DNA from: Candidatus Magasanikiibacteriota bacterium | Lineage (GTDB): Bacteria; Patescibacteriota; Patescibacteriia; Magasanikbacterales; GWA2-37-8 | DNA: 63,560 nt | Assembly (NCBI GenBank): GCA_041678665.1 | Contig: JBAYNU010000005.1 | Location: 1-63,560 of the forward strand | Direction: 5' to 3' | Part shown: one piece after another, positions 1 through 63,560 of the stretch | Layout of the letters: every line of letters begins with the position of its first letter | Position numbering within the stretch: the stretch's first letter is position 1 | The notes under the pieces: generated by a model | Databases searched by the model: none | Seen by the model: the letters and a program-made list of their open reading frames with translations, nothing else | Told to the model about the DNA's origin: nothing | Position numbers and translations under genes: made by a program

Positions 1-19
1 ATTTTGTGCGTATGCTCAT
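1..19 (-). CDS. 5' end of a CDS running off the left edge (reads MSIRTK...)
   Basis: Reverse complement of 1-19 is ATGAGCATACGCACAAAAT. AGGAGGTG (rc of 25-32) lies 5 nt upstream of that ATG. Only 6 codons are visible. Confidence 0.4.
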
Positions 20-116
20 AAAATCACCTCCTTTCTGAATTGAGAGGTGGTTTTATTATACCAAGAGCTACGCTTTTAAACGCACACACCCGCTAACGCG
101 GGTGGTTTATCTGGTT

Positions 117-156
117 AACAAAACACCCAGCTTACGCTGAGTATTTTGTTTATGTA
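117..156. repeat. 40-bp direct repeat, copy 1 (identical to 2245-2284)
   Basis: aacaaaacacccagcttacgctgagtattttgtttatgta read directly at both positions. It contains an inverted repeat around the loop ttac. Confidence 0.95.
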
Positions 157-278
157 TCACTTTACAACGAAGTTCACACCTATTTTACCTCCACTTTCTG
201 ATTTTGCCCACCTCGCCGACATTTCCTTGAAATCTCACGCCAGCCATGGTAAGATAATCACAGAATTAACCAACGAAT

Positions 279-2144
279 ATGAACGAAAGCAACCCCCAAT
301 TTCTCAAAACCAAATACCAAAATTTACACGCCAGCCCCGAAGTGGAAAAGACGGCTTTGCGCGCCCAAAAGAATACCGGCGAAAAAGTGCCGAACCGGCC
401 CGAAGTTCGCATCCAAAATTATTTGAATTATCTCAAAGAAAGTTTGAATAGCCACAATCCGCGCCACGAAGAAAAACTGAGCCACTTCAAACAAGTACTC
501 TATGATAAATTCGTCATCAAACCGGACGAGATTCCCGAATCATATTTTGACACCCAACGCCGCTTGGCCCGCGAACAGGGGCACGGCAATATTGAGATTA
601 CCGACGAAGTCCGCAAGCAGTCGGCGGAAATAATTATCACCGACCAAAAAAGCAGTTTGGATAATTGGACGGACTATTTATCCTCGTCCGACGCCACCTA
701 TCCCGACTGGCTTAAATATTGGGCGATGAGGAGCGTTCTTAACATGGGCGAATACGACAAGCAAAAAAAGGCCTTTACCAAACGCGACAAGGGCACAGTC
801 AAGCCATTTCCCGACATTGACCGTGAGGCATTGGCATATGTGCTAGACGCGGTCAAAAAGAAATATGCTGGTGAGCACGACCGTATTTATGGTCCTTTGG
901 AAGAAGACGACCAAAAATGGGAAGACCTTTTAATGAGCGGCAATGAAAATTTTGCCAAACTTTACGCTTGGGCCATTGAAAAAGTAACGCCGGCCTCCAA
1001 AGAACAACTGGCCGGCACCGAAGGCAAGTGGGTAAAATATGACCGCGGTTCCGACCATATGCCTTTGGTGCAGTCGCTTCAAGGACACGGCACGGGCTGG
1101 TGTACGGCCGGTGAAAGCACCGCGGAAACCCAACTCCAAGGCGGCGACTTTTATGTTTTTTATTCTCTTGACCCCAAAGGCCAACCCACCGTTCCCCGCG
1201 CCGCCATCCGTATGCAGGAAGACAATATCGCCGAAGTTAGAGGCATCGGCCCAGACCAAAATCTTGACCCCTACATCGGCCAAGTGGTACAGGAAAAGAT
1301 GAAAGAATTTCCGGACGGCAAGTTATATGAAAAGAAAAGCCAAGACATGCAACGGCTAACGGAAATCAGCAGAGCTGTTGACCCCAAAACCCAAACATGG
1401 AAACGAGAATTGACCCAAGACGAATTAAAATTCCTCTACGAAATTGACAAATCCATTCAATGGTTTGGCTACCAAACCGACCCGCGCATTGCCGAACTGC
1501 GCGGCTTACGCGACCCCAAGGCCGACGCGCCCAAAGTGTTCGATTGCGAACTAAACCAAATCGCTTGGGGGCAAAATGAAGTTAACGAAAACACCCAGGC
1601 CTATATCGGCCCATTATTTCCTAATATTTTCCAAAAATTAAAACATTTGGAACATATTTTCACTACCTTCCCCGAAGGAAAAATAATTAGAGACACCGTA
1701 GAAATTGGCGGCATGACGGAAAAAGAGTTGGAAAAAGAGTTGAAAAAACAAAACATCAACATTTCCGACTGCGCCCGCCACCTAATGAAAAGCAAAGATT
1801 TTACCACAGCCAAAAAACCCGAGTCAGCCGACCTCGTTAGATTGAAAGTTCGAGATTTGAAGTTAGATAACCCCACCACGAAAAATATTTACAAAAAAGC
1901 CGAGGAACTTGGTTTGGAACTGTGCCCGGCCGAAGTTGGCCCGCATTATCGGCTTAAATATACCGACCAGCCTCTAAATGAGTGGGTATATGTTGGAATG
2001 AAGCAAATAGCCGACCCGGGTGGCTACCCGTCTGTTTTCGAGCTCGTGCGCGATGACGACGGGTTGTGGTTGGGCCACAGCTGGGCGAGGCCGGCGGACG
2101 GGTGGGGTTCCGACGGTGAGTTTTTCTTTCGTCTCCGCAAGTAA
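279..2144 (+). CDS. Hypothetical 621-aa protein, family not recognised
   Basis: Long uninterrupted ORF on the minority strand. Conserved-looking block GHGTGWCTAGES..GGDFYVFYS..PRAAIRM..IAEVRG. The pattern is only loosely reminiscent of PcfJ-like domains, so no confident assignment. Confidence 0.6.
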   Translation: MNESNPQFLKTKYQNLHASPEVEKTALRAQKNTGEKVPNRPEVRIQNYLNYLKESLNSHNPRHEEKLSHFKQVLYDKFVIKPDEIPESYFDTQRRLAREQGHGNIEITDEVRKQSAEIIITDQKSSLDNWTDYLSSSDATYPDWLKYWAMRSVLNMGEYDKQKKAFTKRDKGTVKPFPDIDREALAYVLDAVKKKYAGEHDRIYGPLEEDDQKWEDLLMSGNENFAKLYAWAIEKVTPASKEQLAGTEGKWVKYDRGSDHMPLVQSLQGHGTGWCTAGESTAETQLQGGDFYVFYSLDPKGQPTVPRAAIRMQEDNIAEVRGIGPDQNLDPYIGQVVQEKMKEFPDGKLYEKKSQDMQRLTEISRAVDPKTQTWKRELTQDELKFLYEIDKSIQWFGYQTDPRIAELRGLRDPKADAPKVFDCELNQIAWGQNEVNENTQAYIGPLFPNIFQKLKHLEHIFTTFPEGKIIRDTVEIGGMTEKELEKELKKQNINISDCARHLMKSKDFTTAKKPESADLVRLKVRDLKLDNPTTKNIYKKAEELGLELCPAEVGPHYRLKYTDQPLNEWVYVGMKQIADPGGYPSVFELVRDDDGLWLGHSWARPADGWGSDGEFFFRLRK

Positions 2145-2237
2145 TTCTTGAACACTTTATCGCTTTTGTCTTTTGTCACTTTGGAATTTGGGTGCTAAGG
2201 CGGGACTAAAATTCGTCCGAATATTTTTTAAAATACT

Positions 2238-2285
2238 CTACATAAACAAAACACCCAGCTTACGCTGAGTATTTTGTTTATGTAG
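2238..2285 (-). terminator. Long hairpin (22-nt arms, loop ttac) directly 3' of tRNA-Glu; contains repeat copy 2 (2245-2284)
   Basis: ctacataaacaaaacacccagc / gctgagtattttgtttatgtag. The two C:A mismatches on the plus strand become G:U pairs in the minus-strand RNA. A short U-rich tract follows on the minus strand. Confidence 0.6.
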
Positions 2286-2354
2286 CCCGTACGGGAATCG
2301 CACCCGTCTTTGCGCCTTGAGAGGGCACTGTCCTAACTGATAGACGAACGGGCC
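2284..2354 (-). tRNA. tRNA-Glu (anticodon CUC)
   Basis: Reverse complement GGCCCGTTCGTCTATCAGTTAGGACAGTGCCCTCTCAAGGCGCAAAGACGGGTGCGATTCCCGTACGGGCT folds by hand into a cloverleaf. Acceptor GGCCCGT/ACGGGCT, U8, D stem GTCT/GGAC, anticodon stem GTGCC/GGCGC with loop CTCTCAA, T stem ACGGG/CCCGT. No encoded CCA. Confidence 0.85.
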
Positions 2355-2403
2355 ATGATATGGCCGATTTTGGATAGACGAACCATATACTAAGGCGAAT
2401 AAG

Positions 2404-2431
2404 ATTATAGCATTTTTTAAGCAAAAGTCAA
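2404..2431 (-). promoter_or_regulatory. Sigma70-like promoter upstream of tRNA-Glu
   Basis: Minus strand reads TTGACT, 16 nt, TATAAT, with TGc immediately before the -10 (extended -10). It lies about 50 nt upstream of the tRNA 5' end. Confidence 0.55.
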
Positions 2432-2445
2432 CATAAAAGCAACCG

Positions 2446-2955
2446 CTACTCCCCCACTACATATACAGATATTCCTTCTTTCTTAATTATCGGCACACGG
2501 GTGGTAATAGAAAAAACGTAAGAAATTATTTTGGCACCGGGTTTAAGTTCGGAAAATAATTTATCTTCCAATTTAATCATATAATTGGGAAATAAAAAAC
2601 AAAATACCACATCCACATCCTTTAAATCGGCATAGTAGAGTGATTTAAATTTGACTGTCACTTCTCTATTTTTCCGAAAAATAAAAATTTTAATTCTCGT
2701 CCACCAAAATAAAAGGGGGTTAATTTCATATCCCACCGCCTGCGCCCCTTTTTGAGCCGCGAGAAACAACAATCGACCGGTACCCGAACCCAAGTCTACT
2801 ACTTTCATCCCGGGTTTGAGATTGGCTAGCTCAATCATTAATCGCGCTTGTTTTTTGTGGGTTGGTAAATAAGGCACCCCGATCAATGAAGAAATTAATA
2901 TTACGATAAACCACAAAATTAACATTCCGGCGATAACTTCCAAAAATATAATCAT
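2446..2955 (-). CDS. Membrane-anchored class I SAM-dependent methyltransferase
   Basis: N-terminal hydrophobic helix, then motif I VVDLGSGTGRLLF and YEINP. Confidence 0.75.
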   Translation of the reverse strand: MIIFLEVIAGMLILWFIVILISSLIGVPYLPTHKKQARLMIELANLKPGMKVVDLGSGTGRLLFLAAQKGAQAVGYEINPLLFWWTRIKIFIFRKNREVTVKFKSLYYADLKDVDVVFCFLFPNYMIKLEDKLFSELKPGAKIISYVFSITTRVPIIKKEGISVYVVGE

Positions 2956-3045
2956 AAAATATCAAATTCAAAATAACAAACTAAAAATAAATTACAAAAT
3001 CCAAATCAAAAATTTTAAATTTAATATTTATTTAAAATTTGTAAT

Positions 3046-4338
3046 TTAGCCCATCCACTCCTGCCCCTGTCGCACCAACAATTCTTCGGCTTTTTCTGGT
3101 TCAGCCATTACTTCTTTAACAATTTTTTCCATTCTTATCCCCTGTGATCCTTTAACTAAAACAATATCATGAGGATCTAATTTTTCTTGCAAAAATCTAC
3201 CGGCACTTACCGAATCAGCGAATGAAGCGACTTGATGTTCTTTAAGACCAGCTTCACGCGCAGACTGTGCTGTCAATTTACTGGCCTGACCTACGGTGAT
3301 AAGAAAATCAACCCCATCCTCGGCCACCGCCAATCCCACCTCGCGATGAGCATTTTCTGTTTCCGGACCAAGTTCAAGCATATCACCCAAAACCGCATAA
3401 CGCTCACCACCATTATCCAACGGCAAATTAGCCAAAGTCTTAAGGGCGGATTTTACCGGTTCCGGACTGGAATTATAAGTATCGTCAATAATTAAAGTTC
3501 CTTTAATGCCGGCAATCAAACACATATGACCAGCCACCGGTTTTAATCTTTTTAATGCTTCAACTCCATCTACCAAATTAACCCCAAATACCAAACCAAT
3601 TGCGATACCAGCCAAAGCTGATGGCACCAAATGTTCCGCGACCACTCCCGGTAGAAAAGCTGGCACAATACTGCCATGATAACTAATCTTAAAATTTATT
3701 CCGCCCAATTCTGGTTTTAGAGAATCCAAAATTAAATTAATGTCACTAGCTAATAAATCCGCGCCATTTTTTAAACCATAAGTAATTACTTCGGCCTTAG
3801 TTTTATCCAAATTTTCCATTACTAACTCATTGTCAAAATTCAAAACCGCAAAACCATCACGCTCCAAATGAGAAATAATAATACGTTTTTCTTGAGCAAT
3901 CTTTTTAATTGTTTTAAAAAACTCGGTATGAGCATGGGAAATAAAAGTTAATACTCCCACTTTACACGGCGCGATTTCGGTAAGATATTTAATATCGCCC
4001 GGTTTATCCGCCCCCATTTCAAGCACTAAAATATCAGGATATGATCGTGACCTCACCACCAGCAGATGTAAAGCGGTGCCAAAAACTTTTAACCAACCAA
4101 AGATGGATTTGCCCGGAGACTTATCAAAACCAATAATAGTAAGGGGAACGCCGATTTCGTTATTATAATTCTTAACATTCCACCGCACGTTAAATCGACA
4201 ACTTAAAACCGCCGCGGCCGATTCCTTGGTGGTGGTTTTTCCTATAGAACCGGTGATACCCACGACGTCAGGACTATATTTATAAATGATACGCTTGGAT
4301 AAAATACGCAAAAAATAAATAAGAATTGATTTTAACAT
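3046..4338 (-). CDS. murF: UDP-N-acetylmuramoyl-tripeptide--D-alanyl-D-alanine ligase
   Basis: Mur ligase P-loop GITGSIGKTTTKE, DDTYNSSPEP, 430 aa, positioned after a PBP gene. Confidence 0.9.
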   Translation of the reverse strand: MLKSILIYFLRILSKRIIYKYSPDVVGITGSIGKTTTKESAAAVLSCRFNVRWNVKNYNNEIGVPLTIIGFDKSPGKSIFGWLKVFGTALHLLVVRSRSYPDILVLEMGADKPGDIKYLTEIAPCKVGVLTFISHAHTEFFKTIKKIAQEKRIIISHLERDGFAVLNFDNELVMENLDKTKAEVITYGLKNGADLLASDINLILDSLKPELGGINFKISYHGSIVPAFLPGVVAEHLVPSALAGIAIGLVFGVNLVDGVEALKRLKPVAGHMCLIAGIKGTLIIDDTYNSSPEPVKSALKTLANLPLDNGGERYAVLGDMLELGPETENAHREVGLAVAEDGVDFLITVGQASKLTAQSAREAGLKEHQVASFADSVSAGRFLQEKLDPHDIVLVKGSQGIRMEKIVKEVMAEPEKAEELLVRQGQEWMG

Positions 4339-4362
4339 AATTTTAATTTACAAATTTATAAT

Positions 4363-6093
4363 TTATCGATCACTTTTTACTCCATAATATTTGAGTGTAA
4401 AATCGGCCATTTTACTAAAAACTGGTCCAGCAGTACTTTCGGCCCACAATTGATCAGGTTCTTCGTATTTTACCACCAATGCAAACTGTGGATCATTAGC
4501 GGGAAAAAATCCCGCCACGGTATGATTAGTTTCGTTGCGATAACCACCCGGCCCGGGAATCTGTGCGGTACCAGTCTTAGCCGCTAAATAATAATCCGAC
4601 AATTTAACTGTGCGCGCGTAAGTCTTTTCTACTACCGAGGTTAGCATGCCGGTTAGTAATTTGGCGGCACGTGGCGAAATAATATTGTCGATAATCTCTG
4701 AAGTGGCCACCTCCTTACGGCCGTTTGCATAACGCACCTCGCTTACAATATATGGCTTAGGCATCTGCCCACCATTAGCCAAAGCTGCGTAAGCAACAGC
4801 TAGCTGAAGTGGTGTAACAGTAATGCCTTGTCCGAAAGAAGCGGTGGCATAACCAACATCTGATTTACGACTGTCTTCTAATTGAGAAATATTTCCTTTG
4901 GCTTCGGTATTCAAACTAATTCCTATCTTTTCCCCAAAACCAAACCGAGACACTCCTTCTCTAAAAAGATCTTTACCAATTTTTTCTTCTACCCAAATCA
5001 TACCAGTATTAACAGAATTTTCTAAAACCTGAGTCATGGTAATTTGTCCATAACACTTATCCAATGCATTATTAATTTCGTAACCATTAATATAACGCTT
5101 ACAAGGATCAGAAAAATTAGTATTCGGATTCACCAAGCCCAAATCCAAAGCGATAGCCATAGTAATCGGTTTAAATACCGAACCCGGTTCATAGGGGGTA
5201 AAAATATTAGTATTATTAAAAACAATTTGATCAGTCACTTTAGAATAATTATTGGGATCAAAATCTGGCAAACTACACATAGAAAGAATCGCTCCAGTTT
5301 TAACATTCATCAATATTAAAGAAGCGGTTTTAGCAGAAAAATCTTTCCAACCAGCGCGTAACAATTCACAAGCTTTCAATTCTAAACTGCGATCAATGGT
5401 TAGCACTAAATTCGCACCGTCTTCGGCATCAATAATAGTTTTCTTACCTAAAGTGATCCACCCACCCTTAGCTCCCAATTCGCCTTCTAAAAATCCACTT
5501 CGTCCAGCTAAAATTTTATCCCAATACCCTTCAATACCATAGCTTCCTTGCAGCCCGCCCTGATCATTAAAACCGGTAAAACCTAATATATTGCCAGCCA
5601 ACTCATTTTCTGGATAAAAACGCAGCTGCTGGCCAACAAAATTTATACCATTAAAGTTCGCTTCACGAATTTTATCTATAATATCTTCGGTCTGTTTTTT
5701 GGCGATCACCGTATAAACACTGTCGCGTTTTGATAATTTATTAAGCAACAACTGTTTATCTTCTTCGGAAAATTTCAAAATATTAGCTAAACCGATGGTG
5801 GTGCTGACAATATCTGTTTCTTTAATTTCTTTGGGAACGGCATAAATTAAAAAATATTCTTTGTTAACAGCCGCCGGATACTCAATATTGGAACGTTCAT
5901 CTTTAAAATAAATACCACCTCGTTTAGCATTTATTTTTTGATAAATTTCGTGAGTATCCAAAGCCAAAGTGGCATAATAATTATATTCCAAAATTTGTAA
6001 AAAAAATAAACGAGCAATTATGACAACTGCCACCAACAAAAAAGTAACGGCCAAAATACTAATTTGGATATTGTTATTATTAACGCGCTCCAT
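4363..6093 (-). CDS. ftsI: Class B penicillin-binding protein (FtsI/PBP2-type transpeptidase)
   Basis: N-terminal TM helix. SxxK (SVFKP), SxN (ENSVNTG) and KTG (KTGTA) motifs. Start moved to MERVNNNN (6093) because the ORF-track start overlaps gpsA by 55 nt. Confidence 0.85.
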   Translation of the reverse strand: MERVNNNNIQISILAVTFLLVAVVIIARLFFLQILEYNYYATLALDTHEIYQKINAKRGGIYFKDERSNIEYPAAVNKEYFLIYAVPKEIKETDIVSTTIGLANILKFSEEDKQLLLNKLSKRDSVYTVIAKKQTEDIIDKIREANFNGINFVGQQLRFYPENELAGNILGFTGFNDQGGLQGSYGIEGYWDKILAGRSGFLEGELGAKGGWITLGKKTIIDAEDGANLVLTIDRSLELKACELLRAGWKDFSAKTASLILMNVKTGAILSMCSLPDFDPNNYSKVTDQIVFNNTNIFTPYEPGSVFKPITMAIALDLGLVNPNTNFSDPCKRYINGYEINNALDKCYGQITMTQVLENSVNTGMIWVEEKIGKDLFREGVSRFGFGEKIGISLNTEAKGNISQLEDSRKSDVGYATASFGQGITVTPLQLAVAYAALANGGQMPKPYIVSEVRYANGRKEVATSEIIDNIISPRAAKLLTGMLTSVVEKTYARTVKLSDYYLAAKTGTAQIPGPGGYRNETNHTVAGFFPANDPQFALVVKYEEPDQLWAESTAGPVFSKMADFTLKYYGVKSDR

Positions 6094-6095
6094 AA

Positions 6096-7103
6096 CTATA
6101 ACTTCTGTAAAAATTCGTAAATAGCCTCTTGACTTTTTCTTTCTTGCCAAACAATTTGATAAATCATTTTAGCAAAAGGCATTTCTACCTGATACTTACG
6201 ACTTAACTTTACTAAAATTTTACTAGCATTAATACCTTCGGCCACTTGTCCAACTTTTTTAATCGCAACGTCTTTTTTCATGCCTAATGCTAAATATTCT
6301 CCCAGACGACGATTGCGACTAGCGCTACATAAACTGGTACCAACTAGATCTCCTAAACCGGCTAAATCATAAACTGTCTCTATTTCTCCTCCCATTTTTT
6401 TAATCAACACGGCGATCTCTTTGAGAGCAATAACCAGTAATGCCGCTTTGGTATTAAGAGGATATTTTAAACCATCACATATCCCCATAGCGATGGCATA
6501 AACATTTTTGAATGATCCAGCTATTTCCACCCCCACCATATCGTTAGTGGCGACTAATTTAAGATTGGGACTTTCTAAGGCAACCCGAACTAACTTGGTG
6601 GCACGCGTGCTAACAGAAGCTATATTCATCGCAGTAAAACCGCCCGTTACCATATCACGAGCAATAGCTGGACCGGAAATACTAGCTATTTCCTGACGTA
6701 AACATTTAGGAAGATTCTTTTCAATAACATCCGATACCAACCCCAATGATTTTTCATCCAAACCTTTAGACGCATCTACACATATCACTCCGCAAGCCAA
6801 AAACTTGGCCGCCTGCTTAATCAACCCTTCCATAAAATTGCTAGGCACGACAAAAAATATCACAGCCGCGGTACGCACCGCTTGTTCCAAATTCGCTTCG
6901 GGATAAATATTTTTTAGTAGTTTTATCCCCGATAAGTATTTTTTATTTTCACCAAATTTTTTTATTTGCTCCAAAGGACTTAAATCTCCGGCGTGATTCC
7001 AAAGTTTCACATTATGACCATTTCTGGCAATCATTAACGCTAACGCAGTGCCCATATTACCAGCACCAAGAACGGCTACTGATAATTTTTTCTTTATTAA
7101 CAT
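6096..7103 (-). CDS. gpsA: NAD(P)H-dependent glycerol-3-phosphate dehydrogenase
   Basis: VLGAGNMGTALA Rossmann motif, 335 aa, overall GpsA-like sequence. Confidence 0.88.
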   Translation of the reverse strand: MLIKKKLSVAVLGAGNMGTALALMIARNGHNVKLWNHAGDLSPLEQIKKFGENKKYLSGIKLLKNIYPEANLEQAVRTAAVIFFVVPSNFMEGLIKQAAKFLACGVICVDASKGLDEKSLGLVSDVIEKNLPKCLRQEIASISGPAIARDMVTGGFTAMNIASVSTRATKLVRVALESPNLKLVATNDMVGVEIAGSFKNVYAIAMGICDGLKYPLNTKAALLVIALKEIAVLIKKMGGEIETVYDLAGLGDLVGTSLCSASRNRRLGEYLALGMKKDVAIKKVGQVAEGINASKILVKLSRKYQVEMPFAKMIYQIVWQERKSQEAIYEFLQKL

Positions 7104-7134
7104 AAATTAAAAATAAATTATAGACTATCCAAAT

Positions 7135-7488
7135 TTAAATATTTAACCCCACTATTAATACCGTGGCCACCACTAGAAATATTTCTAAAATCGCCGTGAT
7201 TAAAGTAAACAGTCTAGACAAAAACTTATCGGTACGATAAAAAAATAATGCTAAAAAATAATTAACTAAAAAAATTAAAATTCCACTTCCTGGTAAGTAA
7301 AGAACTTTCCACCCAGAACCAACTAAATCTACTCCAAAAATAACATTACAATGTAAAAATATCGGATCGCCACCAAAATTAATATGGCTAACCACGAACC
7401 ACCCTATAAAAACTAAAGAAAATACGGTGATTGCCAAAGGAACATTTATCCACCAATCGCGAACAAAAAGTTTGGGAGAATAAAGCAT
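7135..7488 (-). CDS. Small polytopic membrane protein, unknown function
   Basis: 117 aa, 3-4 hydrophobic helices, tight spacing with gpsA. Confidence 0.5.
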   Translation of the reverse strand: MLYSPKLFVRDWWINVPLAITVFSLVFIGWFVVSHINFGGDPIFLHCNVIFGVDLVGSGWKVLYLPGSGILIFLVNYFLALFFYRTDKFLSRLFTLITAILEIFLVVATVLIVGLNI

Positions 7489-7556
7489 ATTTAATTATTA
7501 ATTTTAAGCTTTTAGCTATTAGTAAACATTGGTAATTTTAACAGGTTTTGGCTATC

Positions 7557-7585
7557 TTGACAAATTTTAAGAGGTAGTATATAAT
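7557..7585 (+). promoter_or_regulatory. Consensus sigma70 promoter for rpmA
   Basis: TTGACA (7557-7562), exactly 17 nt, TATAAT (7580-7585). Confidence 0.7.
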
Positions 7586-7595
7586 AATCACACTG

Positions 7596-7640
7596 AAATA
7601 GCATCTTAATTGCTATTTATCCTAAAGGGGTCCCTTTGGG
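7596..7640 (+). promoter_or_regulatory. Two hairpins in the rpmA 5' leader
   Basis: aaatagca/tgctattt (7596-7618) and cctaaaggg/ccctttggg (7621-7640) lie between the promoter and the ATG at 7664. Confidence 0.35.
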
Positions 7641-7663
7641 ATTAACTGTAAATAATTAATAAT

Positions 7664-7939
7664 ATGTCCCATAAAAAAGCAGGTGGTTCTACGCGGCTGG
7701 GTCGTGATTCCGAATCTAAACGCCTTGGAGTCAAAATTCACGATGGTCAAACCATAAAAACCGGCATGATTATCGTCAAACAACGCGGCACCAGAATTCA
7801 CCCCGGTAAAAATGTTGGCAAAGGCACTGATGATACTCTTTTTGCCAAATCGGCCGGTAAAGTGAAATTTCACTCCGCCAAACGCCGTCGTTTCGATGGT
7901 AATTTGAAAATGGCGAAGTTTGTAAGCGTCGTGGTTTAA
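7664..7939 (+). CDS. rpmA: 50S ribosomal protein L27
   Basis: [24 protein letters not shown]...[20 protein letters not shown] is canonical L27. Confidence 0.97.
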
Positions 7940-7950
7940 ACAAAATTTAT

Positions 7951-7987
7951 AAAAGCCAGTATAATTTCTTTATACTGGCTTTTTTTG
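7951..7987. terminator. Bidirectional rho-independent terminator between convergent rpmA and the glycan operon
   Basis: aaaa-gccagtata-atttctt-tatactggc-ttttttt. A-run and T-run flank a 9-bp stem. Confidence 0.8.
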
Positions 7988-7994
7988 TTTTAAA

Positions 7995-8897
7995 TTATTT
8001 TACACCCCACGCCGTCTTTAACTCCTCAATACCGTCTTCCAATCTCACCTTCGGACTCCAATTCAATAATTTTTTGGCTAGAGTATTGTCTGCCTCAATA
8101 AATCTCATTTCGCCGGGGCGCTCAGAAACATTTACTGTTTCGGTGCCAACCAAAACGGCCACATCGCTCACGCTCACCTGTTTGCCGGCGCCAATATTAA
8201 TTACCTGACCATCTTTTACGCCGGAATTCCAAGCCAAAATATTAGCTTCTACCACATCATACACCGACACATAATCGCGAGTCTGTTTGCCGTCGCCCAC
8301 CACAGTCAATTTTTCACCGCGTTTCTTTTGACCTAAAAATATTGGAATCACCATTGGATACGAACCGGAATCAAGTTTGCGAGGACCATAGACATTAAAG
8401 TAGCGCAGACAAACTGTTTCCAAACCAAATAGTTTACTAAACAACTGACTATACTGCTCTCCTATCAATTTATGTAAACCATACGGACTAAGCGGTTTGG
8501 GTTGACAATCTTCCTTAATTGGTAATGACTGGTCGCCGTACACCGCGCAAGAAGAGGAAAAAATTACTTTTTTCACTTTATTATCAACCGCTGCTTTTAA
8601 AACATTCATTGTACCGGTAACATTAATTTCGTGAGTAGAAATCGGATCTTCAATGGAAACCGGCAATCGTGGATCGGCGGCCAAATGAAAAACTGCTTCC
8701 ACTCCCTTAAAAATCTTTTTCAATTTTTTATAATTACGAATATCGGCCTTGATAAATCTGGCTTTTTTATTAACAAATTCTTTTTTTCCAAGCATTAAAT
8801 TATCTACTACGATTACTTCGTGACCGAGTGATACTAACTTATCGACAAGATGGGAACCAATAAATCCGGCACCGCCGGTGACGACTAGTTTGGACAT
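7995..8897 (-). CDS. NAD-dependent nucleotide-sugar epimerase/dehydratase (SDR)
   Basis: VTGGAGFIGSHL, catalytic YGLHK, 300 aa. Confidence 0.85.
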   Translation of the reverse strand: MSKLVVTGGAGFIGSHLVDKLVSLGHEVIVVDNLMLGKKEFVNKKARFIKADIRNYKKLKKIFKGVEAVFHLAADPRLPVSIEDPISTHEINVTGTMNVLKAAVDNKVKKVIFSSSCAVYGDQSLPIKEDCQPKPLSPYGLHKLIGEQYSQLFSKLFGLETVCLRYFNVYGPRKLDSGSYPMVIPIFLGQKKRGEKLTVVGDGKQTRDYVSVYDVVEANILAWNSGVKDGQVINIGAGKQVSVSDVAVLVGTETVNVSERPGEMRFIEADNTLAKKLLNWSPKVRLEDGIEELKTAWGVK

Positions 8898-8898
8898 A

Positions 8899-9663
8899 TT
8901 ACTTTGATTTATGTCTAATAATACTTTTTAAAATTTCATCCGAGCCAAACAATTTATTTAATATCTCCGCGTTCTGCACCACACAATGACCGGTAATTTT
9001 GCTATCTTGGGGAGGATAAAGCACTGGTCGCACGACATTTTTTTTGCCCAATTTCTTATAACCTTCATTATAACTACTATTAAATTCAGTCATCGCCCCA
9101 GCAAAATCAGCACCAACTTTTTTACATAATTTATTGGCATAAGCGTGATAAGCGATACAAAGACCGTAATAAGTGGTATCGAGCAGTTTGCCAATTTCGG
9201 TGGTAGATGACGGGGCGACCACTTTTACTTTTTTGATGCCGATTGAACGCAGATGGCGAGCAACTTTTTCACCCAGCGGCTTATTTTCGGCGCCAACATA
9301 TTTTACAAACATCTTTATGCCATCATACAAATGAGGATGAATACCGCGAATCGGAGAATGAACAACATTTTTAAATTTAGTAAATAATTTTTTGGTTTTG
9401 CCAACCGCCACTGTAGAATGAATAATTACCAATTTGGCTTTGGTGGATTTTATATTTTCTCCAACAATACTGCCAAACCCAGAGCTGTCGGGAATACAAA
9501 CATGCAATACGTCCAATTTTTTACCGGCAAAATCATCGCGGTCGCGATCTTTGATTAATGGCTGTTTATAAAATTGAGCAATGGCTTTGCCTACTTCACC
9601 ATAGCCTAAAACGCCGATGATTGAATTATTCTTTATCATAGTTATTTCTTTAAATTTTTTCAT
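8899..9663 (-). CDS. Short NAD-binding protein resembling the N-terminal and central parts of UDP-sugar dehydrogenases
   Basis: GVLGYGEVGKAIA Rossmann motif. EIGKLLDTTYYGL..ANKLCKKVGADF and TGHCVVQN resemble UDP-glucose/ManNAc dehydrogenase motifs, but the protein is only 254 aa. An alternative start MIKNNS lies at 9639. Confidence 0.45.
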   Translation of the reverse strand: MKKFKEITMIKNNSIIGVLGYGEVGKAIAQFYKQPLIKDRDRDDFAGKKLDVLHVCIPDSSGFGSIVGENIKSTKAKLVIIHSTVAVGKTKKLFTKFKNVVHSPIRGIHPHLYDGIKMFVKYVGAENKPLGEKVARHLRSIGIKKVKVVAPSSTTEIGKLLDTTYYGLCIAYHAYANKLCKKVGADFAGAMTEFNSSYNEGYKKLGKKNVVRPVLYPPQDSKITGHCVVQNAEILNKLFGSDEILKSIIRHKSK

Positions 9664-10768
9664 AAATTTTTTCCGTTTCCAAAAACATTTTATTCAAAGA
9701 AAAATCTCGTAATACTTTCTCTTGAGCCGCCTTACCCATTCGTTGTCTCATCTCAGAATCTAAAACCAATTTTTCTAAAGCTATTTTTAATTCACCAACA
9801 TTACCTTTTTTTACCAAAATTCCAATATCAGCTGTTACCGCCTCACTTATTCCGCCAACATCAGTAGCAATAACTGGCAACCCACAACTCATCGCCTCAA
9901 GAATAGCATACGGAAATCCCTCCCAATCGGTAGTTAACACGAAAATATCTGATTGCGATAATATATCAAAAACTTGCGTTCGCGGCAAGGCGCCGAGCAA
10001 TTTTACTTGAGCCAATCCCAATGATTTAATTTTATCTAACAACAAACCTTCTTGCGGACCGGAGCCAATAATGTTTAATTCGATTTTATCTTTAATATTA
10101 CTATCAGCCAATGCTTTTACTAACAAAAACGGATCTTTGGGCGCCGCGAGTCGGCCAACAAAAACCAATTTAATTTTATTTTGACTACTTGTCATCCTGA
10201 GTGACCCCGCCTTGGCGGGGAAATCGAAGGATCTACCATCAACGACTTCAATACCATTAAAAATAACCATAAATTTATCCGGCGCCGCCACATGGTATTT
10301 TACCCCGTAATCTTTGACAAAATTACAGACCGCAATAATTTTGGCAGTGTATAAACCGCAAATTTTTTCACTAACAACTCCAAACATCTTTTGCCATAAT
10401 TGCACGCCCTTATTAAAACTCCATCCATGAGCGGTAAAAATTGTTTTCACTTTACCGCGAACAACCAACCTTCCTAACACGCCGGCAGCCGAACCATGAC
10501 AATGAACGATATTGGGTTTGAAATTATCAAGAACTTTTTTTATTTCTTTTGCCGCTAACCAAATTTTCAATGGATTTGGACTATTGGAAAAATATGCATT
10601 GGAAAAAAATTTAACTCCAATCTTTTTGGCCTCGTCTTCCAACCAACCACCCGGATAACTCATCACTGCGATATTGGCACCTTTGTTTTTAAAATAATTA
10701 CAAAGTTGAACAACATGAGTTTGTGCCCCACCCAGTTCGGATTTGGTGATGAGATAGAAAATTTTCAT
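9650..10768 (-). CDS. GT4-family (GT-B) glycosyltransferase carrying an in-frame palindromic-element insertion
   Basis: EGFPYAILEAMSCGLPVIATDVGG. The insertion peptide SFDFPAKAGSLRMTSS sits just before the C-domain strand KLVFVGRL. Confidence 0.85.
   Translation of the reverse strand: MKIFYLITKSELGGAQTHVVQLCNYFKNKGANIAVMSYPGGWLEDEAKKIGVKFFSNAYFSNSPNPLKIWLAAKEIKKVLDNFKPNIVHCHGSAAGVLGRLVVRGKVKTIFTAHGWSFNKGVQLWQKMFGVVSEKICGLYTAKIIAVCNFVKDYGVKYHVAAPDKFMVIFNGIEVVDGRSFDFPAKAGSLRMTSSQNKIKLVFVGRLAAPKDPFLLVKALADSNIKDKIELNIIGSGPQEGLLLDKIKSLGLAQVKLLGALPRTQVFDILSQSDIFVLTTDWEGFPYAILEAMSCGLPVIATDVGGISEAVTADIGILVKKGNVGELKIALEKLVLDSEMRQRMGKAAQEKVLRDFSLNKMFLETEKIYEKI
10191..10233. repeat. REP/MITE-like palindromic element (GTCATCCTGAG...CGAAGGATC with an inner CCCCGCC/GGCGGGG hairpin) inside the GT4 CDS
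   Basis: gtcatcctgagtgaccccgccttggcggggaaatcgaaggatc. Same termini as the intergenic copies at 45283, 53045, 53241 and 47201. Confidence 0.85.
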
Positions 10769-10772
10769 AGAA

Positions 10773-11543
10773 TCAATTCAATCTCAATAATGTCAATACG
10801 ATTCTTAGATAAGCCTTTGCTAAAGCTAGATAATAATGCGGATACAATTCTTTATATTTTTGGATAATACTTAAATGATCACGCGCCGATTTAGTTCTAT
10901 TTTCCCAAGTAGCTCCAGCCGAGTGGCGACGATAACTTATTAATTCCTCTGGTAAATTAAAAAATTTTCCTTTTAAACCAATTTTTAAAATCAAATCATA
11001 ATCCTCGCCTACTCCCACAAAATTATAACCACTAACCGCTTGAGCAATATCTTTTTTGTACACTACCGCCGAATGAACAAATTGATTGCTGAATAATATT
11101 TTATTCCGTATCTGTTCGTCTCTGGTTTTATATTTTATTTGCCCAATTTTCTCACCACTTTCATTAATCACCATAGCCATACCCCCCAGCAACACACAAT
11201 CAGCGTGATTTTTTAAAAATTCTATTTGTTTTTTTAATTTATCTGAATCTTCCCAAATATCATCACTATCTAATACGGCTATATATTTACCTTGGGCTAA
11301 ATTCAACCCCAAATTTCGGCATTGAGAAATATTAAAATTTTTGTCCTCTAATACGAACTTCACTCGGTCATCTTGGCGACAATAATTTTTTACCAAGTTC
11401 CCGGTGCCATCACTTGATTGGCTATCAATAATAATTAACTCCCAATTAGTAAATGACTGCTTTAAAACACCAGTAATAGCAGCCGGCAAATATTTAATAC
11501 GATTATAAGTAAGCATTATTATGCTAATTTCCACGTTATTCAT
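10773..11543 (-). CDS. GT2-family glycosyltransferase
   Basis: SIIMLTYNR, DSQSSDGT, LDSDD. Confidence 0.85.
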   Translation of the reverse strand: MNNVEISIIMLTYNRIKYLPAAITGVLKQSFTNWELIIIDSQSSDGTGNLVKNYCRQDDRVKFVLEDKNFNISQCRNLGLNLAQGKYIAVLDSDDIWEDSDKLKKQIEFLKNHADCVLLGGMAMVINESGEKIGQIKYKTRDEQIRNKILFSNQFVHSAVVYKKDIAQAVSGYNFVGVGEDYDLILKIGLKGKFFNLPEELISYRRHSAGATWENRTKSARDHLSIIQKYKELYPHYYLALAKAYLRIVLTLLRLN

Positions 11544-11553
11544 AAATATTTCA

Positions 11554-12141
11554 CTAAGCCATTTTCTTTAACCAATCGGTAATTAAATGCACCACTACCA
11601 TGTGAAAATCTTCGATGATCCCGTAATCATTGGAGACGGCCAATAAATAATCATCACATAAATCTTTTAGTGATCCCCCACTAAATCCAGAAATGCCAAA
11701 AGTGAAAATATTCATTTTTTTCGCCATTTTTACCAATTCAACAATGTTGGGTGACTGCCCGCTTCCAGTAAAAACAATTAAAATATCGCCTGCCCGTCCT
11801 AAATTTTTTAATTGCTGTGAAAAAATATGCTCGTATCCTTCGTCATTAGCCCATGCGGTAATAATCGAAGTATTGTCATTTAGCGACATAATTCTAAACC
11901 GATTTTCCTTTTCCTTGACATTCTTACCCAAAATAGTTTTAGCAATATCGGTAACCATATGAGTGCAAGTAGCAGCGCTACCACCATTGCCAGCCACAAA
12001 AATTGTTTTATCGGTGCCACGTAGAGGCTGGATCTTGTTAATCAAGCGATGCAAACCGCTATGATCAAAATCGTCTAACGCCTTTTGGAGACGTTTAAAA
12101 TAATCATGGGAATGATTAATTAATCTATCATTATTATCCAT
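11554..12141 (-). CDS. gmhA: SIS-domain sedoheptulose-7-phosphate isomerase
   Basis: FVAGNGGSAATCTHMVTD, 195 aa, in an operon with a GHMP kinase and a nucleotidyltransferase. Confidence 0.8.
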   Translation of the reverse strand: MDNNDRLINHSHDYFKRLQKALDDFDHSGLHRLINKIQPLRGTDKTIFVAGNGGSAATCTHMVTDIAKTILGKNVKEKENRFRIMSLNDNTSIITAWANDEGYEHIFSQQLKNLGRAGDILIVFTGSGQSPNIVELVKMAKKMNIFTFGISGFSGGSLKDLCDDYLLAVSNDYGIIEDFHMVVVHLITDWLKKMA

Positions 12142-12142
12142 A

Positions 12143-13144
12143 CTATTTTTCGTTAAAAATTAATTCTGCTCCAGCTTTGGTAAATTTTATTGGTATTGAT
12201 TGAAAATTTAATAAACCCAATGACTGCGCGCGTTCGTTAAAAACTTGTTTAATCATTTCTTGATTTTCTGGTTCTACAATAAATAATAAACAACCACCCG
12301 AACCTGCTCCGATTAGTCTTCCACCCAAAGCACCGGCATCCAAAGCAACGCTACACAAGCTATCAATTGTTTTATTAGAGACATTGGGAGCTAATGTTTT
12401 TTTCCATTCCCATTCTCTATTTATTAACCACCCAATTTTTTTCATATCACCAGCCACCAAAGCAACTTTAAATTCGCCCACCGAATCAGCCATCCTTTTG
12501 TAAGTCTCAAAATTGTCGGGAATTTTTTTAGTTTGATCTGTTAAAATGCTGGATGCTTGCCTGGTAACACCGGTATAAAATAACAAAGAATATTTTTCCA
12601 ATTTATTTTTTGCCGATTCACTGCAGTCAACCGGCGCAATTTCCACACTATCATCAGTATTAAAACGTAACCAATTAAAACCACCATAAGCGGCGGCGTA
12701 CTGATCTTGTTTACCAATTGGCTCTTTTAATAAATCTATTTCCAAACGGGAAGCTTGTTCGGCAACTGCTTTTTCGTTAATATCATTGCCTGAATATTTT
12801 TCCAGCGCTTTTATCAAAGCGACGGAAAAAGTTGACGATGACCCCAAACCGGTATTACCGGGGATATCGGAAAAAGTGCCGATTTCAATCCCATGTTTTA
12901 TACCCACATCAGCTATGGCCATTCTGAAACGATCATGTTTTAATTCACTAACACTATCTACTTCTTCGGTAATATTATATTTTACAATAAATTTATTTAA
13001 TCTGTAAGTATCATTAATAACCACATAAATATATTTATCAATTGTGGTAGAAATCAACTGACCGGGATATTGGTGACAAAAATCCGGCAAATCGGTAGCA
13101 TCACCAATAAAAGTAATACGTAACGGCGCTTTAACAACAATCAT
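12143..13144 (-). CDS. hddA: GHMP-family sugar kinase, D-glycero-alpha-D-manno-heptose-7-phosphate kinase-like
   Basis: GHMP motif GLGSSSTFSVALI. GAGSGGCLLF near the C-terminus. Gene context. Confidence 0.72.
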   Translation of the reverse strand: MIVVKAPLRITFIGDATDLPDFCHQYPGQLISTTIDKYIYVVINDTYRLNKFIVKYNITEEVDSVSELKHDRFRMAIADVGIKHGIEIGTFSDIPGNTGLGSSSTFSVALIKALEKYSGNDINEKAVAEQASRLEIDLLKEPIGKQDQYAAAYGGFNWLRFNTDDSVEIAPVDCSESAKNKLEKYSLLFYTGVTRQASSILTDQTKKIPDNFETYKRMADSVGEFKVALVAGDMKKIGWLINREWEWKKTLAPNVSNKTIDSLCSVALDAGALGGRLIGAGSGGCLLFIVEPENQEMIKQVFNERAQSLGLLNFQSIPIKFTKAGAELIFNEK

Positions 13145-13845
13145 ATTGATTTATTTAGTTCGTCTACAATATCACGAATTTTAACTTCTTTCCAGTCCCC
13201 AAACACATACTTAGCGCCAGCTTCAATTAACAAATCACGCACTTCTTTTAAGCCATAAATTGGCATGCCAATTACCATTCTTGATCCTGAATTTATAGCA
13301 GCCGTCACTCCGCGCGGAGAATCTTCAAAAACTATTTGAAAATCAACAGACACTTTCATCCGTTTGGCAGTTTCTAAAAACACAGCGGGCGCCGGCTTAA
13401 CCACAGACACATCATCTCTGTAAACAATATTAGTTGTTATAATCAGATTATTTAGACCAGAATTATTAATTAAATGCCACGCCTCATCTTTATCAGTCAA
13501 TGTGCCAATAGCGACTTCGTAATTGTTTTTCTTAATTTCTGTTAAACATTCGATAAAACCAGAACGAATTTGTATTTTTTCTTTTTTTAAAAATTCTTTA
13601 TAATAAATTTCGTCTTTTTGCATTAACTCTTCAATACTGACATTTTTACATTTACTCAAAAACATAATTTCCTCCATAATTTTTTCATCCGGACCGCCAA
13701 TAAAATGCAGAATTTGCTTTAAAGCTTCGCCAATGCTTAATTCTACCCCCAATTCGCGAGCAACCTTAATATGGGCTTGGTGATGTGCTCGTTCTACATC
13801 AATAATAGTCCCCTCCAAATCAAAAGCAAACCCAAACTTTGCCAT
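13141..13845 (-). CDS. HAD-superfamily phosphatase (candidate heptose bisphosphate phosphatase role)
   Basis: Motif I FDLEGTIID (Glu at the second acidic position), distal FEDSPRG. ATGA overlap with hddA. Confidence 0.65.
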   Translation of the reverse strand: MAKFGFAFDLEGTIIDVERAHHQAHIKVARELGVELSIGEALKQILHFIGGPDEKIMEEIMFLSKCKNVSIEELMQKDEIYYKEFLKKEKIQIRSGFIECLTEIKKNNYEVAIGTLTDKDEAWHLINNSGLNNLIITTNIVYRDDVSVVKPAPAVFLETAKRMKVSVDFQIVFEDSPRGVTAAINSGSRMVIGMPIYGLKEVRDLLIEAGAKYVFGDWKEVKIRDIVDELNKSI

Positions 13846-13851
13846 ATTTAA

Positions 13852-14634
13852 TTAAGGGTTATAAATAAAATCAGTGATTTTGGTTTTTGTAATACCCTTC
13901 CCAAAACGACCACTCAAAACATCGGCTTCAACTTCAGCAAGCCGATCGGGCGTGCCCATATCTTGCAGATAACCCAGATCCTGGTGGGCACACAAGATAC
14001 CAAGTTTGTTAATAACAATATCAGGAAAAATGTCTCGACCAAAGTCCAAAGTTTTACCAGAAGCAATATATTTAAAAATCGCCAGAGTAAAAATATAAAT
14101 AGCGGCATTATTTAAATTCTGACAAAGCACTCCTGCCGAATGAGGTTTGGAAAAAATATTAGTAATCACACTATCTTCGTTAACCTCTAATAAATCACAG
14201 TCTTGGGGATGATTGGTGGGTTGAACTAATAAAGTCCCAACCAACACATCTTTAAATTTTGTTTTATTTTCTTGATGCGTTGCTAACATTTTTTCTAGAT
14301 CAATGTTAAATAACAAATCACCATAAATTACAAAAAAATCATCTGTCAACTCCTTCTCCATAACCTTAATACTCCCAGCCGTACCGATTTCTGAATCTTT
14401 ATCCCAATAATTAATTTTAACCCCCCATTTTTTACCATCACGAAAATAACTTCTAATTTGGTCATGTCGATGTCCCACTACAAAGGTAATATCAACCAAA
14501 CCAAAACTTTTAAGAAGCTCAACTTGGTATTCCAACACTGGCTTACCGGCAATTTTAATCATCGGTTTGACAATTTGCTCACCGAGTTGGCCTAAACGTG
14601 TCCCCCGACCACCCGCCAAAATCAAAATTTTCAT
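13852..14634 (-). CDS. hddC: Sugar-1-phosphate nucleotidylyltransferase (heptose-1-P guanylyltransferase-like)
   Basis: MKILILAGGRGTRLG..KPM signature. Gene context with gmhA and hddA. Confidence 0.68.
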   Translation of the reverse strand: MKILILAGGRGTRLGQLGEQIVKPMIKIAGKPVLEYQVELLKSFGLVDITFVVGHRHDQIRSYFRDGKKWGVKINYWDKDSEIGTAGSIKVMEKELTDDFFVIYGDLLFNIDLEKMLATHQENKTKFKDVLVGTLLVQPTNHPQDCDLLEVNEDSVITNIFSKPHSAGVLCQNLNNAAIYIFTLAIFKYIASGKTLDFGRDIFPDIVINKLGILCAHQDLGYLQDMGTPDRLAEVEADVLSGRFGKGITKTKITDFIYNP

Positions 14635-14639
14635 ACAAA

Positions 14640-15722
14640 TTATTTTAATCCCATTTCCTTAAATATCGCCTGGAATCTTTTTTCGTAAGTATGCTCTTTA
14701 ACAGTACGCTCGTAACCAGCTTGTCTAATAGCTTCCCGTTCTAGATCGTGGTTTAAATAATATTTTACTTTAGCGATTAACTCATCTTGGTCTTTATAAA
14801 AAACCATTTCTTGGTCGGGAAGATAATAATCAGAAATATTATCCGCCCATCCGGAAAGCAAAAATCCGCCACAGCCGGGAATTTCAAAATTTCTACCCTT
14901 AATTTGCTCTCGCCTCCTACCCAAAAACGATTGAAAGTAATCGGACCATTGCCATGGCCAATTGATTTGCAACTTACCTTGTTTTTTGGATAAAAATATT
15001 TTAGCAATACTATTCATATCCACTCCCCCGCTGGATTTAGTAGGATTCAAATTTATTTTACTACTGCCAAATATCTCTATCATCTTATCTTGATTAACCC
15101 GACCGTTAGGCCAGCCCCCACCAAAACAATTCGTTTGCACACCTTCGGCACTCAATTTTTCTACTAGCCTTTTTCTATCGCTATGCGGTTGCCCCACAAA
15201 CGATACTTCGTGTTCATATGCCCCGTCATTCTGAGTGGAACGAAGAATCCCTCTCGGTGGGCTATACATAAAGTGATTACATGCCCATTGGGTGTGTATA
15301 ATATTTTGATATCCAATCTTTTTATATTTTACTATCGCCTGTGAATCAGTGGTTGAAACCCACGAAAAATTAGAGGCATAAAAACGAGAATAAATCGACC
15401 AACGCCAATGATCATCGGCAAACCAATTATAGGTGAGAACGCCGGAATCGGTAATTTTTTTGATAGTTTCCGGATAAATTTCATCAGTAAAAAGAAAAAA
15501 GAAACATAAATCCGGCTTTTCCTCTTTGACTTTTTCCAAAAGTTTTTTATTCATCGTCTCGCGACCAAATTCTTTGATAATTTCATCAAAAGCGAAATAA
15601 ACAACTTGGTGCCTGCCGTTCTCCATTTTTATGAGGGATTCATAGAAATTATAGTGTTCAAAACTATAGCCTCTTTCCACCTTGCCGTAATCGTACCTAC
15701 TTGCGATATAAAGAATTTTCAT
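14640..15722 (-). CDS. CgeB-like glycosyltransferase (DUF3880 + Glyco_trans_1_2-like) with an in-frame palindromic-element insertion
   Basis: C-terminal NFEIPGCGGFLLS. The element encodes GILRSTQND just before VSFVGQPH. Confidence 0.65.
   Translation of the reverse strand: MKILYIASRYDYGKVERGYSFEHYNFYESLIKMENGRHQVVYFAFDEIIKEFGRETMNKKLLEKVKEEKPDLCFFFLFTDEIYPETIKKITDSGVLTYNWFADDHWRWSIYSRFYASNFSWVSTTDSQAIVKYKKIGYQNIIHTQWACNHFMYSPPRGILRSTQNDGAYEHEVSFVGQPHSDRKRLVEKLSAEGVQTNCFGGGWPNGRVNQDKMIEIFGSSKINLNPTKSSGGVDMNSIAKIFLSKKQGKLQINWPWQWSDYFQSFLGRRREQIKGRNFEIPGCGGFLLSGWADNISDYYLPDQEMVFYKDQDELIAKVKYYLNHDLEREAIRQAGYERTVKEHTYEKRFQAIFKEMGLK
15225..15250. repeat. REP/MITE-like element (GTCATTCTGAG..CGAAGAATC) inside a CDS
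   Basis: gtcattctgagtggaacgaagaatcc read directly. Confidence 0.8.
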
Positions 15723-16944
15723 TTTTGTTATTTAAAAAAGTAAAATAAAATGTAATTAAAAATAATATAATATATAATGGCCTTAACGCGAAAATAATAG
15801 AAAAAGGAATCTCCTGAAACTTTAATAACAATAACGGCTCTGATAAAATAAGCAACAGCAGCACATCCATAACAACCATCTTCTTACTTACGGTCATTTT
15901 TTCTCTAAACACCCAGTAGGCCGTGACGATAAATACGAGATGAATGGAATGCTGAATCCAAGAAACAGTCGGCAACATTAACATCACTGCTAAGAAAAAA
16001 CCAAATTCCGCCAAACTTGCCAGATTATTGCCTTTTTTATTGATCACCCTAGTGAAATAAAAAATAAATAATATAACTACCGGAATAATAGCCAATAAAT
16101 AAACGAAATGAGCAAATTTAACATCAATAAACACGCTGGCGATTCTATTGTAAAATAACCCAAATATACCGGTGTTGAGATATGAAGTACTATGATATGA
16201 AGAAAATGTCAGCAAAGAATCAACGAAACCAAAAATCTTATTCGCGCCGGTTATCAAAGAAATGACAGTAAACGAGATAATCGAAGAAAGGAATACCTTT
16301 TTATCCTTAAAATAAAAATAGGGAAGTAAAAATAGCGTGGTTATTTTGAATAAACTGGCTAGTGCCAGAAAAAAACCGCTTAATTTCGACTTTCCTTTTG
16401 TAAAAAAAACAAAACAAAGAGCCAAAAAAAATAAAATAATTATATCCGTTTGCCCGCGCTCCAATATCGACCAAACTACCGGCGAAAAAAGAAACAAAAA
16501 CGAAAATACCGAGAAATACCGCTGTTGATTGGCGACAAATCTAGACAAAAACAAAATAACCATTATCAACAGAAAGATATTCAATAGAGTAAGCAGAAAA
16601 AAAGCGTGACCAAAAGATAATAACGCCAAGGGGGTGAAGAAAAAAGCCGAAAATGGATAATAAACGAAACGAGTCCTATTAGAACCAGCGGCCAACTCAT
16701 CGCTAAATTGTCGGGTGGTTTGATCGCTAAAATATAAAGAATCCCGGGAAAAATATTTTTTAGCGGCAAAATAGTTAGCATTAAAATCGCTACCAAAAAT
16801 ATTTTCCGTTTTTTCGACATTGTAATAATAACGAATATTTTTTAGTGGATCATTATTGTATGCCGCCATTGAAGCAACAACGGCAAACGACATGAATGCT
16901 ACGACAATCAATAAAATAAAATTATATTTTTGCGTACTAATCAT
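15697..16944 (-). CDS. Polytopic membrane protein, GT-C/DUF2029-like candidate glycosyltransferase
   Basis: 415 aa with about 10 or more hydrophobic helices, sitting in a glycan operon. No catalytic motif was verified. Confidence 0.5.
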   Translation of the reverse strand: MISTQKYNFILLIVVAFMSFAVVASMAAYNNDPLKNIRYYYNVEKTENIFGSDFNANYFAAKKYFSRDSLYFSDQTTRQFSDELAAGSNRTRFVYYPFSAFFFTPLALLSFGHAFFLLTLLNIFLLIMVILFLSRFVANQQRYFSVFSFLFLFSPVVWSILERGQTDIIILFFLALCFVFFTKGKSKLSGFFLALASLFKITTLFLLPYFYFKDKKVFLSSIISFTVISLITGANKIFGFVDSLLTFSSYHSTSYLNTGIFGLFYNRIASVFIDVKFAHFVYLLAIIPVVILFIFYFTRVINKKGNNLASLAEFGFFLAVMLMLPTVSWIQHSIHLVFIVTAYWVFREKMTVSKKMVVMDVLLLLILSEPLLLLKFQEIPFSIIFALRPLYIILFLITFYFTFLNNKNENSLYRK

Positions 16945-16961
16945 ATGCCAATCTTATATCA

Positions 16962-17861
16962 TTATACCGCTTTCTCTCTGGGAATAAAAATCAAATTATC
17001 ATATTTGTAACAATCTTTTACTTGGTGGACGGATAATTCTCCGCGTATAGAAAGTTCGAAAGGCAAATAATCGTGGCCCAACAACAAATCGATCGATTTC
17101 TGACAATTTACCTGCCATTCCTCTTCCCCGGCAGCCTCTATACTGATTACCGGCCTGGCCGTCTCTAACAAATTTTTCATACCATCCAAAATTAAATGCT
17201 CCGCACCTTCAGCGTCAATCTTAACAAAACTTGGCTTAATATTATTAACCTCGCAATAATGATCCAAAACAATAGTTTTTACCATGATAGGCGTAGCGCC
17301 TCTTTTTAAAAAATCGACATCCGTCGCAATCCGATCTCGAAAACTATTATAAGCACTATAACGAGGTCCGTAATCAACAAAATTGATGGTTTTTTCTTCA
17401 TCCAAAACGGCGAAATTATTAACACATACATTCGAGTGTGGCCGGGCGTTTTCCCGTAGAGACCCAAAGGTTCTTGGAGTTGGTTCAAAACTATGGACAC
17501 TCCCAGTCGCACCGACCAGATTGGAAGCTAATACAGTATAAAAACCAACATGAGCACCAATATCTATAAACACATCACCGTCCTGCAAAAAATTAATAAG
17601 AAAATTGGTTAAATCCGCTTCAAAAAAACCATAATAACAAATTTGATTGCCTTCTGGCAAATAATAAACCATGGTATCTCCCCAGAGAGTCCTATACTTA
17701 ACTTTAAAAGGCTTAATATAGGAAAAGGCAGTCATGATATAGAATTTGATAGTCCGCCAGGGATCTCGTAAAAAACGCTGGACCCTGGAATGATTAAATT
17801 TAAAAAGCTCATATCTCTCCAAAACCATCTGTTTGAGCGCTAGACGATCGTGTTTTTCCAT
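16962..17861 (-). CDS. FkbM-family methyltransferase
   Basis: FIDIGAHVGFYT, KIDAEGAEHLIL. Confidence 0.75.
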   Translation of the reverse strand: MEKHDRLALKQMVLERYELFKFNHSRVQRFLRDPWRTIKFYIMTAFSYIKPFKVKYRTLWGDTMVYYLPEGNQICYYGFFEADLTNFLINFLQDGDVFIDIGAHVGFYTVLASNLVGATGSVHSFEPTPRTFGSLRENARPHSNVCVNNFAVLDEEKTINFVDYGPRYSAYNSFRDRIATDVDFLKRGATPIMVKTIVLDHYCEVNNIKPSFVKIDAEGAEHLILDGMKNLLETARPVISIEAAGEEEWQVNCQKSIDLLLGHDYLPFELSIRGELSVHQVKDCYKYDNLIFIPREKAV

Positions 17862-18880
17862 ATATTAATGATATTTCTGATCAAATCTTTTAATTTTACA
17901 AACATTTTAAAATGAAAACGGTCATTTACCCAACTACCCGACCAGATGATTTCTTCCATAAAGCCAGATTCAAAATCCAATCCATAATACTCATGGTAAA
18001 CTTGCAATAAATCCCGAGCTTGTTTTTTGTAATCCAAATTGTTAAGAATATATTGCCGCGGATTAAATTGCTTCCACTCCCCCTCCATGGTTTCCAAAGC
18101 ATCGCCTAAGTGCGCGGAATCGGTAACTTTGATACCGCAGGTACTATCAAAATATTCCGCAACCGTTGCCAGTTTATAACCACTCTCCTCATCTGTAAAT
18201 AATTTTTTTTCTTTTATCGGCGGATCCCAATGACCCAAACTATCTACATCCCAAACCAATAAAGGCACCCCACAAGCCAGCGCCTCTTCTAGAGCAATTC
18301 CTTGGGATTCTTGTCTACCTAACCAAATACCATATTTTGACTGTGTTAATATATCTCGAAATTCTTTCTCGTCATACTTGCGATAAACAATCAATTTATA
18401 TTCTATATGTCTATCATTCAAAAGATTCTCTACTATTTTAAGCTCCTCTCGGTAACGTTGCTTAAAATAGAGCATCACTAATTTCTTTTCTACCCTACTT
18501 GTATAAAAATCATCTGTATCTATTCCGGCTGGCCACACCTCCATAGCGCTGCCAGTATAACCAAAATGAACCCAAAAATTTTTTATCCATTGAGAAGGAT
18601 ATAAAAATACAGCTCGCTTAATATCAATATTTTTGGGGATATTGCTAGGCTTAATAAATAAATTAGGACCAATAACTACGTGAATATTGGACGGTAAATT
18701 CTTAATAAATTTTAAAGCATAAACATCGTCGTGAATCCACAGCCGCCGACAAGCATCCAATCGCTGATTAACAACATATGGATAGCCGAGGGCTTCAAGA
18801 CCTTTAATAAAATTTTTGACCACCTTTTGGGGACCGCTGACATTGTTGGATAGATATGAACGGGATATAATATTGATCAT
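17840..18880 (-). CDS. GT-B-like glycosyltransferase
   Basis: ESQGIALEEALACGVPLLV. Start set to MINIIS (18880), which gives an ATGA overlap with the upstream TGA stop. Confidence 0.55.
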   Translation of the reverse strand: MINIISRSYLSNNVSGPQKVVKNFIKGLEALGYPYVVNQRLDACRRLWIHDDVYALKFIKNLPSNIHVVIGPNLFIKPSNIPKNIDIKRAVFLYPSQWIKNFWVHFGYTGSAMEVWPAGIDTDDFYTSRVEKKLVMLYFKQRYREELKIVENLLNDRHIEYKLIVYRKYDEKEFRDILTQSKYGIWLGRQESQGIALEEALACGVPLLVWDVDSLGHWDPPIKEKKLFTDEESGYKLATVAEYFDSTCGIKVTDSAHLGDALETMEGEWKQFNPRQYILNNLDYKKQARDLLQVYHEYYGLDFESGFMEEIIWSGSWVNDRFHFKMFVKLKDLIRNIINIWKNTIV

Positions 18881-19827
18881 ACTTTTTGAGCGCGTACAAA
18901 TACTCCCCATGTTTTCAGATCTTGTTCATCCAAATTACGAAAACGTGCAGATAATTGTTGATGGTCAATACCGGGCTCCGACTGATACTTCAACAAATCG
19001 ACTATCATAAAATTAAATTTTTTAAAAAAAGACAAGTGGGTTGATAACGGCTGACGATTAAGTAAAAAAGGTCTTCCCCCCTTAACTAATCTCCAAACAA
19101 AATCTGAAAAAGCCCAATGACCGTTATAATCCAAAGCGGTACCATGACAACGAAAATCTATCATGTGAGACATCAGCCCCTGGGGCTTAAGCCAGCATCG
19201 CATAGCCTGATATGTTAATTCTAGCTCGTCAACATGTTCCAAGACAAACTGTGAATAAATAAAATCTACACTATTTTCCTTAATCACCGCCGGGTTGTAC
19301 CAAGGGGCAAAATAATTAATGAAACCTTTGCTGTGGTTAGATCCTACCAGCTCGCTCCTAATGGAATCTATTCGCCCCGGTTCTAGGAATCCACCCAAAA
19401 GCTCATCAGACAAAATCTGGTAGGGAAAATCATAATTTTTTAATGTAGGATAAATATTGGGACATTCACGTTCGTCTGGTATTCGTTCTCTTTTGCGAAA
19501 AAGCTCCACTAATTCATCAAAAATTTTAATATTACGACGGCTATTTATATGTTTAAATGCATCTAGAGCAAAATATTTATCCGCACCGGATAATAACGCC
19601 GCCAACCCGATCCCAATAGAATCTCCCGGTCCAATTTCGGCAACCACTTTGGGTATATAAGGTATGTCAGTATTTTGAGCCAATATTAAATGTCTTAACC
19701 ATACCGAATAACAATAGCGAGCGGAAATAGTTCCGCCAGTACCTTTACAAAATAATCGATAAGTACCTGGTATAAATGTTGCCAACCCTTTCAATAATAC
19801 TTTGAACGGTGGCAAATTATTTCTCAT
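18877..19827 (-). CDS. SAM-dependent methyltransferase
   Basis: Motif I EIGPGDSIGIG followed by ALD. 316 aa. Confidence 0.6.
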   Translation of the reverse strand: MRNNLPPFKVLLKGLATFIPGTYRLFCKGTGGTISARYCYSVWLRHLILAQNTDIPYIPKVVAEIGPGDSIGIGLAALLSGADKYFALDAFKHINSRRNIKIFDELVELFRKRERIPDERECPNIYPTLKNYDFPYQILSDELLGGFLEPGRIDSIRSELVGSNHSKGFINYFAPWYNPAVIKENSVDFIYSQFVLEHVDELELTYQAMRCWLKPQGLMSHMIDFRCHGTALDYNGHWAFSDFVWRLVKGGRPFLLNRQPLSTHLSFFKKFNFMIVDLLKYQSEPGIDHQQLSARFRNLDEQDLKTWGVFVRAQKV

Positions 19828-20752
19828 AATAATTTATAATCGCTTTAATAAAATAGTACAAACCCCGCCCATTAATATACTTCCATTTAAAGAGATTTCT
19901 TTTCTGGCATTGGTTAAGTAAATTTCTATATTCAATAAAACTATTAGAAAAACTCGCAATTGATAGTATTAAATTATTAGTCGACCATTTAAGGAATAAA
20001 TTAGCATCAGTTGTGTTCATGGGCTGCGGCAATGAATCCCTGTAAAATTCAAATAACCCAATAATATAACTAAATCTTTTACAATCATCAGTTTTAGCTA
20101 CTTGCCCAGGATGCATACGATAATTTACTAACGACTCATTTAAGACTGCTATTTTACCTTTTTTAGACAATTCAATTAAAAAAGGACGATCAAACCATTT
20201 ATTGTAATTGGAAGTAAAATATTTAGAATCAATTAAACAATTAGTTTTATACAAAACTGTATCAAATGCCAAATGAAAGTTACCCAACAAAAGCCTAGTC
20301 AAACCGGCAGAGTCAAAGATACCCGATGCGATCTTGCCAGAAATTTCATCAAATTGGCTCATCCGAACATGATCGTGAACAAACCTTAATCCCGTCCCTA
20401 CCCAGATCAAATCAGATTTATTGTTCATAACATTTATGACTCTCTCAAGTAAATGTGGATGCATAGTATCGTCATCGTGAAAGATCATTAGATAAGGAGA
20501 GTCAAATTGATAATGAATAATCTTATCAAAATTTCCCAATTGACCGACATTAACATCATTCTTGATTAAAGTAATTCTAGAATCATGAAATTGATCTAAT
20601 GTGTTTTCTATATCAAAATCACTTTTGTTATCAAAAATAACTATTTCAAAGTCTTGAAATGTTTGATTAAAAATGCTCCTGATGCATTCCTTCAGGTATG
20701 CCTCTCGATTATAAGTAGGTATAGCAATAATCAATCTTCTCATAGAATCCAC
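19817..20752 (-). CDS. GT2-family glycosyltransferase
   Basis: IAIPTYNREAYL, FDNKSD, FHDDDT. Confidence 0.8.
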   Translation of the reverse strand: MDSMRRLIIAIPTYNREAYLKECIRSIFNQTFQDFEIVIFDNKSDFDIENTLDQFHDSRITLIKNDVNVGQLGNFDKIIHYQFDSPYLMIFHDDDTMHPHLLERVINVMNNKSDLIWVGTGLRFVHDHVRMSQFDEISGKIASGIFDSAGLTRLLLGNFHLAFDTVLYKTNCLIDSKYFTSNYNKWFDRPFLIELSKKGKIAVLNESLVNYRMHPGQVAKTDDCKRFSYIIGLFEFYRDSLPQPMNTTDANLFLKWSTNNLILSIASFSNSFIEYRNLLNQCQKRNLFKWKYINGRGLYYFIKAIINYYEK

Positions 20753-20756
20753 ATCT

Positions 20757-21617
20757 TTAGTTTGATATATTATTAAAACTTTCCTCTACCTCTTTGACCA
20801 ACTCATTTTTCTTTAAACTATAATTATCTTCAATACTTTCTAAGGTAATATTATTTTCAATCTCATACAACCTCGCAAACATCATAAAACGATAAAATGA
20901 TAATGATAAGGCGGAAATCAATCCTACTCGACCATTTTTGTAACCATCTCGATAATATATATAAAAATAACGCAACATACTAATAAACATTCTCCAAATA
21001 CTAAACTTCTTCTTAGCGCCATAACGTTCGCTAGCCTCTAGATCAGCAACACGCATATGATTACCAATAAATTTCTTGATATTGTAAACACTGAAATGGC
21101 GAATTGCAAATTCATCCTTCATTGGTAATTTAATAATTTCATCAGAAAATCCGGTAAATTTACCCAAACCGTGAACGTAATTGTTAAAAAAATTAATAAA
21201 ATCTTTCCTAAAAAATCTAGGAGAATATCCTTTCTCCATTGGATAATCAACTTTTCCTAAATTATATGTAAAAATTGGCAATAAAACATACTTATATTTA
21301 TCAGACGAACTTAACTCAACTAATTTTTCCAATAAACTTTTAGGCATTAAATTGTCGGCATAACCCCAAAAAATCCAGTCGGTCTTGACGAGGGGCTTAA
21401 TAAAATCAAACATCTGTTGATTTTCGGCGTAATCAATCTCTAATTTTGGTCTGACAACAAATCGAGCGCCCGATGCTTCTGAAATTTGCCGAGTTTTATC
21501 TGTACTCCCATCATCTAACACCAATACCTCTCCGTAATGGATCAGATTCCTAATAACATATTCGATCCTCTTTTCCTCATTAAAAGTGAAGACCAAAAAA
21601 GTGATATTACTTTTCAT
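20757..21617 (-). CDS. GT2-family glycosyltransferase
   Basis: LVFTFNEEKRI, LDDGSTDKT. Confidence 0.78.
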   Translation of the reverse strand: MKSNITFLVFTFNEEKRIEYVIRNLIHYGEVLVLDDGSTDKTRQISEASGARFVVRPKLEIDYAENQQMFDFIKPLVKTDWIFWGYADNLMPKSLLEKLVELSSSDKYKYVLLPIFTYNLGKVDYPMEKGYSPRFFRKDFINFFNNYVHGLGKFTGFSDEIIKLPMKDEFAIRHFSVYNIKKFIGNHMRVADLEASERYGAKKKFSIWRMFISMLRYFYIYYRDGYKNGRVGLISALSLSFYRFMMFARLYEIENNITLESIEDNYSLKKNELVKEVEESFNNISN

Positions 21618-22591
21618 ATTTTTATCCCTATAAACTTCTTGTTAAAGTTCCTGATAATTTTAATCACCGGGTTCGGTATGATAAATACCAAAGTAGCCAT
21701 GAATAACAAAAAAGGTTGCTTAATAAACTCGGCCCAAATCATCTTAAAATTTTTCATCGTGCAAGGCAAATCATGGCCTTTGGCTCGAAGCAAAATTACC
21801 AATATCCGATGCGATAATCGTTTTTCTTCGAGAGCCAATTTCTTTTTATCGTAGCCAAAATCATACATTCTCCTAACCAATTTCCTCAAATTGAGATAAA
21901 CCTCCAACTCCAAACCATTGGCCACCCACTCACATCCATTCCGGGCAAGGAGAACGGGATAACTCACATACGCAAAGGGCAACCGAGATTGGGGTAGTAT
22001 TTTTAATACCGGCAAATAGTATTGCCAGCCGGTGATCATCCGATCCCGCTCCGCGTTCTCAAGCCATAAGGACCTATCAAAAACCAAAACTGATAATATC
22101 CCGAGACAATAACCGCCGAACGAATACTCCTCAAAGGAATTAAATGATTTTATAACATTCTGATCTATTTTGGTATAGTCGGAAAATAACTCTTCTCGCC
22201 GAACGCATTCCTTATAATTAACCGTCAAAACGGACACCTCATTCTTTTCTAAAAAATTAACAACCAACTCAATCCCCCCATTTATTACTGCGTCGTCATC
22301 TCCTAATGTCCAGCAATATTTTCCTTTCGATTTTTCCACTACATTGTAAACATTAAAGTCAAACCCCATATTGACTTGGTTCCGATAATAAACAACGTTA
22401 TCATGTATTTTTTGGTATTCTCTGACTGTCTGCTCGGTATTGTCCTGACTGCCATTGTCGGAAATAACAATTTCTACTTTATCCTTTAGATCTTGATCGG
22501 CAAACTGGCCAACCAAACTATCCAAACAATCTTTTAGATAATGTGCGCGATTATATGTAGGGACGCAGATGCTTAAGATGGGATTTGACAT
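21614..22591 (-). CDS. GT2-family glycosyltransferase
   Basis: SICVPTYNRAHYL, SDNGSQDNT, LGDDD. Confidence 0.8.
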   Translation of the reverse strand: MSNPILSICVPTYNRAHYLKDCLDSLVGQFADQDLKDKVEIVISDNGSQDNTEQTVREYQKIHDNVVYYRNQVNMGFDFNVYNVVEKSKGKYCWTLGDDDAVINGGIELVVNFLEKNEVSVLTVNYKECVRREELFSDYTKIDQNVIKSFNSFEEYSFGGYCLGILSVLVFDRSLWLENAERDRMITGWQYYLPVLKILPQSRLPFAYVSYPVLLARNGCEWVANGLELEVYLNLRKLVRRMYDFGYDKKKLALEEKRLSHRILVILLRAKGHDLPCTMKNFKMIWAEFIKQPFLLFMATLVFIIPNPVIKIIRNFNKKFIGIKI

Positions 22592-22616
22592 AGCACTTAT
22601 AAATATTTTTATATTT

Positions 22617-25319
22617 TCATTTATTGTGAGATTCTAATAACAACATATCGTAACCGCTTGAGCTGGCCGTTGTATATTTATTTTTTAATACATTGCTGAT
22701 CTCTAAATCAGCCAGAGGAATACTCGCTGGATAAACAAAAACTGGAGTGGAGGTATTGGTGTCCAAGAAATTTACTATCGTATTTATCTCCCCCTGATAA
22801 AAAAAATCCGACGCCGATGGCAAATCTAAAACTGAAACTGTGCCGGACTCGCCATAATAAATACCATCGTAAGATTTTGAAGATAATATTAATATCTTAT
22901 CTCCCCGCTGTGTATTCTGTTTTATGAACTGAACATTGTGGACAGCGGGCTCATCTTCGTTTTTCAAGAAAGAAGAAAAACCTAATTGAGCACCACCTAA
23001 TAATCGACCACTATTATAAAAAAAACTCGGTATAGAGGAAAAAAGAAAAAAAGAAATAAACAAAAACAATATAAGACTGCCATTTACTTTTAAACCCTGC
23101 GAAACAACAAATACCAATAGCCTCTCCGTAAAAATAGCTAGAATTAATATAGCCGGGAAAGAAGGGCCGACTAAATTAAAATCATGAGATCGACCAGTAT
23201 AATACGAGAAGAGGCCGAGACCCAAGGCTGCTAATAAAAAGATTACCTTACTTCGGTCGGTTAAGTTGTTGTTGTATAAAGCCTTAAAAGCATAAATTAA
23301 TCCTGATAGGTAAATGATGACAACTAAATTCCAGGTATGCGGCGGCGGCAACATGGGAATAAGAAAATAACCTGATAAAAATAATCTTTGATATTTTAAA
23401 AATAATTCAGGATGTACTATCTGGCCGCTTTGTAAATAGTTGAATAATACAAAGAAACCAATTACAGTGACCAGCGAAACTAATCCTGTGAGTACATGCG
23501 ACAGGGCACATTTGGCGGTTTTTTCAAGGTTGTGCCAATCACAGTCGGCATAAATTAATGTAAAAATCCAAGCAAGAAAAACTATTAGATTCGTCTCAAA
23601 ATTCCACAGTACTCCCACGGAATATAAAAAAAATGAAAATATATACAACGCCTTGCTCTTATACTTAAAATACAGCGGGGCTAACAAAATTAAAAGGCAT
23701 GGAAAAATAGTCCGAATTGGCCAATATTGAAAACCTGGTTGTCCCCCTCCGACATAGCTGGTTACATAATACGAATAAAAAAATACACTCAGAAAACTTG
23801 ACAATATTATAAACTTATTCTTTAAATTAAAATGCAGAAAAAATAAAATAGATACAAATGACGCCACTACTAGCACGGCCATTGCTATAGTAAAGTGCAG
23901 AACGGATAAACCAACGAAATCGAAGATCGACTTCAAAAAAATCGGAAATAAACCATACAAACTGCTCAAATTGACTAGAATAGTCTTGCCAAAAATAATT
24001 TGAGTTGAAGGATAAAAAACCGGATCAAAATGATAAGGATCAGAAAGATTAACTAGGCCGTAGATATTAAAAAAGAAAAGAAAAATTAGAGTGGCGGCCA
24101 CCAATATATATGATAAGAAACCCACCAATTTATTGATCACCTGTTTTTTTTCAACACCGAATGCTAGTAGTAAAAAAACTGGAAATAACAAAAATGGGTA
24201 TATTAATTTACCATAATAACTATAAAAATAACTACCTCGTATATAGAGAAAATTACTCATCGCCAAACCCACAAAGGTCAGAAAAAACAAAAATAAAATT
24301 GACAGCGGCGTAAGATAACGATAATATGCAGAAATTTTAGTATCGTCAATTTTTTTTAAATATCTACTTAAAAAAATATAAGAAAAAATTATTAAAAATG
24401 GCACAGCAAGCAAGCTCACTATAAATTGAAGTTGCTCTACCGGCTTTGGTAAAAATGTATTCATTAAGCGGCTAAGATAGATCTCCTTGGCCTGTGTTAT
24501 AATCGGTAAAATATTTGGTCGATAAATAAAAAAGATTAAACCATTAATTACTACGAGCAAAAGGCCAACTGCGATCAAAACAGAACAAAAAAGCAAATAA
24601 TCTCTTTTTTCCGGAGTGGTATCAATATAAATATTTTTACTACTATAATTTCTAATCAAAGAAACCAGCCCTAATGACAACAAAAAAGCCAACAATATGA
24701 TAAAAAATGGCGACAAAGAAGCGGCCAACGGCCCTAAAATCAACTTATCGTCTCCTGACCAATTAATCAAACTGCCAAAGAAATCTTTTCTAACCGGTAT
24801 GAGAGACTGCGCGCCCCTAACACTTGGCGGGGCCTCTAATAATAAATCAATGGCCGCTCCGCTATTTTCATCTATAAAAAAACCGGGAGAATTAGTTGGT
24901 ATCTTTCGCCAATTATTAAATAATTCCACCCCGGAAAATTCAAACTTTTTTTGACCAATCTCGATTACAATCGACTTGATTTTCGATGAGTCCTCGCTTG
25001 TGACACCGAAAAAAAATCTACTGATAAATCCATTTTGGTAGCGCCACTGTTTCGGATTATCTTTAATTAATTCCAAACCAGAAATATTACCGGCGTGCGC
25101 CAATCTTACAAGTGGCACCATAGCGTAACTATCACCTTCATCAACAGTCACTGTTATAGTGTTGGCCATTTCACGGCTGCCAATCAATCTGATTATCTGA
25201 CCCACCCACACCGAACCAAATAAAATAAATAGGGCAATTACCAATAATACTGGACGGAATTTGAAATGGCAGGTTATATCCGCCCACCATCCCTTGATAA
25301 CTGTCATAAATTTAATCAT
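22617..25319 (-). CDS. 900-aa polytopic membrane protein, candidate GT-C (YfhO/GtrC-type) extracytoplasmic glycosyltransferase
   Basis: One N-terminal helix, a soluble segment of roughly 150 aa, about 20 hydrophobic helices and a soluble C-terminal tail. It lies directly downstream of a polyprenyl-phosphate GT2. Confidence 0.55.
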   Translation of the reverse strand: MIKFMTVIKGWWADITCHFKFRPVLLVIALFILFGSVWVGQIIRLIGSREMANTITVTVDEGDSYAMVPLVRLAHAGNISGLELIKDNPKQWRYQNGFISRFFFGVTSEDSSKIKSIVIEIGQKKFEFSGVELFNNWRKIPTNSPGFFIDENSGAAIDLLLEAPPSVRGAQSLIPVRKDFFGSLINWSGDDKLILGPLAASLSPFFIILLAFLLSLGLVSLIRNYSSKNIYIDTTPEKRDYLLFCSVLIAVGLLLVVINGLIFFIYRPNILPIITQAKEIYLSRLMNTFLPKPVEQLQFIVSLLAVPFLIIFSYIFLSRYLKKIDDTKISAYYRYLTPLSILFLFFLTFVGLAMSNFLYIRGSYFYSYYGKLIYPFLLFPVFLLLAFGVEKKQVINKLVGFLSYILVAATLIFLFFFNIYGLVNLSDPYHFDPVFYPSTQIIFGKTILVNLSSLYGLFPIFLKSIFDFVGLSVLHFTIAMAVLVVASFVSILFFLHFNLKNKFIILSSFLSVFFYSYYVTSYVGGGQPGFQYWPIRTIFPCLLILLAPLYFKYKSKALYIFSFFLYSVGVLWNFETNLIVFLAWIFTLIYADCDWHNLEKTAKCALSHVLTGLVSLVTVIGFFVLFNYLQSGQIVHPELFLKYQRLFLSGYFLIPMLPPPHTWNLVVIIYLSGLIYAFKALYNNNLTDRSKVIFLLAALGLGLFSYYTGRSHDFNLVGPSFPAILILAIFTERLLVFVVSQGLKVNGSLILFLFISFFLFSSIPSFFYNSGRLLGGAQLGFSSFLKNEDEPAVHNVQFIKQNTQRGDKILILSSKSYDGIYYGESGTVSVLDLPSASDFFYQGEINTIVNFLDTNTSTPVFVYPASIPLADLEISNVLKNKYTTASSSGYDMLLLESHNK

Positions 25320-25348
25320 ATTATAGTACCATCATTTCTAATTATCCA

Positions 25349-26050
25349 TTATCCTCTCAAACGTAATCTGATCAGAGTAAAAATATAAGTTATCATAAAA
25401 ACAAACAGATTCCTCTTGGTCTTGCCTCGTATTCGACCCTTAAAATTAAAAGGAATTTCTTTAATTATGATATTATTATTGACCCTCTTTAATTTAAAAA
25501 GTAATTCTTCTATGATATCAAAATGGCTGCTGTCGAGATTTACTAATTTAAGATCAGCGGCGTGATAAAGTTTAAAACTATTAGACACATCTTTACAGGA
25601 TAAATTTAAAACCTTTGAATAAATAAAATTCACAACCAAACTCATAAATACGGTGGCTCGGCTATTTTCGGTCGATCCGCCAGTAATGTAACGAGAGGCG
25701 ATCACCACATCGTTACTATCACGACACGAGTATAAATTGGCAATAAATTCGGGATCATGAGAACCATCTCCATCCATAAAAATTATATACCGGCCGCGCG
25801 CATACTTAATACCGGTACGAACGGCATCACCATAATTGTTTCCGCAATCACGATTTCGATATAAAATATTTCCCGGAATATCCGAACAGACATGTGCGGT
25901 ATTATCCATTGGCAACATGGTGTCGATTACCAGTACTTCGTAACTTGGTTCGACTTTCGACAAAACGCCAACAAGACGGGGCAATATTATCCCTAAATTT
26001 TCCGCCTCTTTGTACGCGGGTACTACCACACTCAGCTGAATATCATTCAT
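25349..26050 (-). CDS. Polyprenyl-phosphate glycosyltransferase (Dpm1/GtrB/CsbB-like GT2)
   Basis: VVPAYKEAENL, FMDGDGSHDP, C-terminal hydrophobic helix. Confidence 0.75.
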   Translation of the reverse strand: MNDIQLSVVVPAYKEAENLGIILPRLVGVLSKVEPSYEVLVIDTMLPMDNTAHVCSDIPGNILYRNRDCGNNYGDAVRTGIKYARGRYIIFMDGDGSHDPEFIANLYSCRDSNDVVIASRYITGGSTENSRATVFMSLVVNFIYSKVLNLSCKDVSNSFKLYHAADLKLVNLDSSHFDIIEELLFKLKRVNNNIIIKEIPFNFKGRIRGKTKRNLFVFMITYIFTLIRLRLRG

Positions 26051-26053
26051 ATA

Positions 26054-27073
26054 TTATTTATTCATGACCCAATCAAGCATTTTACTGATGCCGGTAACCT
26101 TATCAACACTCGGCGACCAACCGATTATCTTGTTAATTTTACTCAAATCGGCGACGAAAACCCTCTGATCACATTTTCTAATGGGCAATTTGATATAATT
26201 CATTTTAATATGAAACATATCCTCCAAGATATCAAACAATTCTAAAAGGGATAAACTGTTATCCATGCCACCGCCAATATTAAAACTCTGGCCTTTAATT
26301 TTATTAATACCCTCTACGGCCTGCAGATAAAGCGTTATCACATCTTCAACGTGGAGCACATCTCTAACCTGTTTACCGTTACCAGATATTGTAAAAGGCT
26401 CATTAAGTCTGCCCTGTTTAATCTCGACGGCCTTTTGACAAAACCACCCAATCCAACCCTGGTCATAAGTGGCAAATTGACGCCCGCCATACATGGAAGA
26501 ATGCCTAAAAACGACAGTGTTCAGACCGTAAATACGACTAAAATCCTGCATATATTGATCCGCGCTACCCTTGGAACAACCATATGGAGACGAAAATTCC
26601 AGCGGAATACTCTCGGGGAAACCATTCTTAAAATCTGGGGCGATATATCTTTTTGCTAACTCTTCATATTTTACCCATTCCATATCTCCATATACTTTAT
26701 TGGTAGATGAATATATTATTACTGAATGGGGTGAAAATTTACGCACTGAATCCAATAAATTAAGAGAGCCGAGAGCATTTACATCAAAGTCCCTTTTGGG
26801 ATTATTGATTGAGGTGGTCATAGCAACTTGCCCGGCCAAATGAAAAATTGCCAATGGCTCTTCTTTGGTTATTAAATTCTTAACCGCCGAATAATCACTA
26901 ATGTCACCCTTAACAAATTCAAAATTACCCTGACTTTCAAGCCAACGTAAATTTTCGACCGAGCCCAAACGGGATAAGTCGTCAAAAATTACCAAATCAT
27001 CCCCTGTTTGAATGATTTTTTTAGCAAGATTTGCACCCAAAAATCCACAACCGCCAGTTATTAAATACTTCAT
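26054..27073 (-). CDS. SDR nucleotide-sugar epimerase (CDP-paratose 2-epimerase-like)
   Basis: ITGGCGFLGANLA, YGCSKGSADQY, 339 aa. Confidence 0.7.
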   Translation of the reverse strand: MKYLITGGCGFLGANLAKKIIQTGDDLVIFDDLSRLGSVENLRWLESQGNFEFVKGDISDYSAVKNLITKEEPLAIFHLAGQVAMTTSINNPKRDFDVNALGSLNLLDSVRKFSPHSVIIYSSTNKVYGDMEWVKYEELAKRYIAPDFKNGFPESIPLEFSSPYGCSKGSADQYMQDFSRIYGLNTVVFRHSSMYGGRQFATYDQGWIGWFCQKAVEIKQGRLNEPFTISGNGKQVRDVLHVEDVITLYLQAVEGINKIKGQSFNIGGGMDNSLSLLELFDILEDMFHIKMNYIKLPIRKCDQRVFVADLSKINKIIGWSPSVDKVTGISKMLDWVMNK

Positions 27074-27074
27074 A

Positions 27075-27956
27075 TTAATTTCTCATTTGCTTCTCAATTA
27101 ACAACATTTTTGCTAAACCAGATTTGATGTCATATTTTGGTTGCCAACCCAAAAACCTGGTTGCAGCCGTATCGGATTTTGATTCCATTATTTCATTTAC
27201 ACGGTATGGTATGACTCCAAAATTAAGCATCGTCATCTGGTTGCCAGACAATTCTTTTATCATCTCTACCAAGTGTCTGATAGATATCAAATTATTAGTA
27301 CCGACCTCATAATGAAAAAATCCCTTAGTATTTTGGGGGATATTATTAATGATCGCCATAAAGGCATCAACTACATCATCTATATATATAAAATCTCTTT
27401 TTTGTTCGCCTGGGGTCAAATCTATATTATCAACCTTATTTAACAAACAATCAAAAATATAGGAAACGAATTTAGTTTTATCGTCTCCCGGGCCATAAAA
27501 ATGTTCCAAAGCCACGTTAACGCAATATAAACTATTTCTGTATCCTACCAGCCAATCATTAAATTGCTGTTTCGATAAAGAATAATGACTAATGCCTTTA
27601 TCTAAAATTGTATCGGTATTGATAAAACAAAAAACTTTATTTTCTTTGCTTAATTCCAATAAGCGCAGAGGTAGAATCAAGTTCGCTTCAATTATTTGCA
27701 GCGGACTAACTTGTTTACGACCGTAATCGGTGGCACAATGAAGTACAATATCTACAGCATGTTGTTTAAAAATATCCGATAAATTATCCCTATCAATATT
27801 ATAAAACAAAACTTTATTTATATATTTTTCTATTCTGGATAAATTAGAAAAAGACCGCTTAAGTAGTATCACATTGTATTTATCAGAAATCAGGCGTTTC
27901 AGGATATTACTTCCTAAAAAACCAGTACCACCAGTTAAGAGTACCGTCTTAATCAT
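27075..27956 (-). CDS. SDR nucleotide-sugar reductase/epimerase (paratose/abequose-synthase-like or 4-keto reductase)
   Basis: LTGGTGFLGSNI, YSLSK, 293 aa. 8-nt overlap with the rfbH-like gene. Confidence 0.65.
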   Translation of the reverse strand: MIKTVLLTGGTGFLGSNILKRLISDKYNVILLKRSFSNLSRIEKYINKVLFYNIDRDNLSDIFKQHAVDIVLHCATDYGRKQVSPLQIIEANLILPLRLLELSKENKVFCFINTDTILDKGISHYSLSKQQFNDWLVGYRNSLYCVNVALEHFYGPGDDKTKFVSYIFDCLLNKVDNIDLTPGEQKRDFIYIDDVVDAFMAIINNIPQNTKGFFHYEVGTNNLISIRHLVEMIKELSGNQMTMLNFGVIPYRVNEIMESKSDTAATRFLGWQPKYDIKSGLAKMLLIEKQMRN

Positions 27957-29268
27957 ACTTCTCCAAAAAATTAATAAACGCGGCTACCATATGATTAGCC
28001 ATTATTTCGGTAATACCGGGGTATACCCCAACCCAAAAAGTGTTATTCATAATTAAATCGGTATTTTTAAGATCTCCAACGATACGATATTTTATATCAC
28101 TATCCACAAAATACGGTTGCTTAATTAAATTACCGCCAAATAAATAACGAGTGGCGATCTGCTCACCTTGTAAAAATTTAATAATTTCATTACGAGTAAA
28201 TGGAGCGTCTTCTCTTATGGTTAGCAGGAACCCAAACCAACTCGGCTCGGCTTGATCCAACCACTTCGGTAAAATAAAATATTGCTCATATTTTTTTAAT
28301 CCATCATATAAAATTTTAAAATTCTCACGACGTTTATCTACAAAACCATCCAACTTGTCTAATTGAGCCAGTCCAATAGCGGCTTGAATGTCGGTAACTT
28401 TAAGATTATATCCGATTTCTGAATAAATATACTTATGATCATAACCAAACGGCAACTTGCCTAATTGCCAGCCAAACCGCATACCACAAGTATCATCGTG
28501 GCCAGTCTTACACCGACAATCACGCCCCCAATCGCGCATAGCACGCACTATAACGGACAAAACATCATCGTTAGTAAATACTGCCCCGCCCTCTCCCATA
28601 GTAATATGATGAGCGGGATAAAAACTACAAGTTGCAATATGTCCGTAAGTCCCAGTATGTTTACCGGCATATCTAGAACCAAGGGCGTCGCAATTATCCT
28701 CTATAAACCACAAATTATGCTCTTTACAAATTTGATCCACCGCGGAAATATCAAAAGGATTCCCCAAAGTATGAGCCACAAAAATTGCTTTGGTTTTAGA
28801 AGAAAGTGCCATTTTAATCTGATCAATCAATATATTATAACTACCGACCTCAACATCAACAAATACAGGAACAAATCCGTTTTGAATGATAGGGTTTACT
28901 GTACTAGGAAAACCAGCAGCCACTGTAATCACTTCGTCGCCCGGTTTCATCCTATGATCACCTAATTTATTAGAAGTTAAAGCCGACATTGCTAATAAAT
29001 TTGCTGATGAACCAGAATTAACCAAAATCACATTCTTAACCCCCAACCAATGACTTAATTTTTGTTCAAACAAATCACTAAACCGCCCTTCAGTCCACCA
29101 ACCATCTAAAACTGCTTCTACTCCATTGATTATTTCCTGTTCATCAAAAATCTTTCCAGATACTGGAATGGATGACTCACCTGCAATAAATTGCTTAAAC
29201 GGAAATTTAGTTTGGTAATACGCAATAATCTCATTTTTTAAATTATCGTTCATATAAGTATTAAACAA
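27949..29268 (-). CDS. rfbH: PLP/PMP-dependent CDP-4-keto-6-deoxyglucose 3-dehydrase (DegT/RfbH family)
   Basis: 439 aa. The N-terminus IPVSGKIFDEQEIINGVEAVLDGWWTEGRF is typical of RfbH/DdhC. Confidence 0.8.
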   Translation of the reverse strand: MFNTYMNDNLKNEIIAYYQTKFPFKQFIAGESSIPVSGKIFDEQEIINGVEAVLDGWWTEGRFSDLFEQKLSHWLGVKNVILVNSGSSANLLAMSALTSNKLGDHRMKPGDEVITVAAGFPSTVNPIIQNGFVPVFVDVEVGSYNILIDQIKMALSSKTKAIFVAHTLGNPFDISAVDQICKEHNLWFIEDNCDALGSRYAGKHTGTYGHIATCSFYPAHHITMGEGGAVFTNDDVLSVIVRAMRDWGRDCRCKTGHDDTCGMRFGWQLGKLPFGYDHKYIYSEIGYNLKVTDIQAAIGLAQLDKLDGFVDKRRENFKILYDGLKKYEQYFILPKWLDQAEPSWFGFLLTIREDAPFTRNEIIKFLQGEQIATRYLFGGNLIKQPYFVDSDIKYRIVGDLKNTDLIMNNTFWVGVYPGITEIMANHMVAAFINFLEKYD

Positions 29269-29272
29269 AGAT

Positions 29273-29740
29273 TTATGTTAAAAATTTTACCGATCTTTCC
29301 CACAACTCCTTATGCGCTTCGATAATATTCTTGGGCATTTTTTTAAAAAATTTTCCATGAATCGGCTTCATCATTGTCTTACACATAAAAACTAGCGAAA
29401 TCACATGACCACGCTTTCCTTGGCTGCAATCTTCGGCATACAAAAATTTATGGCTAACTAGATTGATACCGAGTTCGTCCCAGGCCACCTTATCTAATCG
29501 CTCCTCAAATCTCTCGCGAAAACGCAAAAGTCCGCCCGGGAAATGCCAACCATGCCACCACTTATCCTGTCGCCATTCCATCAAAATCTCATTTTTTTCA
29601 CTTACGACAACCAATTCACACGCCACAAACGGAACCACACCACACAATGCATCAAAAACCGATTGTGGTAGGCCCTCGTGTGGCTTGTCTATCTTCTTGA
29701 GTAAAGACACTAGCTGTTTTAATTCTTTTTTGTTAAGCAT
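29273..29740 (-). CDS. Nudix hydrolase with a degenerate Nudix box (GDP-mannose mannosyl hydrolase-like)
   Basis: GGLLRFRERFEERLDKVAWDELGI. The box lacks the canonical REUxEE, as in Gmm/WcaH-type enzymes. Confidence 0.65.
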   Translation of the reverse strand: MLNKKELKQLVSLLKKIDKPHEGLPQSVFDALCGVVPFVACELVVVSEKNEILMEWRQDKWWHGWHFPGGLLRFRERFEERLDKVAWDELGINLVSHKFLYAEDCSQGKRGHVISLVFMCKTMMKPIHGKFFKKMPKNIIEAHKELWERSVKFLT

Positions 29741-29745
29741 ACTAA

Positions 29746-31428
29746 TTAAACATTAATATCTCTTAATTTGCCCGCGGTCCACCTCTCCAACAAATGCTGG
29801 TCGGGATCAAGCATTAGTTCGCAAACAATCGGGCCGGGGCAATCAACCACTTTTTTAATTTTATATAACTCGCCGTCATTATTTATTTTTTCATACGCCA
29901 ACCCCCAAGCCGCAATCAACCGGCTATAATCCGGCAAACTTACTCCAGATGCAGGATCAGCGGCAAAATTTTTATTAAAAAATTTCAATTGAGTATTGCG
30001 AATAGAATAATAACCATTATTATTAAAAATAAAAATTTTAACGGGTAAATTATGGTAAAGTGCGGTCTGCAAATCCTGAATGTTCAACATTAGCGACCCG
30101 TCACCTTCGCAACAAACAACCGGCTGTTTGCCTCTCGCCACACAAGCCCCGATTGCCAACGGTAAACCAGACCCCATATGCCCCAAGCCGGCGTTGGTTA
30201 TAAAACGTTGCCCACGCTTAATTTTAAGCCCCTGATGTGGCGCTAAACTGGCCATACCATTGGCGGTAGCCACATCCATATTACCTATATATTTCCCCAG
30301 CTCTTCCAAAAATTTATAAACATTGAGATACTGTTTGTCAACGGGGTAATTATCCGGATTGATGGATTCAGTTCTCACTTCCCAGCGATTTAATTTAATA
30401 TTTTGTTGGTAAAGTTCTTCTAAAAATAATTTGGCGTCAACATGAATAGGTATATCAATATGGATAGTCTTTTTTGACATTTCGTTGGCATCTATATCAA
30501 CCATTATTTTTTTAGCCTGTACAGCAAATTTATTATAATCAAACGATGTTTGGGTTAGTTGCAGCCTTTCCCCTACCACTAATAATACATCACAATTATC
30601 AATCGCATAATTAGCGGTTTTATTACCCGGCATACCCTGCCTGCCTAAATAATACGGATAATCAACTGTTACTAAGTCATCAGCGGTAAAAATAGGAGTA
30701 ACGCTGTTAATTTTGAACTTTGCTAATACTTTCCACAAAATCTTTTCTCCTCCAGCCAGACGAATACCATTGCCGGCCATTAAAAGTGGGCGCTTGGCTT
30801 CTTGTAATAGCTCTACCACCTTTTTCATCAACTCGCCTCCTACTAATAACTGTTTTTCTGACAATTCCGCTGGATCAAAAATTTTTAATTTCTCTAGGTC
30901 AATTTCTTCCGCCTGAACATCCAAAGGGATTTCAACAAAAACCGGCCCCGGTCGTCCGTGAGTCGCTAAATACAAAGCTTTCTCCAAATGGTAACTAATC
31001 TCTTCTGGTTTATCCACAGTAATGGCATATTTAGTAATTGGCTTAACAATATCTATTACATTTAATTCCTGAAAGCCTATTTGCCGCACCGTAGGCAGAC
31101 CATTTACCTGCGGAACAATATTATCTCTTTTGACCTGCCCGGCTACAACTAGCATTGGTATGCTATCTAGCCATGCGCCCGCTATACCAGTAACTGCGTT
31201 GGTTCCACCCGGTCCGGTAGTAACTAAACACACCCCGATACTGTTGGTATTGATGCGTGAATACCCCTCGGCCGCAATCGCCACCGTTTGTTCGTGATGA
31301 CAACAATAAGTCTGCAATTTTGATCGACCCACCGAATCTACTAGATGCATAATACCGCCACCAGACAGCAAAAAAATAGAATCAGTATGCCATTCAATAA
31401 ATTTTACTACATAATCACTTAATTTCAT
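29746..31428 (-). CDS. Thiamine-diphosphate enzyme of the acetolactate-synthase large-subunit family
   Basis: 560 aa. N-terminal Pyr domain SGGGIMHL. ThDP motif GLGHMGSGLP...GDGSLMLN..NN. Confidence 0.85.
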   Translation of the reverse strand: MKLSDYVVKFIEWHTDSIFLLSGGGIMHLVDSVGRSKLQTYCCHHEQTVAIAAEGYSRINTNSIGVCLVTTGPGGTNAVTGIAGAWLDSIPMLVVAGQVKRDNIVPQVNGLPTVRQIGFQELNVIDIVKPITKYAITVDKPEEISYHLEKALYLATHGRPGPVFVEIPLDVQAEEIDLEKLKIFDPAELSEKQLLVGGELMKKVVELLQEAKRPLLMAGNGIRLAGGEKILWKVLAKFKINSVTPIFTADDLVTVDYPYYLGRQGMPGNKTANYAIDNCDVLLVVGERLQLTQTSFDYNKFAVQAKKIMVDIDANEMSKKTIHIDIPIHVDAKLFLEELYQQNIKLNRWEVRTESINPDNYPVDKQYLNVYKFLEELGKYIGNMDVATANGMASLAPHQGLKIKRGQRFITNAGLGHMGSGLPLAIGACVARGKQPVVCCEGDGSLMLNIQDLQTALYHNLPVKIFIFNNNGYYSIRNTQLKFFNKNFAADPASGVSLPDYSRLIAAWGLAYEKINNDGELYKIKKVVDCPGPIVCELMLDPDQHLLERWTAGKLRDINV

Positions 31429-31439
31429 AGTTGTAAAAA

Positions 31440-32063
31440 TTATTTTTTTAGATCTTCCAATAATTTACCGGCCACACCTACATAACTCGGCTCGGTGGTA
31501 TCAATTCGTTGCACGGTGGAAAAATCAATCTCTTTAAACATATTTTTTGCCCACTGAAATTTTTCCATAGAATTTATATTTGACTGGGTATGTTCGCGCT
31601 TGCGCTGTTCAATCCTATTTTCAATCTCATCGTCTGGGGCAGTCAATAAAAACGACCGTGTAGGTATTGTGCCGCTTTCCATGCTATCAAACAAAACTTT
31701 TAATGGTTTTTTGAATTCGTCGCGAGAAAATGTCCCGGTCAAAATAACCGGCATGCCTTTTGACACCATTTCCTTCGCCGTTTCACAAATCGCGCTATAG
31801 GACTTGATCATTACCTCTAATTCATCCTTTGCCTTAAGAGATGCCATATCAGCACTACGACCATCCTCCTTTTCAATTTTTCTTCTAAACTCATCAACAT
31901 CGAGTACTTGCAAATTTGACTTCTTGGCCAACTCATACGCCAAAGTTGTCTTACCGGTTAGTGGTGGTCCGGTAAAAACAATAATACACGGTTTATATTC
32001 TATTTTATAGCCGGCTTCCATCGCCTCAATTTTACTCCCGTCTTCAATAGACATAAAGCTCAA
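31440..32063 (-). CDS. P-loop kinase-like protein
   Basis: Walker A GPPLTGKTT. 207 aa. ATGA-type overlap with the upstream HAD gene. Confidence 0.55.
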   Translation of the reverse strand: MSFMSIEDGSKIEAMEAGYKIEYKPCIIVFTGPPLTGKTTLAYELAKKSNLQVLDVDEFRRKIEKEDGRSADMASLKAKDELEVMIKSYSAICETAKEMVSKGMPVILTGTFSRDEFKKPLKVLFDSMESGTIPTRSFLLTAPDDEIENRIEQRKREHTQSNINSMEKFQWAKNMFKEIDFSTVQRIDTTEPSYVGVAGKLLEDLKK

Positions 32064-32998
32064 CTTAATAAATAATTAATAGCGACATAAACATTACTTA
32101 CTGGGGACATATCTTGATTGCACAAAATATATGGGCTACCCGACAATTCATTCTCTTGATTAACAAAATTTTGATCGTTGGTAAAACTATAAGGAAAACT
32201 TAATAGGCCGGCATCATTCCCATTTGGCATATCTCCAAAGGTGGCTACCTGATTTAATTCCAAATTTAATGTTTTAAGTATGGTTTTTATCGCCACCATT
32301 TTACTATCCTCGTGGAGGGCTTTAGTAATGTGCGCAAAATGCGTATCACCGGCGGAGACTTGATAGCTTTTGCCCAAACCAACGCGCACGGCAGTAATTA
32401 TCTCTTGATGCACTGATTGGTCGGCGGGTAAAACAAAAGTAAATTTAGCTTCTTCGGTAAAAATTTGGCCACCAAATGGCAGACACAACTGATAAATATC
32501 CTTGGGAATCAATCCTTCCCAATCATCTTTTAAAAATTTACGGAAAGTATCTAAACCTTTTTCCGACAATAGTCCGGTATTAATATTAAATTGGTCATAG
32601 ACTTTTTGCCACACATCAATGGCATGGCTGATTTTGTCAACCGTTAATCCGTGACTATAAATTTTTTTTAATTCATTGTTCTTAAATTCATACAAGATGA
32701 TACCATTGCCGCCGCCTATATATATAGGAGTACTGATCTTATTTTTAATAAAAAACTCTTCCAATGGAGGAATAAAAGTTTTTATAGCGGTAGCGGCGCG
32801 AGCGGTAACAAAGGCTACAGATTTGCCTTTTAACAAAATTTGTCCTATTAATGCTACTGCGTCTTTAATTGTATAATCTTTACCATCCGCAATGGTGCCA
32901 TCATAATCCAAACCAAATAATTTAATTAATGGCTTGGCCTCAACCAACTTGCTGTCGCTTATTTGTTTACGATGCAATAATAAACCTTCTTCAGTCAT
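32060..32998 (-). CDS. HAD-superfamily (IIB/Cof-like) phosphatase
   Basis: Motif I GLDYDGTIA, distal FGDMPNGND. Confidence 0.65.
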   Translation of the reverse strand: MTEEGLLLHRKQISDSKLVEAKPLIKLFGLDYDGTIADGKDYTIKDAVALIGQILLKGKSVAFVTARAATAIKTFIPPLEEFFIKNKISTPIYIGGGNGIILYEFKNNELKKIYSHGLTVDKISHAIDVWQKVYDQFNINTGLLSEKGLDTFRKFLKDDWEGLIPKDIYQLCLPFGGQIFTEEAKFTFVLPADQSVHQEIITAVRVGLGKSYQVSAGDTHFAHITKALHEDSKMVAIKTILKTLNLELNQVATFGDMPNGNDAGLLSFPYSFTNDQNFVNQENELSGSPYILCNQDMSPVSNVYVAINYLLS

Positions 32999-33002
32999 AA
33001 TA

Positions 33003-34538
33003 TTATATCACCCAGTAAGTAAGTATGGTTTTACGATTCGGATTGTTAATAATGTCCTGATCTTCATAAAAAGAATCGTTTTTGTAATGCGTGGTGGAAA
33101 TTTCTTCAAAAACGCAACCGCCGTTAGATTCAAAATCGTGATTACAACCCCTTTCAATAGTAAGTATATCCCCTGGCCCACAAGTCTGTTTGTTGCTGCC
33201 AACACCAAAAGTGACGTCACCCCAAAGAACATGAAAAGTTTCTTCTTTTAATTTGTGAGTATGGGTAGGATGTTTTTGACCCGGCAACATAACAATCAAT
33301 TTTTTACAGTATTCACGATTAAAGCAACTTACGATACTAGCTCCGATATCATGAAATTTATCTAATCCGTAATGATGAGAAAGTTCAAAATCCCACTTGT
33401 TAGAAATTGGAACACCGGCTTTCTTTAAAATTTCGTTAACCTTTTTAAGAACCTCGTATACCTTTTCTCTTACCTCTAATATACTCAATTCGGACGCCAT
33501 GATGGGATCATTTTTCTTAAAATCCTTTTGAGCGGTCAAAACCGTATATTTTGACATATCATTAGCCAGTATCTGACCATCTTTATTGGGGAAAGCAAAA
33601 AAAGTATTGGTAACATCAATTCTCTCCCCCGCTTTTATATCTCTACCCGCGAATACTCCTCTTTGAAATTGTCTAATATCTGCCGACTCGGCCGAATTAA
33701 ATTCATGGCGCCTACCGACAACTCCACAAATTTTATAAGCTTGTCGAGCTGCCTCCAGCCAATTTCGTAATTGGTCGGGGGTAGCGGAGTAGGCATTAAT
33801 CGGATATTGCTCTGTTTTAATACTTACGTGTTTTTCTAAAATACCAGCCCCTTTGGCTACGGCCAATTTAACTGCCTCGAAATTATCCGGACGCTCATGA
33901 GTAGAGAATCCAATGGTTATCTCGGGGTACCGATCGCGTAATAACGTAATTTGATTAAATTGTAGCTGGCCATCTTCTGTGGGATATTGGCCGACACAAT
34001 GCATAACAGCGAACTGTTTGTTGCGATGACTAAAAAAATTAACCACTTTGTCGATATTCTCTATCTTCACCCCTCCGGTAGACGCGATGATAGGCTTGTC
34101 GCAAGAAACTATTTTCTCCAAGAGCGGCCAATCAGTAAAAGAAGCGCTGGCAATTTTTATAATATCGTAGTTGTGCTTAACAATTTTTTCCACTGATGCT
34201 TCGTCGAACGGGGTACAAATAGAAATAAAACCCAATTTCTCTACTTCATTTTTTAAAGTTAAAAACTCTTCTTCTTTTAATCGAGTTTCGGAAAAACGCT
34301 TTATGTATTTAAGATCCATTCGATCTTTATAATCAGGGTGGATAAAAGTATCTAGATCCCGATATTGAAACTTAAAAGCAAAATTAAAATCAAAATCCTT
34401 ACTAACGGAATGGACATCGCGAATAATTTTAAGCCCATGATTCACATCGCCCATGTGGTTATTGGCCATTTCAAAAATAAAAAGCGGCTTAGCGTCGCCA
34501 GCTTGGCGTTGACTAAAAATTTGGCTGATATTTTTCAT
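33003..34538 (-). CDS. NeuB-family (sialic/nonulosonic acid synthase-like) enzyme with a SAF domain and a C-terminal cupin domain
   Basis: FEMANNHMGD, TPFDEASV, IASTGG and GFSTHE align with NeuB landmarks. SAF-like IKAGERI. C-terminal HTHKLKEETFHVLWGD..GD.. cupin signature. Confidence 0.78.
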   Translation of the reverse strand: MKNISQIFSQRQAGDAKPLFIFEMANNHMGDVNHGLKIIRDVHSVSKDFDFNFAFKFQYRDLDTFIHPDYKDRMDLKYIKRFSETRLKEEEFLTLKNEVEKLGFISICTPFDEASVEKIVKHNYDIIKIASASFTDWPLLEKIVSCDKPIIASTGGVKIENIDKVVNFFSHRNKQFAVMHCVGQYPTEDGQLQFNQITLLRDRYPEITIGFSTHERPDNFEAVKLAVAKGAGILEKHVSIKTEQYPINAYSATPDQLRNWLEAARQAYKICGVVGRRHEFNSAESADIRQFQRGVFAGRDIKAGERIDVTNTFFAFPNKDGQILANDMSKYTVLTAQKDFKKNDPIMASELSILEVREKVYEVLKKVNEILKKAGVPISNKWDFELSHHYGLDKFHDIGASIVSCFNREYCKKLIVMLPGQKHPTHTHKLKEETFHVLWGDVTFGVGSNKQTCGPGDILTIERGCNHDFESNGGCVFEEISTTHYKNDSFYEDQDIINNPNRKTILTYWVI

Positions 34539-34549
34539 ATTAATAAAAA

Positions 34550-35599
34550 CTATTTTAAAAAACTCTGAATTGTTCTATAAAAACCGTCGCGTACGCTCAA
34601 CTTGCACCGATAACCCAGCTCTTCAATTTTGGCGGTTGATAACATCGGGCGGATATTATTTTTATTCTCGAGATAATTATCGTCTTGCCCGCGACCCTCA
34701 TAAATAACTTTCAATTTTTTTTCTGGAAACAAAGAGATCAGCAACTCAGCCAAATTACCGACAGACATCTGACCGGCACTATTACCCACATGATAACTTT
34801 CGCCGGATTTACCTTTCAATAATGCCCTAAAGAAGCCATCGGTGGCATCGCTAATATAGCAAAAAGTCCGAACCGGCCGGCCATCGCTTTTTACTTTGAT
34901 ATCTCGATTGTTCACTACATCCGAAACAAATTCAGAGAACACTCTCTTGTCATTATTCAAATCAAGAGTGGGGCCATAGGTATGCTCGGGTCTGACCACT
35001 ATTGTCGGCACTTGATATTGATGATGCCAACACTTGCACATATTCTCGCCCATGCGCTTACTTTCACCATAACAATTTCTAATATCGGTGGGATCCAAAT
35101 AACCACCTTCGGATTCGGTTATCACTTTTTTATCGGCCGTGCCGCTAACTTCTCCGCTGCTAAAAAATAAAAAACCATTGGACTGCTTCTCTCTGGCTAG
35201 CTCCAATAAATTCCTGGTGCCAAAAACATTGGGCAAGATTACCCCCACCGGATCAATGCCATAAAATTGGGGACTAGCTGGACTGGCGGCATGAATAATA
35301 TAGTGAATGTCTTCCGAAATGTTAATTTTGTTGAGAATATTCTCGTCGGAAATTTGCAGTAGAGGTGAATTTAAAAAATCACTAAATCTCGCCCGAGCTT
35401 TGTCAAGATTACGACAGAGGGCAATGATTTTTATATTTAAATGCGGATTTTTTTCGTTTAGATAAGCCAGGGTATACACCATGTAAGACGCCAACATACC
35501 ATTGGCTCCGGAAATCAAAACAGTGCGGTCTTTAAACCTTTCCCAGTCTAAATCGCTATTGCAAATTGATTCTAAATCATCTCTAATGATTTCGTTCAT
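34550..35599 (-). CDS. SDR nucleotide-sugar epimerase/dehydratase
   Basis: ISGANGMLASYM, YGESKRMGE. Start set to MNEIIRDD (35599), giving a 4-nt overlap with the upstream gene. Confidence 0.75.
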   Translation of the reverse strand: MNEIIRDDLESICNSDLDWERFKDRTVLISGANGMLASYMVYTLAYLNEKNPHLNIKIIALCRNLDKARARFSDFLNSPLLQISDENILNKINISEDIHYIIHAASPASPQFYGIDPVGVILPNVFGTRNLLELAREKQSNGFLFFSSGEVSGTADKKVITESEGGYLDPTDIRNCYGESKRMGENMCKCWHHQYQVPTIVVRPEHTYGPTLDLNNDKRVFSEFVSDVVNNRDIKVKSDGRPVRTFCYISDATDGFFRALLKGKSGESYHVGNSAGQMSVGNLAELLISLFPEKKLKVIYEGRGQDDNYLENKNNIRPMLSTAKIEELGYRCKLSVRDGFYRTIQSFLK

Positions 35600-36591
35600 A
35601 ATATTGATTTTCCAAAATCTAAATCTGGCGACTGATTGGCTTGATGAATACACTGACTAAGAATAAACCCCGACTCGTCCTTGATCGCATCCATGGAACT
35701 ATACACTGGCTTATAACCGAACTTAAATGATTTATTATTGCGGGAGTAATAATTATTTTTGACACCGGTGGGACTAGCGTGATTAGCGGCCCAACCGATC
35801 TCATATTTAAGTCCGTACTCTGACGCAAAATAATTTATTATTTCTCTCTTTTCCACTGGTTTGGAGCTACTCACGTCAAACGCACTATTGATCCTTTTGG
35901 CCGCGATACATTGACAAATCATGGAATAAAGGTCCTGGGGATGAATAAAATCACGAACAATATTTACATTATCAGTGATGAGTATTTTATTATTCAATAT
36001 TGAATTCATCACATCGGTAATAAAATAACTATCACCCATGCTGGAATAACGACTGAAATATGAAAATATCCTAAGATCTACAATATTCAAATGATTAAAC
36101 GAGCGGTGCTTGGTCTCGGAATTAAGTCTAGCGATGGTATAATATTCTTCGCTCTTAATATGGTTCACCGGGATGATATTCTTGGTATCTTCTTCCGCGG
36201 GAGCCAAGAATTCCCCGCCATATACGACTCCACTACTAAAACTAATGTAGATAGCATTGGGACAAATATTGCACAAATACTTTATGACCATATTGTCATA
36301 TTCTTCGGTAACCGTAAGATAAAGAGTGTAATCACCTTGTAGCTTATTCCTAGTCCCGACCCCGATGCAATTAATTATAACATCATACGGGTTGTTTCCA
36401 AATTCCTGGTATCCCACATTAATAGTACGCGGTTGGTTGGGACAATGTAAGGCGTCAAAAAAAATTTTCAATTTTTCCGGTGATCTGGTATAAAGATGCA
36501 ACTCCACCTTACTATCTAACAAAAAATTACTTATCAGTCCTCTGGCAATATTTGAAGTGGCACCTAAAATGGCAATTTTTAAATTCCCCAT
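35596..36591 (-). CDS. NAD(P)-binding Rossmann protein (atypical SDR)
   Basis: IAILGATSNIARGL. 331 aa. Confidence 0.55.
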   Translation of the reverse strand: MGNLKIAILGATSNIARGLISNFLLDSKVELHLYTRSPEKLKIFFDALHCPNQPRTINVGYQEFGNNPYDVIINCIGVGTRNKLQGDYTLYLTVTEEYDNMVIKYLCNICPNAIYISFSSGVVYGGEFLAPAEEDTKNIIPVNHIKSEEYYTIARLNSETKHRSFNHLNIVDLRIFSYFSRYSSMGDSYFITDVMNSILNNKILITDNVNIVRDFIHPQDLYSMICQCIAAKRINSAFDVSSSKPVEKREIINYFASEYGLKYEIGWAANHASPTGVKNNYYSRNNKSFKFGYKPVYSSMDAIKDESGFILSQCIHQANQSPDLDFGKSIL

Positions 36592-36600
36592 ATAATAGAC

Positions 36601-37761
36601 TCAATATATTTTTATTACTTCATTTTTTAATTTTAAAATTTCCGTAATCTGACGAGCAACCTCATCTTGATAAGAATAAGTTGAAATCAAAATTGGCACA
36701 TCTTCTTTGATATCTTGGGGTGATTTAATTTCCACTCCGTTTATTTTTTTACCCCAATATCTGGCGTTGGAATCAACAAAATACAATACTTTTGAGAGAT
36801 CCAACCCCGAACCGACCAACATCTGAGTGTGAGTGCCTACCCCCCAAATAATCATTTTGTTTTTATCTAATAATTTTTTACGAATCACGTCCTTCAGCTT
36901 CAGATCCAACTTAGAAGATAAAGAAATATAACTTTTCAGTTTTTCTTCACAAGTGTTGTCTTTAACCAATTTATAATCAATTTTTTCCGATTTCCTCGAC
37001 AAAACGAAGATGTCAGGATCGACCATTTGGTTTACAGTATTTTCATCTTTTTTAATCTCAATTATATTAAAAGCAAATTTTGATAATAAATTTTTAATAG
37101 AATCACATGAAAAATAGTTTACATGCTCGATACTAAACTGCTGGAAGGGAACAAAAATATAGCCATCAAACCTAGTAGCGTCCGGAATCTCAACAAATAA
37201 TAGTCCGTCGTCTTTTAATAATGTCCTTATTTTCCCCATGGCGGTAGTAAAATCTACCAAATGTTCCAAAACTGCCGACAAAATAATCAGATCAAACTTG
37301 TTTTTATCATTAAAATTATAAATATTTTTAGATACAGCTTCGATATTATATAGTTTCTTTACCGTTTCTACACATCTGGCTGATGGATCTACCCCCAAAA
37401 GATTGTTAAAACCATTTTCTTTAAATTTGGACAAAAGACACCCGGTCGAACAACCAATATCCAAAATTCTGGCGTTTTTATCCTTTAAATGAGGGGTTAA
37501 AAAATTAACAATTTTCTTAAAATAATTTTCGTAGTCGTCTGAAACCGCCCCACCACTATAATTAAATTCCCATTTTGACATCACCGCATAATAATTATTA
37601 AATTCGTCTTGAGATGGTATATTGTCAGCATAAGCCATGCCACAGCTATCACAAATCACCACATCATAATTCTCCATCAAAGCAATGGTTTTGTTGCCGA
37701 AGTTCTGTTGATAGAGAAACTTCTTATTGGCACCAGAACAAACTGGACATGCTCGATTCAT
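36601..37761 (-). CDS. Zn-ribbon + class I SAM methyltransferase, NDP-hexose C-methyltransferase-like (TylCIII-type architecture)
   Basis: CPVCSG...CDSCGM zinc ribbon, ILDIGCSTG motif I, and an extra C-terminal domain. Confidence 0.65.
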   Translation of the reverse strand: MNRACPVCSGANKKFLYQQNFGNKTIALMENYDVVICDSCGMAYADNIPSQDEFNNYYAVMSKWEFNYSGGAVSDDYENYFKKIVNFLTPHLKDKNARILDIGCSTGCLLSKFKENGFNNLLGVDPSARCVETVKKLYNIEAVSKNIYNFNDKNKFDLIILSAVLEHLVDFTTAMGKIRTLLKDDGLLFVEIPDATRFDGYIFVPFQQFSIEHVNYFSCDSIKNLLSKFAFNIIEIKKDENTVNQMVDPDIFVLSRKSEKIDYKLVKDNTCEEKLKSYISLSSKLDLKLKDVIRKKLLDKNKMIIWGVGTHTQMLVGSGLDLSKVLYFVDSNARYWGKKINGVEIKSPQDIKEDVPILISTYSYQDEVARQITEILKLKNEVIKIY

Positions 37762-37771
37762 ACGCGAAAAA

Positions 37772-38788
37772 TTATTTATAGAACTTTTTTAACCTACTAG
37801 CATCTGCACCAAGATCATCTTCCGGAAATAAACGATACTTCATAATATTGCAATCAACGCAGGTTTGGCAGGTATTTTTAATGCCGTCAAGCATTTTACA
37901 TCTAAAATTTTGGAATTCTTTACCCTGCCAAATCTCGTTGATGGATTGACGGTTACAATCCCCCATGATGCCGGGGTATTCAAAGGAAAAACACGGCACC
38001 ACTTTTCCATCCGGATTGATTTGCATGGTGAAAAAGGGCTGAGGACAAATCTTGAAATCCTTCACAGGCAACCCAAATTGGGTAACAGCTGCACCACTCT
38101 CCTTGATTATATTTTTATAATCTATACCCGTATGAATAGGCACGGTATGCTCAACGGCTATCGTATCGCAAATATCCCCAAAAATTTCATAAAATTTCTT
38201 TTCGTCTTCCTTGCCGTCCAACGCACTATCCACAATTTTAAAATATACATGAGTATTGCCTTTGTGGTTAAAAAAATATTGTAAATTTTCAATAAATTTA
38301 TCAAAATCTATGTCTGCCCCGCATATTTTTTTATACTTTTCTCGACTGGTACCTTGTAACGATACAACCAGTCTATTAAGGCCGGCCGATATCAAGGAAT
38401 CAGACATTTGTGGGGTCAACAATGCCGCATTAGTCAAAATTTCGACGGTATTGGCGACATTTTTTGACACCGCATAGGCAATCATTGCGGCAATATTTTT
38501 ATGCAACAACGGCTCGCCAATTCCCACAAAACGCAGGACCTTAATCTTATTGGGAAACTTAGTCATGTCGTCTATGTATTTTTTGTATAGATCAAAATCC
38601 ATCACAACCTTATCGGAAATAAAACCGCGCTTAGATGGGTCTACTGAAAAAATACAATAACAACACTTAAACACGCAGGCATAAACCGGAAATATCTGTA
38701 CCACAAAGGGCGTGTCCAAGGGCAACACCTCTGCCAACTTCGTGCGTTTGCCTCCCGGCGCTTGCCCGCTGATATCTTTAGCTTTCAT
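37772..38788 (-). CDS. Radical SAM enzyme with a Cys-rich SPASM-like C-terminal domain
   Basis: CVFKCCYC (CX3CX2C). C-terminal CPQPF..PC..GDC...C..C.TC.DC. Confidence 0.85.
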   Translation of the reverse strand: MKAKDISGQAPGGKRTKLAEVLPLDTPFVVQIFPVYACVFKCCYCIFSVDPSKRGFISDKVVMDFDLYKKYIDDMTKFPNKIKVLRFVGIGEPLLHKNIAAMIAYAVSKNVANTVEILTNAALLTPQMSDSLISAGLNRLVVSLQGTSREKYKKICGADIDFDKFIENLQYFFNHKGNTHVYFKIVDSALDGKEDEKKFYEIFGDICDTIAVEHTVPIHTGIDYKNIIKESGAAVTQFGLPVKDFKICPQPFFTMQINPDGKVVPCFSFEYPGIMGDCNRQSINEIWQGKEFQNFRCKMLDGIKNTCQTCVDCNIMKYRLFPEDDLGADASRLKKFYK

Positions 38789-38809
38789 ATGGATAATTGG
38801 AAAAAAACT

Positions 38810-39511
38810 TTAAGTCCATTTAAGATCTTTAATATCAACATTAAAATATTTTTGAGTAAAACAGGCACCTTGGTTATCTTTGATATTTAATTTGCCGGTT
38901 GAATCCGTGAAAACGATAGAATTTTCCGGGATGTCCGCCTTAAATACGACCGAATTTATACCAATTGACGAATAATCCCCTATCTTACCGCTTCCAATAA
39001 TGCTAGAACCGGCCGCCAGAAATACCCCCTTGCCGATCGTGGGCGGCTTCCAGGTACCATCATCGTCCCCGGTATTAACCGTAACATTTTGGAATACTAC
39101 TAAAAAATTTGAGTAAATCGCATTGCCGATGATAGTACCGATCGCGTGAGAAAAAAGAAAAATATCCGGCATTTTACATTTATAGGAAATAAATATGGAA
39201 TTTAGCGTTTTATTGAGTAAGAGTAATTTATCACATAGTGGTTTATTCTGTGATTCCAGCCATAGACTATTGGCCAAAAAATACAAAAAGGAACAATACT
39301 GATCGGCATGTAAGTGATAAAAACAAGTATTATTTTGCTCGTTATAATACCGCAAGCTAATATGCTTAAAACAATACTCCGTCCTCTGTAGAGCCGTATC
39401 AAACGCCCGGTCTATATCCGCACCGACGAATTTATACTTATCGGGGAAAAAATTATCAAGCTGTCCGGAAATATATTGTTTTAATTCGGAATGGGACAAT
39501 GATAAATTCAT
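38810..39511 (-). CDS. Left-handed beta-helix (hexapeptide) acyl/acetyltransferase
   Basis: C-terminal hexapeptide-like repeats IGKGVFLAAGSSIIGSGKIGDYSSIGINSVV, with a serine-acetyltransferase-like N-terminal part. Confidence 0.68.
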   Translation of the reverse strand: MNLSLSHSELKQYISGQLDNFFPDKYKFVGADIDRAFDTALQRTEYCFKHISLRYYNEQNNTCFYHLHADQYCSFLYFLANSLWLESQNKPLCDKLLLLNKTLNSIFISYKCKMPDIFLFSHAIGTIIGNAIYSNFLVVFQNVTVNTGDDDGTWKPPTIGKGVFLAAGSSIIGSGKIGDYSSIGINSVVFKADIPENSIVFTDSTGKLNIKDNQGACFTQKYFNVDIKDLKWT

Positions 39512-39535
39512 GTTCTTGAATTAATTGGTTATCGC

Positions 39536-40633
39536 CTACGAAAACAATCTCTTGTCTTTATAAAACGGTTTTTGAGTTTTATCTTCGTGGGTAAATACTT
39601 CCGAGCAAGGAACGGGCAGGGGCTTGTCATAAATCCTTCCAGCCACATATTTTTCAATAAAATGTCGATCTTCCGCTATCGAACAAGTATCAACATATTC
39701 ACCAAAATACTTAATGTCAAAGCCTCTTTTTATAATATCTTTAAGTGGCTCTTTGAATACATTGCCAATGGAAGTATGAATGTAAGGACAGGGAAGCACA
39801 TCTCCATATTGCGTGACGGAAAACATTCCCTTCACCGCGATACAACCCATATTAATTCCGTAAGCCGAGGTCAAATGGGTAAAAACTTTATATTTCTTTT
39901 CTAATTTTTCCATATACGCCATATCCTTTCTGTCAATCAAACAATCAAAATTTCCCTCCCATGCTCCGACTGGCTTGGCATAGCTCACAAAAACGCCAAT
40001 GCCTTTATTGGTAAAATATTCCAGATACTTAATAAATTCGTCCGAATAAAGTCTCTCTTTCCAAACTACCGTCTGCATAAAAATATCCATCCCAATCTCC
40101 TGGGCAATATCCACGGCCTTCAGCACTCGGGCATGCGATCCGGGAGACCTTCTAAACGCATCGTGCTCTTTAGCATTTAAACTATCCAGACTAACCTGCA
40201 CTCTATCCACACCAATGTCTTGCAAATGTCTCATCCTTTTTTCGTCCAGTAGCCAGCCGTTAGAATCGCTGTTGATATAAAATTTCTGCGGGTCAATAGC
40301 CGCCACTAATTCGTCAAAATCCTTAAATACCATCGGTTCGCCGCCGGTAATAGTCACCCGCGCTAATCCCAACTCATCAGCTTGTTTAAATAAATTTTTA
40401 ACATCAGGGATAGTGAATTGACGGGTTTTGTTGGGGCCTTGAAACCGTTTAACCGAGCAGTGGACACATCGAAAGTTACAGGTGTAATTATATTGAAACT
40501 GAATAATAGCGATGCTTTCACCCCTTCTAATCTTTTCATCAAACTTGGCAATCTTTTCAAAAACATAGGGCTTCCTCTCTTTAAGCCGATTACGATTGGT
40601 GGCCTCGACCGATTTTAATTTTTGATCTGACAT
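39536..40633 (-). CDS. Radical SAM enzyme with a SPASM/twitch-like C-terminal Cys cluster
   Basis: CNFRCVHC (CX3CX2C), ITGGEP, C-terminal GCIA...LPCPY...C. Confidence 0.85.
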   Translation of the reverse strand: MSDQKLKSVEATNRNRLKERKPYVFEKIAKFDEKIRRGESIAIIQFQYNYTCNFRCVHCSVKRFQGPNKTRQFTIPDVKNLFKQADELGLARVTITGGEPMVFKDFDELVAAIDPQKFYINSDSNGWLLDEKRMRHLQDIGVDRVQVSLDSLNAKEHDAFRRSPGSHARVLKAVDIAQEIGMDIFMQTVVWKERLYSDEFIKYLEYFTNKGIGVFVSYAKPVGAWEGNFDCLIDRKDMAYMEKLEKKYKVFTHLTSAYGINMGCIAVKGMFSVTQYGDVLPCPYIHTSIGNVFKEPLKDIIKRGFDIKYFGEYVDTCSIAEDRHFIEKYVAGRIYDKPLPVPCSEVFTHEDKTQKPFYKDKRLFS

Positions 40634-40658
40634 ATATATTATTACGAATTAAAATTTA

Positions 40659-41624
40659 CTAAAAATATTTCTCATACCACTGATAGGTTTCTTTAGTGGC
40701 TTGCGTAAAATCCGTGCTCGGTCGCCAGCCCAAAACGTTCTTGGACTTATTAAAATTCAAGCTCTGTTTGGGTATTTCGTTTTTTTGTATGTTCAACACT
40801 GTATATTTTAATTTTTTATTTAAAATTTTCTCCATCTCTGCGATCAAACCCAATACCGATAGATTTATTCCCGAGCTAAAATTAAACGCTTGGCCTTTGG
40901 TCTTGTCTATATTCTCCGCCAAACTAATATAACCGTCAACCACATCTTTTACATAGACATAATCACGCTCAAATGATCCATCACTGCGAATTTCTAAAAG
41001 CTCATCTTTAATGATCGCCTTCATCGCCCCCGGAATAATACGATTAAAATTTAAGTCCCCCGGACCGTAAATATTACCAAAACGACTAACAGTAATCGGC
41101 AAACCATAGGTATTATGATAAGCCATGGCAATTAGGTCGGTAGCGGATTTGGAGGCATCATACGGATGATCACCGGCCAAGGCGTGCTCTTCGGTGGCGT
41201 TGACACAGTCCTTGCCATAGGCCTTATCGCTTGAGGCCACCACTACCGCTTGGATTAACGGCGACAAACGAGCGGCTTCCAAAATATTGACCGTACCCAT
41301 CACATTGGTGGCAATCGCTTCATAGGGATTAATAAGGGCAGTATGAACGATGGCCTGCGCGCCAATATGAAAAATATGGCTGATTTCGTACTTGGTAATA
41401 ATATTAAATATTCTTTCTTTATCATTCAAATCGCCAAAAACAGACACCACCTTTTTATCTGAATTATTAAGATAAAAATATGATTGGGGATCATGGCTGC
41501 GAACCAAACAAACAATTTTGGCTGGGTTCACCGCAAATAATTTTTCCACTAAGTGCGAGCCCACTAATCCGGTGCCGCCGGTGACAAAAATATTTTTATT
41601 GGTTAATTTTGACATATTACGCAT
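40659..41624 (-). CDS. SDR NDP-hexose 4,6-dehydratase-like enzyme
   Basis: VTGGTGLVGSHL, SSDKAYG, YDASKSATD. It lies immediately downstream of rfbF. Confidence 0.72.
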   Translation of the reverse strand: MRNMSKLTNKNIFVTGGTGLVGSHLVEKLFAVNPAKIVCLVRSHDPQSYFYLNNSDKKVVSVFGDLNDKERIFNIITKYEISHIFHIGAQAIVHTALINPYEAIATNVMGTVNILEAARLSPLIQAVVVASSDKAYGKDCVNATEEHALAGDHPYDASKSATDLIAMAYHNTYGLPITVSRFGNIYGPGDLNFNRIIPGAMKAIIKDELLEIRSDGSFERDYVYVKDVVDGYISLAENIDKTKGQAFNFSSGINLSVLGLIAEMEKILNKKLKYTVLNIQKNEIPKQSLNFNKSKNVLGWRPSTDFTQATKETYQWYEKYF

Positions 41625-41626
41625 TC

Positions 41627-42421
41627 TTAGTTAGACCAAACTTTCCAAAATGGATCTTTTTGCCAATGCTCATTCATTTCTTCCACTTCTTTATAAGTAT
41701 CCATACATTTCCAATTACCGGGATGTTTGTAAACCGATAGTTCGCCCTTTTCCGCAAACGGAGCAAACAGGCCCTCAATCATGCTATTTTCCGGGATCAT
41801 ATCCAAGACCTCTTTTTTGAACACCATAAAACCGCCATTGATGTGATCTTTGCCGTGCTCACTGGTATCATCGTGAGTAACTTTGTGCTGACTAAATTCC
41901 TTTAGGCGGTTGGTTTCGTGATCAATGTTAAGCATGCCAAAACGGCTGGTCGGCTTAACCGCTGTAATGGTGGCCAAAGTGTTCTGATTTTTATGAAAAT
42001 TAACCAGTTCGGCGATATCGATATCACCGACGCCATCGCCATAAGTTACCATAAAATGGTCGTCGTCTTTAATATAACCTTTAAGTCGTCTAACTCTTTC
42101 TCCGGTTAAGCTGTCTGATCCGGTTTCGGCAAAAGTAATTTTAAAATCATCACATTCATTATTATGAAAGATCATTTCATTAGTTTTGGTATGCAGAGTA
42201 AAATCATTTAAAAAATGACGCCAGCCAACAAAATAATCTTTGATCATGTTACCTTTATAACCCAAAGCAAGAACAAAATCATTAAAACCAAAGTGAGAAT
42301 ATATCTTCATAATATGCCAAAGAATTGGCTTATTGCCCACCTCCACCAATGGCTTGGGTTTAAACTCAGTTTCTTCTTTCATGCGTGTACCAGTGCCCCC
42401 GCAAAGAATAATAGTTTTCAT
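41627..42421 (-). CDS. rfbF: Glucose-1-phosphate cytidylyltransferase
   Basis: MKTIILCGGTGTRMKEETEFKPKPLVEVGNKPILWHIMKIY is canonical RfbF. Start set to that Met (42421). Confidence 0.88.
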   Translation of the reverse strand: MKTIILCGGTGTRMKEETEFKPKPLVEVGNKPILWHIMKIYSHFGFNDFVLALGYKGNMIKDYFVGWRHFLNDFTLHTKTNEMIFHNNECDDFKITFAETGSDSLTGERVRRLKGYIKDDDHFMVTYGDGVGDIDIAELVNFHKNQNTLATITAVKPTSRFGMLNIDHETNRLKEFSQHKVTHDDTSEHGKDHINGGFMVFKKEVLDMIPENSMIEGLFAPFAEKGELSVYKHPGNWKCMDTYKEVEEMNEHWQKDPFWKVWSN

Positions 42422-42446
42422 ATTTATTATAAAATCTCTTTTAAGA

Positions 42447-43892
42447 TTAAAAAAGACTGTTAAATTTAACAATGAAAGGATTGAAAAAAAAGGTCAAATC
42501 TTCTTTCTTTAATAACCGTAACCAAAATAACAGACCAACATTAATTAAACAAAGAGCGAAACCAATAAAATAGTTATTTGACTGTCCTATATATTTTAAT
42601 ATTAATAATAACAACGCATTAAACACGCCCAAAAATACCATGCGATAAATGATAGACCAATTTTTCTCCCATTGAGCATAGCGTTGCAATAAAAACAGGT
42701 TGGCTACTTCCGCTATGACCGTAGCCCATGCCGCACCATATAACGAATATCTAGGAATAAGAATAAAATTTAGTCCAATATTGAAAATTGCGCCAAAAAT
42801 TATAATATACAAACTGCGATGCTCCCGGTGCTGGATCACCAGCAAACTATTAAATAACATGCTAATCGAACCAATAATCTGCGCTAAAATTAAAATCCTT
42901 ATCGCCAAAACACTGGGCATAAATGAATCGGGAAAGAGCCAACTTACCAATAGCGGCGTAAAAAAAATAAATCCGAGAGTAATCATTAAACTAAAAGAAA
43001 ATAATAAACGAGTGGCTTTATAAAAAAAACTAATAAATTTAACGCGCGACCCCGAGTCATTCCATAGTGATGACAAAATTGGGAAAATTGATGGCATAAA
43101 TAAAACGGCCGGAAAAATAGCGGCTACTTCTAAAAATTTATAAGCCGTTCCATACCAACCTACGACGGAAAAATTATCTAAATAACGCAGCATTACAATA
43201 TCTATCCGATTGTATAAACTAATAAAGAGGGTGATAAACAAAAATGGCATCCCTTTTTTGATCATTGATAAGATGTTGTGAATGTTAAAAATTAATTTAA
43301 ACTTAAAAGGCAATACTCTGTAAAAATAATAAGCTAAAGAAACTAACTGGCTTAACAATAGAGCTACAAACACCGTCTCCACGTGCGGATAAAAAAATAA
43401 TCCTACCGAGCCAATTATAATTACCACCATTTTTTCAATCAGCTGGCGAAGCGACGGGTATTTAAATAAATTGGCCGATTGAAAGTAAGTATCGGCCAAA
43501 TTAATATAAGTGGCAAAAAAAGTAGAAACGAACGCAATTATTAATGGCAACAAAATATTAAAATTGGAAAAAAAATTAACCAAAAAGAACGGAATAAAAA
43601 TAATAACCACGGTTATTAGCCGCAAAGTAAAAAGCGCAAAAAAGTCTCCTTCTACCTGATCAAATGTTTTGGGGCTCTTCGCCCACTCACGATACAGATG
43701 GCTACCTGCACCAAAATCAAGAAAAATAAACCACATTCCCACGAACGATGAAATAAAATTATACTGCCCCATACCAATGTCTCCTAAAATATGCGACATG
43801 AGGACAAAAAAAGCCAATCCCAAAATTCGCAAGAAAAATTGAGAAAAGGTGGACCAAGCAAAATTTGTACCAGCTTGTAATTCGTGATCCAT
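42447..43892 (-). CDS. wzx: Wzx-type (MOP superfamily) polysaccharide flippase
   Basis: 481 aa with about 12-14 hydrophobic helices and typical polysaccharide-biosynthesis-protein layout. Confidence 0.72.
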   Translation of the reverse strand: MDHELQAGTNFAWSTFSQFFLRILGLAFFVLMSHILGDIGMGQYNFISSFVGMWFIFLDFGAGSHLYREWAKSPKTFDQVEGDFFALFTLRLITVVIIFIPFFLVNFFSNFNILLPLIIAFVSTFFATYINLADTYFQSANLFKYPSLRQLIEKMVVIIIGSVGLFFYPHVETVFVALLLSQLVSLAYYFYRVLPFKFKLIFNIHNILSMIKKGMPFLFITLFISLYNRIDIVMLRYLDNFSVVGWYGTAYKFLEVAAIFPAVLFMPSIFPILSSLWNDSGSRVKFISFFYKATRLLFSFSLMITLGFIFFTPLLVSWLFPDSFMPSVLAIRILILAQIIGSISMLFNSLLVIQHREHRSLYIIIFGAIFNIGLNFILIPRYSLYGAAWATVIAEVANLFLLQRYAQWEKNWSIIYRMVFLGVFNALLLLILKYIGQSNNYFIGFALCLINVGLLFWLRLLKKEDLTFFFNPFIVKFNSLF

Positions 43893-43909
43893 ATGTTAGA
43901 TGTGGAAAT

Positions 43910-44155
43910 TTACCAATTTCTTGTTTTTTCGATAGTCTTCATTTTAACCTTTTGATATAAATTAGTAGCTTTCTGATCAACCTCGGGAGATAGCATCTTC
44001 AAAATATCATGCCCTAAAATACGGTACTGTTTGCCTATTTTATTAGCCCTAATAAGACCGCGCTTTATTAGACGCTTCATAGTGCTGTTACTAATCTTTA
44101 ACAGTTCTTGGGTTTCTTGAGTTGTATAAACCTCGTTTGGCTTAATTTCCGCCAT
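43910..44155 (-). CDS. Small excisionase/MerR-like HTH DNA-binding protein, first gene of the glycan operon
   Basis: YTTQETQELLKISNSTMKRLIKRGLIRANKIGKQYRI. Start set to MAEIKP (44155) because the ORF-track start would lie at or upstream of the predicted transcription start. Confidence 0.72.
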   Translation of the reverse strand: MAEIKPNEVYTTQETQELLKISNSTMKRLIKRGLIRANKIGKQYRILGHDILKMLSPEVDQKATNLYQKVKMKTIEKTRNW

Positions 44156-44181
44156 AGTTAGCCAAAATAATAACACTCCCT

Positions 44182-44210
44182 ATTATACCGCAGGTGTCAT
44201 TAGGTGTCAA
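44182..44210 (-). promoter_or_regulatory. Consensus sigma70 promoter for the HTH gene and glycan operon
   Basis: Minus strand reads TTGACA (44210-44205), exactly 17 nt, TATAAT (44187-44182). Confidence 0.65.
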
Positions 44211-44219
44211 AAGGTATCA
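44192..44219. repeat. Three 10-bp-phased direct repeats overlapping the promoter
   Basis: aggtgtca at 44192, aggtgtca at 44202, aggtatca at 44212. The second copy contains the -35 hexamer. Confidence 0.7.
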
Positions 44220-44221
44220 AA

Positions 44222-44236
44222 AAGTTATCCACAGGC
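44222..44236. repeat. 15-mer aagttatccacaggc (contains TTATCCACA); inverted second copy at 53177-53191
   Basis: Exact 15-nt match read at both loci. Confidence 0.8.
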
Positions 44237-44317
44237 CATCACCCTTTGGGCTATGGTCTACGAAGCACCAATCTCTCCTTCAGGACTACAGGGTGCGAGG
44301 CAAGACTTCGCTTGAAG

Positions 44318-45274
44318 CTAAGACGGTAAATTTTTTAAAAACCACTCATAGGCTGACTGCAAACCATCTTTCAAATTAATCTTCGGTTTCCAGCCCAGAG
44401 CATTTACCGCCGAACTATCCATGAGCCTACCGGGGGTACCGTCTGGCTTGGAAGTGTCCCATTCGACAACCCCTTCATAACCAACAACCGACTGAATCAG
44501 CTCGGCTAATTTTTTTATAGTGAGATCCGAGCCAACTCCTAAATTTACAAAAATTTCTCCTGTTTCATTTTGTTGTTTGGTGGGGTTGAAATTGTTCATC
44601 AGAAAAACGCAACCATCGGCCATGTCATCGGAGCATAAAAATTCACGACGCGGATTGCCTGTCCCCCATAATTTTACGCTTGGTTCGTGATTAATTTTGG
44701 CTTCATGAAACTTTCTAATCATTGCCGGAATAACATGAGACTTTTGTAAATCAAAGTTATCATACGGGCCATAGAGGTTGGTAGGCATTACCGCGATAAA
44801 GTTAGTACCATACTGGCGATTGTAACTTTGACACATCTTTATTCCAGTAATTTTAGCTAAAGCATATGGCTCGTTGGTCGATTCTAACTTACCGCTTAAT
44901 AAATATTCTTCTTTTACTGGTTCGGAGGCAAATTTAGGATAGATACAAACCGATCCTAAAAATAACAACTTCTTAATACCATTTAAATATGACTGATGGA
45001 TAATATTACATTCAATCTGTAAATTTTCGTAAATAAATTGTGCCGGATAAGTATTGTTGGCACCAATGCCGCCAACTTTGGCAGCAGCCAAAAATACATA
45101 CTCCGGTTTTTCTTTAACAAAAAAATCGGCAACTGCTTGCTGGTTGAGCAGGTCGAGTTCGGCATGAGCACGCGTAATTATATTGCCATAACCTGCTGAT
45201 TCAAGTCGGCGCATAATAGCGGAGCCAACTAAACCACGGTGACCAGCAACATAAATTTTGGATGTTTTGTCCAT
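44318..45274 (-). CDS. fcl: GDP-L-fucose synthase
   Basis: KIYVAGHRGLVGSAI, YALAKI, 318 aa, downstream of gmd. Confidence 0.92.
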   Translation of the reverse strand: MDKTSKIYVAGHRGLVGSAIMRRLESAGYGNIITRAHAELDLLNQQAVADFFVKEKPEYVFLAAAKVGGIGANNTYPAQFIYENLQIECNIIHQSYLNGIKKLLFLGSVCIYPKFASEPVKEEYLLSGKLESTNEPYALAKITGIKMCQSYNRQYGTNFIAVMPTNLYGPYDNFDLQKSHVIPAMIRKFHEAKINHEPSVKLWGTGNPRREFLCSDDMADGCVFLMNNFNPTKQQNETGEIFVNLGVGSDLTIKKLAELIQSVVGYEGVVEWDTSKPDGTPGRLMDSSAVNALGWKPKINLKDGLQSAYEWFLKNLPS

Positions 45275-45282
45275 ATTTTATA

Positions 45283-45339
45283 GATCCTTCTGCGCCAGAG
45301 GCGCATCCGCCTTTGGTGGAGACGCTCGCTCAGGATGAC
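45283..45339. repeat. Composite REP/MITE-like element between gmd and fcl
   Basis: gatccttc-tgcgccagaggcgca-tccgcctttggtgga-gacgctcgctcaggatgac. The terminal GATCCTTC...CTCAGGATGAC encloses two small hairpins. Confidence 0.85.
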
Positions 45340-45347
45340 AATTTTAA

Positions 45348-46403
45348 TTACGTGAGATAATCGCTTGCTTTTAATCCTCTTTCTTCAAACTCCGCCGCCA
45401 TCATTAAGCGCACCAAATCTTTAAATTTTATTTTTGGCTCCCAGCCAAATTTGGCTTTGGCTTTGGAGTAATCCCCAAGCAAATGATCCACTTCGGTGGG
45501 GCGATAATAATAAGGATCAATTTCAATCAAAACTTTGCCAGTCTTTGAATCAACGCCTTTTTCTTTTGCCCCATCCCCTTCCCATTTGATGTTATAGCCT
45601 ACCACACGCGCAGATTCTTCTACAAATTCTCGCACACTATGAGTTTCGCCAGTAGCAATCACATAATCATCGGCGTTTTCTTGCTGAAGCATCATCCAGA
45701 TTGCCTCCACATATTCTTTAGCATAACCCCAATCTCTTTTTGAATCTAAGTTGCCAAGATAAACCTTATCCTGTTTTCCTAATTTTATTTTAGCAAACGC
45801 GGCGGTTAATTTTTTAGTTACAAAAGTACCACCACGACGTGGTGATTCGTGATTAAATAATATTCCATTACAAATAAACATGCCATAAGCTTCGCGGTAA
45901 TTTACGCACAAATAATGCGAATAAACTTTGGCGCAACCGTAAGGAGAACGTGGATAAAACGACGTGGTTTCTTTCTGCGGATTTTCCAAAACCCGACCAA
46001 ACATTTCTGATGATCCGGCCTGATAAAATTTAACTTTGACGCCACTATTTCGAATAGCATCGAGTAGACGCAAAGTACCTAATCCATCCACATTGCCAGT
46101 ATACTCTGGTAATTCAAAGCTGGTGCGAACATGGCTTTGTGCCCCTAAATTATAAATTTCATCGGGTTTAATATTTTCTATTAAACGATTCAAATTACTA
46201 CCATCGGTTAAATCGCCATAATGTAAAAATAACTTACGATCCAAATCATGGGGGTCCTGATAAATATGATCAATGCGACCAGTATTAAAACTACTGCTGC
46301 GACGAATAATGCCATGCACTTGATATCTTTTTTCTAATAATAACTCGGCGAGATACGACCCATCTTGACCAGTAATACCGGTAATTAATGCCTTTTTGGT
46401 CAT
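45348..46403 (-). CDS. gmd: GDP-mannose 4,6-dehydratase
   Basis: [31 protein letters not shown], 351 aa. Confidence 0.95.
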
Positions 46404-46404
46404 A

Positions 46405-48507
46405 TTATTTTTCCTTATTATTAGTTTCTAAAACAGGCGTGGATTTGATTTGTCCAATAATTTGCTGCTCTTGTTCGGTAAACATCACGTTATTTTTTTG
46501 AGCCAAAGATAATATCTCATCCATTTTTTGAGGTTGATTTAAAAATCTATACGCATAAGCTAAACGCCAATAACTTTCACCAATTTTGGGATTATCAGCA
46601 ATCGCCTGCTCTAATAATTTTATAGACTCGGAAGTTTGGCCAACTTGCATATCTAAACTAGACAAACTGTAAATAATTTGCTGGCGACGAGGCGATTTGA
46701 CTAACGCATCTTCCATCATTGTCTTGGCATCAAATATATATTCAGAATTATTGGTAATCATAGAACCCGTCTGTCCTAATTGGGACAAAGTGATTTGGTT
46801 GCGAATATCCAATGGATGCAATACTAAATTCTTTCGCAACTCCGGATATACAATATTAAAAATCTCTAAACTGCGATCTTTACCTAACTTTTCATAGGAA
46901 CCAGAAAGTAATTGAGCGACAGTGCGCCCAATATCTGCCCGAATATCATCAATATGGGGAGATCGAAAACTTAAAGCGGTTTTTATGTATGGCACGCCTA
47001 ACACTGGATCTTGGGATATATAGCGAATAGCATCTAACGTCATCATGTTAGCGCGTGCCGGCTGAATATTAAAAATAAAAATTAATAAACAAGCTACCAT
47101 GCCAACACTCGCCACAAAACCATTACTGATATTTTTGTCCACGGCCTGAATCCCCGCCTTCGTCTGTCTGCCAGTAGGCATGGCGAGGATGACAAACTTA
47201 GATCCTTCGCTACGCTCAGGATGACAGAAGCTGGACAAAGAATTCACCAGCGCCAACCAAAACATAAAATATAAATATGAGGTGGGATTTTCAAACACGG
47301 TAACATTGCCTACTAAATGCGCCACCAAAAACGCACTACCAATTACCACTATATGAATATTTAATTGACTATTTTTCCAAGCCAATACCAAAACGGCTAT
47401 TCCGACCGTAAACATACCCAAATAAATTATTATTCCGAAGGCTCCCTGCACAGCGAGCGTATTTACTATAATATTATGCGCGTTGTCAAACCATGTTTCA
47501 CCATAGCCGAAATTCAAAGACTTAGGGTTATAATGCGTATTAAAGGCGTAAAAATAATTATTCGGCCCCCAGCCAAAAATCGGTTTGTCTTTCCAGCTCT
47601 GAATGGCAATTTGCCAAGCAACCCAACGCGGGCTAGCTTGAAGATCGGTAAATGAAGTATTAATAGTACGACCAATGGCTGGTAAATTGATAACAAAATC
47701 AGTTTTTCTAAAGACGTAGAGTAAAGAGATAAAAATAATACCAAAAACCGCCAAACCAATAAGTGACCGACGAGTTTTTTTGTATTCTTTTAAAACAATT
47801 ATATACCCAATAATCGCCGTACTAATTCCGGCCACTAATCCCAACATGGAACCACGGGTACCACTGTAAAACAAGCCCAAAATAGATAAAATCGCTAAAC
47901 CAGCTAACACCCAACGCCACACTGGGTTATTTTCGCGAATAAATAAAAGATAAGACACAAAAGTAAGAAATAATCCATATCCACCCACATAAATAGCATT
48001 ACCAAGAGTACTCGCAACGCGTCCACTACCTTGATTTAACAACAGATCTGGATTTACCCATGCTTGTAACACCCCAATAAACATCACCACCGATCCACCA
48101 ATCAAAAACATCCTTAACGCCCACTTCCAATCATTCCAATTTTTAAAAACCGCCGTACAAATAAAATAATACGCCCCAAAATGTAAAATAGTAAACAACC
48201 CAAGCATGCGTTCGTGGTTATCCCAAAAACTATGATAAGGATCAACCCCGACAAAAGTAGAAATGGCAAAACTCAACAAAAAAGCGCCGACCGCCAGATT
48301 GAGCGCGGTTAAACGTGGACGATATTCCTGCCAATTGATTATTAAAAGCAACACATAAGCGCCTAGCATTATTTCAACAAGCGAACGAAACGCCAGAATT
48401 TTGGGAACAATGAAAGGAAAAATAAACGAAGACGGAAGCACAATTAATGGAACAAAAAAAGTGGCATAAATTAAACCTTTAATTAGAAGCTCAAGTTTGC
48501 GTTTCAT
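46405..48507 (-). CDS. O-antigen ligase/polymerase-like (Wzy_C) membrane protein fused to a C-terminal TPR domain; carries an in-frame double palindromic-element insertion
   Basis: [11 protein letters not shown] and [17 protein letters not shown] are typical of Wzy_C. C-terminal [19 protein letters not shown] is TPR-like. Start set to MKRKLELL (48507). Confidence 0.75.
47149..47226. repeat. Two adjacent REP/MITE-like modules inside the CDS (AATCCCCGC...GGATGACA and GATCCTTCGCTACGCTCAGGATGACA)
   Basis: Module 1 at 47149-47194 resembles 54703-54746. Module 2 at 47201-47226 resembles 53045-53079. Translated in-frame as [27 protein letters not shown]. Confidence 0.85.
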
Positions 48508-48567
48508 ACAATTTACAATGCTAATATTATAAAAATGCCAAAATGAATTCAGCACGACAATGCTAAT

Positions 48568-48596
48568 ATTGTAGCGAAAACGAAGTAAAGTGTCAA
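48568..48596 (-). promoter_or_regulatory. Sigma70-like promoter upstream of the ligase-TPR/gmd/fcl unit
   Basis: Minus strand reads TTGACA, 17 nt, TACAAT. A 14-nt direct repeat acaatgctaatatt (48515-48528 and 48557-48570) overlaps the -10. Confidence 0.5.
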
Positions 48597-48598
48597 AC

Positions 48599-51500
48599 TC
48601 AAATAGGCAAGTCAAACCCAATCCACCCCGGCCAATCAATCAGCTTATCCACATTTACAAAAGAGTCTCCGGACATATTATAAAGATGTAGCGTGGCGCC
48701 GGAATTTCCAAGCAAACCGCCATAAATATTTTGAATACTAACACTATCAAGATTTAACTCTCCCCCAATCATTTTGACCCCAAAAGTGGGAATATATTGA
48801 TTGTAATACTTCTCGTCATCTTTAATCTCGCAATTAGTCATGCTAATGGTGGAATTGTTGCCTTGCACCGTATAAAGCGGTCGCCGAGGATTAAGTAGAT
48901 TAACATTCATCATCTCTAAATTAGAATCTTTAGCCAAAATCATGCCATTATCACCACCGCCCGGTTGTGATGTCGGCCTGGAATTACCTTTTTCCAAATT
49001 AACATAACGTAAAGTGGATGACGAACCATCAAAACTCAATTGATTCCATTTTTGATCGTCGTAAAAAGGACTGAAAGAAATTGGATTTTCCGCTTCTCCT
49101 CTGGCCGTTAAAACACCATTAATATCCCAACTGGATTGGGAAGTCATTTTTATCTCCGCTCCGGGATCAATATATAATGTAGAAGATGGAGAAACGAAAA
49201 TGTAAGAAAATATTGATTTGTCTGCCATTTCTTTGGTAATGGTATACTCCGGTTGCGACAGGACAGTTGAATCAATATAGGCTCTATCCACGGTATTGTT
49301 GGAAAAACTTAAATTTGAAAATTTAGGTAAAATATCAGCAATAAGAATAGCGCCGCGACAGCAAGCATCAGGCGAATTAATAAAATCAGAAAAACTGCTA
49401 TCACTAATATCTACCGCGCTTTTATAAGACTCAAAACCACGTTCACCGCCTTTCATTGTAGCTGACCGCACGGTGGTAGTGGTGTTTTTAACATAAATCA
49501 TGGTGCCTAGATTATTACTAAACACCGAATTGCTGATTGATAAAACAGCCTCATCAGCCCGAATCGGCTGACTAACATAGGGCGTCCAAGTACCGGCTCC
49601 CGGCGGACGAAAAAGATGCCCGGCGTAGCGCATTTCTAAATTACTAATATTTCCAGTACTACCGGCATAAAATTGAATACCTTGCCAATCACCGGCAAAG
49701 GCGGTGGAAGTGCTCCATGTGCCTACAATGGTATTATAACTTGACTGATCAAACGACTGATCATACCCAGAAGTAAGAATTACCGGACGAGCACCTGATC
49801 CATTGATTTCCAAATCGCCATTAATCTTGAATGCGGAGGAATAATAAGCATTCTTAACCACTACCCCCTCTTCAATAATAAGTTTTTTGCCAACCGGAAC
49901 AGTATAGCCTCCTAATATATAAGGATTATTGCTGGGATTCAAAACATAAGTTTCTGCCGCCTGATTACCGCGCAACACAATAAACCCATAATTAGGCTGA
50001 CGAGGAGAAGCATTGAGATAAGCGCTATGATTGCGACCAAGCATACGCAATCCCAAGCTCGAATGCCAATTGGAAGCATCACTGCCTCTTTGATCGGCAC
50101 CATTTCTTTCCATGCTACGAAAACTGCTATCATCTCCGGCAAACCAACCGGACGAAGATGAACAGTCAACTTCGTCAACTTTTTCTCCTTGCGGATTAAA
50201 TAACGCTATTTTTTCACCGGCATTGTTGAATCCGTATTGCAAAGTATAAATAATATCGCCGGTAATTTCTTGCACACTGTCGTCATCGGTCCTTTCCAAA
50301 AGATAATAACCATGCGCCGGAATAACACCATTATTAATCTTGCTCCATTTAATCGTTCGATCCCCGACCGTCACCCGCCAACTACTGCTAGCGCTGGTAG
50401 TGGCCAATATAATATCCTCGTTGGTATTATTATACAATTCCAACCATTCATCATCGGCATAACCCGCCGCCCCCGCCCAAGCCACCTCGTTGATTACTAT
50501 TTCCTTACTCCAATCAATATATGATAAGGTGGACGAAGCAGTTTCGTCACTCCAGGCAGAAGTATTACCCAACCCATCACGCGCGCGAGCCCGAAAATAA
50601 TATCCGGACCCCCGCTCTCCGGATAAACTAAACTCGGTAGTAGTGGTGTTAATGGCAATTTCTTGCCAAGCGCTGGAAGAATTAATATCTAAACGATAAA
50701 ACAAATCAAAATAAGTTAACGGCGACAACTCGTCAATGCTGGACAAATTAATAGACAATTCGGTTGAACCAACATCATTAGAGACAACAACACTAGGCAC
50801 CGGGGGTGAATCATTATCCAAAACTAAATGCGCCGGGAGAGATTGGGTAGAAGTAACACCGTCAATATCAACTGCGACAAAATAAAAATAATTATGACCG
50901 GAGTTAAGCACTGGTTCGTATTCAAAGAGACTAGACGAAGCAATAAAAAATTCCGCTATCGGACTGGAAGAAGCATCTACAATAATTTTAACGGTATCGC
51001 TAGAACAAGTACCGGTGATTAACCAATCGGATGAAGTGGTATAAATAACTTCTTTAAATTGCTCATCTAAAACCGGCATAGCCAGCACGCTAACGGTCGA
51101 AGTGGTAGTGGTAGAAACATTACCCTGTTCATCCCATCCTCCACCTGACGATGGTAACGACGCGCTACTTCCGCCTCCGCCATAATAAGGAACAATGACA
51201 GTAGAAGATGTGGCAACCGGCGGTGTTGTGGTTGGTAACAAAATCGGCTCCTTAATTATATCTGGCACAACTCTAGTGGTGGGTATCGCTATGGGATTAG
51301 AGGAAGGAATGGCTGTGGCGAAAGATGAATCGTTTCCACCATAGGCGACGACAGGCGGGAGAGGTGGGGTCGCCGAATTAATTTCACCTGCTCCTTGCCC
51401 TTGCGCCGTTTGACCAAGAGTGGTCATAGTGGTATCCACCTGACGCAAAATATTAGCGGTAAAATCACTGGGTGATGAACCAAATAATTTTTCCGCGCCG

Positions 51501-52447
51501 GTAACCAGATAGCCCCAAACAGTATTAACTACTCCATCCAAATTAATTTTTAGCGCTGATAAATTTTGTTTTTCGTTTTTAGCCGCTTCGCGAAAAAACA
51601 AATCAATCAATCCAGCGCTATTGGATATGGCGGCAGAGACGAGGCGGGTGGAATAAGAAAATAAAATAGCATTTAAATTTACTGTTACACTATTATTATC
51701 TTGCCATGCTATATCCTCAATAGCAAAAACTAGTCTGTTAATATTGTCCACTTTAATTATATACTTATGCCCATTTGAAACCAATCGATTACCATTTTTG
51801 GTGCTAATAATTTGATAATACTTACTCTCAATCGTATCATCGCTATAGAAGTTCCCATTAGAATACTTGGCCAAATTATAAAAAGCAGAATTCAGATCGC
51901 TAATGTTTTGAAATGAATATTCTAAATTAGGCGATATCTTTTTCCAATTGTCTTTTACATACTGCTCCAAAGAATCTCCGGCCGGATGAATATCGTTACG
52001 AGTGTGAGCCGGCACAGCCATGTCACTAAGTAAATGAATGGCATGGCCCAAGGCAACCATGGCGTTTTTCCGATCACCCTTTTGGTAATAATCCAAAGCT
52101 CTTTGCCAACTTTGGTCGCCCAACGAATATTTTATCTGTAAAATTGGACCGGTAACCCAACTGATTGTGGTTGGGTATTGCGCGCCAAACCAAATACCGC
52201 GATTATAAACCGGATCATAAAAATGATTGTACCATCTCGTGGGAACATCCTCTTCGGACGCGCCTTTTTTAATACAATTAATATCTTCCACGCTTAATTG
52301 AACATCTTTAATAGCTCGATCAAATTCCCTGGCAGCCAATTCGGCAATACTAGGATGAGCGATATTAGTATCAAAACAAAAAGCCCGGGCAGGCAATAAA
52401 ACCCCAACCGAGCAAAATAATATTAATAAAGTTACCCTCCAATTCAT
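48599..52447 (-). CDS. 1282-aa secreted mosaic protein: Zn-phospholipase-C-like N-domain, Pro/Thr-rich linker, FN3-like domain, lamin-tail-like domain, beta-helix-like C-terminal region
   Basis: Signal peptide MNWRVTLLILFCSVGVLLPARA. HAIHLLSDMAVPAHTRND. YYFRARARDGLGNTSAWS. VINEVAWAGAAGYADDEWLELYNNT. Repetitive Asn/Ser/Gly-rich C-terminal third. Confidence 0.75.
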   Translation of the reverse strand: MNWRVTLLILFCSVGVLLPARAFCFDTNIAHPSIAELAAREFDRAIKDVQLSVEDINCIKKGASEEDVPTRWYNHFYDPVYNRGIWFGAQYPTTISWVTGPILQIKYSLGDQSWQRALDYYQKGDRKNAMVALGHAIHLLSDMAVPAHTRNDIHPAGDSLEQYVKDNWKKISPNLEYSFQNISDLNSAFYNLAKYSNGNFYSDDTIESKYYQIISTKNGNRLVSNGHKYIIKVDNINRLVFAIEDIAWQDNNSVTVNLNAILFSYSTRLVSAAISNSAGLIDLFFREAAKNEKQNLSALKINLDGVVNTVWGYLVTGAEKLFGSSPSDFTANILRQVDTTMTTLGQTAQGQGAGEINSATPPLPPVVAYGGNDSSFATAIPSSNPIAIPTTRVVPDIIKEPILLPTTTPPVATSSTVIVPYYGGGGSSASLPSSGGGWDEQGNVSTTTTSTVSVLAMPVLDEQFKEVIYTTSSDWLITGTCSSDTVKIIVDASSSPIAEFFIASSSLFEYEPVLNSGHNYFYFVAVDIDGVTSTQSLPAHLVLDNDSPPVPSVVVSNDVGSTELSINLSSIDELSPLTYFDLFYRLDINSSSAWQEIAINTTTTEFSLSGERGSGYYFRARARDGLGNTSAWSDETASSTLSYIDWSKEIVINEVAWAGAAGYADDEWLELYNNTNEDIILATTSASSSWRVTVGDRTIKWSKINNGVIPAHGYYLLERTDDDSVQEITGDIIYTLQYGFNNAGEKIALFNPQGEKVDEVDCSSSSGWFAGDDSSFRSMERNGADQRGSDASNWHSSLGLRMLGRNHSAYLNASPRQPNYGFIVLRGNQAAETYVLNPSNNPYILGGYTVPVGKKLIIEEGVVVKNAYYSSAFKINGDLEINGSGARPVILTSGYDQSFDQSSYNTIVGTWSTSTAFAGDWQGIQFYAGSTGNISNLEMRYAGHLFRPPGAGTWTPYVSQPIRADEAVLSISNSVFSNNLGTMIYVKNTTTTVRSATMKGGERGFESYKSAVDISDSSFSDFINSPDACCRGAILIADILPKFSNLSFSNNTVDRAYIDSTVLSQPEYTITKEMADKSIFSYIFVSPSSTLYIDPGAEIKMTSQSSWDINGVLTARGEAENPISFSPFYDDQKWNQLSFDGSSSTLRYVNLEKGNSRPTSQPGGGDNGMILAKDSNLEMMNVNLLNPRRPLYTVQGNNSTISMTNCEIKDDEKYYNQYIPTFGVKMIGGELNLDSVSIQNIYGGLLGNSGATLHLYNMSGDSFVNVDKLIDWPGWIGFDLPI

Positions 52448-52489
52448 AACTTTTTAAAAATTAAAATACTTAATACCAAATACTAGATA

Positions 52490-53008
52490 CTACAACGACT
52501 CAATATACCAAATACCATCAGATACCTTTACAAAAGTCATAAATCCGGCATTTTTTTCTCCACTCTTTGAAGTCCCATCAAAAATATATGTCGCCTTATT
52601 CTCCGACTTAAAATCAGGGTCGATTTTAGTTATATCACTTATCATCAAATCCAACATTCCCTTTTCTTTCACGCCATTCAAAAACTCCTTTTGCTTCGCC
52701 CTATCCCCTTCTCTAAAACAACAATTCACCGCCGCGTCAAAATCGCCTTTTTTAAGCGCGGCTAGAAATAGCGCGTGAGTTTGCTCGGGGGTTTGTTTGT
52801 CGGCTACGCCACTATAATCAATATATTGCGGATACATTTTATTTAGTTCGGCTTGATTATAATTACGATACGGAAATTTGGGATTGGCCAGGCCCATTTG
52901 AACGCGTTCTTGTTTTTGAGTGAACCAACCAATGGAAATTAAAAATAATAAAAAAAGAACGATAATACCGACGACTACCGTTCCCCAAAACCAAACTTTC
53001 TTGGTCAT
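52490..53008 (-). CDS. Membrane-anchored hypothetical protein
   Basis: 172 aa with one N-terminal helix and a small soluble domain. No recognised motif. Confidence 0.55.
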   Translation of the reverse strand: MTKKVWFWGTVVVGIIVLFLLFLISIGWFTQKQERVQMGLANPKFPYRNYNQAELNKMYPQYIDYSGVADKQTPEQTHALFLAALKKGDFDAAVNCCFREGDRAKQKEFLNGVKEKGMLDLMISDITKIDPDFKSENKATYIFDGTSKSGEKNAGFMTFVKVSDGIWYIESL

Positions 53009-53044
53009 ATTAGAAATGTTTTATTAAAATAAATTGTTGTGATA

Positions 53045-53079
53045 GATCCTTCGATTCGCTTCGCTCACTCAGGATGACA
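53045..53079. repeat. REP/MITE-like element (GATCCTTCG...CTCAGGATGACA)
   Basis: gatccttcgattcgcttcgctcactcaggatgaca. Confidence 0.85.
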
Positions 53080-53109
53080 GTTGGCGAGTGAATAACCTCT
53101 TATAAAAAC

Positions 53110-53130
53110 AATCCCGATTTAATCGGGATT
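53110..53130 (-). terminator. Hairpin plus U-run on the minus strand (candidate apt terminator or leader attenuator)
   Basis: aatcccgat-tta-atcgggatt, followed on the minus strand by GTTTTTATA. Confidence 0.5.
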
Positions 53131-53176
53131 ATTTTCCCCTCCTCGGAAAGTATTATACCACAAATTGACAAATCAT

Positions 53177-53191
53177 GCCTGTGGATAACTT
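53177..53191. repeat. 15-mer gcctgtggataactt, inverted copy of 44222-44236
   Basis: Exact reverse complement of aagttatccacaggc. Confidence 0.8.
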
Positions 53192-53204
53192 TGGACCACG
53201 CTTG

Positions 53205-53279
53205 CCCACCTTTGGCGGGAATGACAACGAAACATAAAGAGATCCTTCGACTCAGCCTTCGACTTCACTCAGGATGACA
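53205..53279. repeat. Two REP/MITE-like modules downstream of apt
   Basis: cccacctttggcgggaatgaca (53205-53226) and gatccttcgactcagccttcgacttcactcaggatgaca (53241-53279). Confidence 0.85.
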
Positions 53280-53293
53280 AGTGCTAGTGCTCC

Positions 53294-53827
53294 TTATTCC
53301 CCTTCAAACTCAACCAGAGCGAAGGATTTGTGGCCGGCGGATTCGAGTTTTTTCTTGCCACCTAATTCCGGAAGGTCTACCACAAAGCAACATTCTGCTA
53401 CTTGCCCGCCGGCTTTTTTAATCAAATTGCAGGCAGCCAAAGCTGTGCCACCGGTGGCGATGAGATCGTCCACGAGTAAAACTTTTTCGCCGGGCAGAAG
53501 CGCGTCCAAATGTATTTCAATTTTGTCCTTGCCGTATTCCAATTCGTATTCTTCGCTAATGGTCGCGGCCGGGAGTTTACCTTTCTTGCGAATTGGCACA
53601 AAACCCAAACCCAACCGATCGGCTAAAGGCGAGCCGATGATAAACCCGCGGGATTCAATGCCGACAATTTTGTCTATCTTAAAATTTTTATAACGCTCTT
53701 GCAGTAAATCCAGCATGCGCTTGAAACCGACTGCATCTTGCAGAAGGGTGGTAATGTCTCTAAACATTATCCCCTGCTTAGGCCAGTGCGGCACGGTGCG
53801 AATTTTTTGTTTGAGAATGTGAGGCAT
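53294..53827 (-). CDS. apt: Adenine phosphoribosyltransferase
   Basis: WPKQGIMFRDITTLLQD, VLLVDDLIATGGTA. Start set to MPHILKQ (53827), because the ORF-track extension is translated from a palindromic element. Confidence 0.92.
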   Translation of the reverse strand: MPHILKQKIRTVPHWPKQGIMFRDITTLLQDAVGFKRMLDLLQERYKNFKIDKIVGIESRGFIIGSPLADRLGLGFVPIRKKGKLPAATISEEYELEYGKDKIEIHLDALLPGEKVLLVDDLIATGGTALAACNLIKKAGGQVAECCFVVDLPELGGKKKLESAGHKSFALVEFEGE

Positions 53828-53849
53828 ACGAAAGGAATAAAGAGTAACT

Positions 53850-53915
53850 GTCATCCCCGTGAAAACGGGGATCCGCCCCGTCAAGTCGCTGATTCCCGCT
53901 TTCGCGGGAATGACA
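53850..53915. repeat. Two inverted short palindromic elements between mtnP and apt
   Basis: gtcatccccgtgaaaacggggatcc (53850-53874) and gattcccgctttcgcgggaatgaca (53891-53915). Confidence 0.85.
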
Positions 53916-53918
53916 ATG

Positions 53919-54668
53919 TTACTTTAACCTCTCAATCGCATGAATTAACAAATTCGTAACATTGTGCGCGTTTTTATTGAAAATCTCCATCACCGCTTCC
54001 CAAGATACCGGCGCTTCGTCTTCTTTCCAGCAATCATAATCGGTAGACATTGCTACAGCAACATACGGAATGCCGGCTTCGTTGGCAAGCGATGCTTCGG
54101 GCGCGATTGACATATTAATCACATCCGCTCCCCAAGCGCGAAACATTTTGCTTTCGGCTTTGGTAGAAAATCTGGGGCCTTCAATAGTAACAACCGTCCC
54201 CCGCTCATGATGAGTTAAATTTAATTCTTTACAACCATCAATAAAAATTTGGCGTAAAATTTTATCAAACGGCTCCGCCATGGGAGTGTGCTTCATTTGC
54301 CCCGGTTCAAAACTTTCGTAAAAAGTGGAAAAACGATGGCGAGTGAAATCTATAAACTGATCAAGTATCACCAAATGCCCGCGCCCAATTTCTTCGCGCA
54401 AAGAACCAACGGCGGTGGTGGCGAGAATATGCGTGCAACCAACTTCTTTGAGCGCTTGAATGTTGGCGCGAAAATTTACCTGCGTGGGTGGAATAGTGTG
54501 TTCGCGCCCATGGCGAGCAATCAAAACCACCTCCACGCCTTTGATAGTGCCACATTTTAAAAACGAAGATGGCGCGCCATAGGGGGTTTTCGCCTCCATG
54601 TCGTGGGAATTTTCTAAAATTTTGGGGTCGTCTAGACCGGACCCGCCGATGATGCCGATTTTGAGCAT
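53919..54668 (-). CDS. mtnP: S-methyl-5'-thioadenosine phosphorylase / purine nucleoside phosphorylase family
   Basis: MLKIGIIGGSGL, 249 aa, MTAP-like sequence throughout. Confidence 0.85.
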   Translation of the reverse strand: MLKIGIIGGSGLDDPKILENSHDMEAKTPYGAPSSFLKCGTIKGVEVVLIARHGREHTIPPTQVNFRANIQALKEVGCTHILATTAVGSLREEIGRGHLVILDQFIDFTRHRFSTFYESFEPGQMKHTPMAEPFDKILRQIFIDGCKELNLTHHERGTVVTIEGPRFSTKAESKMFRAWGADVINMSIAPEASLANEAGIPYVAVAMSTDYDCWKEDEAPVSWEAVMEIFNKNAHNVTNLLIHAIERLK

Positions 54669-54702
54669 AAATTAAGGAGTAAGGAATAAAGAATAAGGAG
54701 TA

Positions 54703-54763
54703 AATCCCCGCTTTCCCTCCAAAGGCGGGCAGGCGTCGGGATGACAAACGCGAAAGGGTGACA
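54703..54763. repeat. REP/MITE-like element in the mtnP leader
   Basis: aatccccgctttccctccaaaggcgggcaggcgtcgggatgaca plus aacgcgaaagggtgaca. Confidence 0.8.
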
Positions 54764-54801
54764 AACTAAAACAATTATACCACAACAAAAAATTTTCACA
54801 A

Positions 54802-54834
54802 CCAAAACCCACCCCCTTGCGAGGGCGGGTTTGG
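54802..54834 (-). terminator. Rho-independent terminator of the S-layer-like gene
   Basis: Minus strand reads ccaaacccgccctc-gcaa-gggggtgggttttgg followed by ttg. A GGTATAAT-type -10 for mtnP follows at about 54775-54782. Confidence 0.75.
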
Positions 54835-54879
54835 AAATCTTATCCTCTCAATTTAAAATTGAGAAAAAATGATTAGTGC

Positions 54880-57800
54880 TTAGCTACGAGCAGTTACTGA
54901 CTCAAGTGATGGGGTACCGCTGGTATATAAACCAGTATTGACATAGCTATCATCGATAGCACCAGAGACATTACCATCATAGCCGAGATTAGTATCCTTC
55001 ACTTCATACAAGATATCGCCCAAAGCGCCAACTGACAACTGGAAATAGTCATAATTGACAGCCGTGCCGCTAGTCTTGACTGTGAAGTATCTCCAAGAAT
55101 TACCACCGATAGTTACAGGGGTGGTTAACGTGCCAAAGGCAGTTGTATTCGCAAGAGTACTGGACGCAGTGCCGCCAGTAACATCGGTTTGCGAACCACC
55201 ATCAACAGAATACTTCAAATCATACTTCAATGTAGAAGTGGAAGCTCCGCCATTGGCTAAACTAAACTTAGTAATAGCAACTTCGGCATTGCCAAGATTG
55301 GTTACCTTGAATACACCAACATTGGCACCAGTGCTAAGACCAACAGTAGCCGCAGCAGTCGGAGAAACTCCTTCTACTTTAACTGTAAACGGCACGATAT
55401 AACTGTGACCGGAAACAGCCGGAAGACCGGTTACGGTAGCGAGAGATGCAGTACCTTGACCATACACCTTGAAATCGGTGGTGGAGGAGGCAATGCTAAA
55501 GGCAAAGCTATCACCTAATTTGGCTTGACCGGCTCCGCCGATGTCGGCCTTGACATAAATGGTTACCGGGCTGCCAGGTTGAACTGCCTCCGGCAATAAA
55601 TTGTCGGTAGCGGTCCAAGTAACATAGCAATCGGTAGAACCATCACATGTCATTTCACTTTGCGAAGCGAACGGCGTGGTCTCGCTGTTACGATACAAAC
55701 GGACATTGACGACATTATTGGTCTTACTAAACGCGGTACCAGTGGCGGTCAACTTAAGAGTGCGCAATTTGATCGCTTCGTTGGACGGAGTGATCTTGAA
55801 GGCAAAATAAGTGCCATCATTAGTGCCAAGTTGTACCACTTGATTAGTGCTCGGCGAAGCGCCGGCGCCAGAAACAAGCGACAATACAACCGTCGGACCA
55901 GAAGTCAAAGTCATGGCCTGACCATCACCGGACGGGGTTACAGACACAGTAGTGCCAGTATCCTTACCAGTAGCGGAAACACTATGCAAGCGGAAGATGT
56001 GGGTCAAAGAAGTACCTGACACAACATCAGCTTTTAGAGTGAGAGTCTTGGTCGCACCTTTCGCGATCATCAACGGAGTGCTGAAAGTAAAGGTGGTAGA
56101 AGCCGAATTGGTGGCAGTACTATTGCTGGTGGTCAATTGATTAGTACCATCATACAACACTAAATTCGCCACATGGGTCCAAACAGAGCTATCGGTACCA
56201 GTATCGGAGATTACCAATGAGGATATTCTTACTTCTTCACCCGAGGTATTGGCACTCAACTCAATATTGGCAAATGTAAATCCGGTAGTCCCAGCAACTA
56301 TGCTCTGGGCCATCGGGGTGGTCAATGTCTTAGCAGACAATGAAGCCGCATTCACCGAAATTTGATTGCCATCAGCTGGGACAACAGTAGGATCGGCAAT
56401 GGCATTGCTAAGAATCTTGCGTACTTCCGTCACATCCATATCGTTAACTGTATAAGATACACCCGAAGTAGCAGTGGAAGGAACATTGCCTTCAACAGTA
56501 ATATAGGTGACCTGGTTAGCAGTTAATAATGGATAAGAATTCAAGGCAAATGAACCAACGGCGGTTCCAGCCGCGGTAAAACCGCTGGCCGCACCACTCC
56601 AAACATTCGCGCCATTAACTTTAATATACACGTTACCAGTCAAAGCGCTGTCAACTTGCACAATGCCTAAATTGACTTTGCGTAATTCCATGTCCTCACC
56701 AATAGCTTTGACATAATACTTGGCCAAAACCACATTAGTGGCTCCTGGAGCAACTGCATTAGACGGAGAACTGGCATCCTTGTTGAAACTTAAGGTGCCA
56801 GTACCAATGGTTACTTTGTTCCAAGTAGTAGTGCTATCACCGTCGCCCACCGGGAAAGCGGTATCATTGCTACCATAAGTAGATAATACATACGCACCAG
56901 TGGTAGCGCCCTTCACAGCCAAATCATAGTCGTTGTAAATAACGAACTGAATATATTTGGAAGTGCCAGCACCGCTCACAATTTTAGCGCGGACAGTGAG
57001 ATCTTTGTATTGACCTTTGTCAATCTTATATGGATTGGCGGAAAGATCAAAAATTACATATTGACTGACCGGCTGAGCAGTGGCAAGCACTGTTCCATCG
57101 GTAGCCACAAGTTGAACATCTCTATAATCAGCATCAGCAGCGCTGCCAAGGTTGAAAAGAGTCAATTTGATTAATTTCAAATCTTCTTGGCTACCTGTTT
57201 CGCTGATACGAAATTTGGTAATTTCTTGTTCATTGTCGGAATCGGCATTTAAAGTAGTACCACTGGCACCGCTAACCGCCATAACATCAACTGAAGCAGA
57301 GGCCACAGCGCTAGCGCCATTCACTACATTAAACTCATTGCCATATACTGGCAAACCACCAATAGTGGCGGCAGTTGAATCAACAGCGCCTACACCCATC
57401 TTGATTGTTCCGCCATCAGCAGAGGCGCTAACATTGACGCGTACTGTCAAAGTGACAGAACCGCCGGCCGGCACAATTACCGGATTGGAACCGAATAGAA
57501 CAATAACTTGATTATCAGAATTGACGGAAGAAACCATGTTTCCATGGCGGACATCATTGCCATCAACTATATCAATACCGGTAAGATAGGTATTGCTGAT
57601 ATAACCACCTTTATTAAGAGTCAAACCATTAACAGTCACAGCTTCTGGTCCGGCAGCTAAAGTTATCTTTAACACCGGATTGAAAGAAGTACCATCAGGA
57701 ATGTTCACAGCAGCCGGAGTTGCCGCAGACAAAGCTACGGTCAAGGCACCATTAGTTGCAGTGCCAGTGCCACCAGCCACACCACTCTGTGAGCGATCGC

Positions 57801-58521
57801 CCAAAGTGGTGGTGTAAGCAGTTACCGCAGCCGCAGTTCCAGCAGCCGGCAATAAAGCGGCGTCAAGAGTGCGGACATATTCGGCCTTCACGCGGTTGGC
57901 AGTTAAACCTTCCGCAGTGATTTGAGTCAAAGTTTTGTCAGTATTGACGAAATAAGTTAATCCGTCCTTCTTGACAAACATGCCCGGATGGGCTTTGGCT
58001 TCGGTCCAATCAACCAAAGAATCAACCATGGCGCCAAATTCCATATTGGTAATAGTGGCGGTCTTGTAGTTGGTTCCATAAAGTTGCTTGGCAACTTCAT
58101 CGGTTAATTTATAAGCAACACGACCCAAACCAACAGCGTAGATGCTACCAGTGATCGGATGCTTAATAAGAGTAGAACCTGGGCGATAACCTACGTATTG
58201 TGGAGAAGAACCAAGCTTCTCGATACAATCGTAAGAAACGGTCTTAAAGGAATAGCTTTCATCGGCATTCCAAGTCTTGTAGCCACTATAATAAGTGGTG
58301 CCAACTTTGGTGTTGTTAATGAAAGATGAAACCTTTAAATTGTTGTCCAAAACATAGATAGTCGGAGATGAGGCAGTTTTGACCATGTCGCCAGCAACCA
58401 AACCAGCAATGCAAGCTTCTTCAGCTTGAGCGACGGTAGGTACAAGAGCCGCAACGCCGAGAGACCACATGATAGTAGTCGCTACTACGCTGAACGTAAA
58501 TACCTTTTTAATTAAGTTCAT
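54880..58521 (-). CDS. 1213-aa secreted Thr/Ala/Gly/Val/Ser-rich repetitive surface (S-layer-like) protein
   Basis: Signal peptide MNLIKKVFTFSVVATTIMWSLGVAALVPTVAQA. Recurring module endings such as DLTVRAKIVSGAGTSKYIQFVI, TLTLKADVVSGTSLTHIFRL and VTIYVKADIGGAGQAKLGDSFAFSI. Strong dedicated terminator. Confidence 0.78.
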   Translation of the reverse strand: MNLIKKVFTFSVVATTIMWSLGVAALVPTVAQAEEACIAGLVAGDMVKTASSPTIYVLDNNLKVSSFINNTKVGTTYYSGYKTWNADESYSFKTVSYDCIEKLGSSPQYVGYRPGSTLIKHPITGSIYAVGLGRVAYKLTDEVAKQLYGTNYKTATITNMEFGAMVDSLVDWTEAKAHPGMFVKKDGLTYFVNTDKTLTQITAEGLTANRVKAEYVRTLDAALLPAAGTAAAVTAYTTTLGDRSQSGVAGGTGTATNGALTVALSAATPAAVNIPDGTSFNPVLKITLAAGPEAVTVNGLTLNKGGYISNTYLTGIDIVDGNDVRHGNMVSSVNSDNQVIVLFGSNPVIVPAGGSVTLTVRVNVSASADGGTIKMGVGAVDSTAATIGGLPVYGNEFNVVNGASAVASASVDVMAVSGASGTTLNADSDNEQEITKFRISETGSQEDLKLIKLTLFNLGSAADADYRDVQLVATDGTVLATAQPVSQYVIFDLSANPYKIDKGQYKDLTVRAKIVSGAGTSKYIQFVIYNDYDLAVKGATTGAYVLSTYGSNDTAFPVGDGDSTTTWNKVTIGTGTLSFNKDASSPSNAVAPGATNVVLAKYYVKAIGEDMELRKVNLGIVQVDSALTGNVYIKVNGANVWSGAASGFTAAGTAVGSFALNSYPLLTANQVTYITVEGNVPSTATSGVSYTVNDMDVTEVRKILSNAIADPTVVPADGNQISVNAASLSAKTLTTPMAQSIVAGTTGFTFANIELSANTSGEEVRISSLVISDTGTDSSVWTHVANLVLYDGTNQLTTSNSTATNSASTTFTFSTPLMIAKGATKTLTLKADVVSGTSLTHIFRLHSVSATGKDTGTTVSVTPSGDGQAMTLTSGPTVVLSLVSGAGASPSTNQVVQLGTNDGTYFAFKITPSNEAIKLRTLKLTATGTAFSKTNNVVNVRLYRNSETTPFASQSEMTCDGSTDCYVTWTATDNLLPEAVQPGSPVTIYVKADIGGAGQAKLGDSFAFSIASSTTDFKVYGQGTASLATVTGLPAVSGHSYIVPFTVKVEGVSPTAAATVGLSTGANVGVFKVTNLGNAEVAITKFSLANGGASTSTLKYDLKYSVDGGSQTDVTGGTASSTLANTTAFGTLTTPVTIGGNSWRYFTVKTSGTAVNYDYFQLSVGALGDILYEVKDTNLGYDGNVSGAIDDSYVNTGLYTSGTPSLESVTARS

Positions 58522-58720
58522 AATATTATTTAATCTCTAACCGCTTGCGCGCCCGCCGGTAAGGCGGGGTCAAACGAGTTAAAGTCGCTCGCGTTTTTGC
58601 GCGTATAGCTATGACGCGCAATGCACGCGACACAAAGCTCCAGCGAGTCACTATGGACCCTCGACTTTTGCTTGGAACTGTTATAAACTAATTTTTCCCT
58701 CTCTCGAATTGTCTGCCTTT
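58522..58720 (-). promoter_or_regulatory. Long, locally G+C-rich, hairpin-dense 5' leader of the S-layer-like gene
   Basis: Minus strand contains tgcgcgt-catagctat-acgcgca, cccgcc-ttacc-ggcggg and other GC stems. There is no ORF. Confidence 0.4.
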
Positions 58721-58786
58721 GTCATTCTCGCGAAAGCGGGAATCCGCGACTTATTAGAGCAGGTCCCCGTTTGCACGGGGATGACA
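58721..58786. repeat. Two short palindromic elements between the anti-sigma-like gene and the S-layer leader
   Basis: gtcattctcgcgaaagcgggaatcc (58721-58745) and ggtccccgtttgcacggggatgaca (58762-58786). Confidence 0.85.
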
Positions 58787-58806
58787 GGCAATTCAAGAAA
58801 GACAAA

Positions 58807-60153
58807 TTACTTTTTAATAGTTGGAACAATCGACGCGGTAGTGGTAACTACAATCTGTACCGGCAACGTGCCGGTAGCCATAATAGTGCTGGTATTTATT
58901 TTTACTTCCACCTTGGTAGAGGTGGCATTTAGCGGTATTGATGCGTCCTTCACCACATTTACAATCGGCAAAACGTTCTGCACGGTTTGCAAAGCGGTAT
59001 CTTTTATTTTTTCCGCTTCTTTCGCCACCACAGTTAATTCTTTTACTTTATCCATGGCTTGTGCCAAATTATCCTGGCCAATCAAAACCTTGGCTTCGGC
59101 AATCTTTTTATCACCCGCCACAGCAGCGGCATCAGTCTGCACAACGGCCGCTTTGGTAGTGGAAGCAATCGCCACCATTTTATCAGTTAAGTTTTGCGTG
59201 GAACTAGTAGTAATAGTAGAATTAATACTTTGACTATCTTTAGTTAAATCTTTAACCTCGCTGGTTACCGCATCCACAATCGTTTTAACCCCCTCCACAT
59301 TTTGTTGATTGGAAACGATATCAGCAGCAGCGCTATTTAAGGTCTTGTCTAATTCTTTCTTCAATTCATCTTTGGTAACAGAAACATCGCCACCGAGATG
59401 CTTTTCAACCATCACCCCCATCGCATTAACCGCAGTGGCATTGGCCATGTCTTTAACTTCGGATACCGATTGGCTGATGATTTGATCAGTCGTGGTATTA
59501 GTCTGTAAATTATCTTTCACTAACTCAAGTACCACCTTTACCTCTTCGGTGGTAGTCTTAACATCTTTTACCGTATCGGCCGAAACTTTGCTTTCGCTGG
59601 CGCCAGCTTTCATCTCATCCAATTTATTATTAACATTTTGAATTTCGTTTTTTAAATCCTCCACCGCCGTTTTAACCTGCTCTTGATTATTGGGGATATT
59701 AGCATCTACAATCTTTTTTACTTCGGTAGCGCGACGTTTGGCAAATTCAGCGTGAAGCTTGGTCTCGGAAGTTTTGTTGCCGGTAACCGAAGCTACCACT
59801 ACTTGGGTCTTCTCTACCGCGCGTTTAGCCGGATACAACCATTCACCTGGCAAAGCCTCATAAGAAGCGTCGACAGTGGCCACCCAACCGCTAGTCCCAA
59901 CTAAAGCTACTATTAATAACACGGCGATCGGACGCACCACATTAAATACCACACTCTGAGGTAAGAAAATAGATAAACCGGACCAAACATTATTAAGGTT
60001 GATCTTGGAATAAGTTGGAGAATCGTCAACGGTGTTTTTAATTTGCGCGCACAACAAAGCACGGTTGGAATTTAACCAATCGTTTGATGGATTTACTTCG
60101 GAATGTTTGAGTGATTTAAGTTGTGCTTTGATGTCCATACACTTTTTAACCAC
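58807..60153 (-). CDS. Single-pass membrane protein, anti-sigma-like (DUF5667-type) with an extended coiled-coil-like ectodomain
   Basis: 8-nt overlap with the sigma gene. One TM helix (IAVLLIVALVGTSGWVA) followed by LPGEWLYPAKRAVEKTQV, then a long Lys/Glu/Thr/Val-rich region. Confidence 0.6.
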   Translation of the reverse strand: MVKKCMDIKAQLKSLKHSEVNPSNDWLNSNRALLCAQIKNTVDDSPTYSKINLNNVWSGLSIFLPQSVVFNVVRPIAVLLIVALVGTSGWVATVDASYEALPGEWLYPAKRAVEKTQVVVASVTGNKTSETKLHAEFAKRRATEVKKIVDANIPNNQEQVKTAVEDLKNEIQNVNNKLDEMKAGASESKVSADTVKDVKTTTEEVKVVLELVKDNLQTNTTTDQIISQSVSEVKDMANATAVNAMGVMVEKHLGGDVSVTKDELKKELDKTLNSAAADIVSNQQNVEGVKTIVDAVTSEVKDLTKDSQSINSTITTSSTQNLTDKMVAIASTTKAAVVQTDAAAVAGDKKIAEAKVLIGQDNLAQAMDKVKELTVVAKEAEKIKDTALQTVQNVLPIVNVVKDASIPLNATSTKVEVKINTSTIMATGTLPVQIVVTTTASIVPTIKK

Positions 60154-60694
60154 CTAATATTTCTTTTAATTTTTTTATCGCTCGATGAATTGTTACCCTA
60201 GTCGCTATTCCACCTTTACCAATAATCTCGGCAATCTCATCGACATCCAACTCATCCACATAGCGCAAGGTCAAAACTTCTTGATACTCTTGTTTCAATT
60301 TTTTCAACGCGCTAATTATTTGCGCCGCGTCCGCATTGCGATTCAAATCTTCATACCACTTTCCTCCATCACTCAATTCTATCTCTTCGGTAATTATCAC
60401 CTGCGGTTGAGTTGATCGACGGCGATATAAATCTATAATCGCGTTACGAGCTAAGCGGTAAAGCAAACCGCTAAAACTTTTTATTTCTTTGGTATTTTCA
60501 CCAATCACATAGTTCCATGTTTTCAAAAAAACTTCAGAGGTAATGTCTTCGGCTTCTTCTTTTCCGGATACTTTAAAATAAACGAACCGATAGATTCGTT
60601 TAACATACAGATCGTAGAGCTCGGTAAATGCTTCCGGGTCGTGTTTAGTTTGCAGTCGGTATAGAAGCAGTTTTTCTTTAATAGAGCCTGACAT
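60146..60694 (-). CDS. ECF-type sigma-70 family RNA polymerase sigma factor
   Basis: 182 aa. Region 2 (ITSEVFLKTW..) and region 4 HTH (LTLRYVDELDVDEIAEIIGKGGIATRVTIHRAIKKL). Confidence 0.85.
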   Translation of the reverse strand: MSGSIKEKLLLYRLQTKHDPEAFTELYDLYVKRIYRFVYFKVSGKEEAEDITSEVFLKTWNYVIGENTKEIKSFSGLLYRLARNAIIDLYRRRSTQPQVIITEEIELSDGGKWYEDLNRNADAAQIISALKKLKQEYQEVLTLRYVDELDVDEIAEIIGKGGIATRVTIHRAIKKLKEILGG

Positions 60695-60754
60695 TATAGA
60701 AGACGGTTAAGTGGCTAAAATGTTACACTTGAAACGCCTGTTAAGATAGACAAT

Positions 60755-60783
60755 AATATACTACAAAATACGGATTAGGTCAA
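60755..60783 (-). promoter_or_regulatory. Sigma70-like promoter upstream of the sigma gene
   Basis: Minus strand reads TTGACC, 17 nt, TATATT. A second ECF-style motif, TGTAAC-N16-CGTC (60702-60727), lies closer to the ATG. Confidence 0.45.
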
Positions 60784-60922
60784 ATAGAAGGGTAAAAGCA
60801 CCAAATCCAAAATTACAAATTACAAATAAATCCCAATATCAAAATCAAAAAAGAGCCAAACAAACCAAAAAGACAGAGCGAGTGACGGTTTGGTATTTGG
60901 AATTTTATATTTTAAATTTAAA

Positions 60923-60948
60923 GAATGTGCACACTAGTGTATACAAAT
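60923..60948. promoter_or_regulatory. Operator-like site 1 (degenerate left arm)
   Basis: gaatgtgcacact|agtgtatacaaat. The right arm is identical to sites 2 and 3. Confidence 0.6.
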
Positions 60949-60989
60949 TTTAAATAAAAAATTTTGGCTTAAATTAAGGATTTTAGTCT

Positions 60990-61019
60990 AAGTTTGTATA
61001 CACTAGTGTATACAAACTT
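60990..61019. promoter_or_regulatory. Operator-like site 2: 30-bp perfect palindrome
   Basis: aagtttgtatacact|agtgtatacaaactt equals its own reverse complement. Confidence 0.8.
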
Positions 61020-61053
61020 GAATAATTTATAAAATTCCAAACCAGCCATCCTC

Positions 61054-61082
61054 TTGACAAAAAAGCCAAAATGTGCTATCAT
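61054..61082 (+). promoter_or_regulatory. Sigma70-like promoter of the HTH gene
   Basis: TTGACA (61054-61059), 17 nt, TATCAT (61077-61082). Confidence 0.65.
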
Positions 61083-61106
61083 TTGTATAGACTAGTGTAT
61101 ACAAAT
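61081..61106. promoter_or_regulatory. Operator-like site 3 (26-bp palindrome, one mismatch) overlapping the -10 and transcription start
   Basis: atttgtatagact|agtgtatacaaat. Confidence 0.75.
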
Positions 61107-61126
61107 AGCAGACTAAATACCTAAAT

Positions 61127-61495
61127 ATGTCTAATAATAACGACTTAAATCAAAAACCTCAAGAATCTAAGGAAATGATTCGGGTTTCGGTATCAGAAGC
61201 GGCTCGTCTTTTTGGTGTAAACGGAGCTACTGTCCGACGCGCTATTGCCAATCAAGAAGTTACCTATGTGGTAGTATCCGGTCGCTACAAGCTTAATTTT
61301 GAATCACTGGTCAAATGGTCACAAAAACATACAACGGTAAAAAATAAACTAGCTAAAAAAGGCATTGGACAATATGTGGATAAGTGGCATATCAAAAACC
61401 CACTTTACTCCCCTAACCCCAAATCAGTAACAAAAGCAAAAGATGACCTGGGTGCAAAAATTTCTGATACTCAAAACGCTAACATCAGTAATTAA
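61127..61495 (+). CDS. Excisionase/MerR-like HTH DNA-binding protein
   Basis: VSVSEAARLFGVNGATVRRAIANQEVTYVVVSGRYKL. 122 aa. Confidence 0.7.
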   Translation: MSNNNDLNQKPQESKEMIRVSVSEAARLFGVNGATVRRAIANQEVTYVVVSGRYKLNFESLVKWSQKHTTVKNKLAKKGIGQYVDKWHIKNPLYSPNPKSVTKAKDDLGAKISDTQNANISN

Positions 61496-61598
61496 TGACA
61501 AATTTCAAATATCCGATAGCAAATCAAATCCTAAATCTAAATACACTTTTAACATTTGACATTGGGGTTTGATTGGAAATTTAGATTTTGACATTTCG

Positions 61599-61624
61599 CA
61601 CCCCCTGTTTGGGGGTGTTTTATT
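61599..61624 (+). terminator. Rho-independent terminator
   Basis: caccccc-tgtt-tgggggtg followed by ttttatt. Confidence 0.75.
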
Positions 61625-61627
61625 ACA

Positions 61628-61656
61628 TTGACTCTAAGCAAAATGCGGTCTATAAT
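61628..61656 (+). promoter_or_regulatory. Consensus-like promoter giving a (near-)leaderless mRNA for the 590-aa gene
   Basis: TTGACT, 17 nt, TATAAT. Only 8 nt separate the -10 from the ATG at 61665. Confidence 0.6.
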
Positions 61657-61664
61657 ATATTCAT

Positions 61665-63437
61665 ATGAAAAATCCAATTTACACTTGGTTTCATCATCAC
61701 TACCACACTCGTTATCATGGTATTTACCGTCATGCCAAAAAATTGTTCGTGTTTGATCTAATACTAATGGCCGTGGCGATTGTTATGTTTTTAAGTGGAT
61801 TATTTTTTATTTTTTGGAAACCGAGCTTAACCGACTTAATTGATCTTAAACTTACTATCGGAACAGAGCGAATAAAAAACGGAGAACTGGTGGCCTTAGG
61901 AATAACTTACCAAAACCGAACAAAATTTGATCTTGAAAACTCTGTATTAAGCGTGCAACTGCCAAACGGATTTGAAATCGATCGTAACAGAACCCCCGAA
62001 ACCAAATTTTCCAATCAATCCACTTTTGATCTCGGCACTATCAAACCGGGCGCCAAAGGTGAAGAAATAATTTGGGGATACTTTTGGACCGAGCTAAACG
62101 AAGAAGCTCGTATTACCGCCCTACTTTCCTATCGACCAGAGGAGAAAAAAAATCGTGAACAAAAAATGGGAACGATTTTAATAACTTTACCAGACAGTAT
62201 TTTAAAAACTGAATTATCCGCCCCCTTTAACGCTTTACCGGGTCAAGAAATTCCCCTAACTTTTACCATCACCAATCAAACAAATAGAACCATCGCGCCA
62301 ATAGATATTTATATTCCCAACCAAACCTCAATCAATTATCTTAAAAGCGAAAATGATTGGACCGAGATTTCTTTTGCCCCCCAAGAAACCAAAACCTTTA
62401 CCGCCTCTTTCAAACTGCCTCCCACCCCGGGAAAGTTCAATCTGGAAATAGCCACTCGTATTTTGGTAAAATCTTTATACAATTTTACCATTGCCAAAAA
62501 TATCGCGCCGATAGAAATCGCCGCTATACCAAATTTTAATCTAACTGCCAGCGGGGCAGCGCCCGCTTACTTGGAGGGTGGAATGGAAATACCTTTAGAA
62601 ATATCTTGGAAAAACTCCGGTCAAACCGAACTAAAAAATCCCCGCCTACTAATAACATTTAATCCCAAAGGGGTGGTGGATATGCTAGCCACCGCCAAAT
62701 CCAATCAGCTAATTATTGGTGGCGAAAATTTGGTGATTGACCAAAAAAACCGCACTTCTCTTTCCGGCATCAAACCGGGAACGACTGATAAAATTAATAT
62801 TAATCTAGTATCGCTCTCTAAATTTAATTTAAATCAATTGGAGAATGCCGCTTTGGAAATAAAACCGATTTTAGAAGGCGAGCTACCGCCGGTAAGCGGA
62901 CAAAAAGCGCAAATTTTGGGCAACACTTTGAGCATTCCTTTGGCCACCGAATTAACCTGGGGCGCGCAAGCGCGTTATTTTACCGCTGACGGCGACCAAC
63001 TGGGCAGAGGACCGCTACCTCCGGCAGTGGGAGAAACCACTAAATATTGGATATTTGTTAGAGTCATTAATACTTCCAACGCCGTTAAAGATGCTGGTTT
63101 CACCGCTCAGCTTGCTTCCGGAGTTGAGTTTACCGGCAAACAAAGTATTACCATTGGCGCGCCGATAAAATATAACAGCCAAACCAAAATGATTACTTGG
63201 AACGAAAAAAACCTGCCAGCCAATAGCGTGGCGGGTCTATATTTTGAAGTATCCGCTTCCCCCACTCCCGAGCAAATTGGTCAGGCAATTACGCTTATCA
63301 AAAATTTAAATTTCACCGGCACGGATGACTGGACCGGTAAACAATTTTCTCTCTCCTTGCCGGCGATTAATAATATGTTGGAAAAGGATGACTTGGGCAA
63401 TGAATTCGGCTATGAGGTAACTACGATAACGGAATAA
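61665..63437 (+). CDS. Membrane-anchored surface protein with repeated beta-sandwich (DUF11/CARDB-like) modules
   Basis: N-terminal TM helix. Repeated segments of the type LG(T)IKPG..., and GPLPPAVGETTKYWIFVRVINTSN. Confidence 0.65.
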   Translation: MKNPIYTWFHHHYHTRYHGIYRHAKKLFVFDLILMAVAIVMFLSGLFFIFWKPSLTDLIDLKLTIGTERIKNGELVALGITYQNRTKFDLENSVLSVQLPNGFEIDRNRTPETKFSNQSTFDLGTIKPGAKGEEIIWGYFWTELNEEARITALLSYRPEEKKNREQKMGTILITLPDSILKTELSAPFNALPGQEIPLTFTITNQTNRTIAPIDIYIPNQTSINYLKSENDWTEISFAPQETKTFTASFKLPPTPGKFNLEIATRILVKSLYNFTIAKNIAPIEIAAIPNFNLTASGAAPAYLEGGMEIPLEISWKNSGQTELKNPRLLITFNPKGVVDMLATAKSNQLIIGGENLVIDQKNRTSLSGIKPGTTDKININLVSLSKFNLNQLENAALEIKPILEGELPPVSGQKAQILGNTLSIPLATELTWGAQARYFTADGDQLGRGPLPPAVGETTKYWIFVRVINTSNAVKDAGFTAQLASGVEFTGKQSITIGAPIKYNSQTKMITWNEKNLPANSVAGLYFEVSASPTPEQIGQAITLIKNLNFTGTDDWTGKQFSLSLPAINNMLEKDDLGNEFGYEVTTITE

Positions 63438-63444
63438 ACAATGA

Positions 63445-63472
63445 AAACCCCCAGCTAATCGCTGGGGGTTTC
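63445..63472. terminator. Bidirectional terminator between convergent genes
   Basis: aaaa-cccccagc-taatc-gctggggg-ttt. Confidence 0.75.
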
Positions 63473-63482
63473 GTCTTGCTGG

Positions 63483-63560
63483 CTACGCCAGCTTTGGGAA
63501 TTTGAGTTGTTCGACGTCGACTTGGTGGTGTTGTTGGTTTTCGACATAGCGTTTGACGGC
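63483..63560 (-). CDS. 3' end of a CDS entering from the right edge
   Basis: Reverse complement reads AVKRYVENQQHHQVDVEQLKFPKLA then TAG (63485-63483). Too short to identify. Confidence 0.3.
   Translation of the reverse strand, partial: AVKRYVENQQHHQVDVEQLKFPKLA

Follow-up and report, generated by a model that had tools for sequence, protein, structure and literature searches.

A gene cluster of a very small uncultured bacterium, most likely for adding a long carbon side chain to a rare dideoxy cell-surface sugar

The window analysed here is a stretch of 63,560 nucleotides from a 1.1-Mb Patescibacteria genome (36 contigs, marker-gene completeness 100%). Five genuine ORFs lie contiguously on its minus strand between 26054 and 31428, at the coordinates assigned to them in the first-pass annotation and with gaps of +5 to -8 bases. 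In the direction of transcription they encode a 560-aa YerE/JanthE-like ThDP-dependent carboligase (protein P0001, 29746..31428; Pfam, PDB, tree and motif evidence), a Nudix-fold protein with a degenerate box (29273..29740), an RfbH/DdhC protein, that is an E1-type CDP-6-deoxy-4-hexulose 3-dehydrase (27949..29268), a 293-aa extended SDR (SDR293, 27075..27956) and a 339-aa CDP-tyvelose 2-epimerase homologue (SDR339, 26054..27073); the contiguity of these five, with the ThDP enzyme described as acetolactate synthase (ALS)-family, had been proposed at the outset and was confirmed throughout. Directly upstream of the ThDP gene, on the same strand, are genes for a P-loop kinase (AAA_33 by Pfam, 31440..32063), a HAD-IIB (Cof-type) phosphatase (32060..32998; matches to PF08282 and TIGR00099) and a NeuB-type PEP-dependent synthase fused to a cupin (33003..34538; Pfam NeuB and Cupin_2). 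Beyond these, at 34550..40633 (minus strand), Pfam, NCBIfam and related loci identify SDR367, SDR331, a methyltransferase, a radical SAM/SPASM protein, an acetyltransferase and a second radical SAM protein. Downstream of the SDRs, again on the minus strand, lie a polyprenyl-phosphate-type GT2 (25349-26050; weak NCBIfam matches to AglJ, PgfS, ArnC and PpgS) and a protein of 900 aa that matches no Pfam family (22617-25319). The same cluster also contains gmd and fcl.

A DdhA/RfbF-like glucose-1-phosphate cytidylyltransferase, the predicted maker of CDP-glucose, is encoded at 41627..42421 (minus strand; ATG start at 42421, read directly from the sequence), followed at 40659..41624 on the same strand by a DdhB/RfbG-like extended SDR resembling CDP-glucose 4,6-dehydratases. 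Both genes had been placed at 40659-42421 in the first-pass annotation and both are present; the first scored just below the cut-off of TIGR02623 (276.6 bits against 300.25), the second below that of TIGR02622, its best NCBIfam model (186.9 bits against 278.45). RfbH exceeded the cut-off of NF011936 (691.5 bits against 423), has His220 in place of the lysine (motif SFYPAH220H) and shows the cysteine pattern C193-X57-C251-X-C253-X7-C261, of which CxCx7C is kept in 35 of 36 RfbH homologues from related ThDP loci. Its sequence marks the aminotransferase-fold protein as an E1-type 3-dehydrase; the histidine and the cysteine pattern argue against a normal DegT transaminase.

The initial remark that no DdhD/RfbI-type E3 reductase was visible holds for the genome as a whole: a search for a DdhD-like reductase returned none, neither a Fer2 domain nor FAD_binding_6 was found across the 36 contigs, and the sole NAD_binding_1 protein is PyrK, adjoining PyrD. 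Elsewhere the genome encodes a 60-aa 4Fe-4S ferredoxin; no reductase for it and no flavodoxin were identified. As the genome lacks DdhD, the E1 would presumably be reduced by a general electron carrier. By analogy, there is a published precedent for an E1 without a dedicated E3 in SpnQ, likewise a [2Fe-2S] enzyme, which runs on general ferredoxin or flavodoxin reductase pairs (PMC8987622, in the available part of that article).

All three ThDP-enzyme Pfam domains are found in the 560-aa protein, whose top-ranking NCBIfam models all carry the name acetolactate synthase and which shares about 30% identity with E. coli IlvB and IlvI, as would suit a genuine acetohydroxyacid synthase (AHAS) large subunit lying by chance in a glycan cluster. 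All AHAS models nevertheless remained below cut-off (the best, TIGR00118, at 346.8 bits against 538), as did every one of the 25 NCBIfam models shown. A tblastn search of the genome gave no IlvN/IlvH small subunit, and neither IlvC (KARI_C) nor IlvD/DHAD (ILVD) was found in it; the AHAS motif RFDDR has become RLQLT, with GDG and HEQ retained. The phylogenetic comparison with IlvB suggested beforehand was carried out on 85 rows, including E. coli IlvI, IlvB and Gcl and leaving out YpYerE, ErwE, MMAR_2332 and MygE; a branch with 100% support split the three E. coli proteins from 81 homologues, and the ThDP protein stood apart from IlvB and IlvI. Grouping with IlvB/IlvG beside a small subunit, raised earlier as the outcome that would overturn a YerE-like assignment, was thus not seen. 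To the extent that sequence and genome context can decide, an AHAS identity is refuted, and we regard it as extremely improbable.

In the PDB search the best match was 8rph (JanthE), at 348.8 bits and nearly full length, whereas plant AHAS scored about 220 bits and E. coli AHAS I 211 bits; three clade representatives of the homologue set also matched JanthE best (343-367 bits). A second characterised YerE-like structure, 5ahk, which we take to be PpYerE, reached 241.5 bits, barely over the AHAS score of about 220, and scored no better than AHAS for two clade representatives. JanthE is called a YerE-like enzyme in the available parts of PMC12188165 and PMC12247030. On these scores and motifs, the ThDP protein is YerE-like and not an AHAS.

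The gene order cytidylyltransferase, dehydratase, RfbH, SDR, NeuB, ThDP is repeated in several phyla; the cytidylyltransferase gene is a conserved member of the cassette across related loci, and in many of them the dehydratase-like SDR gene falls between it and the RfbH gene. A NeuB-like gene lies at most 2.5 kb from the ThDP gene in 33 of the 81 homologues, and an RfbH homologue (at least 40% identity, 10-kb flanks) is present in the locus of 39, a count lowered by contig ends that cut many flanks. On the tree, the protein of the window sits in a 51-row group containing all 34 NeuB-linked rows, and the NeuB label requires five changes (shuffle mean 16.9; 0 of 500 shuffles as low). Eight of the ten rows linked to acetaldehyde dehydrogenase and/or DmpG aldolase, which is the published ErwI/ErwJ arrangement (PMC9306805), form a separate clade.

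Residues 16-352 of the NeuB-cupin protein match PDB 3g8r (383 bits) and residues 355-449 match 7nzo/2y0o (E about 1e-5), the cupin part being D-lyxose/D-mannose isomerase-like. HAD phosphatase genes flank the ThDP gene in related loci as well. The PDB matches of the kinase are confined to the P-loop; a homologue with 33% identity lies near a NeuB-cupin gene in another genome (G120), and tblastn gave no match over at least half the kinase length in 80 related loci. No CMP-ulosonate synthetase (CTP_transf_3) was found above cut-off in the genome itself, nor among 95 unassigned ORFs from 33 NeuB-linked loci, a scan of ORFs of 170-330 aa that long or fused CMP-synthetases could escape. Three genomes with NeuB beside ThDP were sampled: two (G115, G236) had no CTP_transf_3 and the third (G192) a sole match of 28.8 bits about 770 kb distant. 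NeuB-cupin has a life of its own, since five of the seven other Patescibacteria genomes found to carry it in the sample lack any ThDP gene; in ThDP-less genomes a CTP_transf_3 gene adjoins the NeuB-cupin orthologue or lies at most 4 kb away in four cases out of five. Of 13 further genomes giving a strong ThDP match, only 3 have a NeuB-like gene near it. From this alternation of CMP-transferase and ThDP gene, seen in a few genomes related to each other, we infer that the NeuB product escapes CMP activation where the ThDP gene is present. Given the adjacency of NeuB and the lack of a CMP-ulosonate synthetase, the module's product is probably a 3-deoxy-2-keto acid, which would then be attached as a long branch.

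SDR339 matched 9rl0 (546.8 bits) and 1orr (483.2 bits) over its full length. SDR293, encoded between RfbH and this Tyv homologue and overlapping the RfbH gene by 8 bases, is probably a paratose-synthase-type 4-ketoreductase; because its PDB and Atlas matches are generic, the label leans on position and on the gene order known from elsewhere. The 3,6-dideoxyhexose clusters of Salmonella and Yersinia have the order ddhC-prt-tyv, and the window likewise has RfbH, a ~290-aa SDR and a 339-aa Tyv homologue in that order, although without ddhD and with SDR293 as a putative assignment. In genomes without a ThDP gene the SDR pair recurs with the GT2 and the 900-aa protein: all four genes are found in G397, where the pair lies beside gmd and a ColD-like dehydrase without the Cys motif, and three in G047, with the two SDRs paired in both. 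The closest ThDP cassettes lack the pair. Neither SDR is conserved in the ThDP cassette; together they form a module of their own for tailoring and transfer, and they are not the ThDP enzyme's conserved reductase partners. The Nudix protein (PF00293, 23.5 bits, cut-off 21.1; predicted fold Nudix) has a box that reads GX5EX7-KV-AWDELGI, degenerate as first annotated and similar to the signature of GDP-mannose mannosyl hydrolase; 8 of 80 related loci gave tblastn matches over at least half its length.

Taken with the family assignments, motifs, linkages and absences returned by these searches, gene context suggests a donor, an acceptor and a product. The cytidylyltransferase, the 4,6-dehydratase-like SDR and the PMP/[2Fe-2S] E1 would make CDP-4-keto-3,6-dideoxy-D-glucose by the classical route, and this intermediate would have two uses. 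In one, the ThDP enzyme would decarboxylate an alpha-keto acid and deliver the acyl anion to C-4, creating a tertiary-alcohol branch. The donor would most likely be not pyruvate but a free 3-deoxy-2-ulosonic acid, with the NeuB-cupin synthase, acting on PEP and an aldose or aldose phosphate, as its proposed source; the kinase may phosphorylate the aldose feeding the synthase, and the HAD phosphatase probably removes phosphate from the synthase product. The sugar formed would bear a long side chain with many hydroxyl groups, comparable to those of caryophyllose, gastriose or aurantose, and the proteins encoded at 34550..40633 are candidate enzymes for tailoring that chain; SDR367, whose PDB matches are generic, is a candidate YerF-like reductase. 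In the other use, SDR293 and the Tyv homologue would turn the 4-keto sugar into a plain paratose/tyvelose-type 3,6-dideoxyhexose, which the adjacent GT2 and 900-aa protein would hand on. A branched dideoxy sugar with a NeuB-made donor is, in our view, the best explanation of the locus, and one that we hold with moderate confidence.

On the YerE precedent, the first-pass annotation proposed a possible yersiniose-like product. In a classical pathway of this kind, a two-carbon unit from pyruvate would be added to CDP-4-keto-3,6-dideoxyglucose and the acetyl branch reduced by a neighbouring SDR, while the genes for NeuB-cupin, HAD phosphatase and kinase would serve an unrelated sugar. YerE is indeed the founding precedent (PMC9306805 and PMC12247030, in the parts available), and JanthE, the closest solved relative, takes pyruvate among other donors (PMC12188165, likewise in part); two SDRs stand directly downstream of RfbH, and NeuB-cupin can occur without a ThDP gene. 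Such a pathway would, however, leave the NeuB product without other use in a genome free of CMP-ulosonate synthetase, when none of the 95 ORFs from NeuB-linked loci matched one and ThDP-less NeuB-cupin genomes have it alongside; the clustering of NeuB linkage on the ThDP tree also speaks against it, as does the nature of the SDRs, a tyvelose-epimerase homologue and its partner, neither of them conserved alongside the ThDP gene. We therefore think it unlikely. Of the earlier reading, the YerE-like enzyme and the E1-type 3-dehydrase stand; 'yersiniose-like' is probably the wrong product, because gene context favours a NeuB-made long keto acid over pyruvate.

More doubtful still is that the ThDP enzyme uses the NeuB keto acid but not the CDP-sugar, either as a decarboxylase yielding a 2-deoxy-aldose or as a carboligase with another acceptor such as Gmd-made GDP-4-keto-6-deoxymannose, RfbH then serving only paratose/tyvelose. 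RfbH, SDR293 and the Tyv homologue do form a complete classical branch alone, gmd and fcl are at hand in the cluster, and 42 of the 81 homologues showed no RfbH within the limits used, but the cut flanks depress that count and ALS-family enzymes of this type are carboligases. Furthermore, the closest relatives keep RfbH, cytidylyltransferase and dehydratase yet lack the Tyv pair, and RfbH therefore has no other visible customer there.

The proposed branching pathway has partial counterparts in several known systems. CDP-yersiniose A synthesis by YerE/YerF in Yersinia pseudotuberculosis shares the predicted acceptor, CDP-4-keto-3,6-dideoxyglucose (DdhA, DdhB, E1), and an ALS-like ThDP enzyme in a glycan cluster; it differs in that the window has no DdhD/E3, that YerF was not identified in it and that a long keto acid made by NeuB, and not pyruvate, is its likely donor. 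JanthE of Janthinobacterium sp. HH01 (PDB 8rph, 8rpi, 8rpj) has the ALS fold and three domains, as does the protein of the window, but a CDG ThDP motif (PMC12247030, available part) where the latter has the canonical GDG; its physiological substrates are stated to be unknown in the available part of PMC12188165. SpnQ, the spinosyn forosamine 3-dehydrase, is like RfbH an E1-type PMP/[2Fe-2S] dehydrase with no dedicated E3 (PMC8987622, in part), but acts on a dTDP-sugar in secondary metabolism. Clusters for acyl-branched sugars are known for erwiniose (ErwE/F/I/J), caryophyllose (MMAR_2331/2332) and gastriose (MygE/I/F) (PMC9306805), and they match the scheme proposed here in that an enzyme forming a keto acid is encoded beside the ThDP enzyme and a CDP-dideoxy-keto sugar serves as acceptor. 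Two related loci (L060, L073) carry the ErwI/ErwJ-type pair itself; whereas the published clusters use a pyruvate aldolase, the window has a PEP-dependent NeuB-cupin with a phosphatase and a kinase.

The genome that contains the window comprises 1,105,141 bases in 36 contigs, with marker genes indicating 100% completeness and 3.9% contamination; the nearest public relatives of the window's proteins belong to Patescibacteria and Magasanikbacteria MAGs. From approximately 7995 to 52447 nearly all genes lie on the minus strand and belong to glycan-biosynthesis families, among them gmd, fcl, many glycosyltransferases, a Wzx flippase and a Wzy_C protein; some 45 kb of this 1.1-Mb episymbiont-type genome is devoted to an elaborate glycan. 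A Wzy_C-family protein and a 1282-aa lamin-tail-domain protein head the cluster (46405–52447), and four adjacent genes at 11554–14634 (SIS isomerase, GHMP kinase, HAD phosphatase and nucleotidyltransferase) look, from their families, like a nucleotide-activated heptose pathway.

Within this cluster, the first-pass annotation had picked out five genes (26054–31428) as a contiguous run and proposed that they make a branched-chain, yersiniose-like sugar. The observation was borne out and the interpretation supported in part: the five are contiguous ORFs with intergenic gaps of +5 to −8 bases, and both SDRs in the run were identified by profile search as extended SDRs. The associated cytidylyltransferase starts, as had been noted, with an ATG at 42421; it scores just below its equivalog cut-off, and the neighbouring 4,6-dehydratase-like SDR well below its own.

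The 560-aa ThDP enzyme (29746–31428, minus strand) matches all three ThDP-enzyme domains (PF02776, PF00205 and PF02775), and aligning it with IlvB and IlvI of E. coli showed the cofactor GDG and catalytic HEQ motifs to be conserved. In the same alignment the acetohydroxyacid synthase (AHAS) motif RFDDR is replaced by RLQLT, the last Arg of RFDDR being the residue that we take to bind the acceptor carboxylate. The best AHAS model, TIGR00118, reached 346.8 bits against a cut-off of 538.35, and none of the 25 models listed attained its own cut-off. Tblastn searches of this genome, 100% complete by markers, with the E. coli sequences found no IlvN/IlvH, and neither KARI_C nor ILVD_EDD (dihydroxyacid dehydratase) domains are present in it. 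Given the sub-threshold scores and the absence from the genome of the small subunit, KARI and dihydroxyacid dehydratase, we rejected a genuine AHAS. In a maximum-likelihood tree of 85 rows (none dropped; rows of >660 aa trimmed to their last 640 residues), a branch with 100% support divides the E. coli proteins IlvI, IlvB and Gcl, plus one long-branch row, from the remaining 81. The earlier suspicion that the enzyme is not an IlvB was thus upheld on model scores, the missing small subunit and this split.

Among solved structures, 5ahk (presumably PpYerE) matched the ThDP protein at 241.5 bits, marginally above plant AHAS at approximately 220 bits; E. coli AHAS I scored 211. The best PDB match, at 348.8 bits, was the other YerE-like structure, 8rph, which is JanthE (PMC12188165 and PMC12247030, in excerpt). 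With the 5ahk score only this high, JanthE and gene context are the main basis of the family link, the ThDP gene being encoded with CDP-4-keto-3,6-dideoxyhexose genes both in the window and in 39 of 81 homologues. Domains, motifs, the JanthE match and this context support membership of the YerE-like family, and the protein is predicted to work like YerE, ErwE and JanthE. The sugar-branching role of YerE-like ThDP enzymes is already known, and a review cites an in silico study predicting >200 of them from gene clusters (PMC12247030, in excerpt).

A homologue scan with one genome per species gave 80 loci from many phyla, with 33–74% identity to the window's ThDP protein; context was then counted for 81 full-length homologues by comparing locus ORFs with the window proteins. 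RfbH (at least 40% identity) occurs in the flanks of 39/81, and a NeuB-like gene lies within 2.5 kb of the ThDP gene in 33/81. A cultivable organism among the carriers of the cassette is Clostridium cavendishii DSM 21758, whose locus (L066) has no NeuB gene. The recurrent order is cytidylyltransferase, 4,6-dehydratase, RfbH, SDR, NeuB-like, (small HAD) and ThDP. By Pfam, what often comes next is a GFO/IDH/MocA oxidoreductase gene or one for an FkbM methyltransferase, then a pair of radical SAM genes and a methyltransferase gene. On the tree the window protein groups with four Patescibacteria rows (100% support), and a 51-row group around it (SH-aLRT 86, under the star threshold) contains all 34 NeuB-linked rows. 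The NeuB label changes five times on the tree compared with a shuffle mean of 16.9, and 0/500 shuffles were as low, a contrast that kinship inflates. An acetaldehyde dehydrogenase and/or DmpG-type aldolase is present in the locus of 10 homologues, eight of which form another clade; in two loci (L060 and L073) both enzymes were confirmed by Pfam. Two Patescibacteria loci (L009 and L065) each carry two ThDP paralogues, placed in separate regions of the tree, beside the dehydrogenase–aldolase pair. Separately, eight homologues from Omnitrophota and Planctomycetota (L007, L008, L010–L013, L017 and L024), forming one clade, are ORFs of 776–1046 aa with N termini 200–450 residues longer than those of the other homologues, which may reflect a fusion or an ORF-calling artefact.

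Directly upstream of the HAD/kinase/ThDP run is a 511-aa fusion, NeuB-cupin (33003–34538, minus strand), in a module with a HAD-IIB phosphatase (32060–32998) and a P-loop kinase (31440–32063), for which a PDB sequence search gave generic matches only. The fusion matches the NeuB Pfam family at 148 bits; its residues 16–352 match 3g8r, an uncharacterised NeuB-family 'SpsE' structure from Chromobacterium, at 383 bits (the best PDB match), and residues 355–449 match D-lyxose/D-mannose isomerase cupins. It falls far short of the NeuB and PseI equivalog cut-offs, with both TIGR03569 (140.5 versus 399.65 bits) and TIGR03586 (126.1 versus 340.25). From PEP and a free aldose, NeuB enzymes form an alpha-keto acid, namely a 3-deoxy-2-ulosonic acid; for incorporation into a glycan, a regular ulosonic acid must first be activated by a CMP-transferase. 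No CMP-transferase (CTP_transf_3) scored above cut-off in this genome, the sole weak match being an ordinary NTP_transferase; nor was one found among 95 ORFs of 170–330 aa, with no match to window proteins, that were scanned from 33 NeuB-linked loci. The donors of YerE-like enzymes are alpha-keto acids (PMC12247030, in excerpt).

A sample of 400 other genomes of the phylum was searched with both the ThDP protein and NeuB-cupin. A strong ThDP homologue (at least 337 bits) was present in 13/400 and a NeuB-cupin orthologue (at least 276 bits) in 7/400. The two genes lie within 5 kb of each other in G192 and G115, and are adjacent in the former; in a third genome, G236, the NeuB-like gene located 4 kb from the ThDP gene is a more distant relative. 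The other five genomes with NeuB-cupin have no ThDP match at E 1e-50, so NeuB-cupin is not confined to genomes with the ThDP enzyme. In four of these five ThDP-less genomes a CTP_transf_3 gene adjoins the synthase or lies within 4 kb of it; none was found in G115 or G236, and G192 has one 28.8-bit match approximately 770 kb away. Such an either/or distribution would be expected of a module whose product, a free ulosonic acid, goes either to CMP activation or to grafting by the ThDP enzyme, although with so few, and related, genomes it is a lead rather than proof. One locus (L104, on G279:C2, 2971–12624) encodes two NeuB-family synthases, a canonical NeuB-SAF and a NeuB-cupin, each beside its own CTP_transf_3 gene, with a single methyltransferase gene intervening in the case of NeuB-cupin; a HAD–FkbM fusion comes after the NeuB-cupin gene.

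The Nudix protein of the five-gene run (29273–29740, minus strand) may hydrolyse a nucleotide sugar and so supply free aldose. Its PF00293 match is marginal (23.5 bits); structure prediction gives a Nudix fold (pLDDT 86) and the top Foldseek matches are all Nudix proteins, a search that gave no specific function. The canonical box GX5EX7REUXEEXGU is not kept, with RE replaced by KV and EE by DE, and the box present here resembles the GDP-mannose mannosyl hydrolase signature; a single Glu is invariant among eight Nudix homologues. Tblastn matches spanning at least half of the protein were obtained in 8/80 loci.

The acceptor side of the proposed reaction would depend on RfbH (27949–29268, minus strand), which the first-pass annotation had read as a 3-dehydrase lacking its usual reductase partner, E3 (DdhD); both points held. 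RfbH scores 691.5 bits with NF011936 (cut-off 423) and has the cysteine pattern C193-X57-C251-X-C253-X7-C261, a spacing which we take to be that of the published [2Fe-2S] motif of the E1 dehydrase. The CxCx7C part is retained in 35/36 cassette-linked RfbH homologues. In the motif SFYPAHH, His220 stands in place of the PLP lysine, a substitution whose role in E1-type dehydrases has been described; and the four-Cys site is present in E1 and SpnQ and absent from ColD (PMC8987622, in excerpt). A ColD-type dehydrase was rejected for RfbH since the Cys motif is present, and the model score, the His-for-Lys exchange and the four cysteines identify it as an E1-type 3-dehydrase.

The absence of E3 extends genome-wide: no Fer2, FAD_binding_6 or flavodoxin domains were found in this genome, and its only NAD_binding_1/FNR-type protein is PyrK. 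E3-like proteins were likewise missing from the 95 cassette ORFs scanned, and two DdhD-like candidates from a regex screen of the 80 loci for [2Fe-2S] flavoproteins proved to be SDRs by Pfam. The only E3-like neighbour among the cassette loci examined is a 229-aa FNR-like protein in an Ignavibacteriota locus (L019, 6712–7401), with NAD_binding_1 and no ferredoxin domain, encoded directly after RfbH. An E1 without a dedicated E3 looks like the norm for this cassette, and E1-type deoxygenation in this genome would proceed without the textbook reductase. SpnQ provides a precedent for an E1-type dehydrase without a dedicated E3 (PMC8987622, in excerpt). Elsewhere in the genome the gene for a 60-aa ferredoxin of single-cluster 4Fe-4S type immediately follows one for a NifU/IscU-like protein of 226 aa (contig C2, 68939–71992; L086, 1378–2230); it and a 47-aa ORF on contig C17 are the only two small Fer4 matches. 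The ferredoxin is a possible electron carrier for E1. The operon's two radical SAM enzymes likewise require a low-potential donor.

One reading that did not survive is that of the two SDRs (SDR293, 27075–27956, and SDR339, 26054–27073, both minus strand) as reductase partners of the ThDP enzyme. By sequence, SDR339 is a homologue of CDP-tyvelose 2-epimerases, matching the solved enzymes over its full length (9rl0, 546.8 bits; 1orr, 483.2 bits) with the next family at 137; SDR293 gave generic matches only in the PDB and only generic epimerase/dehydratase clusters in the ESM Atlas. The order RfbH, short SDR, Tyv presumably mirrors ddhC-prt-tyv. The closest ThDP cassettes retain neither SDR, and an SDR293 homologue (E ≤1e-30) occurs in only 4/400 other genomes. 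One of these, G397, has no ThDP gene and carries the SDR pair, after which come counterparts of the GT2 (25349–26050) and the 900-aa protein of the window; in G047 the pair is followed by the GT2, i.e. the first three genes of the same module. The dehydrase of G397, near gmd, is ColD-like, with the His present and the Cys motif absent, and hence not an E1. Since the pair is absent from the closest ThDP cassettes and present in a ThDP-less genome, we rejected YerF-like partners and read SDR293 and SDR339 as a separate 3,6-dideoxyhexose tailoring/transfer module that shares the E1 product. This module of SDR293, Tyv-like epimerase, polyprenyl-phosphate-type GT2 and 900-aa protein (no Pfam family) was traced in the window (GT2 and 900-aa protein at 22617–26050) and in the loci L093 (9840–15070) and L090, with all four genes recurring in G397 and only the first three in G047. 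The conserved SDR367 (34550–35653, minus strand), with only generic PDB sequence matches, is a better candidate than the pair for side-chain reductase.

Taken together, we propose a portable ulosonate module, NeuB-cupin plus phosphatase and here also a kinase, whose product would be either CMP-activated to give a Kdo/Kdn-like sugar or decarboxylated by a YerE-like enzyme and grafted to C-4 of CDP-4-keto-3,6-dideoxyglucose; for this reading as a whole, consequences included, we consider the chances evenly balanced. If true, the ThDP fate would give a CPR bacterium that has no outer membrane a surface glycan containing a branched 'higher sugar' of 13 to 15 carbons, and would offer candidate physiological substrates for enzymes such as JanthE. 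Sugars with acyl branches, of the kind represented by yersiniose, erwiniose and caryophyllose, are seldom met as surface determinants, and the ThDP enzymes that make them are wanted as catalysts for chiral tertiary alcohols. NeuB-type donor supply for YerE-like enzymes was not mentioned in the literature searched, outside of which stood the in silico cluster survey: the words 'NeuB' and 'phosphoenolpyruvate' do not occur in the YerE-like-enzyme review (PMC12247030), and a whole-word search found no paper naming both 'YerE' and 'sialic acid synthase'.

In the published scheme for acyl-branched sugars the donor is supplied via a pyruvate aldolase (PMC9306805), and the homologue loci with acetaldehyde dehydrogenase and DmpG aldolase have the ErwI/ErwJ arrangement of that erwiniose scheme (PMC9306805). 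PEP-dependent synthases of the NeuB type would, if our reading is true, constitute a second, unrecognised donor source alongside these pyruvate aldolases, one that widens the range of donors to sugar-like 2-keto acids.

What the first reader, a model, noticed from the sequence alone, without database searches (positions are those of the whole stretch)
36601..40633. Two radical SAM/SPASM enzymes flanking an acetyltransferase, next to a sugar C-methyltransferase, inside a nucleotide-sugar operon
The two ORFs 37772-38788 (CVFKCCYC) and 39536-40633 (CNFRCVHC) are distinct and dissimilar radical SAM proteins. Both have Cys-rich SPASM/twitch-like C-termini. They bracket a hexapeptide acyltransferase and sit between a TylCIII-type Zn-ribbon C-methyltransferase and the dehydratase/rfbF pair.

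SPASM enzymes are best known for peptide maturation. Here the intergenic gaps (10-25 nt) leave no room for a precursor peptide, and every neighbour is a sugar enzyme. Known sugar-acting radical SAM enzymes (DesII, BtrN, AprD4) show that such chemistry exists. I do not recognise this four-gene module as a described pathway. It may perform radical dehydrogenation, epimerisation, deoxygenation or C-C chemistry on a CDP- or GDP-sugar.
Basis: partly seen in the sequence, partly recalled or inferred. Interest (0 to 1): 0.72.

Follow-up and report, generated by a model that had tools for sequence, protein, structure and literature searches.

The report
Radical SAM pair in branched-sugar operon
Two unrelated iron-sulfur "radical SAM" enzymes sit in a large cell-surface sugar operon and are the best-conserved parts of a widespread, uncharacterised gene cassette that most likely builds an unusual long-branched deoxy-sugar.

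Summary
ORFs 37772-38788 (rSAM-A) and 39536-40633 (rSAM-B) are genuine radical SAM proteins that are dissimilar to each other. Both carry C-terminal auxiliary-cluster domains and sit in a minus-strand sugar operon with 10-25 nt gaps.

The acetyltransferase is a rare accessory and the methyltransferase an optional one.

The conserved unit is a roughly 10-gene cassette:
- RfbF, RfbG and RfbH (E1);
- a NeuB-SAF-cupin fusion;
- a YerE/JanthE-like ThDP carboligase;
- a Gmm-like NUDIX, a HAD and SDRs;
- rSAM-B, plus rSAM-A in anaerobes.

Of 36 loci with at least 6 kb on both sides of rSAM-A, 35 carry rSAM-B, 34 NeuB-cupin and 33 the ThDP enzyme. The hosts are Patescibacteria, Omnitrophota, Kiritimatiellota, archaeal MAGs and cultured Geobacter sp. 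SVR. Chromobacterium violaceum and Azoarcus KH32C have rSAM-B only.

The best reading is a variant of the published acyl-branched 3,6-dideoxyhexose pathway (yersiniose, erwiniose, caryophyllose). A PEP-dependent NeuB replaces the pyruvate aldolase, and two radical tailoring steps are added.
- rSAM-A has a four-Cys twitch cluster like BtrN.
- rSAM-B has a three-Cys open-site cluster like MoaA.

Their exact reactions and the sugar product remain unknown. No description was found in the searchable literature.

The parts
41627..42472 (-). RfbF-like glucose-1-phosphate cytidylyltransferase; makes the CDP-hexose
   Evidence: TIGR02623 276.6 bits against a cut-off of 300.25, and Pfam NTP_transferase. 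Orthologues sit in 20 of 36 well-flanked loci.
40659..41624 (-). RfbG-like SDR, a probable CDP-glucose 4,6-dehydratase
   Evidence: Best NCBIfam hit is TIGR02622 at 186.9 bits against a cut-off of 278. Pfam GDP_Man_Dehyd and Epimerase also match.
39536..40633 (-). rSAM-B: radical SAM enzyme with a three-Cys auxiliary cluster; the most constant and slowest-evolving cassette member
   Evidence: - SAM cluster C52/C56/C59, a GGEP motif, and C264/C282/C317 universal in 57 of 57 sequences. C343 is variable.
- The nearest PDB sequence and fold is MoaA (3.2e-19; Foldseek 2.8e-12), then BlsE.
- It is found in 35 of 36 loci.
- 44% orthologues occur in C. violaceum and Azoarcus.
38810..39511 (-). Serine acetyltransferase/EpsC-like beta-helix acyltransferase; a rare accessory specific to this variant
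   Evidence: NCBIfam EpsC 5.6e-17 and PDB serine acetyltransferases 2.4e-11. A homologue occurs in only one other locus, L049. It sits in the slot where about 40 other loci carry a B12-binding radical SAM gene.
37772..38788 (-). rSAM-A: radical SAM enzyme with a four-Cys twitch-type auxiliary cluster
   Evidence: - SAM cluster C38/C42/C45; C248/C266/C310/C313 universal in 88 of 88; C207 in 82 of 88; C278 in 70 of 88.
- Nearest PDB sequences are BtrN (4.4e-13, twitch region) and DesII. The top Foldseek hits are DesII and BtrN.
36601..37761 (-). Zn-ribbon / class-I methyltransferase / C-terminal Rossmann-like domain protein; an optional tailoring enzyme
   Evidence: Methyltransf_23 at 89.5 bits. 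Weak matches to the sugar 3-C-methyltransferases TcaB9 and KijD1 at about 1e-6. Present in 13 of 36 loci, always next to rSAM-A.
35596..36591 (-). SDR1, a divergent extended SDR; candidate ketoreductase partner
   Evidence: Pfam Epimerase 3e-08. Orthologues directly follow rSAM-A in 22 of 36 loci.
34550..35653 (-). SDR2, an extended SDR; candidate ketoreductase. The real start is probably the internal ATG near 35599.
   Evidence: Pfam Epimerase 1.3e-35. Orthologues at 64-72% identity follow the methyltransferase in 6 of 36 loci.
33003..34538 (-). NeuB-SAF-cupin fusion: a PEP-dependent 3-deoxy-2-ulosonic acid synthase fused to a lyxose/mannose-type isomerase-like cupin
   Evidence: - Pfam NeuB 148 bits and Cupin_2.
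- The NeuB part matches PDB 3G8R (C. violaceum) at 2.3e-113. The cupin matches D-lyxose/D-mannose isomerases at 1e-05.
- Present in 34 of 36 loci.
32060..32998 (-). Cof-type HAD-IIB phosphatase
   Evidence: Hydrolase_3 and the Cof subfamily match. In other loci the HAD slot beside NeuB and the ThDP enzyme is filled by several HAD types that do not match one another by sequence search.
31440..32063 (-). P-loop kinase-like protein (AAA_33); accessory
   Evidence: Pfam AAA_33 8.5e-13. A homologue occurs in only one other locus.
29746..31428 (-). YerE/JanthE-like ThDP-dependent carboligase
   Evidence: The best PDB hits are JanthE 8RPH (348.8 bits) and PpYerE 5AHK (241.5 bits), ahead of true acetolactate synthases at 221 bits or less. 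It has a GDG ThDP motif. Present in 33 of 36 loci.
29273..29740 (-). NUDIX hydrolase, weakly like GDP-mannose mannosyl hydrolase
   Evidence: Pfam NUDIX 6e-05. Its best NCBIfam hit is Gmm at 4.9e-05, and the L002 orthologue scores 4.9e-12. Present in 30 of 36 loci.
27949..29268 (-). RfbH/E1, CDP-6-deoxy-4-hexulose 3-dehydrase
   Evidence: NF011936 scores 691.5 bits against a cut-off of 423. His replaces the PLP lysine (PAHHITMGEGG), and a C-x-C-x7-C motif is present.

Best explanation
The two genes encode two unrelated radical SAM enzymes that carry auxiliary clusters. They tailor a CDP-linked sugar. They are not a self-contained four-gene module. They are the signature pair of a conserved cassette that I read as a new variant of the acyl-branched 3,6-dideoxyhexose pathway (the yersiniose, erwiniose and caryophyllose type).

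Shown by sequence:
- RfbF, RfbG and a true E1/RfbH are present. By established knowledge these make CDP-4-keto-3,6-dideoxy-D-glucose.
- A ThDP enzyme is closest to the ketone-accepting carboligases JanthE and PpYerE.
- A NeuB-SAF-cupin fusion, a HAD phosphatase, a Gmm-like NUDIX and several SDRs are present.

Inferred pathway:
1. The cupin supplies a manno-configured aldose, possibly as the 6-phosphate.
2. NeuB condenses it with PEP to a 3-deoxy-2-ulosonic (alpha-keto) acid. This takes the place of the pyruvate aldolase in the published scheme.
3. HAD removes the phosphate.
4. The ThDP enzyme decarboxylates the acid and adds the acyl anion to C-4 of the CDP-ketosugar.
5. An SDR reduces the new ketone. 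The product stays CDP-activated, which fits the absence of any CMP-ulosonate synthetase gene.

Inferred roles of the radical enzymes (weakest step):
- rSAM-B always travels with NeuB and the ThDP enzyme. Its auxiliary [4Fe-4S] cluster has only three conserved Cys. I propose it binds the keto-acid or polyol side chain, or the nucleotide, on the open iron, as MoaA and TYW1 bind their substrates. It would then start an H-abstraction-driven dehydration (deoxygenation) or C-C bond formation.
- rSAM-A has a fully ligated four-Cys twitch cluster like BtrN. Its wider family also occurs with RfbF/G/H in the absence of NeuB and the ThDP enzyme. I propose it abstracts a carbinol hydrogen on the CDP-dideoxyhexose core and oxidises it to a ketone. 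The adjacent methyltransferase and/or SDR then process that ketone, giving net C-methylation or epimerisation.
For: Not peptide maturases:
- Gaps are 10-25 nt.
- All neighbourhoods are sugar genes.
- All RiPP and cofactor NCBIfam models score far below their cut-offs.

Cassette:
- In 36 loci with at least 6 kb on both sides of an rSAM-A orthologue: rSAM-B 35, NeuB-cupin 34, ThDP 33, NUDIX 30, RfbH 22, RfbF 20, RfbG 19, SDR1 or SDR2 28, MT 13, acetyltransferase 1.
- The two rSAMs are the slowest-evolving members. Mean identity is 70.3% and 69.1%, against 57.4% for NeuB and 53.9% for ThDP, in the 37 loci that hold all four.

Acceptor branch: RfbH scores 691.5 bits against a 423 cut-off and shows the E1 His and Cys signatures.

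ThDP enzyme:
- JanthE 348.8 bits, PpYerE 241.5 bits, acetolactate synthases 221 bits or less.
- 8RPH is confirmed as JanthE, whose physiological substrate is still unknown.
- The C. violaceum cassette enzyme also hits JanthE best, at 415 bits.

Published scheme: aldolase-made alpha-keto acid plus CDP-4-keto-3,6-dideoxyglucose, joined by a YerE-like enzyme, then reduction (PMC9306805; PMC12247030).

NeuB-cupin: 3G8R at 2.3e-113 and lyxose/mannose isomerase at 1e-05.

A HAD slot is filled by several HAD types that do not match one another.

No CMP-ulosonate synthetase gene appears in the window or in the annotated cassettes.

rSAM-A:
- Four universal auxiliary Cys.
- BtrN 4.4e-13, then DesII. 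The top Foldseek hits are DesII and BtrN.
- Always adjacent to the MT and/or an SDR.
- Four tandem paralogues sit with RfbF/G/H and flagellin, without NeuB, ThDP or rSAM-B, in L010.
- A duplicated rSAM-A'/MT' pair occurs in L015.

rSAM-B:
- Three universal auxiliary Cys, with the fourth position variable.
- MoaA is the top hit by sequence and by fold.
- It is retained with NeuB and the ThDP enzyme where rSAM-A is absent, in C. violaceum and Azoarcus.
Against: - No enzyme of the cassette has been assayed, and no glycan structure is known from any host.
- The specific radical reactions rest on analogy at about 20% identity.
- The structure models are weak: pLDDT 62 and 74, TM-scores 0.45-0.6.
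- The published acyl-branched clusters use class-II pyruvate aldolases and contain no NeuB or radical SAM genes.
- No E3 (RfbI) reductase gene accompanies E1 in any cassette, so formation of the 3-deoxy acceptor is assumed rather than shown.
- RfbF and RfbG score slightly below their equivalog cut-offs.
- The NUDIX and HAD genes fit equally well with release of a free sugar for NeuB. That is the classic nonulosonic-acid logic.
- rSAM-A keeps two further, mostly conserved cysteines (C207, C278). One could act as an H-atom donor, as in radical SAM epimerases.
- One in-silico survey of YerE-like clusters (Krug et al. 2024, Angew e202403535) could not be read and may already list this cluster type.
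Confidence: 0.5

Rival explanations
1. The cassette makes a new nonulosonic-type acid. A CDP-(di)deoxyhexose is tailored by the two rSAMs and the SDRs. The Gmm-like NUDIX (with HAD) releases it as a free sugar, the cupin isomerises it, and NeuB condenses it with PEP. The ThDP enzyme then remodels the keto-acid end or adds a side chain. The rSAMs act early, on the CDP-sugar.
For: - NeuB-family synthases normally take free 6-deoxy-hexoses released from NDP-sugars (established knowledge of the Pse and Leg pathways).
- The NUDIX's best family hit is GDP-mannose mannosyl hydrolase, which frees the sugar.
- HAD phosphatases are nearly always present.
- The NUDIX gene sits directly upstream of rSAM-A in most loci.
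Against: - No CMP-ulosonate synthetase (CTP_transf_3) is present in the window or in any annotated cassette, so the product could not be activated.
- The ThDP enzyme groups with the ketone-accepting YerE and JanthE enzymes.
- E1/RfbH supplies exactly their known acceptor.
Confidence: 0.2
2. The rSAMs are anaerobic replacements for missing conventional steps of 3,6-dideoxyhexose synthesis. Examples are a DesII- or AprD4-like radical deoxygenation, or a substitute for the absent E3 reductase or for NAD-dependent epimerases. Their link to NeuB and the ThDP enzyme would then be secondary.
For: - No E3 gene accompanies E1 in any cassette.
- rSAM-A paralogues occur with RfbF/G/H alone in a Clostridiaceae flagellin island.
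- DesII is the top fold match of rSAM-A.
- rSAM-A is missing from the facultative aerobes C. violaceum and Azoarcus, where an unrelated 262-265 aa protein follows rSAM-B.
Against: - E1 can take electrons from general reductases (established knowledge).
- rSAM-B co-occurs with NeuB and the ThDP enzyme in 35 of 36 loci, and also in aerobic hosts.
- Both proteins keep full SAM-cluster and GGEP motifs, so they are catalysts rather than plain electron carriers.
Confidence: 0.15
3. They are SPASM-type maturases of a ribosomal peptide or a protein-derived cofactor encoded elsewhere, and they sit in a sugar operon by chance.
For: Pfam SPASM hits, and weak similarity to PqqE, SkfB, SuiB, anSME and mycofactocin maturases.
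Against: - All such family models score 5-10 fold below their cut-offs.
- No neighbouring locus shows a precursor or transporter.
- The sugar context is conserved in about 90 loci across phyla.
- Neither protein keeps the seven-Cys SPASM pattern.
Confidence: 0.02

Closest known systems
BtrN (butirosin 2-deoxy-scyllo-inosamine dehydrogenase), the founding twitch radical SAM enzyme
   Same: It is the best PDB sequence match of rSAM-A (4.4e-13, in the C-terminal auxiliary domain). Both have one auxiliary [4Fe-4S] cluster with four Cys placed before and after a beta-hairpin plus a CxxC pair. Both act in a carbohydrate context.
   Different: Identity is only about 18%. rSAM-A is about 90 residues longer, with a conserved Gly/Arg-rich N-terminus. 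It sits in a CDP-sugar operon rather than an aminoglycoside cluster. It has two extra, mostly conserved Cys (C207, C278). Its activity is untested.
DesII (TDP-4-amino-4,6-dideoxyglucose deaminase/dehydrogenase)
   Same: It acts on an NDP-6-deoxyhexose. It is the top Foldseek hit of rSAM-A (1.6e-11) and a weak sequence hit (4e-05).
   Different: TIGR04426 scores 32.9 bits against a cut-off of 450. No DesI-type aminotransferase is present, because the DegT-family gene here is E1/RfbH. The TM-score is about 0.47.
MoaA (GTP 3',8-cyclase)
   Same: It is the best sequence match (3.2e-19) and fold match (2.8e-12) of rSAM-B. Both have an auxiliary cluster with three Cys and an open iron, which in MoaA binds the nucleotide substrate. 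Both have a basic N-terminal segment.
   Different: TIGR02666 scores 100 bits against a cut-off of 284. The genomic context contains no molybdopterin genes. Identity is about 20%.
BlsE (cytosylglucuronate decarboxylase) and AprD4/AprD3 (radical diol dehydratase plus reductase)
   Same: Both are radical SAM enzymes that remodel sugar carbons. BlsE is the second-best PDB sequence hit of rSAM-B (2.5e-13). The pairing of an rSAM with an adjacent SDR mirrors AprD4/AprD3 deoxygenation. The AprD4/AprD3 comparison comes from my own knowledge and was not tested here.
   Different: TIGR04466 scores 59 and 34 bits against a cut-off of 400. The substrates and clusters differ. No AprD4 sequence or structure was available for comparison.
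Acyl-branched sugar pathways (yersiniose YerE/YerF, erwiniose ErwE/F/I/J, caryophyllose MMAR_2331-2333, JanthE)
   Same: The route to the CDP-4-keto-3,6-dideoxyglucose acceptor is the same (RfbF/G/H). A YerE/JanthE-like ThDP enzyme and SDR reductases are present. Optional SAM methyltransferases occur too, as in the R. palustris cluster.
   Different: The alpha-keto acid maker is a PEP-dependent NeuB-cupin fusion with a HAD phosphatase, not a class-II pyruvate aldolase. One or two radical SAM enzymes are obligatory, often with a B12-radical SAM as well. No E3 gene is present. The hosts are mainly anaerobes, CPR bacteria and archaeal MAGs.

Membership tests
Radical SAM superfamily (both proteins) | CX3CX2C cluster motif, a GGEP-type SAM-binding motif, and Pfam PF04055 above its gathering score | tested here: met
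   The three motif Cys are conserved in 88 of 88 (rSAM-A) and 57 of 57 (rSAM-B) sequences. PF04055 scores 62.6 and 92 bits against a cut-off of 29.5. The motifs GIGEP and GGEP are invariant.
SPASM domain (two auxiliary clusters) | Seven-Cys pattern CX9-15GX4C ... CX2CX5CX3C ... C that ligates two [4Fe-4S] clusters | tested here: not met
   PF13186 matches (54.1 and 26.4 bits). However, only four auxiliary Cys are universal in rSAM-A and only three in rSAM-B.
Twitch subclass (BtrN-like, one auxiliary cluster) | A truncated SPASM domain with a single auxiliary [4Fe-4S]: Cys before and after a beta-hairpin, plus a downstream CxxC pair | tested here: met
   rSAM-A has C248-x12-G-x4-C266 and C310-x2-C313, all universal. 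BtrN matches this region at 4.4e-13. rSAM-B has the hairpin pair C264/C282 plus C317 only, which gives a three-Cys variant.
BtrN / DesII / BlsE / MoaA equivalogs | Score above the curated NCBIfam equivalog cut-off | tested here: not met
   Scores against cut-offs: DesII 32.9 vs 450; BlsE 33.7 and 59.2 vs 400; MoaA 60.6 and 100.4 vs 284. No BtrN model was among the reported hits.
RiPP or cofactor SPASM maturases (PqqE, MftC, sactisynthases, anSME) | Family-level score, plus a neighbouring precursor peptide or target gene | tested here: not met
   All models score far below their cut-offs, for example PqqE 45.5 and 74.4 bits against 381. Gaps are 25 nt or less. The sugar context is conserved in about 90 loci.
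YerE-like ketone-accepting ThDP carboligases (29746-31428) | Closer to characterised YerE and JanthE than to acetolactate synthases, clustered with genes for CDP-4-keto-3,6-dideoxyglucose, and showing ketone-acceptor activity | tested here: inconclusive
   The first two features are met: JanthE 348.8 bits and PpYerE 241.5 bits against 221 or less for acetolactate synthases, and RfbF/G/H lie in the same operon. The activity is not testable with these tools.
E1 / RfbH 3-dehydrase (27949-29268) | Equivalog score, His in place of the PLP lysine, and a Cys motif for the [2Fe-2S] cluster | tested here: met
   NF011936 scores 691.5 bits against 423. The sequence shows PAHHITMGEGG and DCRCKTGHDDTCG.
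TylC3/TcaB9-type sugar C-methyltransferases (36601-37761) | Pfam Methyltransf_13 (Zn domain) and Methyltransf_14 (C-terminal domain) flanking the methyltransferase core | tested here: inconclusive
   Neither Pfam domain is detected in the window protein, even at E up to 1. TcaB9 and KijD1 match only at 3e-06 to 6e-06. The three-domain layout is similar, and the analogous C. violaceum methyltransferase does hit both domains.
NeuB (PEP-dependent ulosonic acid synthases) (33003-34538) | PF03102 above its cut-off plus a SAF domain | tested here: met
   PF03102 scores 148 bits against 22.1, and the SAF domain is weak. 3G8R matches at 2.3e-113 and NeuB/SiaC at 1e-26. The NeuB and PseI equivalog cut-offs are not reached (140 vs 400 bits), so the substrate is not ManNAc or a Pse precursor.

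The most novel reading that the evidence does not exclude
The cassette makes an undescribed higher-carbon sugar of about C13-C14. It would be a CDP-3,6-dideoxyhexose carrying a KDN-like, PEP-derived side chain at C-4. Two new families of sugar-acting radical SAM enzymes would then deoxygenate or cyclise that side chain. One of them would use an open-site auxiliary cluster to bind a keto-acid or polyol. The product would decorate flagellins and cell surfaces of CPR bacteria, archaea and many anaerobes.
Probability: 0.3. Interest if true: 0.85.

Novelty: new variant of a known kind. Interest (0 to 1): 0.68.

Why it matters
Few radical SAM enzymes that act on sugars are known (BtrN, DesII, AprD4, BlsE, NeoN). 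Those named here work in antibiotic pathways.

Here two further families appear, each with more than 1000 sequence clusters. They are 65-82% identical across phyla, and no curated model covers them. They are fixed parts of a cell-surface or flagellin glycan pathway found in candidate-phyla bacteria, archaeal MAGs, many anaerobes and some cultured Betaproteobacteria.

Solving their reactions would:
- add new radical carbohydrate chemistry;
- possibly identify the physiological substrates of JanthE-type ThDP carboligases, which biocatalysis groups still list as unknown;
- reveal a sugar that current glycan catalogues probably lack.

The cassette occurs in cultured organisms (C. violaceum, Azoarcus sp. 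KH32C, Geobacter sp. SVR), so the question is directly testable.

Tried and rejected
- **RiPP or cofactor maturase reading:** rejected on context, scores and Cys census.
- **Four-gene module as the unit:** rejected by co-occurrence counts.
- **Full SPASM assignment:** rejected.
- **Equivalog assignment to DesII, BlsE, MoaA, AhbD or PqqE:** rejected on cut-offs.
- **Structure route:** the AlphaFold2 models came from shallow alignments at 70-80% identity and were mediocre (pLDDT 62 and 74). Foldseek TM-scores of only 0.45-0.6 separate sugar- and nucleotide-acting rSAMs from RiPP maturases weakly. The tool gives no coordinates, so the positions of C207 and C278 relative to the active site could not be measured.
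- **Genome-collection scan with the single protein:** gave only 8 loci. The metagenome scan with an alignment gave 80.
- **Plasmid collection:** no homologue of rSAM-B.
- **Literature:** seven searches combined radical SAM with CDP-glucose, NeuB, YerE, dideoxyhexose names, flagellin glycosylation or branched sugars. None found a description of this cassette. Two relevant Angewandte 2024 papers (JanthE, and the YerE-like cluster survey) are not held, and the Steitz paper's supplement is not held.
- **The 262-265 aa protein that follows rSAM-B in Betaproteobacteria:** no Pfam or NCBIfam match. Whether it replaces rSAM-A is open.
- **E3 replacement by an rSAM:** considered but not favoured.

Full report
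**Observation.** The region lies in a run of minus-strand genes from about 48.6 kb down to about 7 kb.

- rSAM-A (37772-38788, 338 aa) carries CVFKCCYC. It scores above the Pfam gathering thresholds for Radical_SAM (62.6 bits) and SPASM (54.1 bits).
- rSAM-B (39536-40633, 365 aa) carries CNFRCVHC. It scores 92 bits for Radical_SAM and 26.4 bits for a partial SPASM match.
- The two are only 20% identical over 125 residues.
- The ORF between them is a beta-helix acyltransferase of the serine acetyltransferase/EpsC type.
- The downstream ORF is a class-I methyltransferase with an N-terminal zinc ribbon.
- Gaps between these genes are 10-25 nt, so no peptide gene fits between them.

**What surrounds it in the window.** In the direction of transcription the operon reads as follows:

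1. Wzy_C-TPR, Gmd, Fcl, a small HTH_17 gene, Wzx.
2. RfbF-like cytidylyltransferase, RfbG-like 4,6-dehydratase.
3. rSAM-B, acetyltransferase, rSAM-A, methyltransferase.
4. Two SDRs, a NeuB-SAF-cupin fusion, a Cof-type HAD, a P-loop kinase-like protein.
5. A ThDP enzyme, a NUDIX, RfbH, two more SDRs.
6. Many glycosyltransferases and a GDP-heptose gene set.

RfbH is a true E1. It scores 691.5 bits against a cut-off of 423. It has His in place of the PLP lysine and a C-x-C-x7-C motif.

The ThDP enzyme's best PDB matches are JanthE (8RPH, 348.8 bits) and PpYerE (5AHK, 241.5 bits). Both rank ahead of genuine acetolactate synthases. That 8RPH is JanthE, a ketone-accepting YerE-like carboligase whose physiological substrates are still unknown, is stated in PMC12188165.

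The NeuB part matches the structural-genomics entry 3G8R from Chromobacterium violaceum at 2.3e-113. The cupin weakly matches D-lyxose/D-mannose isomerases.

No E3/RfbI-type reductase and no CMP-ulosonate synthetase were found in the window.

**Relatives elsewhere.** Both radical SAM proteins belong to large and very tightly conserved families.

- rSAM-A has 1168 clusters at 90% identity, and rSAM-B has 2539. The best 120 of each are 69-82% identical to the window proteins.
- Source names span Patescibacteria, Omnitrophota, Desantisbacteria, Kiritimatiellota, Ignavibacteria, Nitrospirota, Nanoarchaeota and Bathyarchaeia MAGs, plus the isolate Geobacter sp. SVR.
- At 50% clustering, rSAM-B has only about six representatives above 44% identity. 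Below that is a tail of paralogous families at 27-41%.

I collected about 98 loci and scored the window's proteins against them. In the 36 loci with at least 6 kb on both sides of an rSAM-A orthologue, the counts were:

| Protein | Loci (of 36) |
|---|---|
| rSAM-B | 35 |
| NeuB-cupin | 34 |
| ThDP enzyme | 33 |
| NUDIX | 30 |
| SDR1 or SDR2 | 28 |
| RfbH | 22 |
| RfbF | 20 |
| RfbG | 19 |
| Methyltransferase | 13 |
| Acetyltransferase | 1 |

The counts for RfbH, RfbF and RfbG are limited by flank length.

- About 40 loci carry a roughly 550-aa B12-binding radical SAM gene between rSAM-B and rSAM-A, where the window has the acetyltransferase.
- In the 37 loci with all four core proteins, the radical SAM enzymes are the slowest-evolving. 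Mean identities are 70.3% and 69.1%, against 57.4% for NeuB and 53.9% for the ThDP enzyme.
- A HAD phosphatase slot next to NeuB and the ThDP enzyme is filled by several HAD types that do not match one another.
- The NUDIX's best family match is GDP-mannose mannosyl hydrolase.

**Informative variants.**

- C. violaceum (L097) and Azoarcus sp. KH32C (L098, beside a flagellin gene) carry RfbF, RfbG, RfbH, NeuB-cupin, ThDP, a TylC3-type methyltransferase, NUDIX, an SDR and a 44%-identical rSAM-B orthologue. They have no rSAM-A. A 262-265 aa protein with no family match follows rSAM-B, and then comes a giant glycosyltransferase.
- A Clostridiaceae MAG (L010) has four tandem rSAM-A paralogues (37-53% identity) in a flagellin glycosylation island. 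That island holds RfbF, an RfbG-like gene, RfbH and an RmlC-like epimerase, but no NeuB, ThDP enzyme or rSAM-B.
- A contig (L015) carrying the rSAM-B that NCBI names Bathyarchaeia has a second rSAM-A'/methyltransferase' pair.

Taken together, rSAM-B tracks the NeuB/ThDP branch, and the rSAM-A family tracks the CDP-dideoxyhexose core.

**Cluster anatomy.** A census of 87 rSAM-A and 56 rSAM-B unique full-length sequences gave the following.

- rSAM-A: C38, C42 and C45 plus C248, C266, C310 and C313 are universal. C207 is Cys in 82 of 88 and C278 in 70 of 88. C43, C297 and C307 are not conserved. This is a four-Cys twitch arrangement as in BtrN, which is its best PDB sequence match (4.4e-13).
- rSAM-B: C52, C56 and C59 plus C264, C282 and C317 are universal. 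C343 is Cys in only 32 of 57 sequences and otherwise Trp or Tyr. This is a three-Cys auxiliary cluster with a free or non-Cys site, as in MoaA, which is its best sequence and fold match.

The structure models are of modest quality. Foldseek TM-scores are 0.45-0.6, so the fold ranking is supportive only (DesII, BtrN, MoaA, BlsE for rSAM-A; MoaA, SuiB, SkfB, viperin for rSAM-B).

**Interpretation.** Steitz et al. (PMC9306805) showed that long acyl-branched sugars (erwiniose, caryophyllose, gastriose) arise when a YerE-like ThDP enzyme adds the decarboxylated form of an aldolase-made alpha-keto acid to CDP-4-keto-3,6-dideoxyglucose. An SDR then reduces the product. A later review states that more than 200 YerE-like clusters have been predicted, most with unknown products (PMC12247030).

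The cassette here has the acceptor branch (RfbF/G/H), a JanthE/YerE-like enzyme and SDRs. In place of a pyruvate aldolase it has a PEP-dependent NeuB fused to a sugar-isomerase-like cupin, with a phosphatase. That combination fits synthesis of a KDN-like ulosonic acid as the donor.

Because the product would stay CDP-activated, the lack of a CMP-transferase is explained.

I therefore read the two radical SAM enzymes as tailoring enzymes of this pathway.

- rSAM-A is most likely a BtrN-like carbinol oxidant on the CDP-dideoxyhexose core. Its ketone product would be handled by the adjacent methyltransferase and/or SDR.
- rSAM-B most likely binds the keto-acid or polyol side chain, or the nucleotide, on its open iron. 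It would then start a dehydration or C-C bond-forming step.

These last assignments are inference from analogy and co-occurrence. An epimerase role for rSAM-A, with C207 or C278 as the H donor, cannot be excluded.

**Rivals.**

- A nonulosonic-acid reading (NUDIX and HAD free a tailored deoxyhexose for NeuB) fits NeuB logic. It leaves the product without an activating enzyme and ignores the YerE-like affinity of the ThDP enzyme.
- A reading as anaerobic replacements for conventional dideoxyhexose steps draws on the missing E3 and on the L010 island. It does not explain the near-obligate link of rSAM-B to NeuB and the ThDP enzyme, including in aerobic hosts.
- A peptide-maturase reading is effectively excluded.

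**Novelty.** None of the curated NCBIfam models reaches its cut-off for either protein. Seven full-text searches found no paper that links radical SAM enzymes to CDP-dideoxyhexose or YerE-type clusters. One in-silico survey could not be read.

I class this as a new variant of a known kind: sugar-tailoring radical SAM enzymes inside an acyl-branched sugar pathway. It is of real interest because it is widespread, highly conserved and testable in cultured bacteria.

**Caveats.**

- Orthologue calls use identity and coverage thresholds on tblastn hits.
- Many loci are short metagenome contigs.
- Taxon names are those attached to MAGs by their depositors.
- The window's own organism is not given. 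Gene order and identity point to a Patescibacteria genome (L005, L007 and L019), which is an inference.

Noticed in passing
window 11554-14634 (minus strand): A complete NDP-heptose gene set lies in the same glycan cluster: a SIS isomerase, a GHMP kinase, a HAD phosphatase and a nucleotidyltransferase. The surface polymer probably contains a second unusual sugar.
   Followed up: partly
window 43910-44176 (minus strand): A small HTH_17 (excisionase/MerR-like) gene sits between Fcl and Wzx inside the sugar operon. It is about 81% identical and in the same position in Patescibacteria loci L005 and L007. It may be a cluster-specific regulator.
   Followed up: partly
window 22617-25319 (minus strand): A 900-aa ORF in the middle of the glycosyltransferase block has no Pfam or NCBIfam match at all.
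   Followed up: no
L010 7901-12040: Four tandem paralogues of rSAM-A (37-53% identity) sit in a Clostridiaceae flagellin glycosylation island. The island also holds GT2-TPR proteins, RfbF, an RfbG-like gene, RfbH, an RmlC-like epimerase and flagellin. It has no NeuB, ThDP enzyme or rSAM-B.
   Followed up: partly
L097 16354-17151; L098 19178-19966: A conserved 262-265 aa protein (53% identity between C. violaceum and Azoarcus) has no family match. It immediately follows the rSAM-B orthologue in the two cassettes that lack rSAM-A. It could be a non-homologous replacement for rSAM-A.
   Followed up: partly
L002 7826-9475, L013 11089-12738 and about 40 other loci: A B12-binding radical SAM protein of about 550 aa (56-73% identity in most of these loci) usually sits between rSAM-B and rSAM-A. 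The window lacks it and has the acetyltransferase in that slot.
   Followed up: partly
L098 2806-4401: In Azoarcus sp. KH32C the cassette lies just downstream of a flagellin gene and ends in a 1532-aa multi-glycosyltransferase. This suggests the sugar decorates flagellin there.
   Followed up: no
window 34550-35653 and 35596-36591: The listed GTG start of SDR2 overlaps SDR1 by 58 nt. An internal ATG (MNEIIRDD...) near 35599 would give a typical 4-nt overlap and is the more likely start.
   Followed up: no
window 48599-58521: Two very large ORFs (1282 and 1213 aa) lie in a stretch with higher G+C (0.42-0.47, against about 0.36 in the sugar cluster). They were not examined.
   Followed up: no
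window 2282-2354: A single tRNA-Glu (CTC) is the only RNA gene detected in the window.
   Followed up: yes

Follow-up and report, generated by a model that had tools for sequence, protein, structure and literature searches.

Counterparts of the locus analysed here come from the S-layer glycosylation (slg) clusters of Gram-positive bacteria. WsfB of Paenibacillus alvei, a predicted S-layer O-oligosaccharyltransferase, combines a Wzy_C domain with a C-terminal TPR motif, and WsaB of Geobacillus stearothermophilus, predicted to have the same role, is encoded beside the TPR protein WsaA (PMC2943079). The genes of PglL-type O-oligosaccharyltransferases (O-OTases) in turn often adjoin those of their target proteins (PMC3643930). 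By their described architecture, WsfB and the WsaB/WsaA pair appear to be the closest known analogues of a membrane protein encoded in the 63,560-nucleotide stretch of DNA from Candidatus Magasanikbacteria, a member of the CPR, that was analysed here (the window). Its gene and parts are as follows.

46405..48507, minus strand: Wzy_C-TPR gene, 700 aa from the ATG at 48507; predicted membrane glycan ligase of the WaaL/PglL superfamily with an additional TM13 and a C-terminal TPR-like domain
47230..48507, minus strand: 12-helix Wzy_C/WaaL-like core, residues 1-426
47125..47229, minus strand: disordered Lys/Arg-rich linker, predicted to be cytoplasmic, residues 427-461
46405..47124, minus strand: TM13 and predicted extracytoplasmic TPR-like domain of about 10 helices, residues 462-700 (helices of the AF2 model, 462-689)

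The open frame spans 46405-48639 on the minus strand, and because all homologues begin at the motif MKxxLE the ATG at 48507 is taken as the true start. Residues 204-363 match Pfam Wzy_C (PF04932) with an E value of 2.4e-21 (76.5 bits against a cut-off of 31.7), and more than 690 homologues of the same length share 46-77% identity with the protein. The AF2 model (pLDDT 86, pTM 0.86) finds its top PDB match by Foldseek in the ligase WaaL (7TPG; E 8e-6, TM (target) 0.68). In the core, whose large external loop (residues 266-345) follows TM9, residues R100, R218, R294, W298, D341 and H344 are invariant, R218, R294 and H344 being so in 71 close and 36 distant homologues (alignments A2 and A5). Profile alignment places these three residues on R224, R298 and H349 of the oligosaccharyltransferase structure 9RMK (PglL) and on the corresponding WaaL motifs. 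The numbering of 9RMK agrees with that of Neisseria meningitidis PglL, whose functionally important residues are listed in PMC3643930, and the conserved Arg/Arg/His set comprises R215, R288 and H338 in Escherichia coli WaaL and R224, R298 and H349 in PglL (PMC3643930). By Pfam family, fold and catalytic Arg/Arg/His alike, the protein is a member of the Wzy_C/O-antigen ligase superfamily, which bears out a first-pass annotation in which it had been related to O-OTases. The Pfam scan found no match to the PglL_A motif (PF15864) at E<=0.01; PilO likewise lacks this motif (PMC3643930), which is therefore not universal among O-OTases. The sequence of the window is contained in DNA metagenome runs only.

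The same annotation had assigned a TPR domain to the C-terminus, and this assignment holds as well. The sequence itself scores below threshold (TPR_8, E 0.007), but precomputed Pfam assignments give TPR families such as PF14559 and PF13181 for most homologues, and the family profile matches consensus TPR proteins and the TPR domain of OGT with E values of 1e-8 to 1e-24. In the AF2 model about ten paired helices (residues 501-689) match TPR structures with a TM of about 0.7, among them MamA (TM 0.70) and the OGT TPR in Foldseek, and on these three grounds we take the domain to be real despite its Pfam score. Its conserved motifs are SPHIDDIR, LHPxDIRN, SPxRQQ and ExYWR. The model places nine helices before the large loop and three after it, followed by the Lys/Arg-rich linker and TM13; from this helix count and the positive-inside rule, the TPR-like domain should face outward, on the same side of the membrane as the catalytic loop. 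The linker is variable across the homologue alignment and has a pLDDT below 50 at residues 428-452. Within it, a GC-rich repeat element is also present in frame and reads as the peptide CHPERSEGS; homologues P0003 and P0008 have similar peptides in the linker region, and similar elements occur in intergenic DNA.

Both in the window and, as judged by the downstream genes, in 55 related loci, the Wzy_C-TPR gene heads a glycan cluster.

45348..46403, minus strand: gmd, directly downstream of the Wzy_C-TPR gene (GDP_Man_Dehyd, E 4.5e-151)
44318..45274, minus strand: GDP-fucose-synthase-like epimerase/reductase (Epimerase, E 1.5e-62)
42447..43892, minus strand: Wzx-type (MOP) flippase (Polysacc_synt, E 1.2e-24)
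7995..42472, minus strand: remaining glycan cluster, from Pfam scans and hydropathy

Orthologues come after the Wzy_C-TPR gene in many related loci: of 55 loci gmd occurs in 25, and in 16 it is the gene family that comes first downstream. The flippase matches NCBIfam Wzx_EPS with an E value of 4e-12, a score well below the cut-off of that model. The remaining cluster encodes NDP-sugar enzymes, two radical-SAM/SPASM proteins, a NeuB-cupin protein, an aminotransferase, five GT2 glycosyltransferases, GT4/GT1-type enzymes, one GT87 (GT-C) enzyme and a 900-aa polytopic membrane protein which the Pfam scans assign to no family. Sugar-nucleotide and glycosyltransferase genes extend about 35 kb beyond the Wzy_C-TPR gene, in accordance with the Wzx-dependent glycan operon noticed at first pass, and the absence of evident LPS machinery noted there also stands: among the window ORFs scanned with Pfam and NCBIfam models there was no Lpx, Lpt or Waa core gene. 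Since CPR bacteria are reported to have no outer membrane (PMC6744442), classic LPS ligation is unlikely; neither the window ORFs scanned nor the reports on CPR bacteria provide the lipid A-core acceptor and LPS pathway that a WaaL role calls for.

But does the protein ligate glycans or polymerise them? The profile scores (profile A3 against the PDB) are about equal for WaaL (7TPG; E 1.3e-8, 37.5 bits) and PglL (9RMK; E 3.9e-7, 32.6 bits, core only), and sequence by itself does not tell an O-OTase from a ligase or a polymerase. The Pfam family Wzy_C includes polymerases besides ligases, and a survey of cyanobacteria puts Wzy together with WaaL in a single class (PMC4594306). The Wzx gene lies 2.5 kb downstream and no separate, obvious Wzy polymerase was found in the window, so the protein could itself be a Wzy-type polymerase, making a capsule or secondary cell-wall polymer by the Wzx/Wzy-dependent route, and another enzyme would attach this surface polysaccharide to the wall. 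TPR domains also function in polysaccharide export scaffolds, and the one found here would then serve as scaffold or in chain handling. We nevertheless regard a polymerase as unlikely. Wzy polymerases are repeat-unit specific and usually diverge along with their glycan cluster, but this covariation is not seen here. Across the 55 related loci that extend far enough downstream the median identity of the Wzy_C-TPR protein is 51% (minimum 41%; 41-77% overall), whereas 70% of locus pairs share not a single gene family in the 8 kb downstream, where 457 genes, among them epimerases, methyltransferases, GT1/2/4 enzymes and Wzx, fall into 229 families. A conserved enzyme at the head of hypervariable glycan genes is more in keeping with a ligase that tolerates different donors than with a polymerase specific to one repeat unit. 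Moreover, a Wzz/GNVR co-polymerase was found neither in the window ORFs nor among the top 25 Pfam families of 131 representatives of the downstream gene families, and an LCP ligase likewise neither in the window nor among the top Pfam families of the downstream genes. The top fold match to the ligase WaaL and a catalytic trio that fits the ligase/O-OTase set also argue against a polymerase, and the 900-aa polytopic protein and the GT87 enzyme offer other candidates for glycan steps outside the membrane. We therefore infer that the protein acts as a ligase.

As to the acceptor, a few kb upstream lies the Thr/Ser-rich S-layer-like protein that had already been pointed out at first pass, together with two putative regulatory genes.

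54880..58521, minus strand: 1213-aa S-layer-like surface protein, the most likely acceptor candidate
58807..60153, minus strand: DUF5667 protein with one TM segment, presumed anti-sigma factor (PF18915, E 3e-10; start codon uncertain)
60146..60694, minus strand: ECF-type sigma-70 factor (Sigma70_r2 and Sigma70_r4_2), heading the sigma/DUF5667/surface-protein triad

The 1213-aa protein has a signal-like N-terminus, 22.7% Ser plus Thr and low charge. It is modelled (AF2 pLDDT 84.6) as an alpha/beta module of about 220 aa followed by about 8 tandem beta-sandwich domains, to which Foldseek returns generic Ig-array matches only. Residues 258-1212 are 44% identical to a relative (P0286) with three N-terminal SLH domains, and other relatives have PG_binding_1 in place of SLH (confirmed for P0284 and P0287, and according to the precomputed Pfam column for P0285); the N-terminal anchor module is thus swapped between SLH and PG_binding_1 among the relatives. 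In the alignment of the surface proteins, none of the Ser, Thr and Tyr residues is invariant. The DUF5667 gene is syntenic in 33 related loci and in the distant CPR loci L084-L086, the sigma gene in 28 related loci; three distant CPR loci keep the triad and have no Wzy_C gene within 8 kb.

Among the 59 related loci with enough upstream sequence, an S-layer-like gene lies upstream of the Wzy_C-TPR orthologue on the same strand in 32, and in about 14 it is directly adjacent, within 400 nt. In the window the distance is 6.4 kb, and the gene is apparently transcribed separately. In a Jorgensenbacteria locus (L083) the order is surface protein, Wzy_C, TPR ORF and glycan genes; Magasanikbacteria have TPR and Wzy_C in one protein, and in this locus and in L034 the TPR is encoded by an ORF that is split off or stands alone. 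This recurrent position just behind an S-layer-like gene and the precedent of WsfB and WsaA/WsaB point to a protein acceptor. But what of the other loci, 27 of the 59, in which the sampled upstream genes are housekeeping genes and no surface protein is among them? The frequent lack of a surface-protein gene next to the ligase would agree with an acceptor common to all envelopes, be it peptidoglycan, a membrane lipid anchor (giving a lipoglycan) or another wall polymer, which the TPR domain would bind. The acceptor of WaaL, with which the protein shares fold and catalytic residues, is a glycolipid; the family runs to 2,020 representative clusters at E<=1e-30, a very large number; the strongly conserved polar residues in the C-terminal motifs are what a single fixed ligand would lead one to expect; and peptidoglycan genes (gpsA, PBP, Mur ligase) neighbour the Wzy_C-TPR gene in four related loci (L006, L036, L038 and L060) and in the window border the cluster at its far end. 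Besides the synteny and precedent just described, it speaks against a non-protein acceptor that no characterised Wzy_C enzyme is known to us to use peptidoglycan or a Gram-positive lipid anchor as acceptor, a reaction that LCP enzymes perform, and we hold such an acceptor to be improbable.

The gene immediately upstream in the window encodes a different, much less conserved neighbour.

48508..48598, minus strand: 91-nt gap between the two genes, with a promoter-like site and a duplicated AATATTAGCATTGT motif
48599..52447, minus strand: giant protein of 1282 aa, predicted to be secreted; an optional neighbour of the Wzy_C-TPR gene
52490..53008, minus strand: 172-aa protein with one TM segment, companion of the giant protein

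The 91-nt distance given at first pass is exact, counted from the ATG at 48507 to the stop at 48599, and within it lies a near-consensus sigma-70-like promoter (TTGACA-17-TACAAT, 48596-48568, 11 of 12 positions, by consensus match only). A hydrophobic, signal-like N-terminus agrees with the proposed secretion of the giant protein, but the long Ser/Thr/Pro-rich stretches ascribed to it were overstated: Ser plus Thr amount to 18.4%, against 12.1% for the window, and only residues 377-420 or so reach 50% Ser/Thr/Pro in 40-aa windows, within a low-complexity linker of about 100 aa (about residues 365-465, judged by eye). The signal-like segment is followed by a weak Zn-PLC/P1-nuclease-like domain (Zn_dep_PLPC, E 0.06), the linker, an FN3-like domain, an LTD (E 7e-11) and a right-handed beta-helix (Beta_helix, E 4e-5). 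Among its homologues, which are LTD proteins, some also have a PF00882 or SNase (thermonuclease) domain. The protein resembles a secreted hydrolase or adhesin of modular build. The 172-aa protein has no Pfam or NCBIfam match; its homologue adjoins the giant protein in 6 of the 8 related loci that carry the latter (tblastn) and, by ORF-level blastp, in a seventh (L038). That the Wzy_C-TPR protein is an O-OTase dedicated to the giant protein and glycosylates its linker is very unlikely, for although the gene lies immediately upstream on the same strand, is directly upstream in all loci that have it, and encodes a linker resembling the low-complexity regions modified by PglL (PMC3643930), it precedes the Wzy_C-TPR orthologue in only 8 of the 59 loci, the gap contains a promoter-like site, and the domains suggest a hydrolase or adhesin of the modular LTD family. 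The giant protein is at most one of several substrates, and the emphasis which the first-pass annotation had placed on it as partner is not borne out; from synteny, the conserved partner would be the 1213-aa S-layer-like protein instead.

Taken together, we see an even chance that the Wzy_C-TPR protein is a WaaL/PglL-superfamily glycan ligase which moves glycan en bloc to a non-LPS acceptor, most likely surface proteins and above all the 1213-aa protein. The downstream cluster would build a lipid-pyrophosphate-linked glycan, which Wzx would flip across the cytoplasmic membrane of a cell that has no outer membrane. The ligase, residing in this membrane with both its catalytic loop (R218, R294, H344) and its TPR-like domain on the outer face, would then transfer the glycan en bloc, acting as a protein O-OTase in the manner of WsaB and WsfB, while the TPR domain may keep the polypeptide to be modified close to the active site. 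The likeliest acceptors would be secreted surface proteins, chiefly the S-layer-like protein encoded upstream; its choice as main acceptor is the weakest step of the proposal. The superfamily, the predicted outward position of the TPR domain, the CPR host, the Wzx cluster and the WsfB/WsaB architecture thus agree with the earlier idea of en bloc O-glycosylation of surface proteins, once the giant protein is given less weight.

How does this proposal compare with known systems? One likeness is to TPR-bearing protein glycosyltransferases such as OGT, SPINDLY and the TMTC-type GT-C enzymes, in which a TPR superhelix joined to the catalytic domain presents protein substrates; the TPR regions of OGT and SPINDLY are matched by the family profile with E values of about 1e-8. 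The catalytic folds and donors of all these enzymes are unrelated to those considered here, and the likeness is generic and limited to the TPR repeats. WaaL of Cupriavidus metallidurans (7TPG) is the best match in structure as well as by profile, and its GTRG, R-x-x-x-W and AHN motifs align with the Wzy_C-TPR protein. However, its 12 TM helices are followed by neither a TM13 nor a TPR domain, and a CPR cell, lacking an outer membrane, would not be expected to contain lipid A-core, the acceptor of WaaL, for which the window also has no LPS genes. PglL of N. meningitidis shares the Wzy_C core with its aligned catalytic residues, the frequent location of O-OTase genes beside target genes (PMC3643930) and probably a relaxed donor specificity, which the variable glycan clusters imply for the protein described here. 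It differs in the PglL_A motif, which is undetected here, and in acting in the periplasm of diderm bacteria, and the profile match to it is weak and confined to the core.

The S-layer enzymes WsfB and WsaB differ in other ways. The S-layer glycan of G. stearothermophilus is exported via an ABC transporter (Wzm/Wzt), whereas the cluster described here has Wzx (PMC2943079); the 1213-aa surface protein lacks SLH domains, which some of its relatives possess; and glycosylation in Magasanikbacteria is a prediction. Then again, in both cases a Wzy_C membrane protein is encoded together with glycan genes in a cell without an outer membrane, and the TPR module is either fused to its C-terminus, as in WsfB, or encoded by a small neighbouring ORF, as in the case of WsaA (PMC2943079), two layouts that both occur among the relatives of the Wzy_C-TPR protein.

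The locus under study is made up of two minus-strand ORFs, encoding a 1282-aa secreted protein (the giant protein) and a Wzy_C-TPR protein (the ligase), and the names of homologues and the record titles place the host in Candidatus Magasanikbacteria (Patescibacteria/CPR). As listed, the ligase ORF starts at TTG 48639. Since all close homologues begin with MKxxLE, the start was reset to ATG 48507, giving a gene of 46405-48507 and a product of 700 aa, and the distance from this ATG to the stop of the 1282-aa ORF (48599) is indeed the 91 nt given in the first-pass annotation. The description of the product as a Wzy_C protein with a C-terminal TPR domain also holds. Wzy_C is found at residues 204-363 (Pfam, E 2.4e-21), and TPR_8 gives a sub-threshold Pfam match (E 0.007). 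The TPR assignment is sound by homologue annotation, profile matches and structural model: precomputed TPR families are present in most of the 120 homologues listed for the ligase, a profile of 71 homologues matches consensus TPR proteins and the TPR regions of OGT and SPINDLY (E 1e-8 to 1e-24), and the AlphaFold2 model (pLDDT 86, pTM 0.86) has at its C-terminal end about ten paired helices, which match MamA at TM 0.70 on superposition.

Searched against the PDB, the ligase model comes closest to the O-antigen ligase WaaL (7TPG; E 8e-6, TM 0.68 over the target). A profile restricted to the first 430 residues matches WaaL at E 1.3e-8 and, at E 3.9e-7, the 610-residue 'oligosaccharyltransferase' 9RMK, whose residue numbering agrees with N. 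meningitidis PglL; these relations emerged with profiles, whereas a single-sequence PDB search gave weak TPR and chance matches only. In the profile alignments R218, R294 and H344 of the ligase fall on R224, R298 and H349 of PglL, residues to which PMC3643930 assigns functional importance in both WaaL and PglL, and together with R100, W298 and D341 they are invariant in 71 close and 36 distant homologues (25-45% identity). The PglL-specific PglL_A motif (PF15864) found no match in the ligase in a Pfam scan, and none of four proteins of the window (the ligase, the giant protein, the 1213-aa S-layer-like protein and a 900-aa membrane protein) finds an informative family in NCBIfam. Sequence and modelled fold assign the ligase to the ligase/O-OTase superfamily, but neither of them reveals its acceptor.

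The modeled ligase comprises nine helices, a large loop (266-345) and three further helices, followed by a linker disordered at residues 428-452 (pLDDT below 50) and a thirteenth helix (462-499) which leads into the TPR-like domain. Lys and Arg are concentrated in the N-terminus, in even-numbered loops and in the linker (about 17 residues), with 2-3 in the odd-numbered short loops. Applied to this distribution, the positive-inside rule predicts an extracytoplasmic position for the catalytic loop as well as for the TPR-like domain. Strong conservation of polar motifs in the C-terminal domain (SPHIDDIR, LHPxDIRN, SPxRQQ and ExYWR) suggests that it binds one fixed ligand and is not a generic interaction module. 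GC-rich short hairpin repeat elements of the TGTCATCC...GGGAT type occur in several intergenic gaps of the window; copies lie at 53210-53290, 53848-53927 and 58719-58787 and, within the ligase gene, at 47150-47230. The latter copy is in frame, falls in the disordered linker and translates as CHPERSEGS, and similar peptides are found at the same linker position in two homologues (P0003, P0008). An origin of the Wzy_C-TPR fusion as an artefact of this insertion is ruled out, as every full-length homologue, whether it has the repeat or not, shows the fusion, the thirteenth helix and the TPR domain.

All genes from 60694 down to 3046 lie on the minus strand, in the following order:

60146-60694, minus strand: ECF-type sigma factor
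58807-60153, minus strand: DUF5667 single-TM protein
54880-58521, minus strand: 1213-aa surface protein
53919-54668, minus strand: mtap
within 53294-53884, minus strand: aprt, start uncertain
52490-53008, minus strand: 172-aa TM protein
48599-52447, minus strand: giant 1282-aa protein
46405-48507, minus strand: ligase
45348-46403, minus strand: gmd
44318-45274, minus strand: GDP-fucose-synthase-like reductase
42447-43892, minus strand: Wzx
7995-42472, minus strand: glycan genes, about 35 kb
3046-7103, minus strand: gpsA, PBP and Mur ligase

The 35-kb region encodes nucleotidyltransferases, two radical-SAM/SPASM proteins, a NeuB-cupin protein, a TPP enzyme and an aminotransferase, as well as five GT2 proteins, GT4/GT1 proteins, a GT87 GT-C enzyme and the 900-aa polytopic protein; the ORFs scanned in the window yielded no LPS gene, Wzz, LCP ligase, separate Wzy or initiating phosphoglycosyltransferase. 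Unusual sugars with heavy modification are suggested by the stretch 29746-40633(-), in which the radical-SAM/SPASM enzymes, the NeuB-cupin fusion and the TPP-dependent enzyme are joined by a NUDIX and an AAA-type kinase-like protein. The 900-aa protein (22617-25319, minus strand) adjoins GT2 genes, is predicted to have about 13 TM helices with both its terminal regions extracytoplasmic, matches neither Pfam nor NCBIfam, and may act as a GT-C-like glycosyltransferase or supply the missing polymerase. The gpsA/PBP/Mur-ligase block forms the far end of the cluster in the window, whereas in four relatives (L006, L036, L038 and L060) it lies directly upstream of the ligase gene or of the pair for the 172-aa and giant proteins; the glycan cassette therefore appears to have been inserted at a recurring spot beside cell-wall genes. 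Beyond this block, the sole plus-strand gene at that end (279-2144; 621 aa, no family match) is bracketed by identical 40-nt hairpin-containing copies at 117-156 and 2245-2284, which may be a duplicated terminator or mark where a gene was inserted.

The comparison drew on eighty related genome loci, 55 of which extend at least 8 kb downstream of the ligase gene. Among these 55, the median identity of ligase orthologues is 51% and the lowest 41%, whereas 70% of locus pairs have no gene family (at least 40% identity) in common in the downstream 8 kb. The 457 downstream genes fall into 229 families, 160 of them confined to a single locus, and the family representatives are overwhelmingly sugar-nucleotide epimerases/dehydratases, methyltransferases, GT1/GT2/GT4 enzymes and Wzx flippases. 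Ligases and O-OTases such as WaaL and PglL generally tolerate different donors, whereas Wzy polymerases are as a rule specific for their repeat unit. A conserved enzyme heading a hypervariable cassette is hence what one would predict for a donor-tolerant ligase or oligosaccharyltransferase and not for a repeat-unit-specific polymerase. That the ligase is a Wzy-type polymerase is a live alternative but unlikely in our estimate, even though no separate Wzy was found in the window.

What, then, would be the acceptor? The 1213-aa protein has a signal-like N-terminus, low charge and a Ser+Thr content of 22.7% against a window average of 12.1%, and is without Pfam or NCBIfam match. Its residues 258-1212 share 44% identity with a Peregrinibacteria protein that carries three N-terminal SLH domains, and similar proteins from other CPR contain PG_binding_1 in place of SLH. 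A swappable wall-anchoring module before a conserved body is the classic architecture of an S-layer or surface-array protein. The model of the 1213-aa protein (pLDDT 84.6) shows an N-terminal alpha/beta module and about eight beta-sandwich domains, for which Foldseek returned generic multi-Ig arrays only (alpha-2-macroglobulin, integrins, PrgB; TM 0.21 or less) and no specific S-layer match. The segment with mtap and the S-layer-like gene is enclosed by a 69-nt inverted pair (86% complementary). The palindrome TTTGTATACACTAGTGTATACAAA occurs three times in 60918-61105, between the ECF sigma gene and a divergent gene for a 122-aa HTH protein (61127-61495, plus strand) that is 66-83% identical across related loci; the array looks like an operator for control of the sigma/anti-sigma/surface-protein unit.

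Of 59 loci with at least 6 kb upstream, 32 have a homologue of the 1213-aa protein upstream of the ligase gene, within 400 nt in about 14 cases and usually with an ECF sigma factor and a DUF5667 protein 5' of it; sampled upstream genes of other loci are housekeeping genes. In 13 loci a second Wzy_C-TPR paralogue of full length (about 750 aa, 25-30% identity) is encoded between the surface-protein gene and the orthologue, directly after the former and often followed by a 234-aa stand-alone TPR protein (L026:7781-9994; L034:6371-8650 and L034:8662-9366; 11 further loci), which hints at two transferases with differing acceptors or donors. The order found in a Jorgensenbacteria locus, L083, shows the same arrangement in a second CPR lineage: a PG_binding-type homologue is followed, after an intervening AbiEii gene, by a Wzy_C gene (31% identical to the ligase core), a small TM-TPR ORF and glycan genes. 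Wzy_C (457 aa) and the TM-TPR protein (187 aa) are separate ORFs here, with a 23S_rRNA_IVP-family gene in between (L083:13937-17365), and as the TPR ORF has no significant BLAST similarity to the TPR domain of the ligase, we regard the arrangement as analogous and not as an orthologous split. L083 is the only locus beyond Magasanikbacteria to support the link between surface protein and Wzy_C; three more distant loci keep the sigma/DUF5667/surface-protein triad with no Wzy_C gene within 8 kb, and the Peregrinibacteria SLH homologue lies about 1 kb from a contig end and is uninformative on this point. An enzyme with a non-protein acceptor, to which the superfamily assignment is indifferent, is likewise a live alternative but unlikely in view of the recurrent surface-protein neighbour, and were it or a polymerase the right answer, the locus would be an ordinary surface-polysaccharide cluster.

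In the giant protein, a signal-like start and a weak region of Zn-phospholipase-C/P1-nuclease type (E 0.06) are recognised along with an FN3-like segment, an LTD (E 7e-11) and, with E 4e-5, a right-handed beta-helix. The proteins related to it make up a modular LTD family in which some members have PF00882 or thermonuclease domains, and the giant protein is usually accompanied by the 172-aa single-TM protein. It looks like a secreted hydrolase or adhesin, and may be a nuclease or lipase for scavenging from hosts. The first-pass annotation proposed it as an acceptor alongside the 1213-aa protein. It contains one low-complexity S/T/P-rich linker (about 365-465, of which only 377-420 passes a 50% window test), which would be an extra substrate at most. 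A dedicated pairing with the ligase is very doubtful: the giant protein is found upstream in only 8 of the 59 loci, and the 91-nt gap holds a near-consensus promoter-like site (TTGACA-17-TACAAT; a consensus match only), so that ligase and glycan genes need not share its transcript. WaaL-type ligation to lipid A-core is implausible, because a Gram-positive-like envelope without an outer membrane is reported for CPR bacteria (PMC6744442) and no LPS genes were seen in the window.

Taken together, the best-supported reading, to which we give an even chance, is that the ligase acts as a protein O-oligosaccharyltransferase with the S-layer-like protein as its main acceptor. At E<=1e-3 the ligase search yields 8,285 representative clusters, of which 2,020 remain at E<=1e-30, and close homologues come from CPR genomes. 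More tentatively, Wzy_C-TM13-TPR proteins might be a CPR-wide family (about 2,000 50%-identity clusters at E<=1e-30, with CPR origin established for the close homologues) that serves general O-glycosylation of surface (S-layer) proteins in Patescibacteria, combining a conserved donor-promiscuous transferase with hypervariable cassettes. Each lineage would then wear a differing sugar coat on one common protein scaffold, and this coat could govern host-cell attachment and phage escape. CPR bacteria are tiny, for the most part uncultured, and presumed to be attached to other cells in life; it is at their surface that they meet hosts and phages. Glycosylation of the S-layer-like protein via hypervariable cassettes would explain surface diversification among close CPR lineages and be the first CPR glycoprotein system identified, with a likely S-layer gene, and a donor-tolerant ligase might provide an O-linking transferase for glyco-engineering. 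The ligase-locus sequence is present in two DNA metagenome runs only, from landfill and groundwater, and no RNA run containing it was found. In the literature library that was searched, nothing links O-antigen ligases with the Candidate Phyla Radiation, and nothing relevant on CPR protein glycosylation came up.

Among described systems, the clusters for S-layer glycosylation in Gram-positive bacteria come closest. In WsfB of Paenibacillus alvei, Wzy_C is likewise joined with a C-terminal TPR motif, and WsaB of Geobacillus stearothermophilus has a TPR protein, WsaA, encoded just upstream (PMC2943079). Genes for PglL-type O-OTases, moreover, frequently adjoin those of their targets (PMC3643930). 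Both this enzyme architecture and the principle behind S-layer O-glycosylation are already known; the novelty lies in the setting, a very large family whose close homologues come from CPR.
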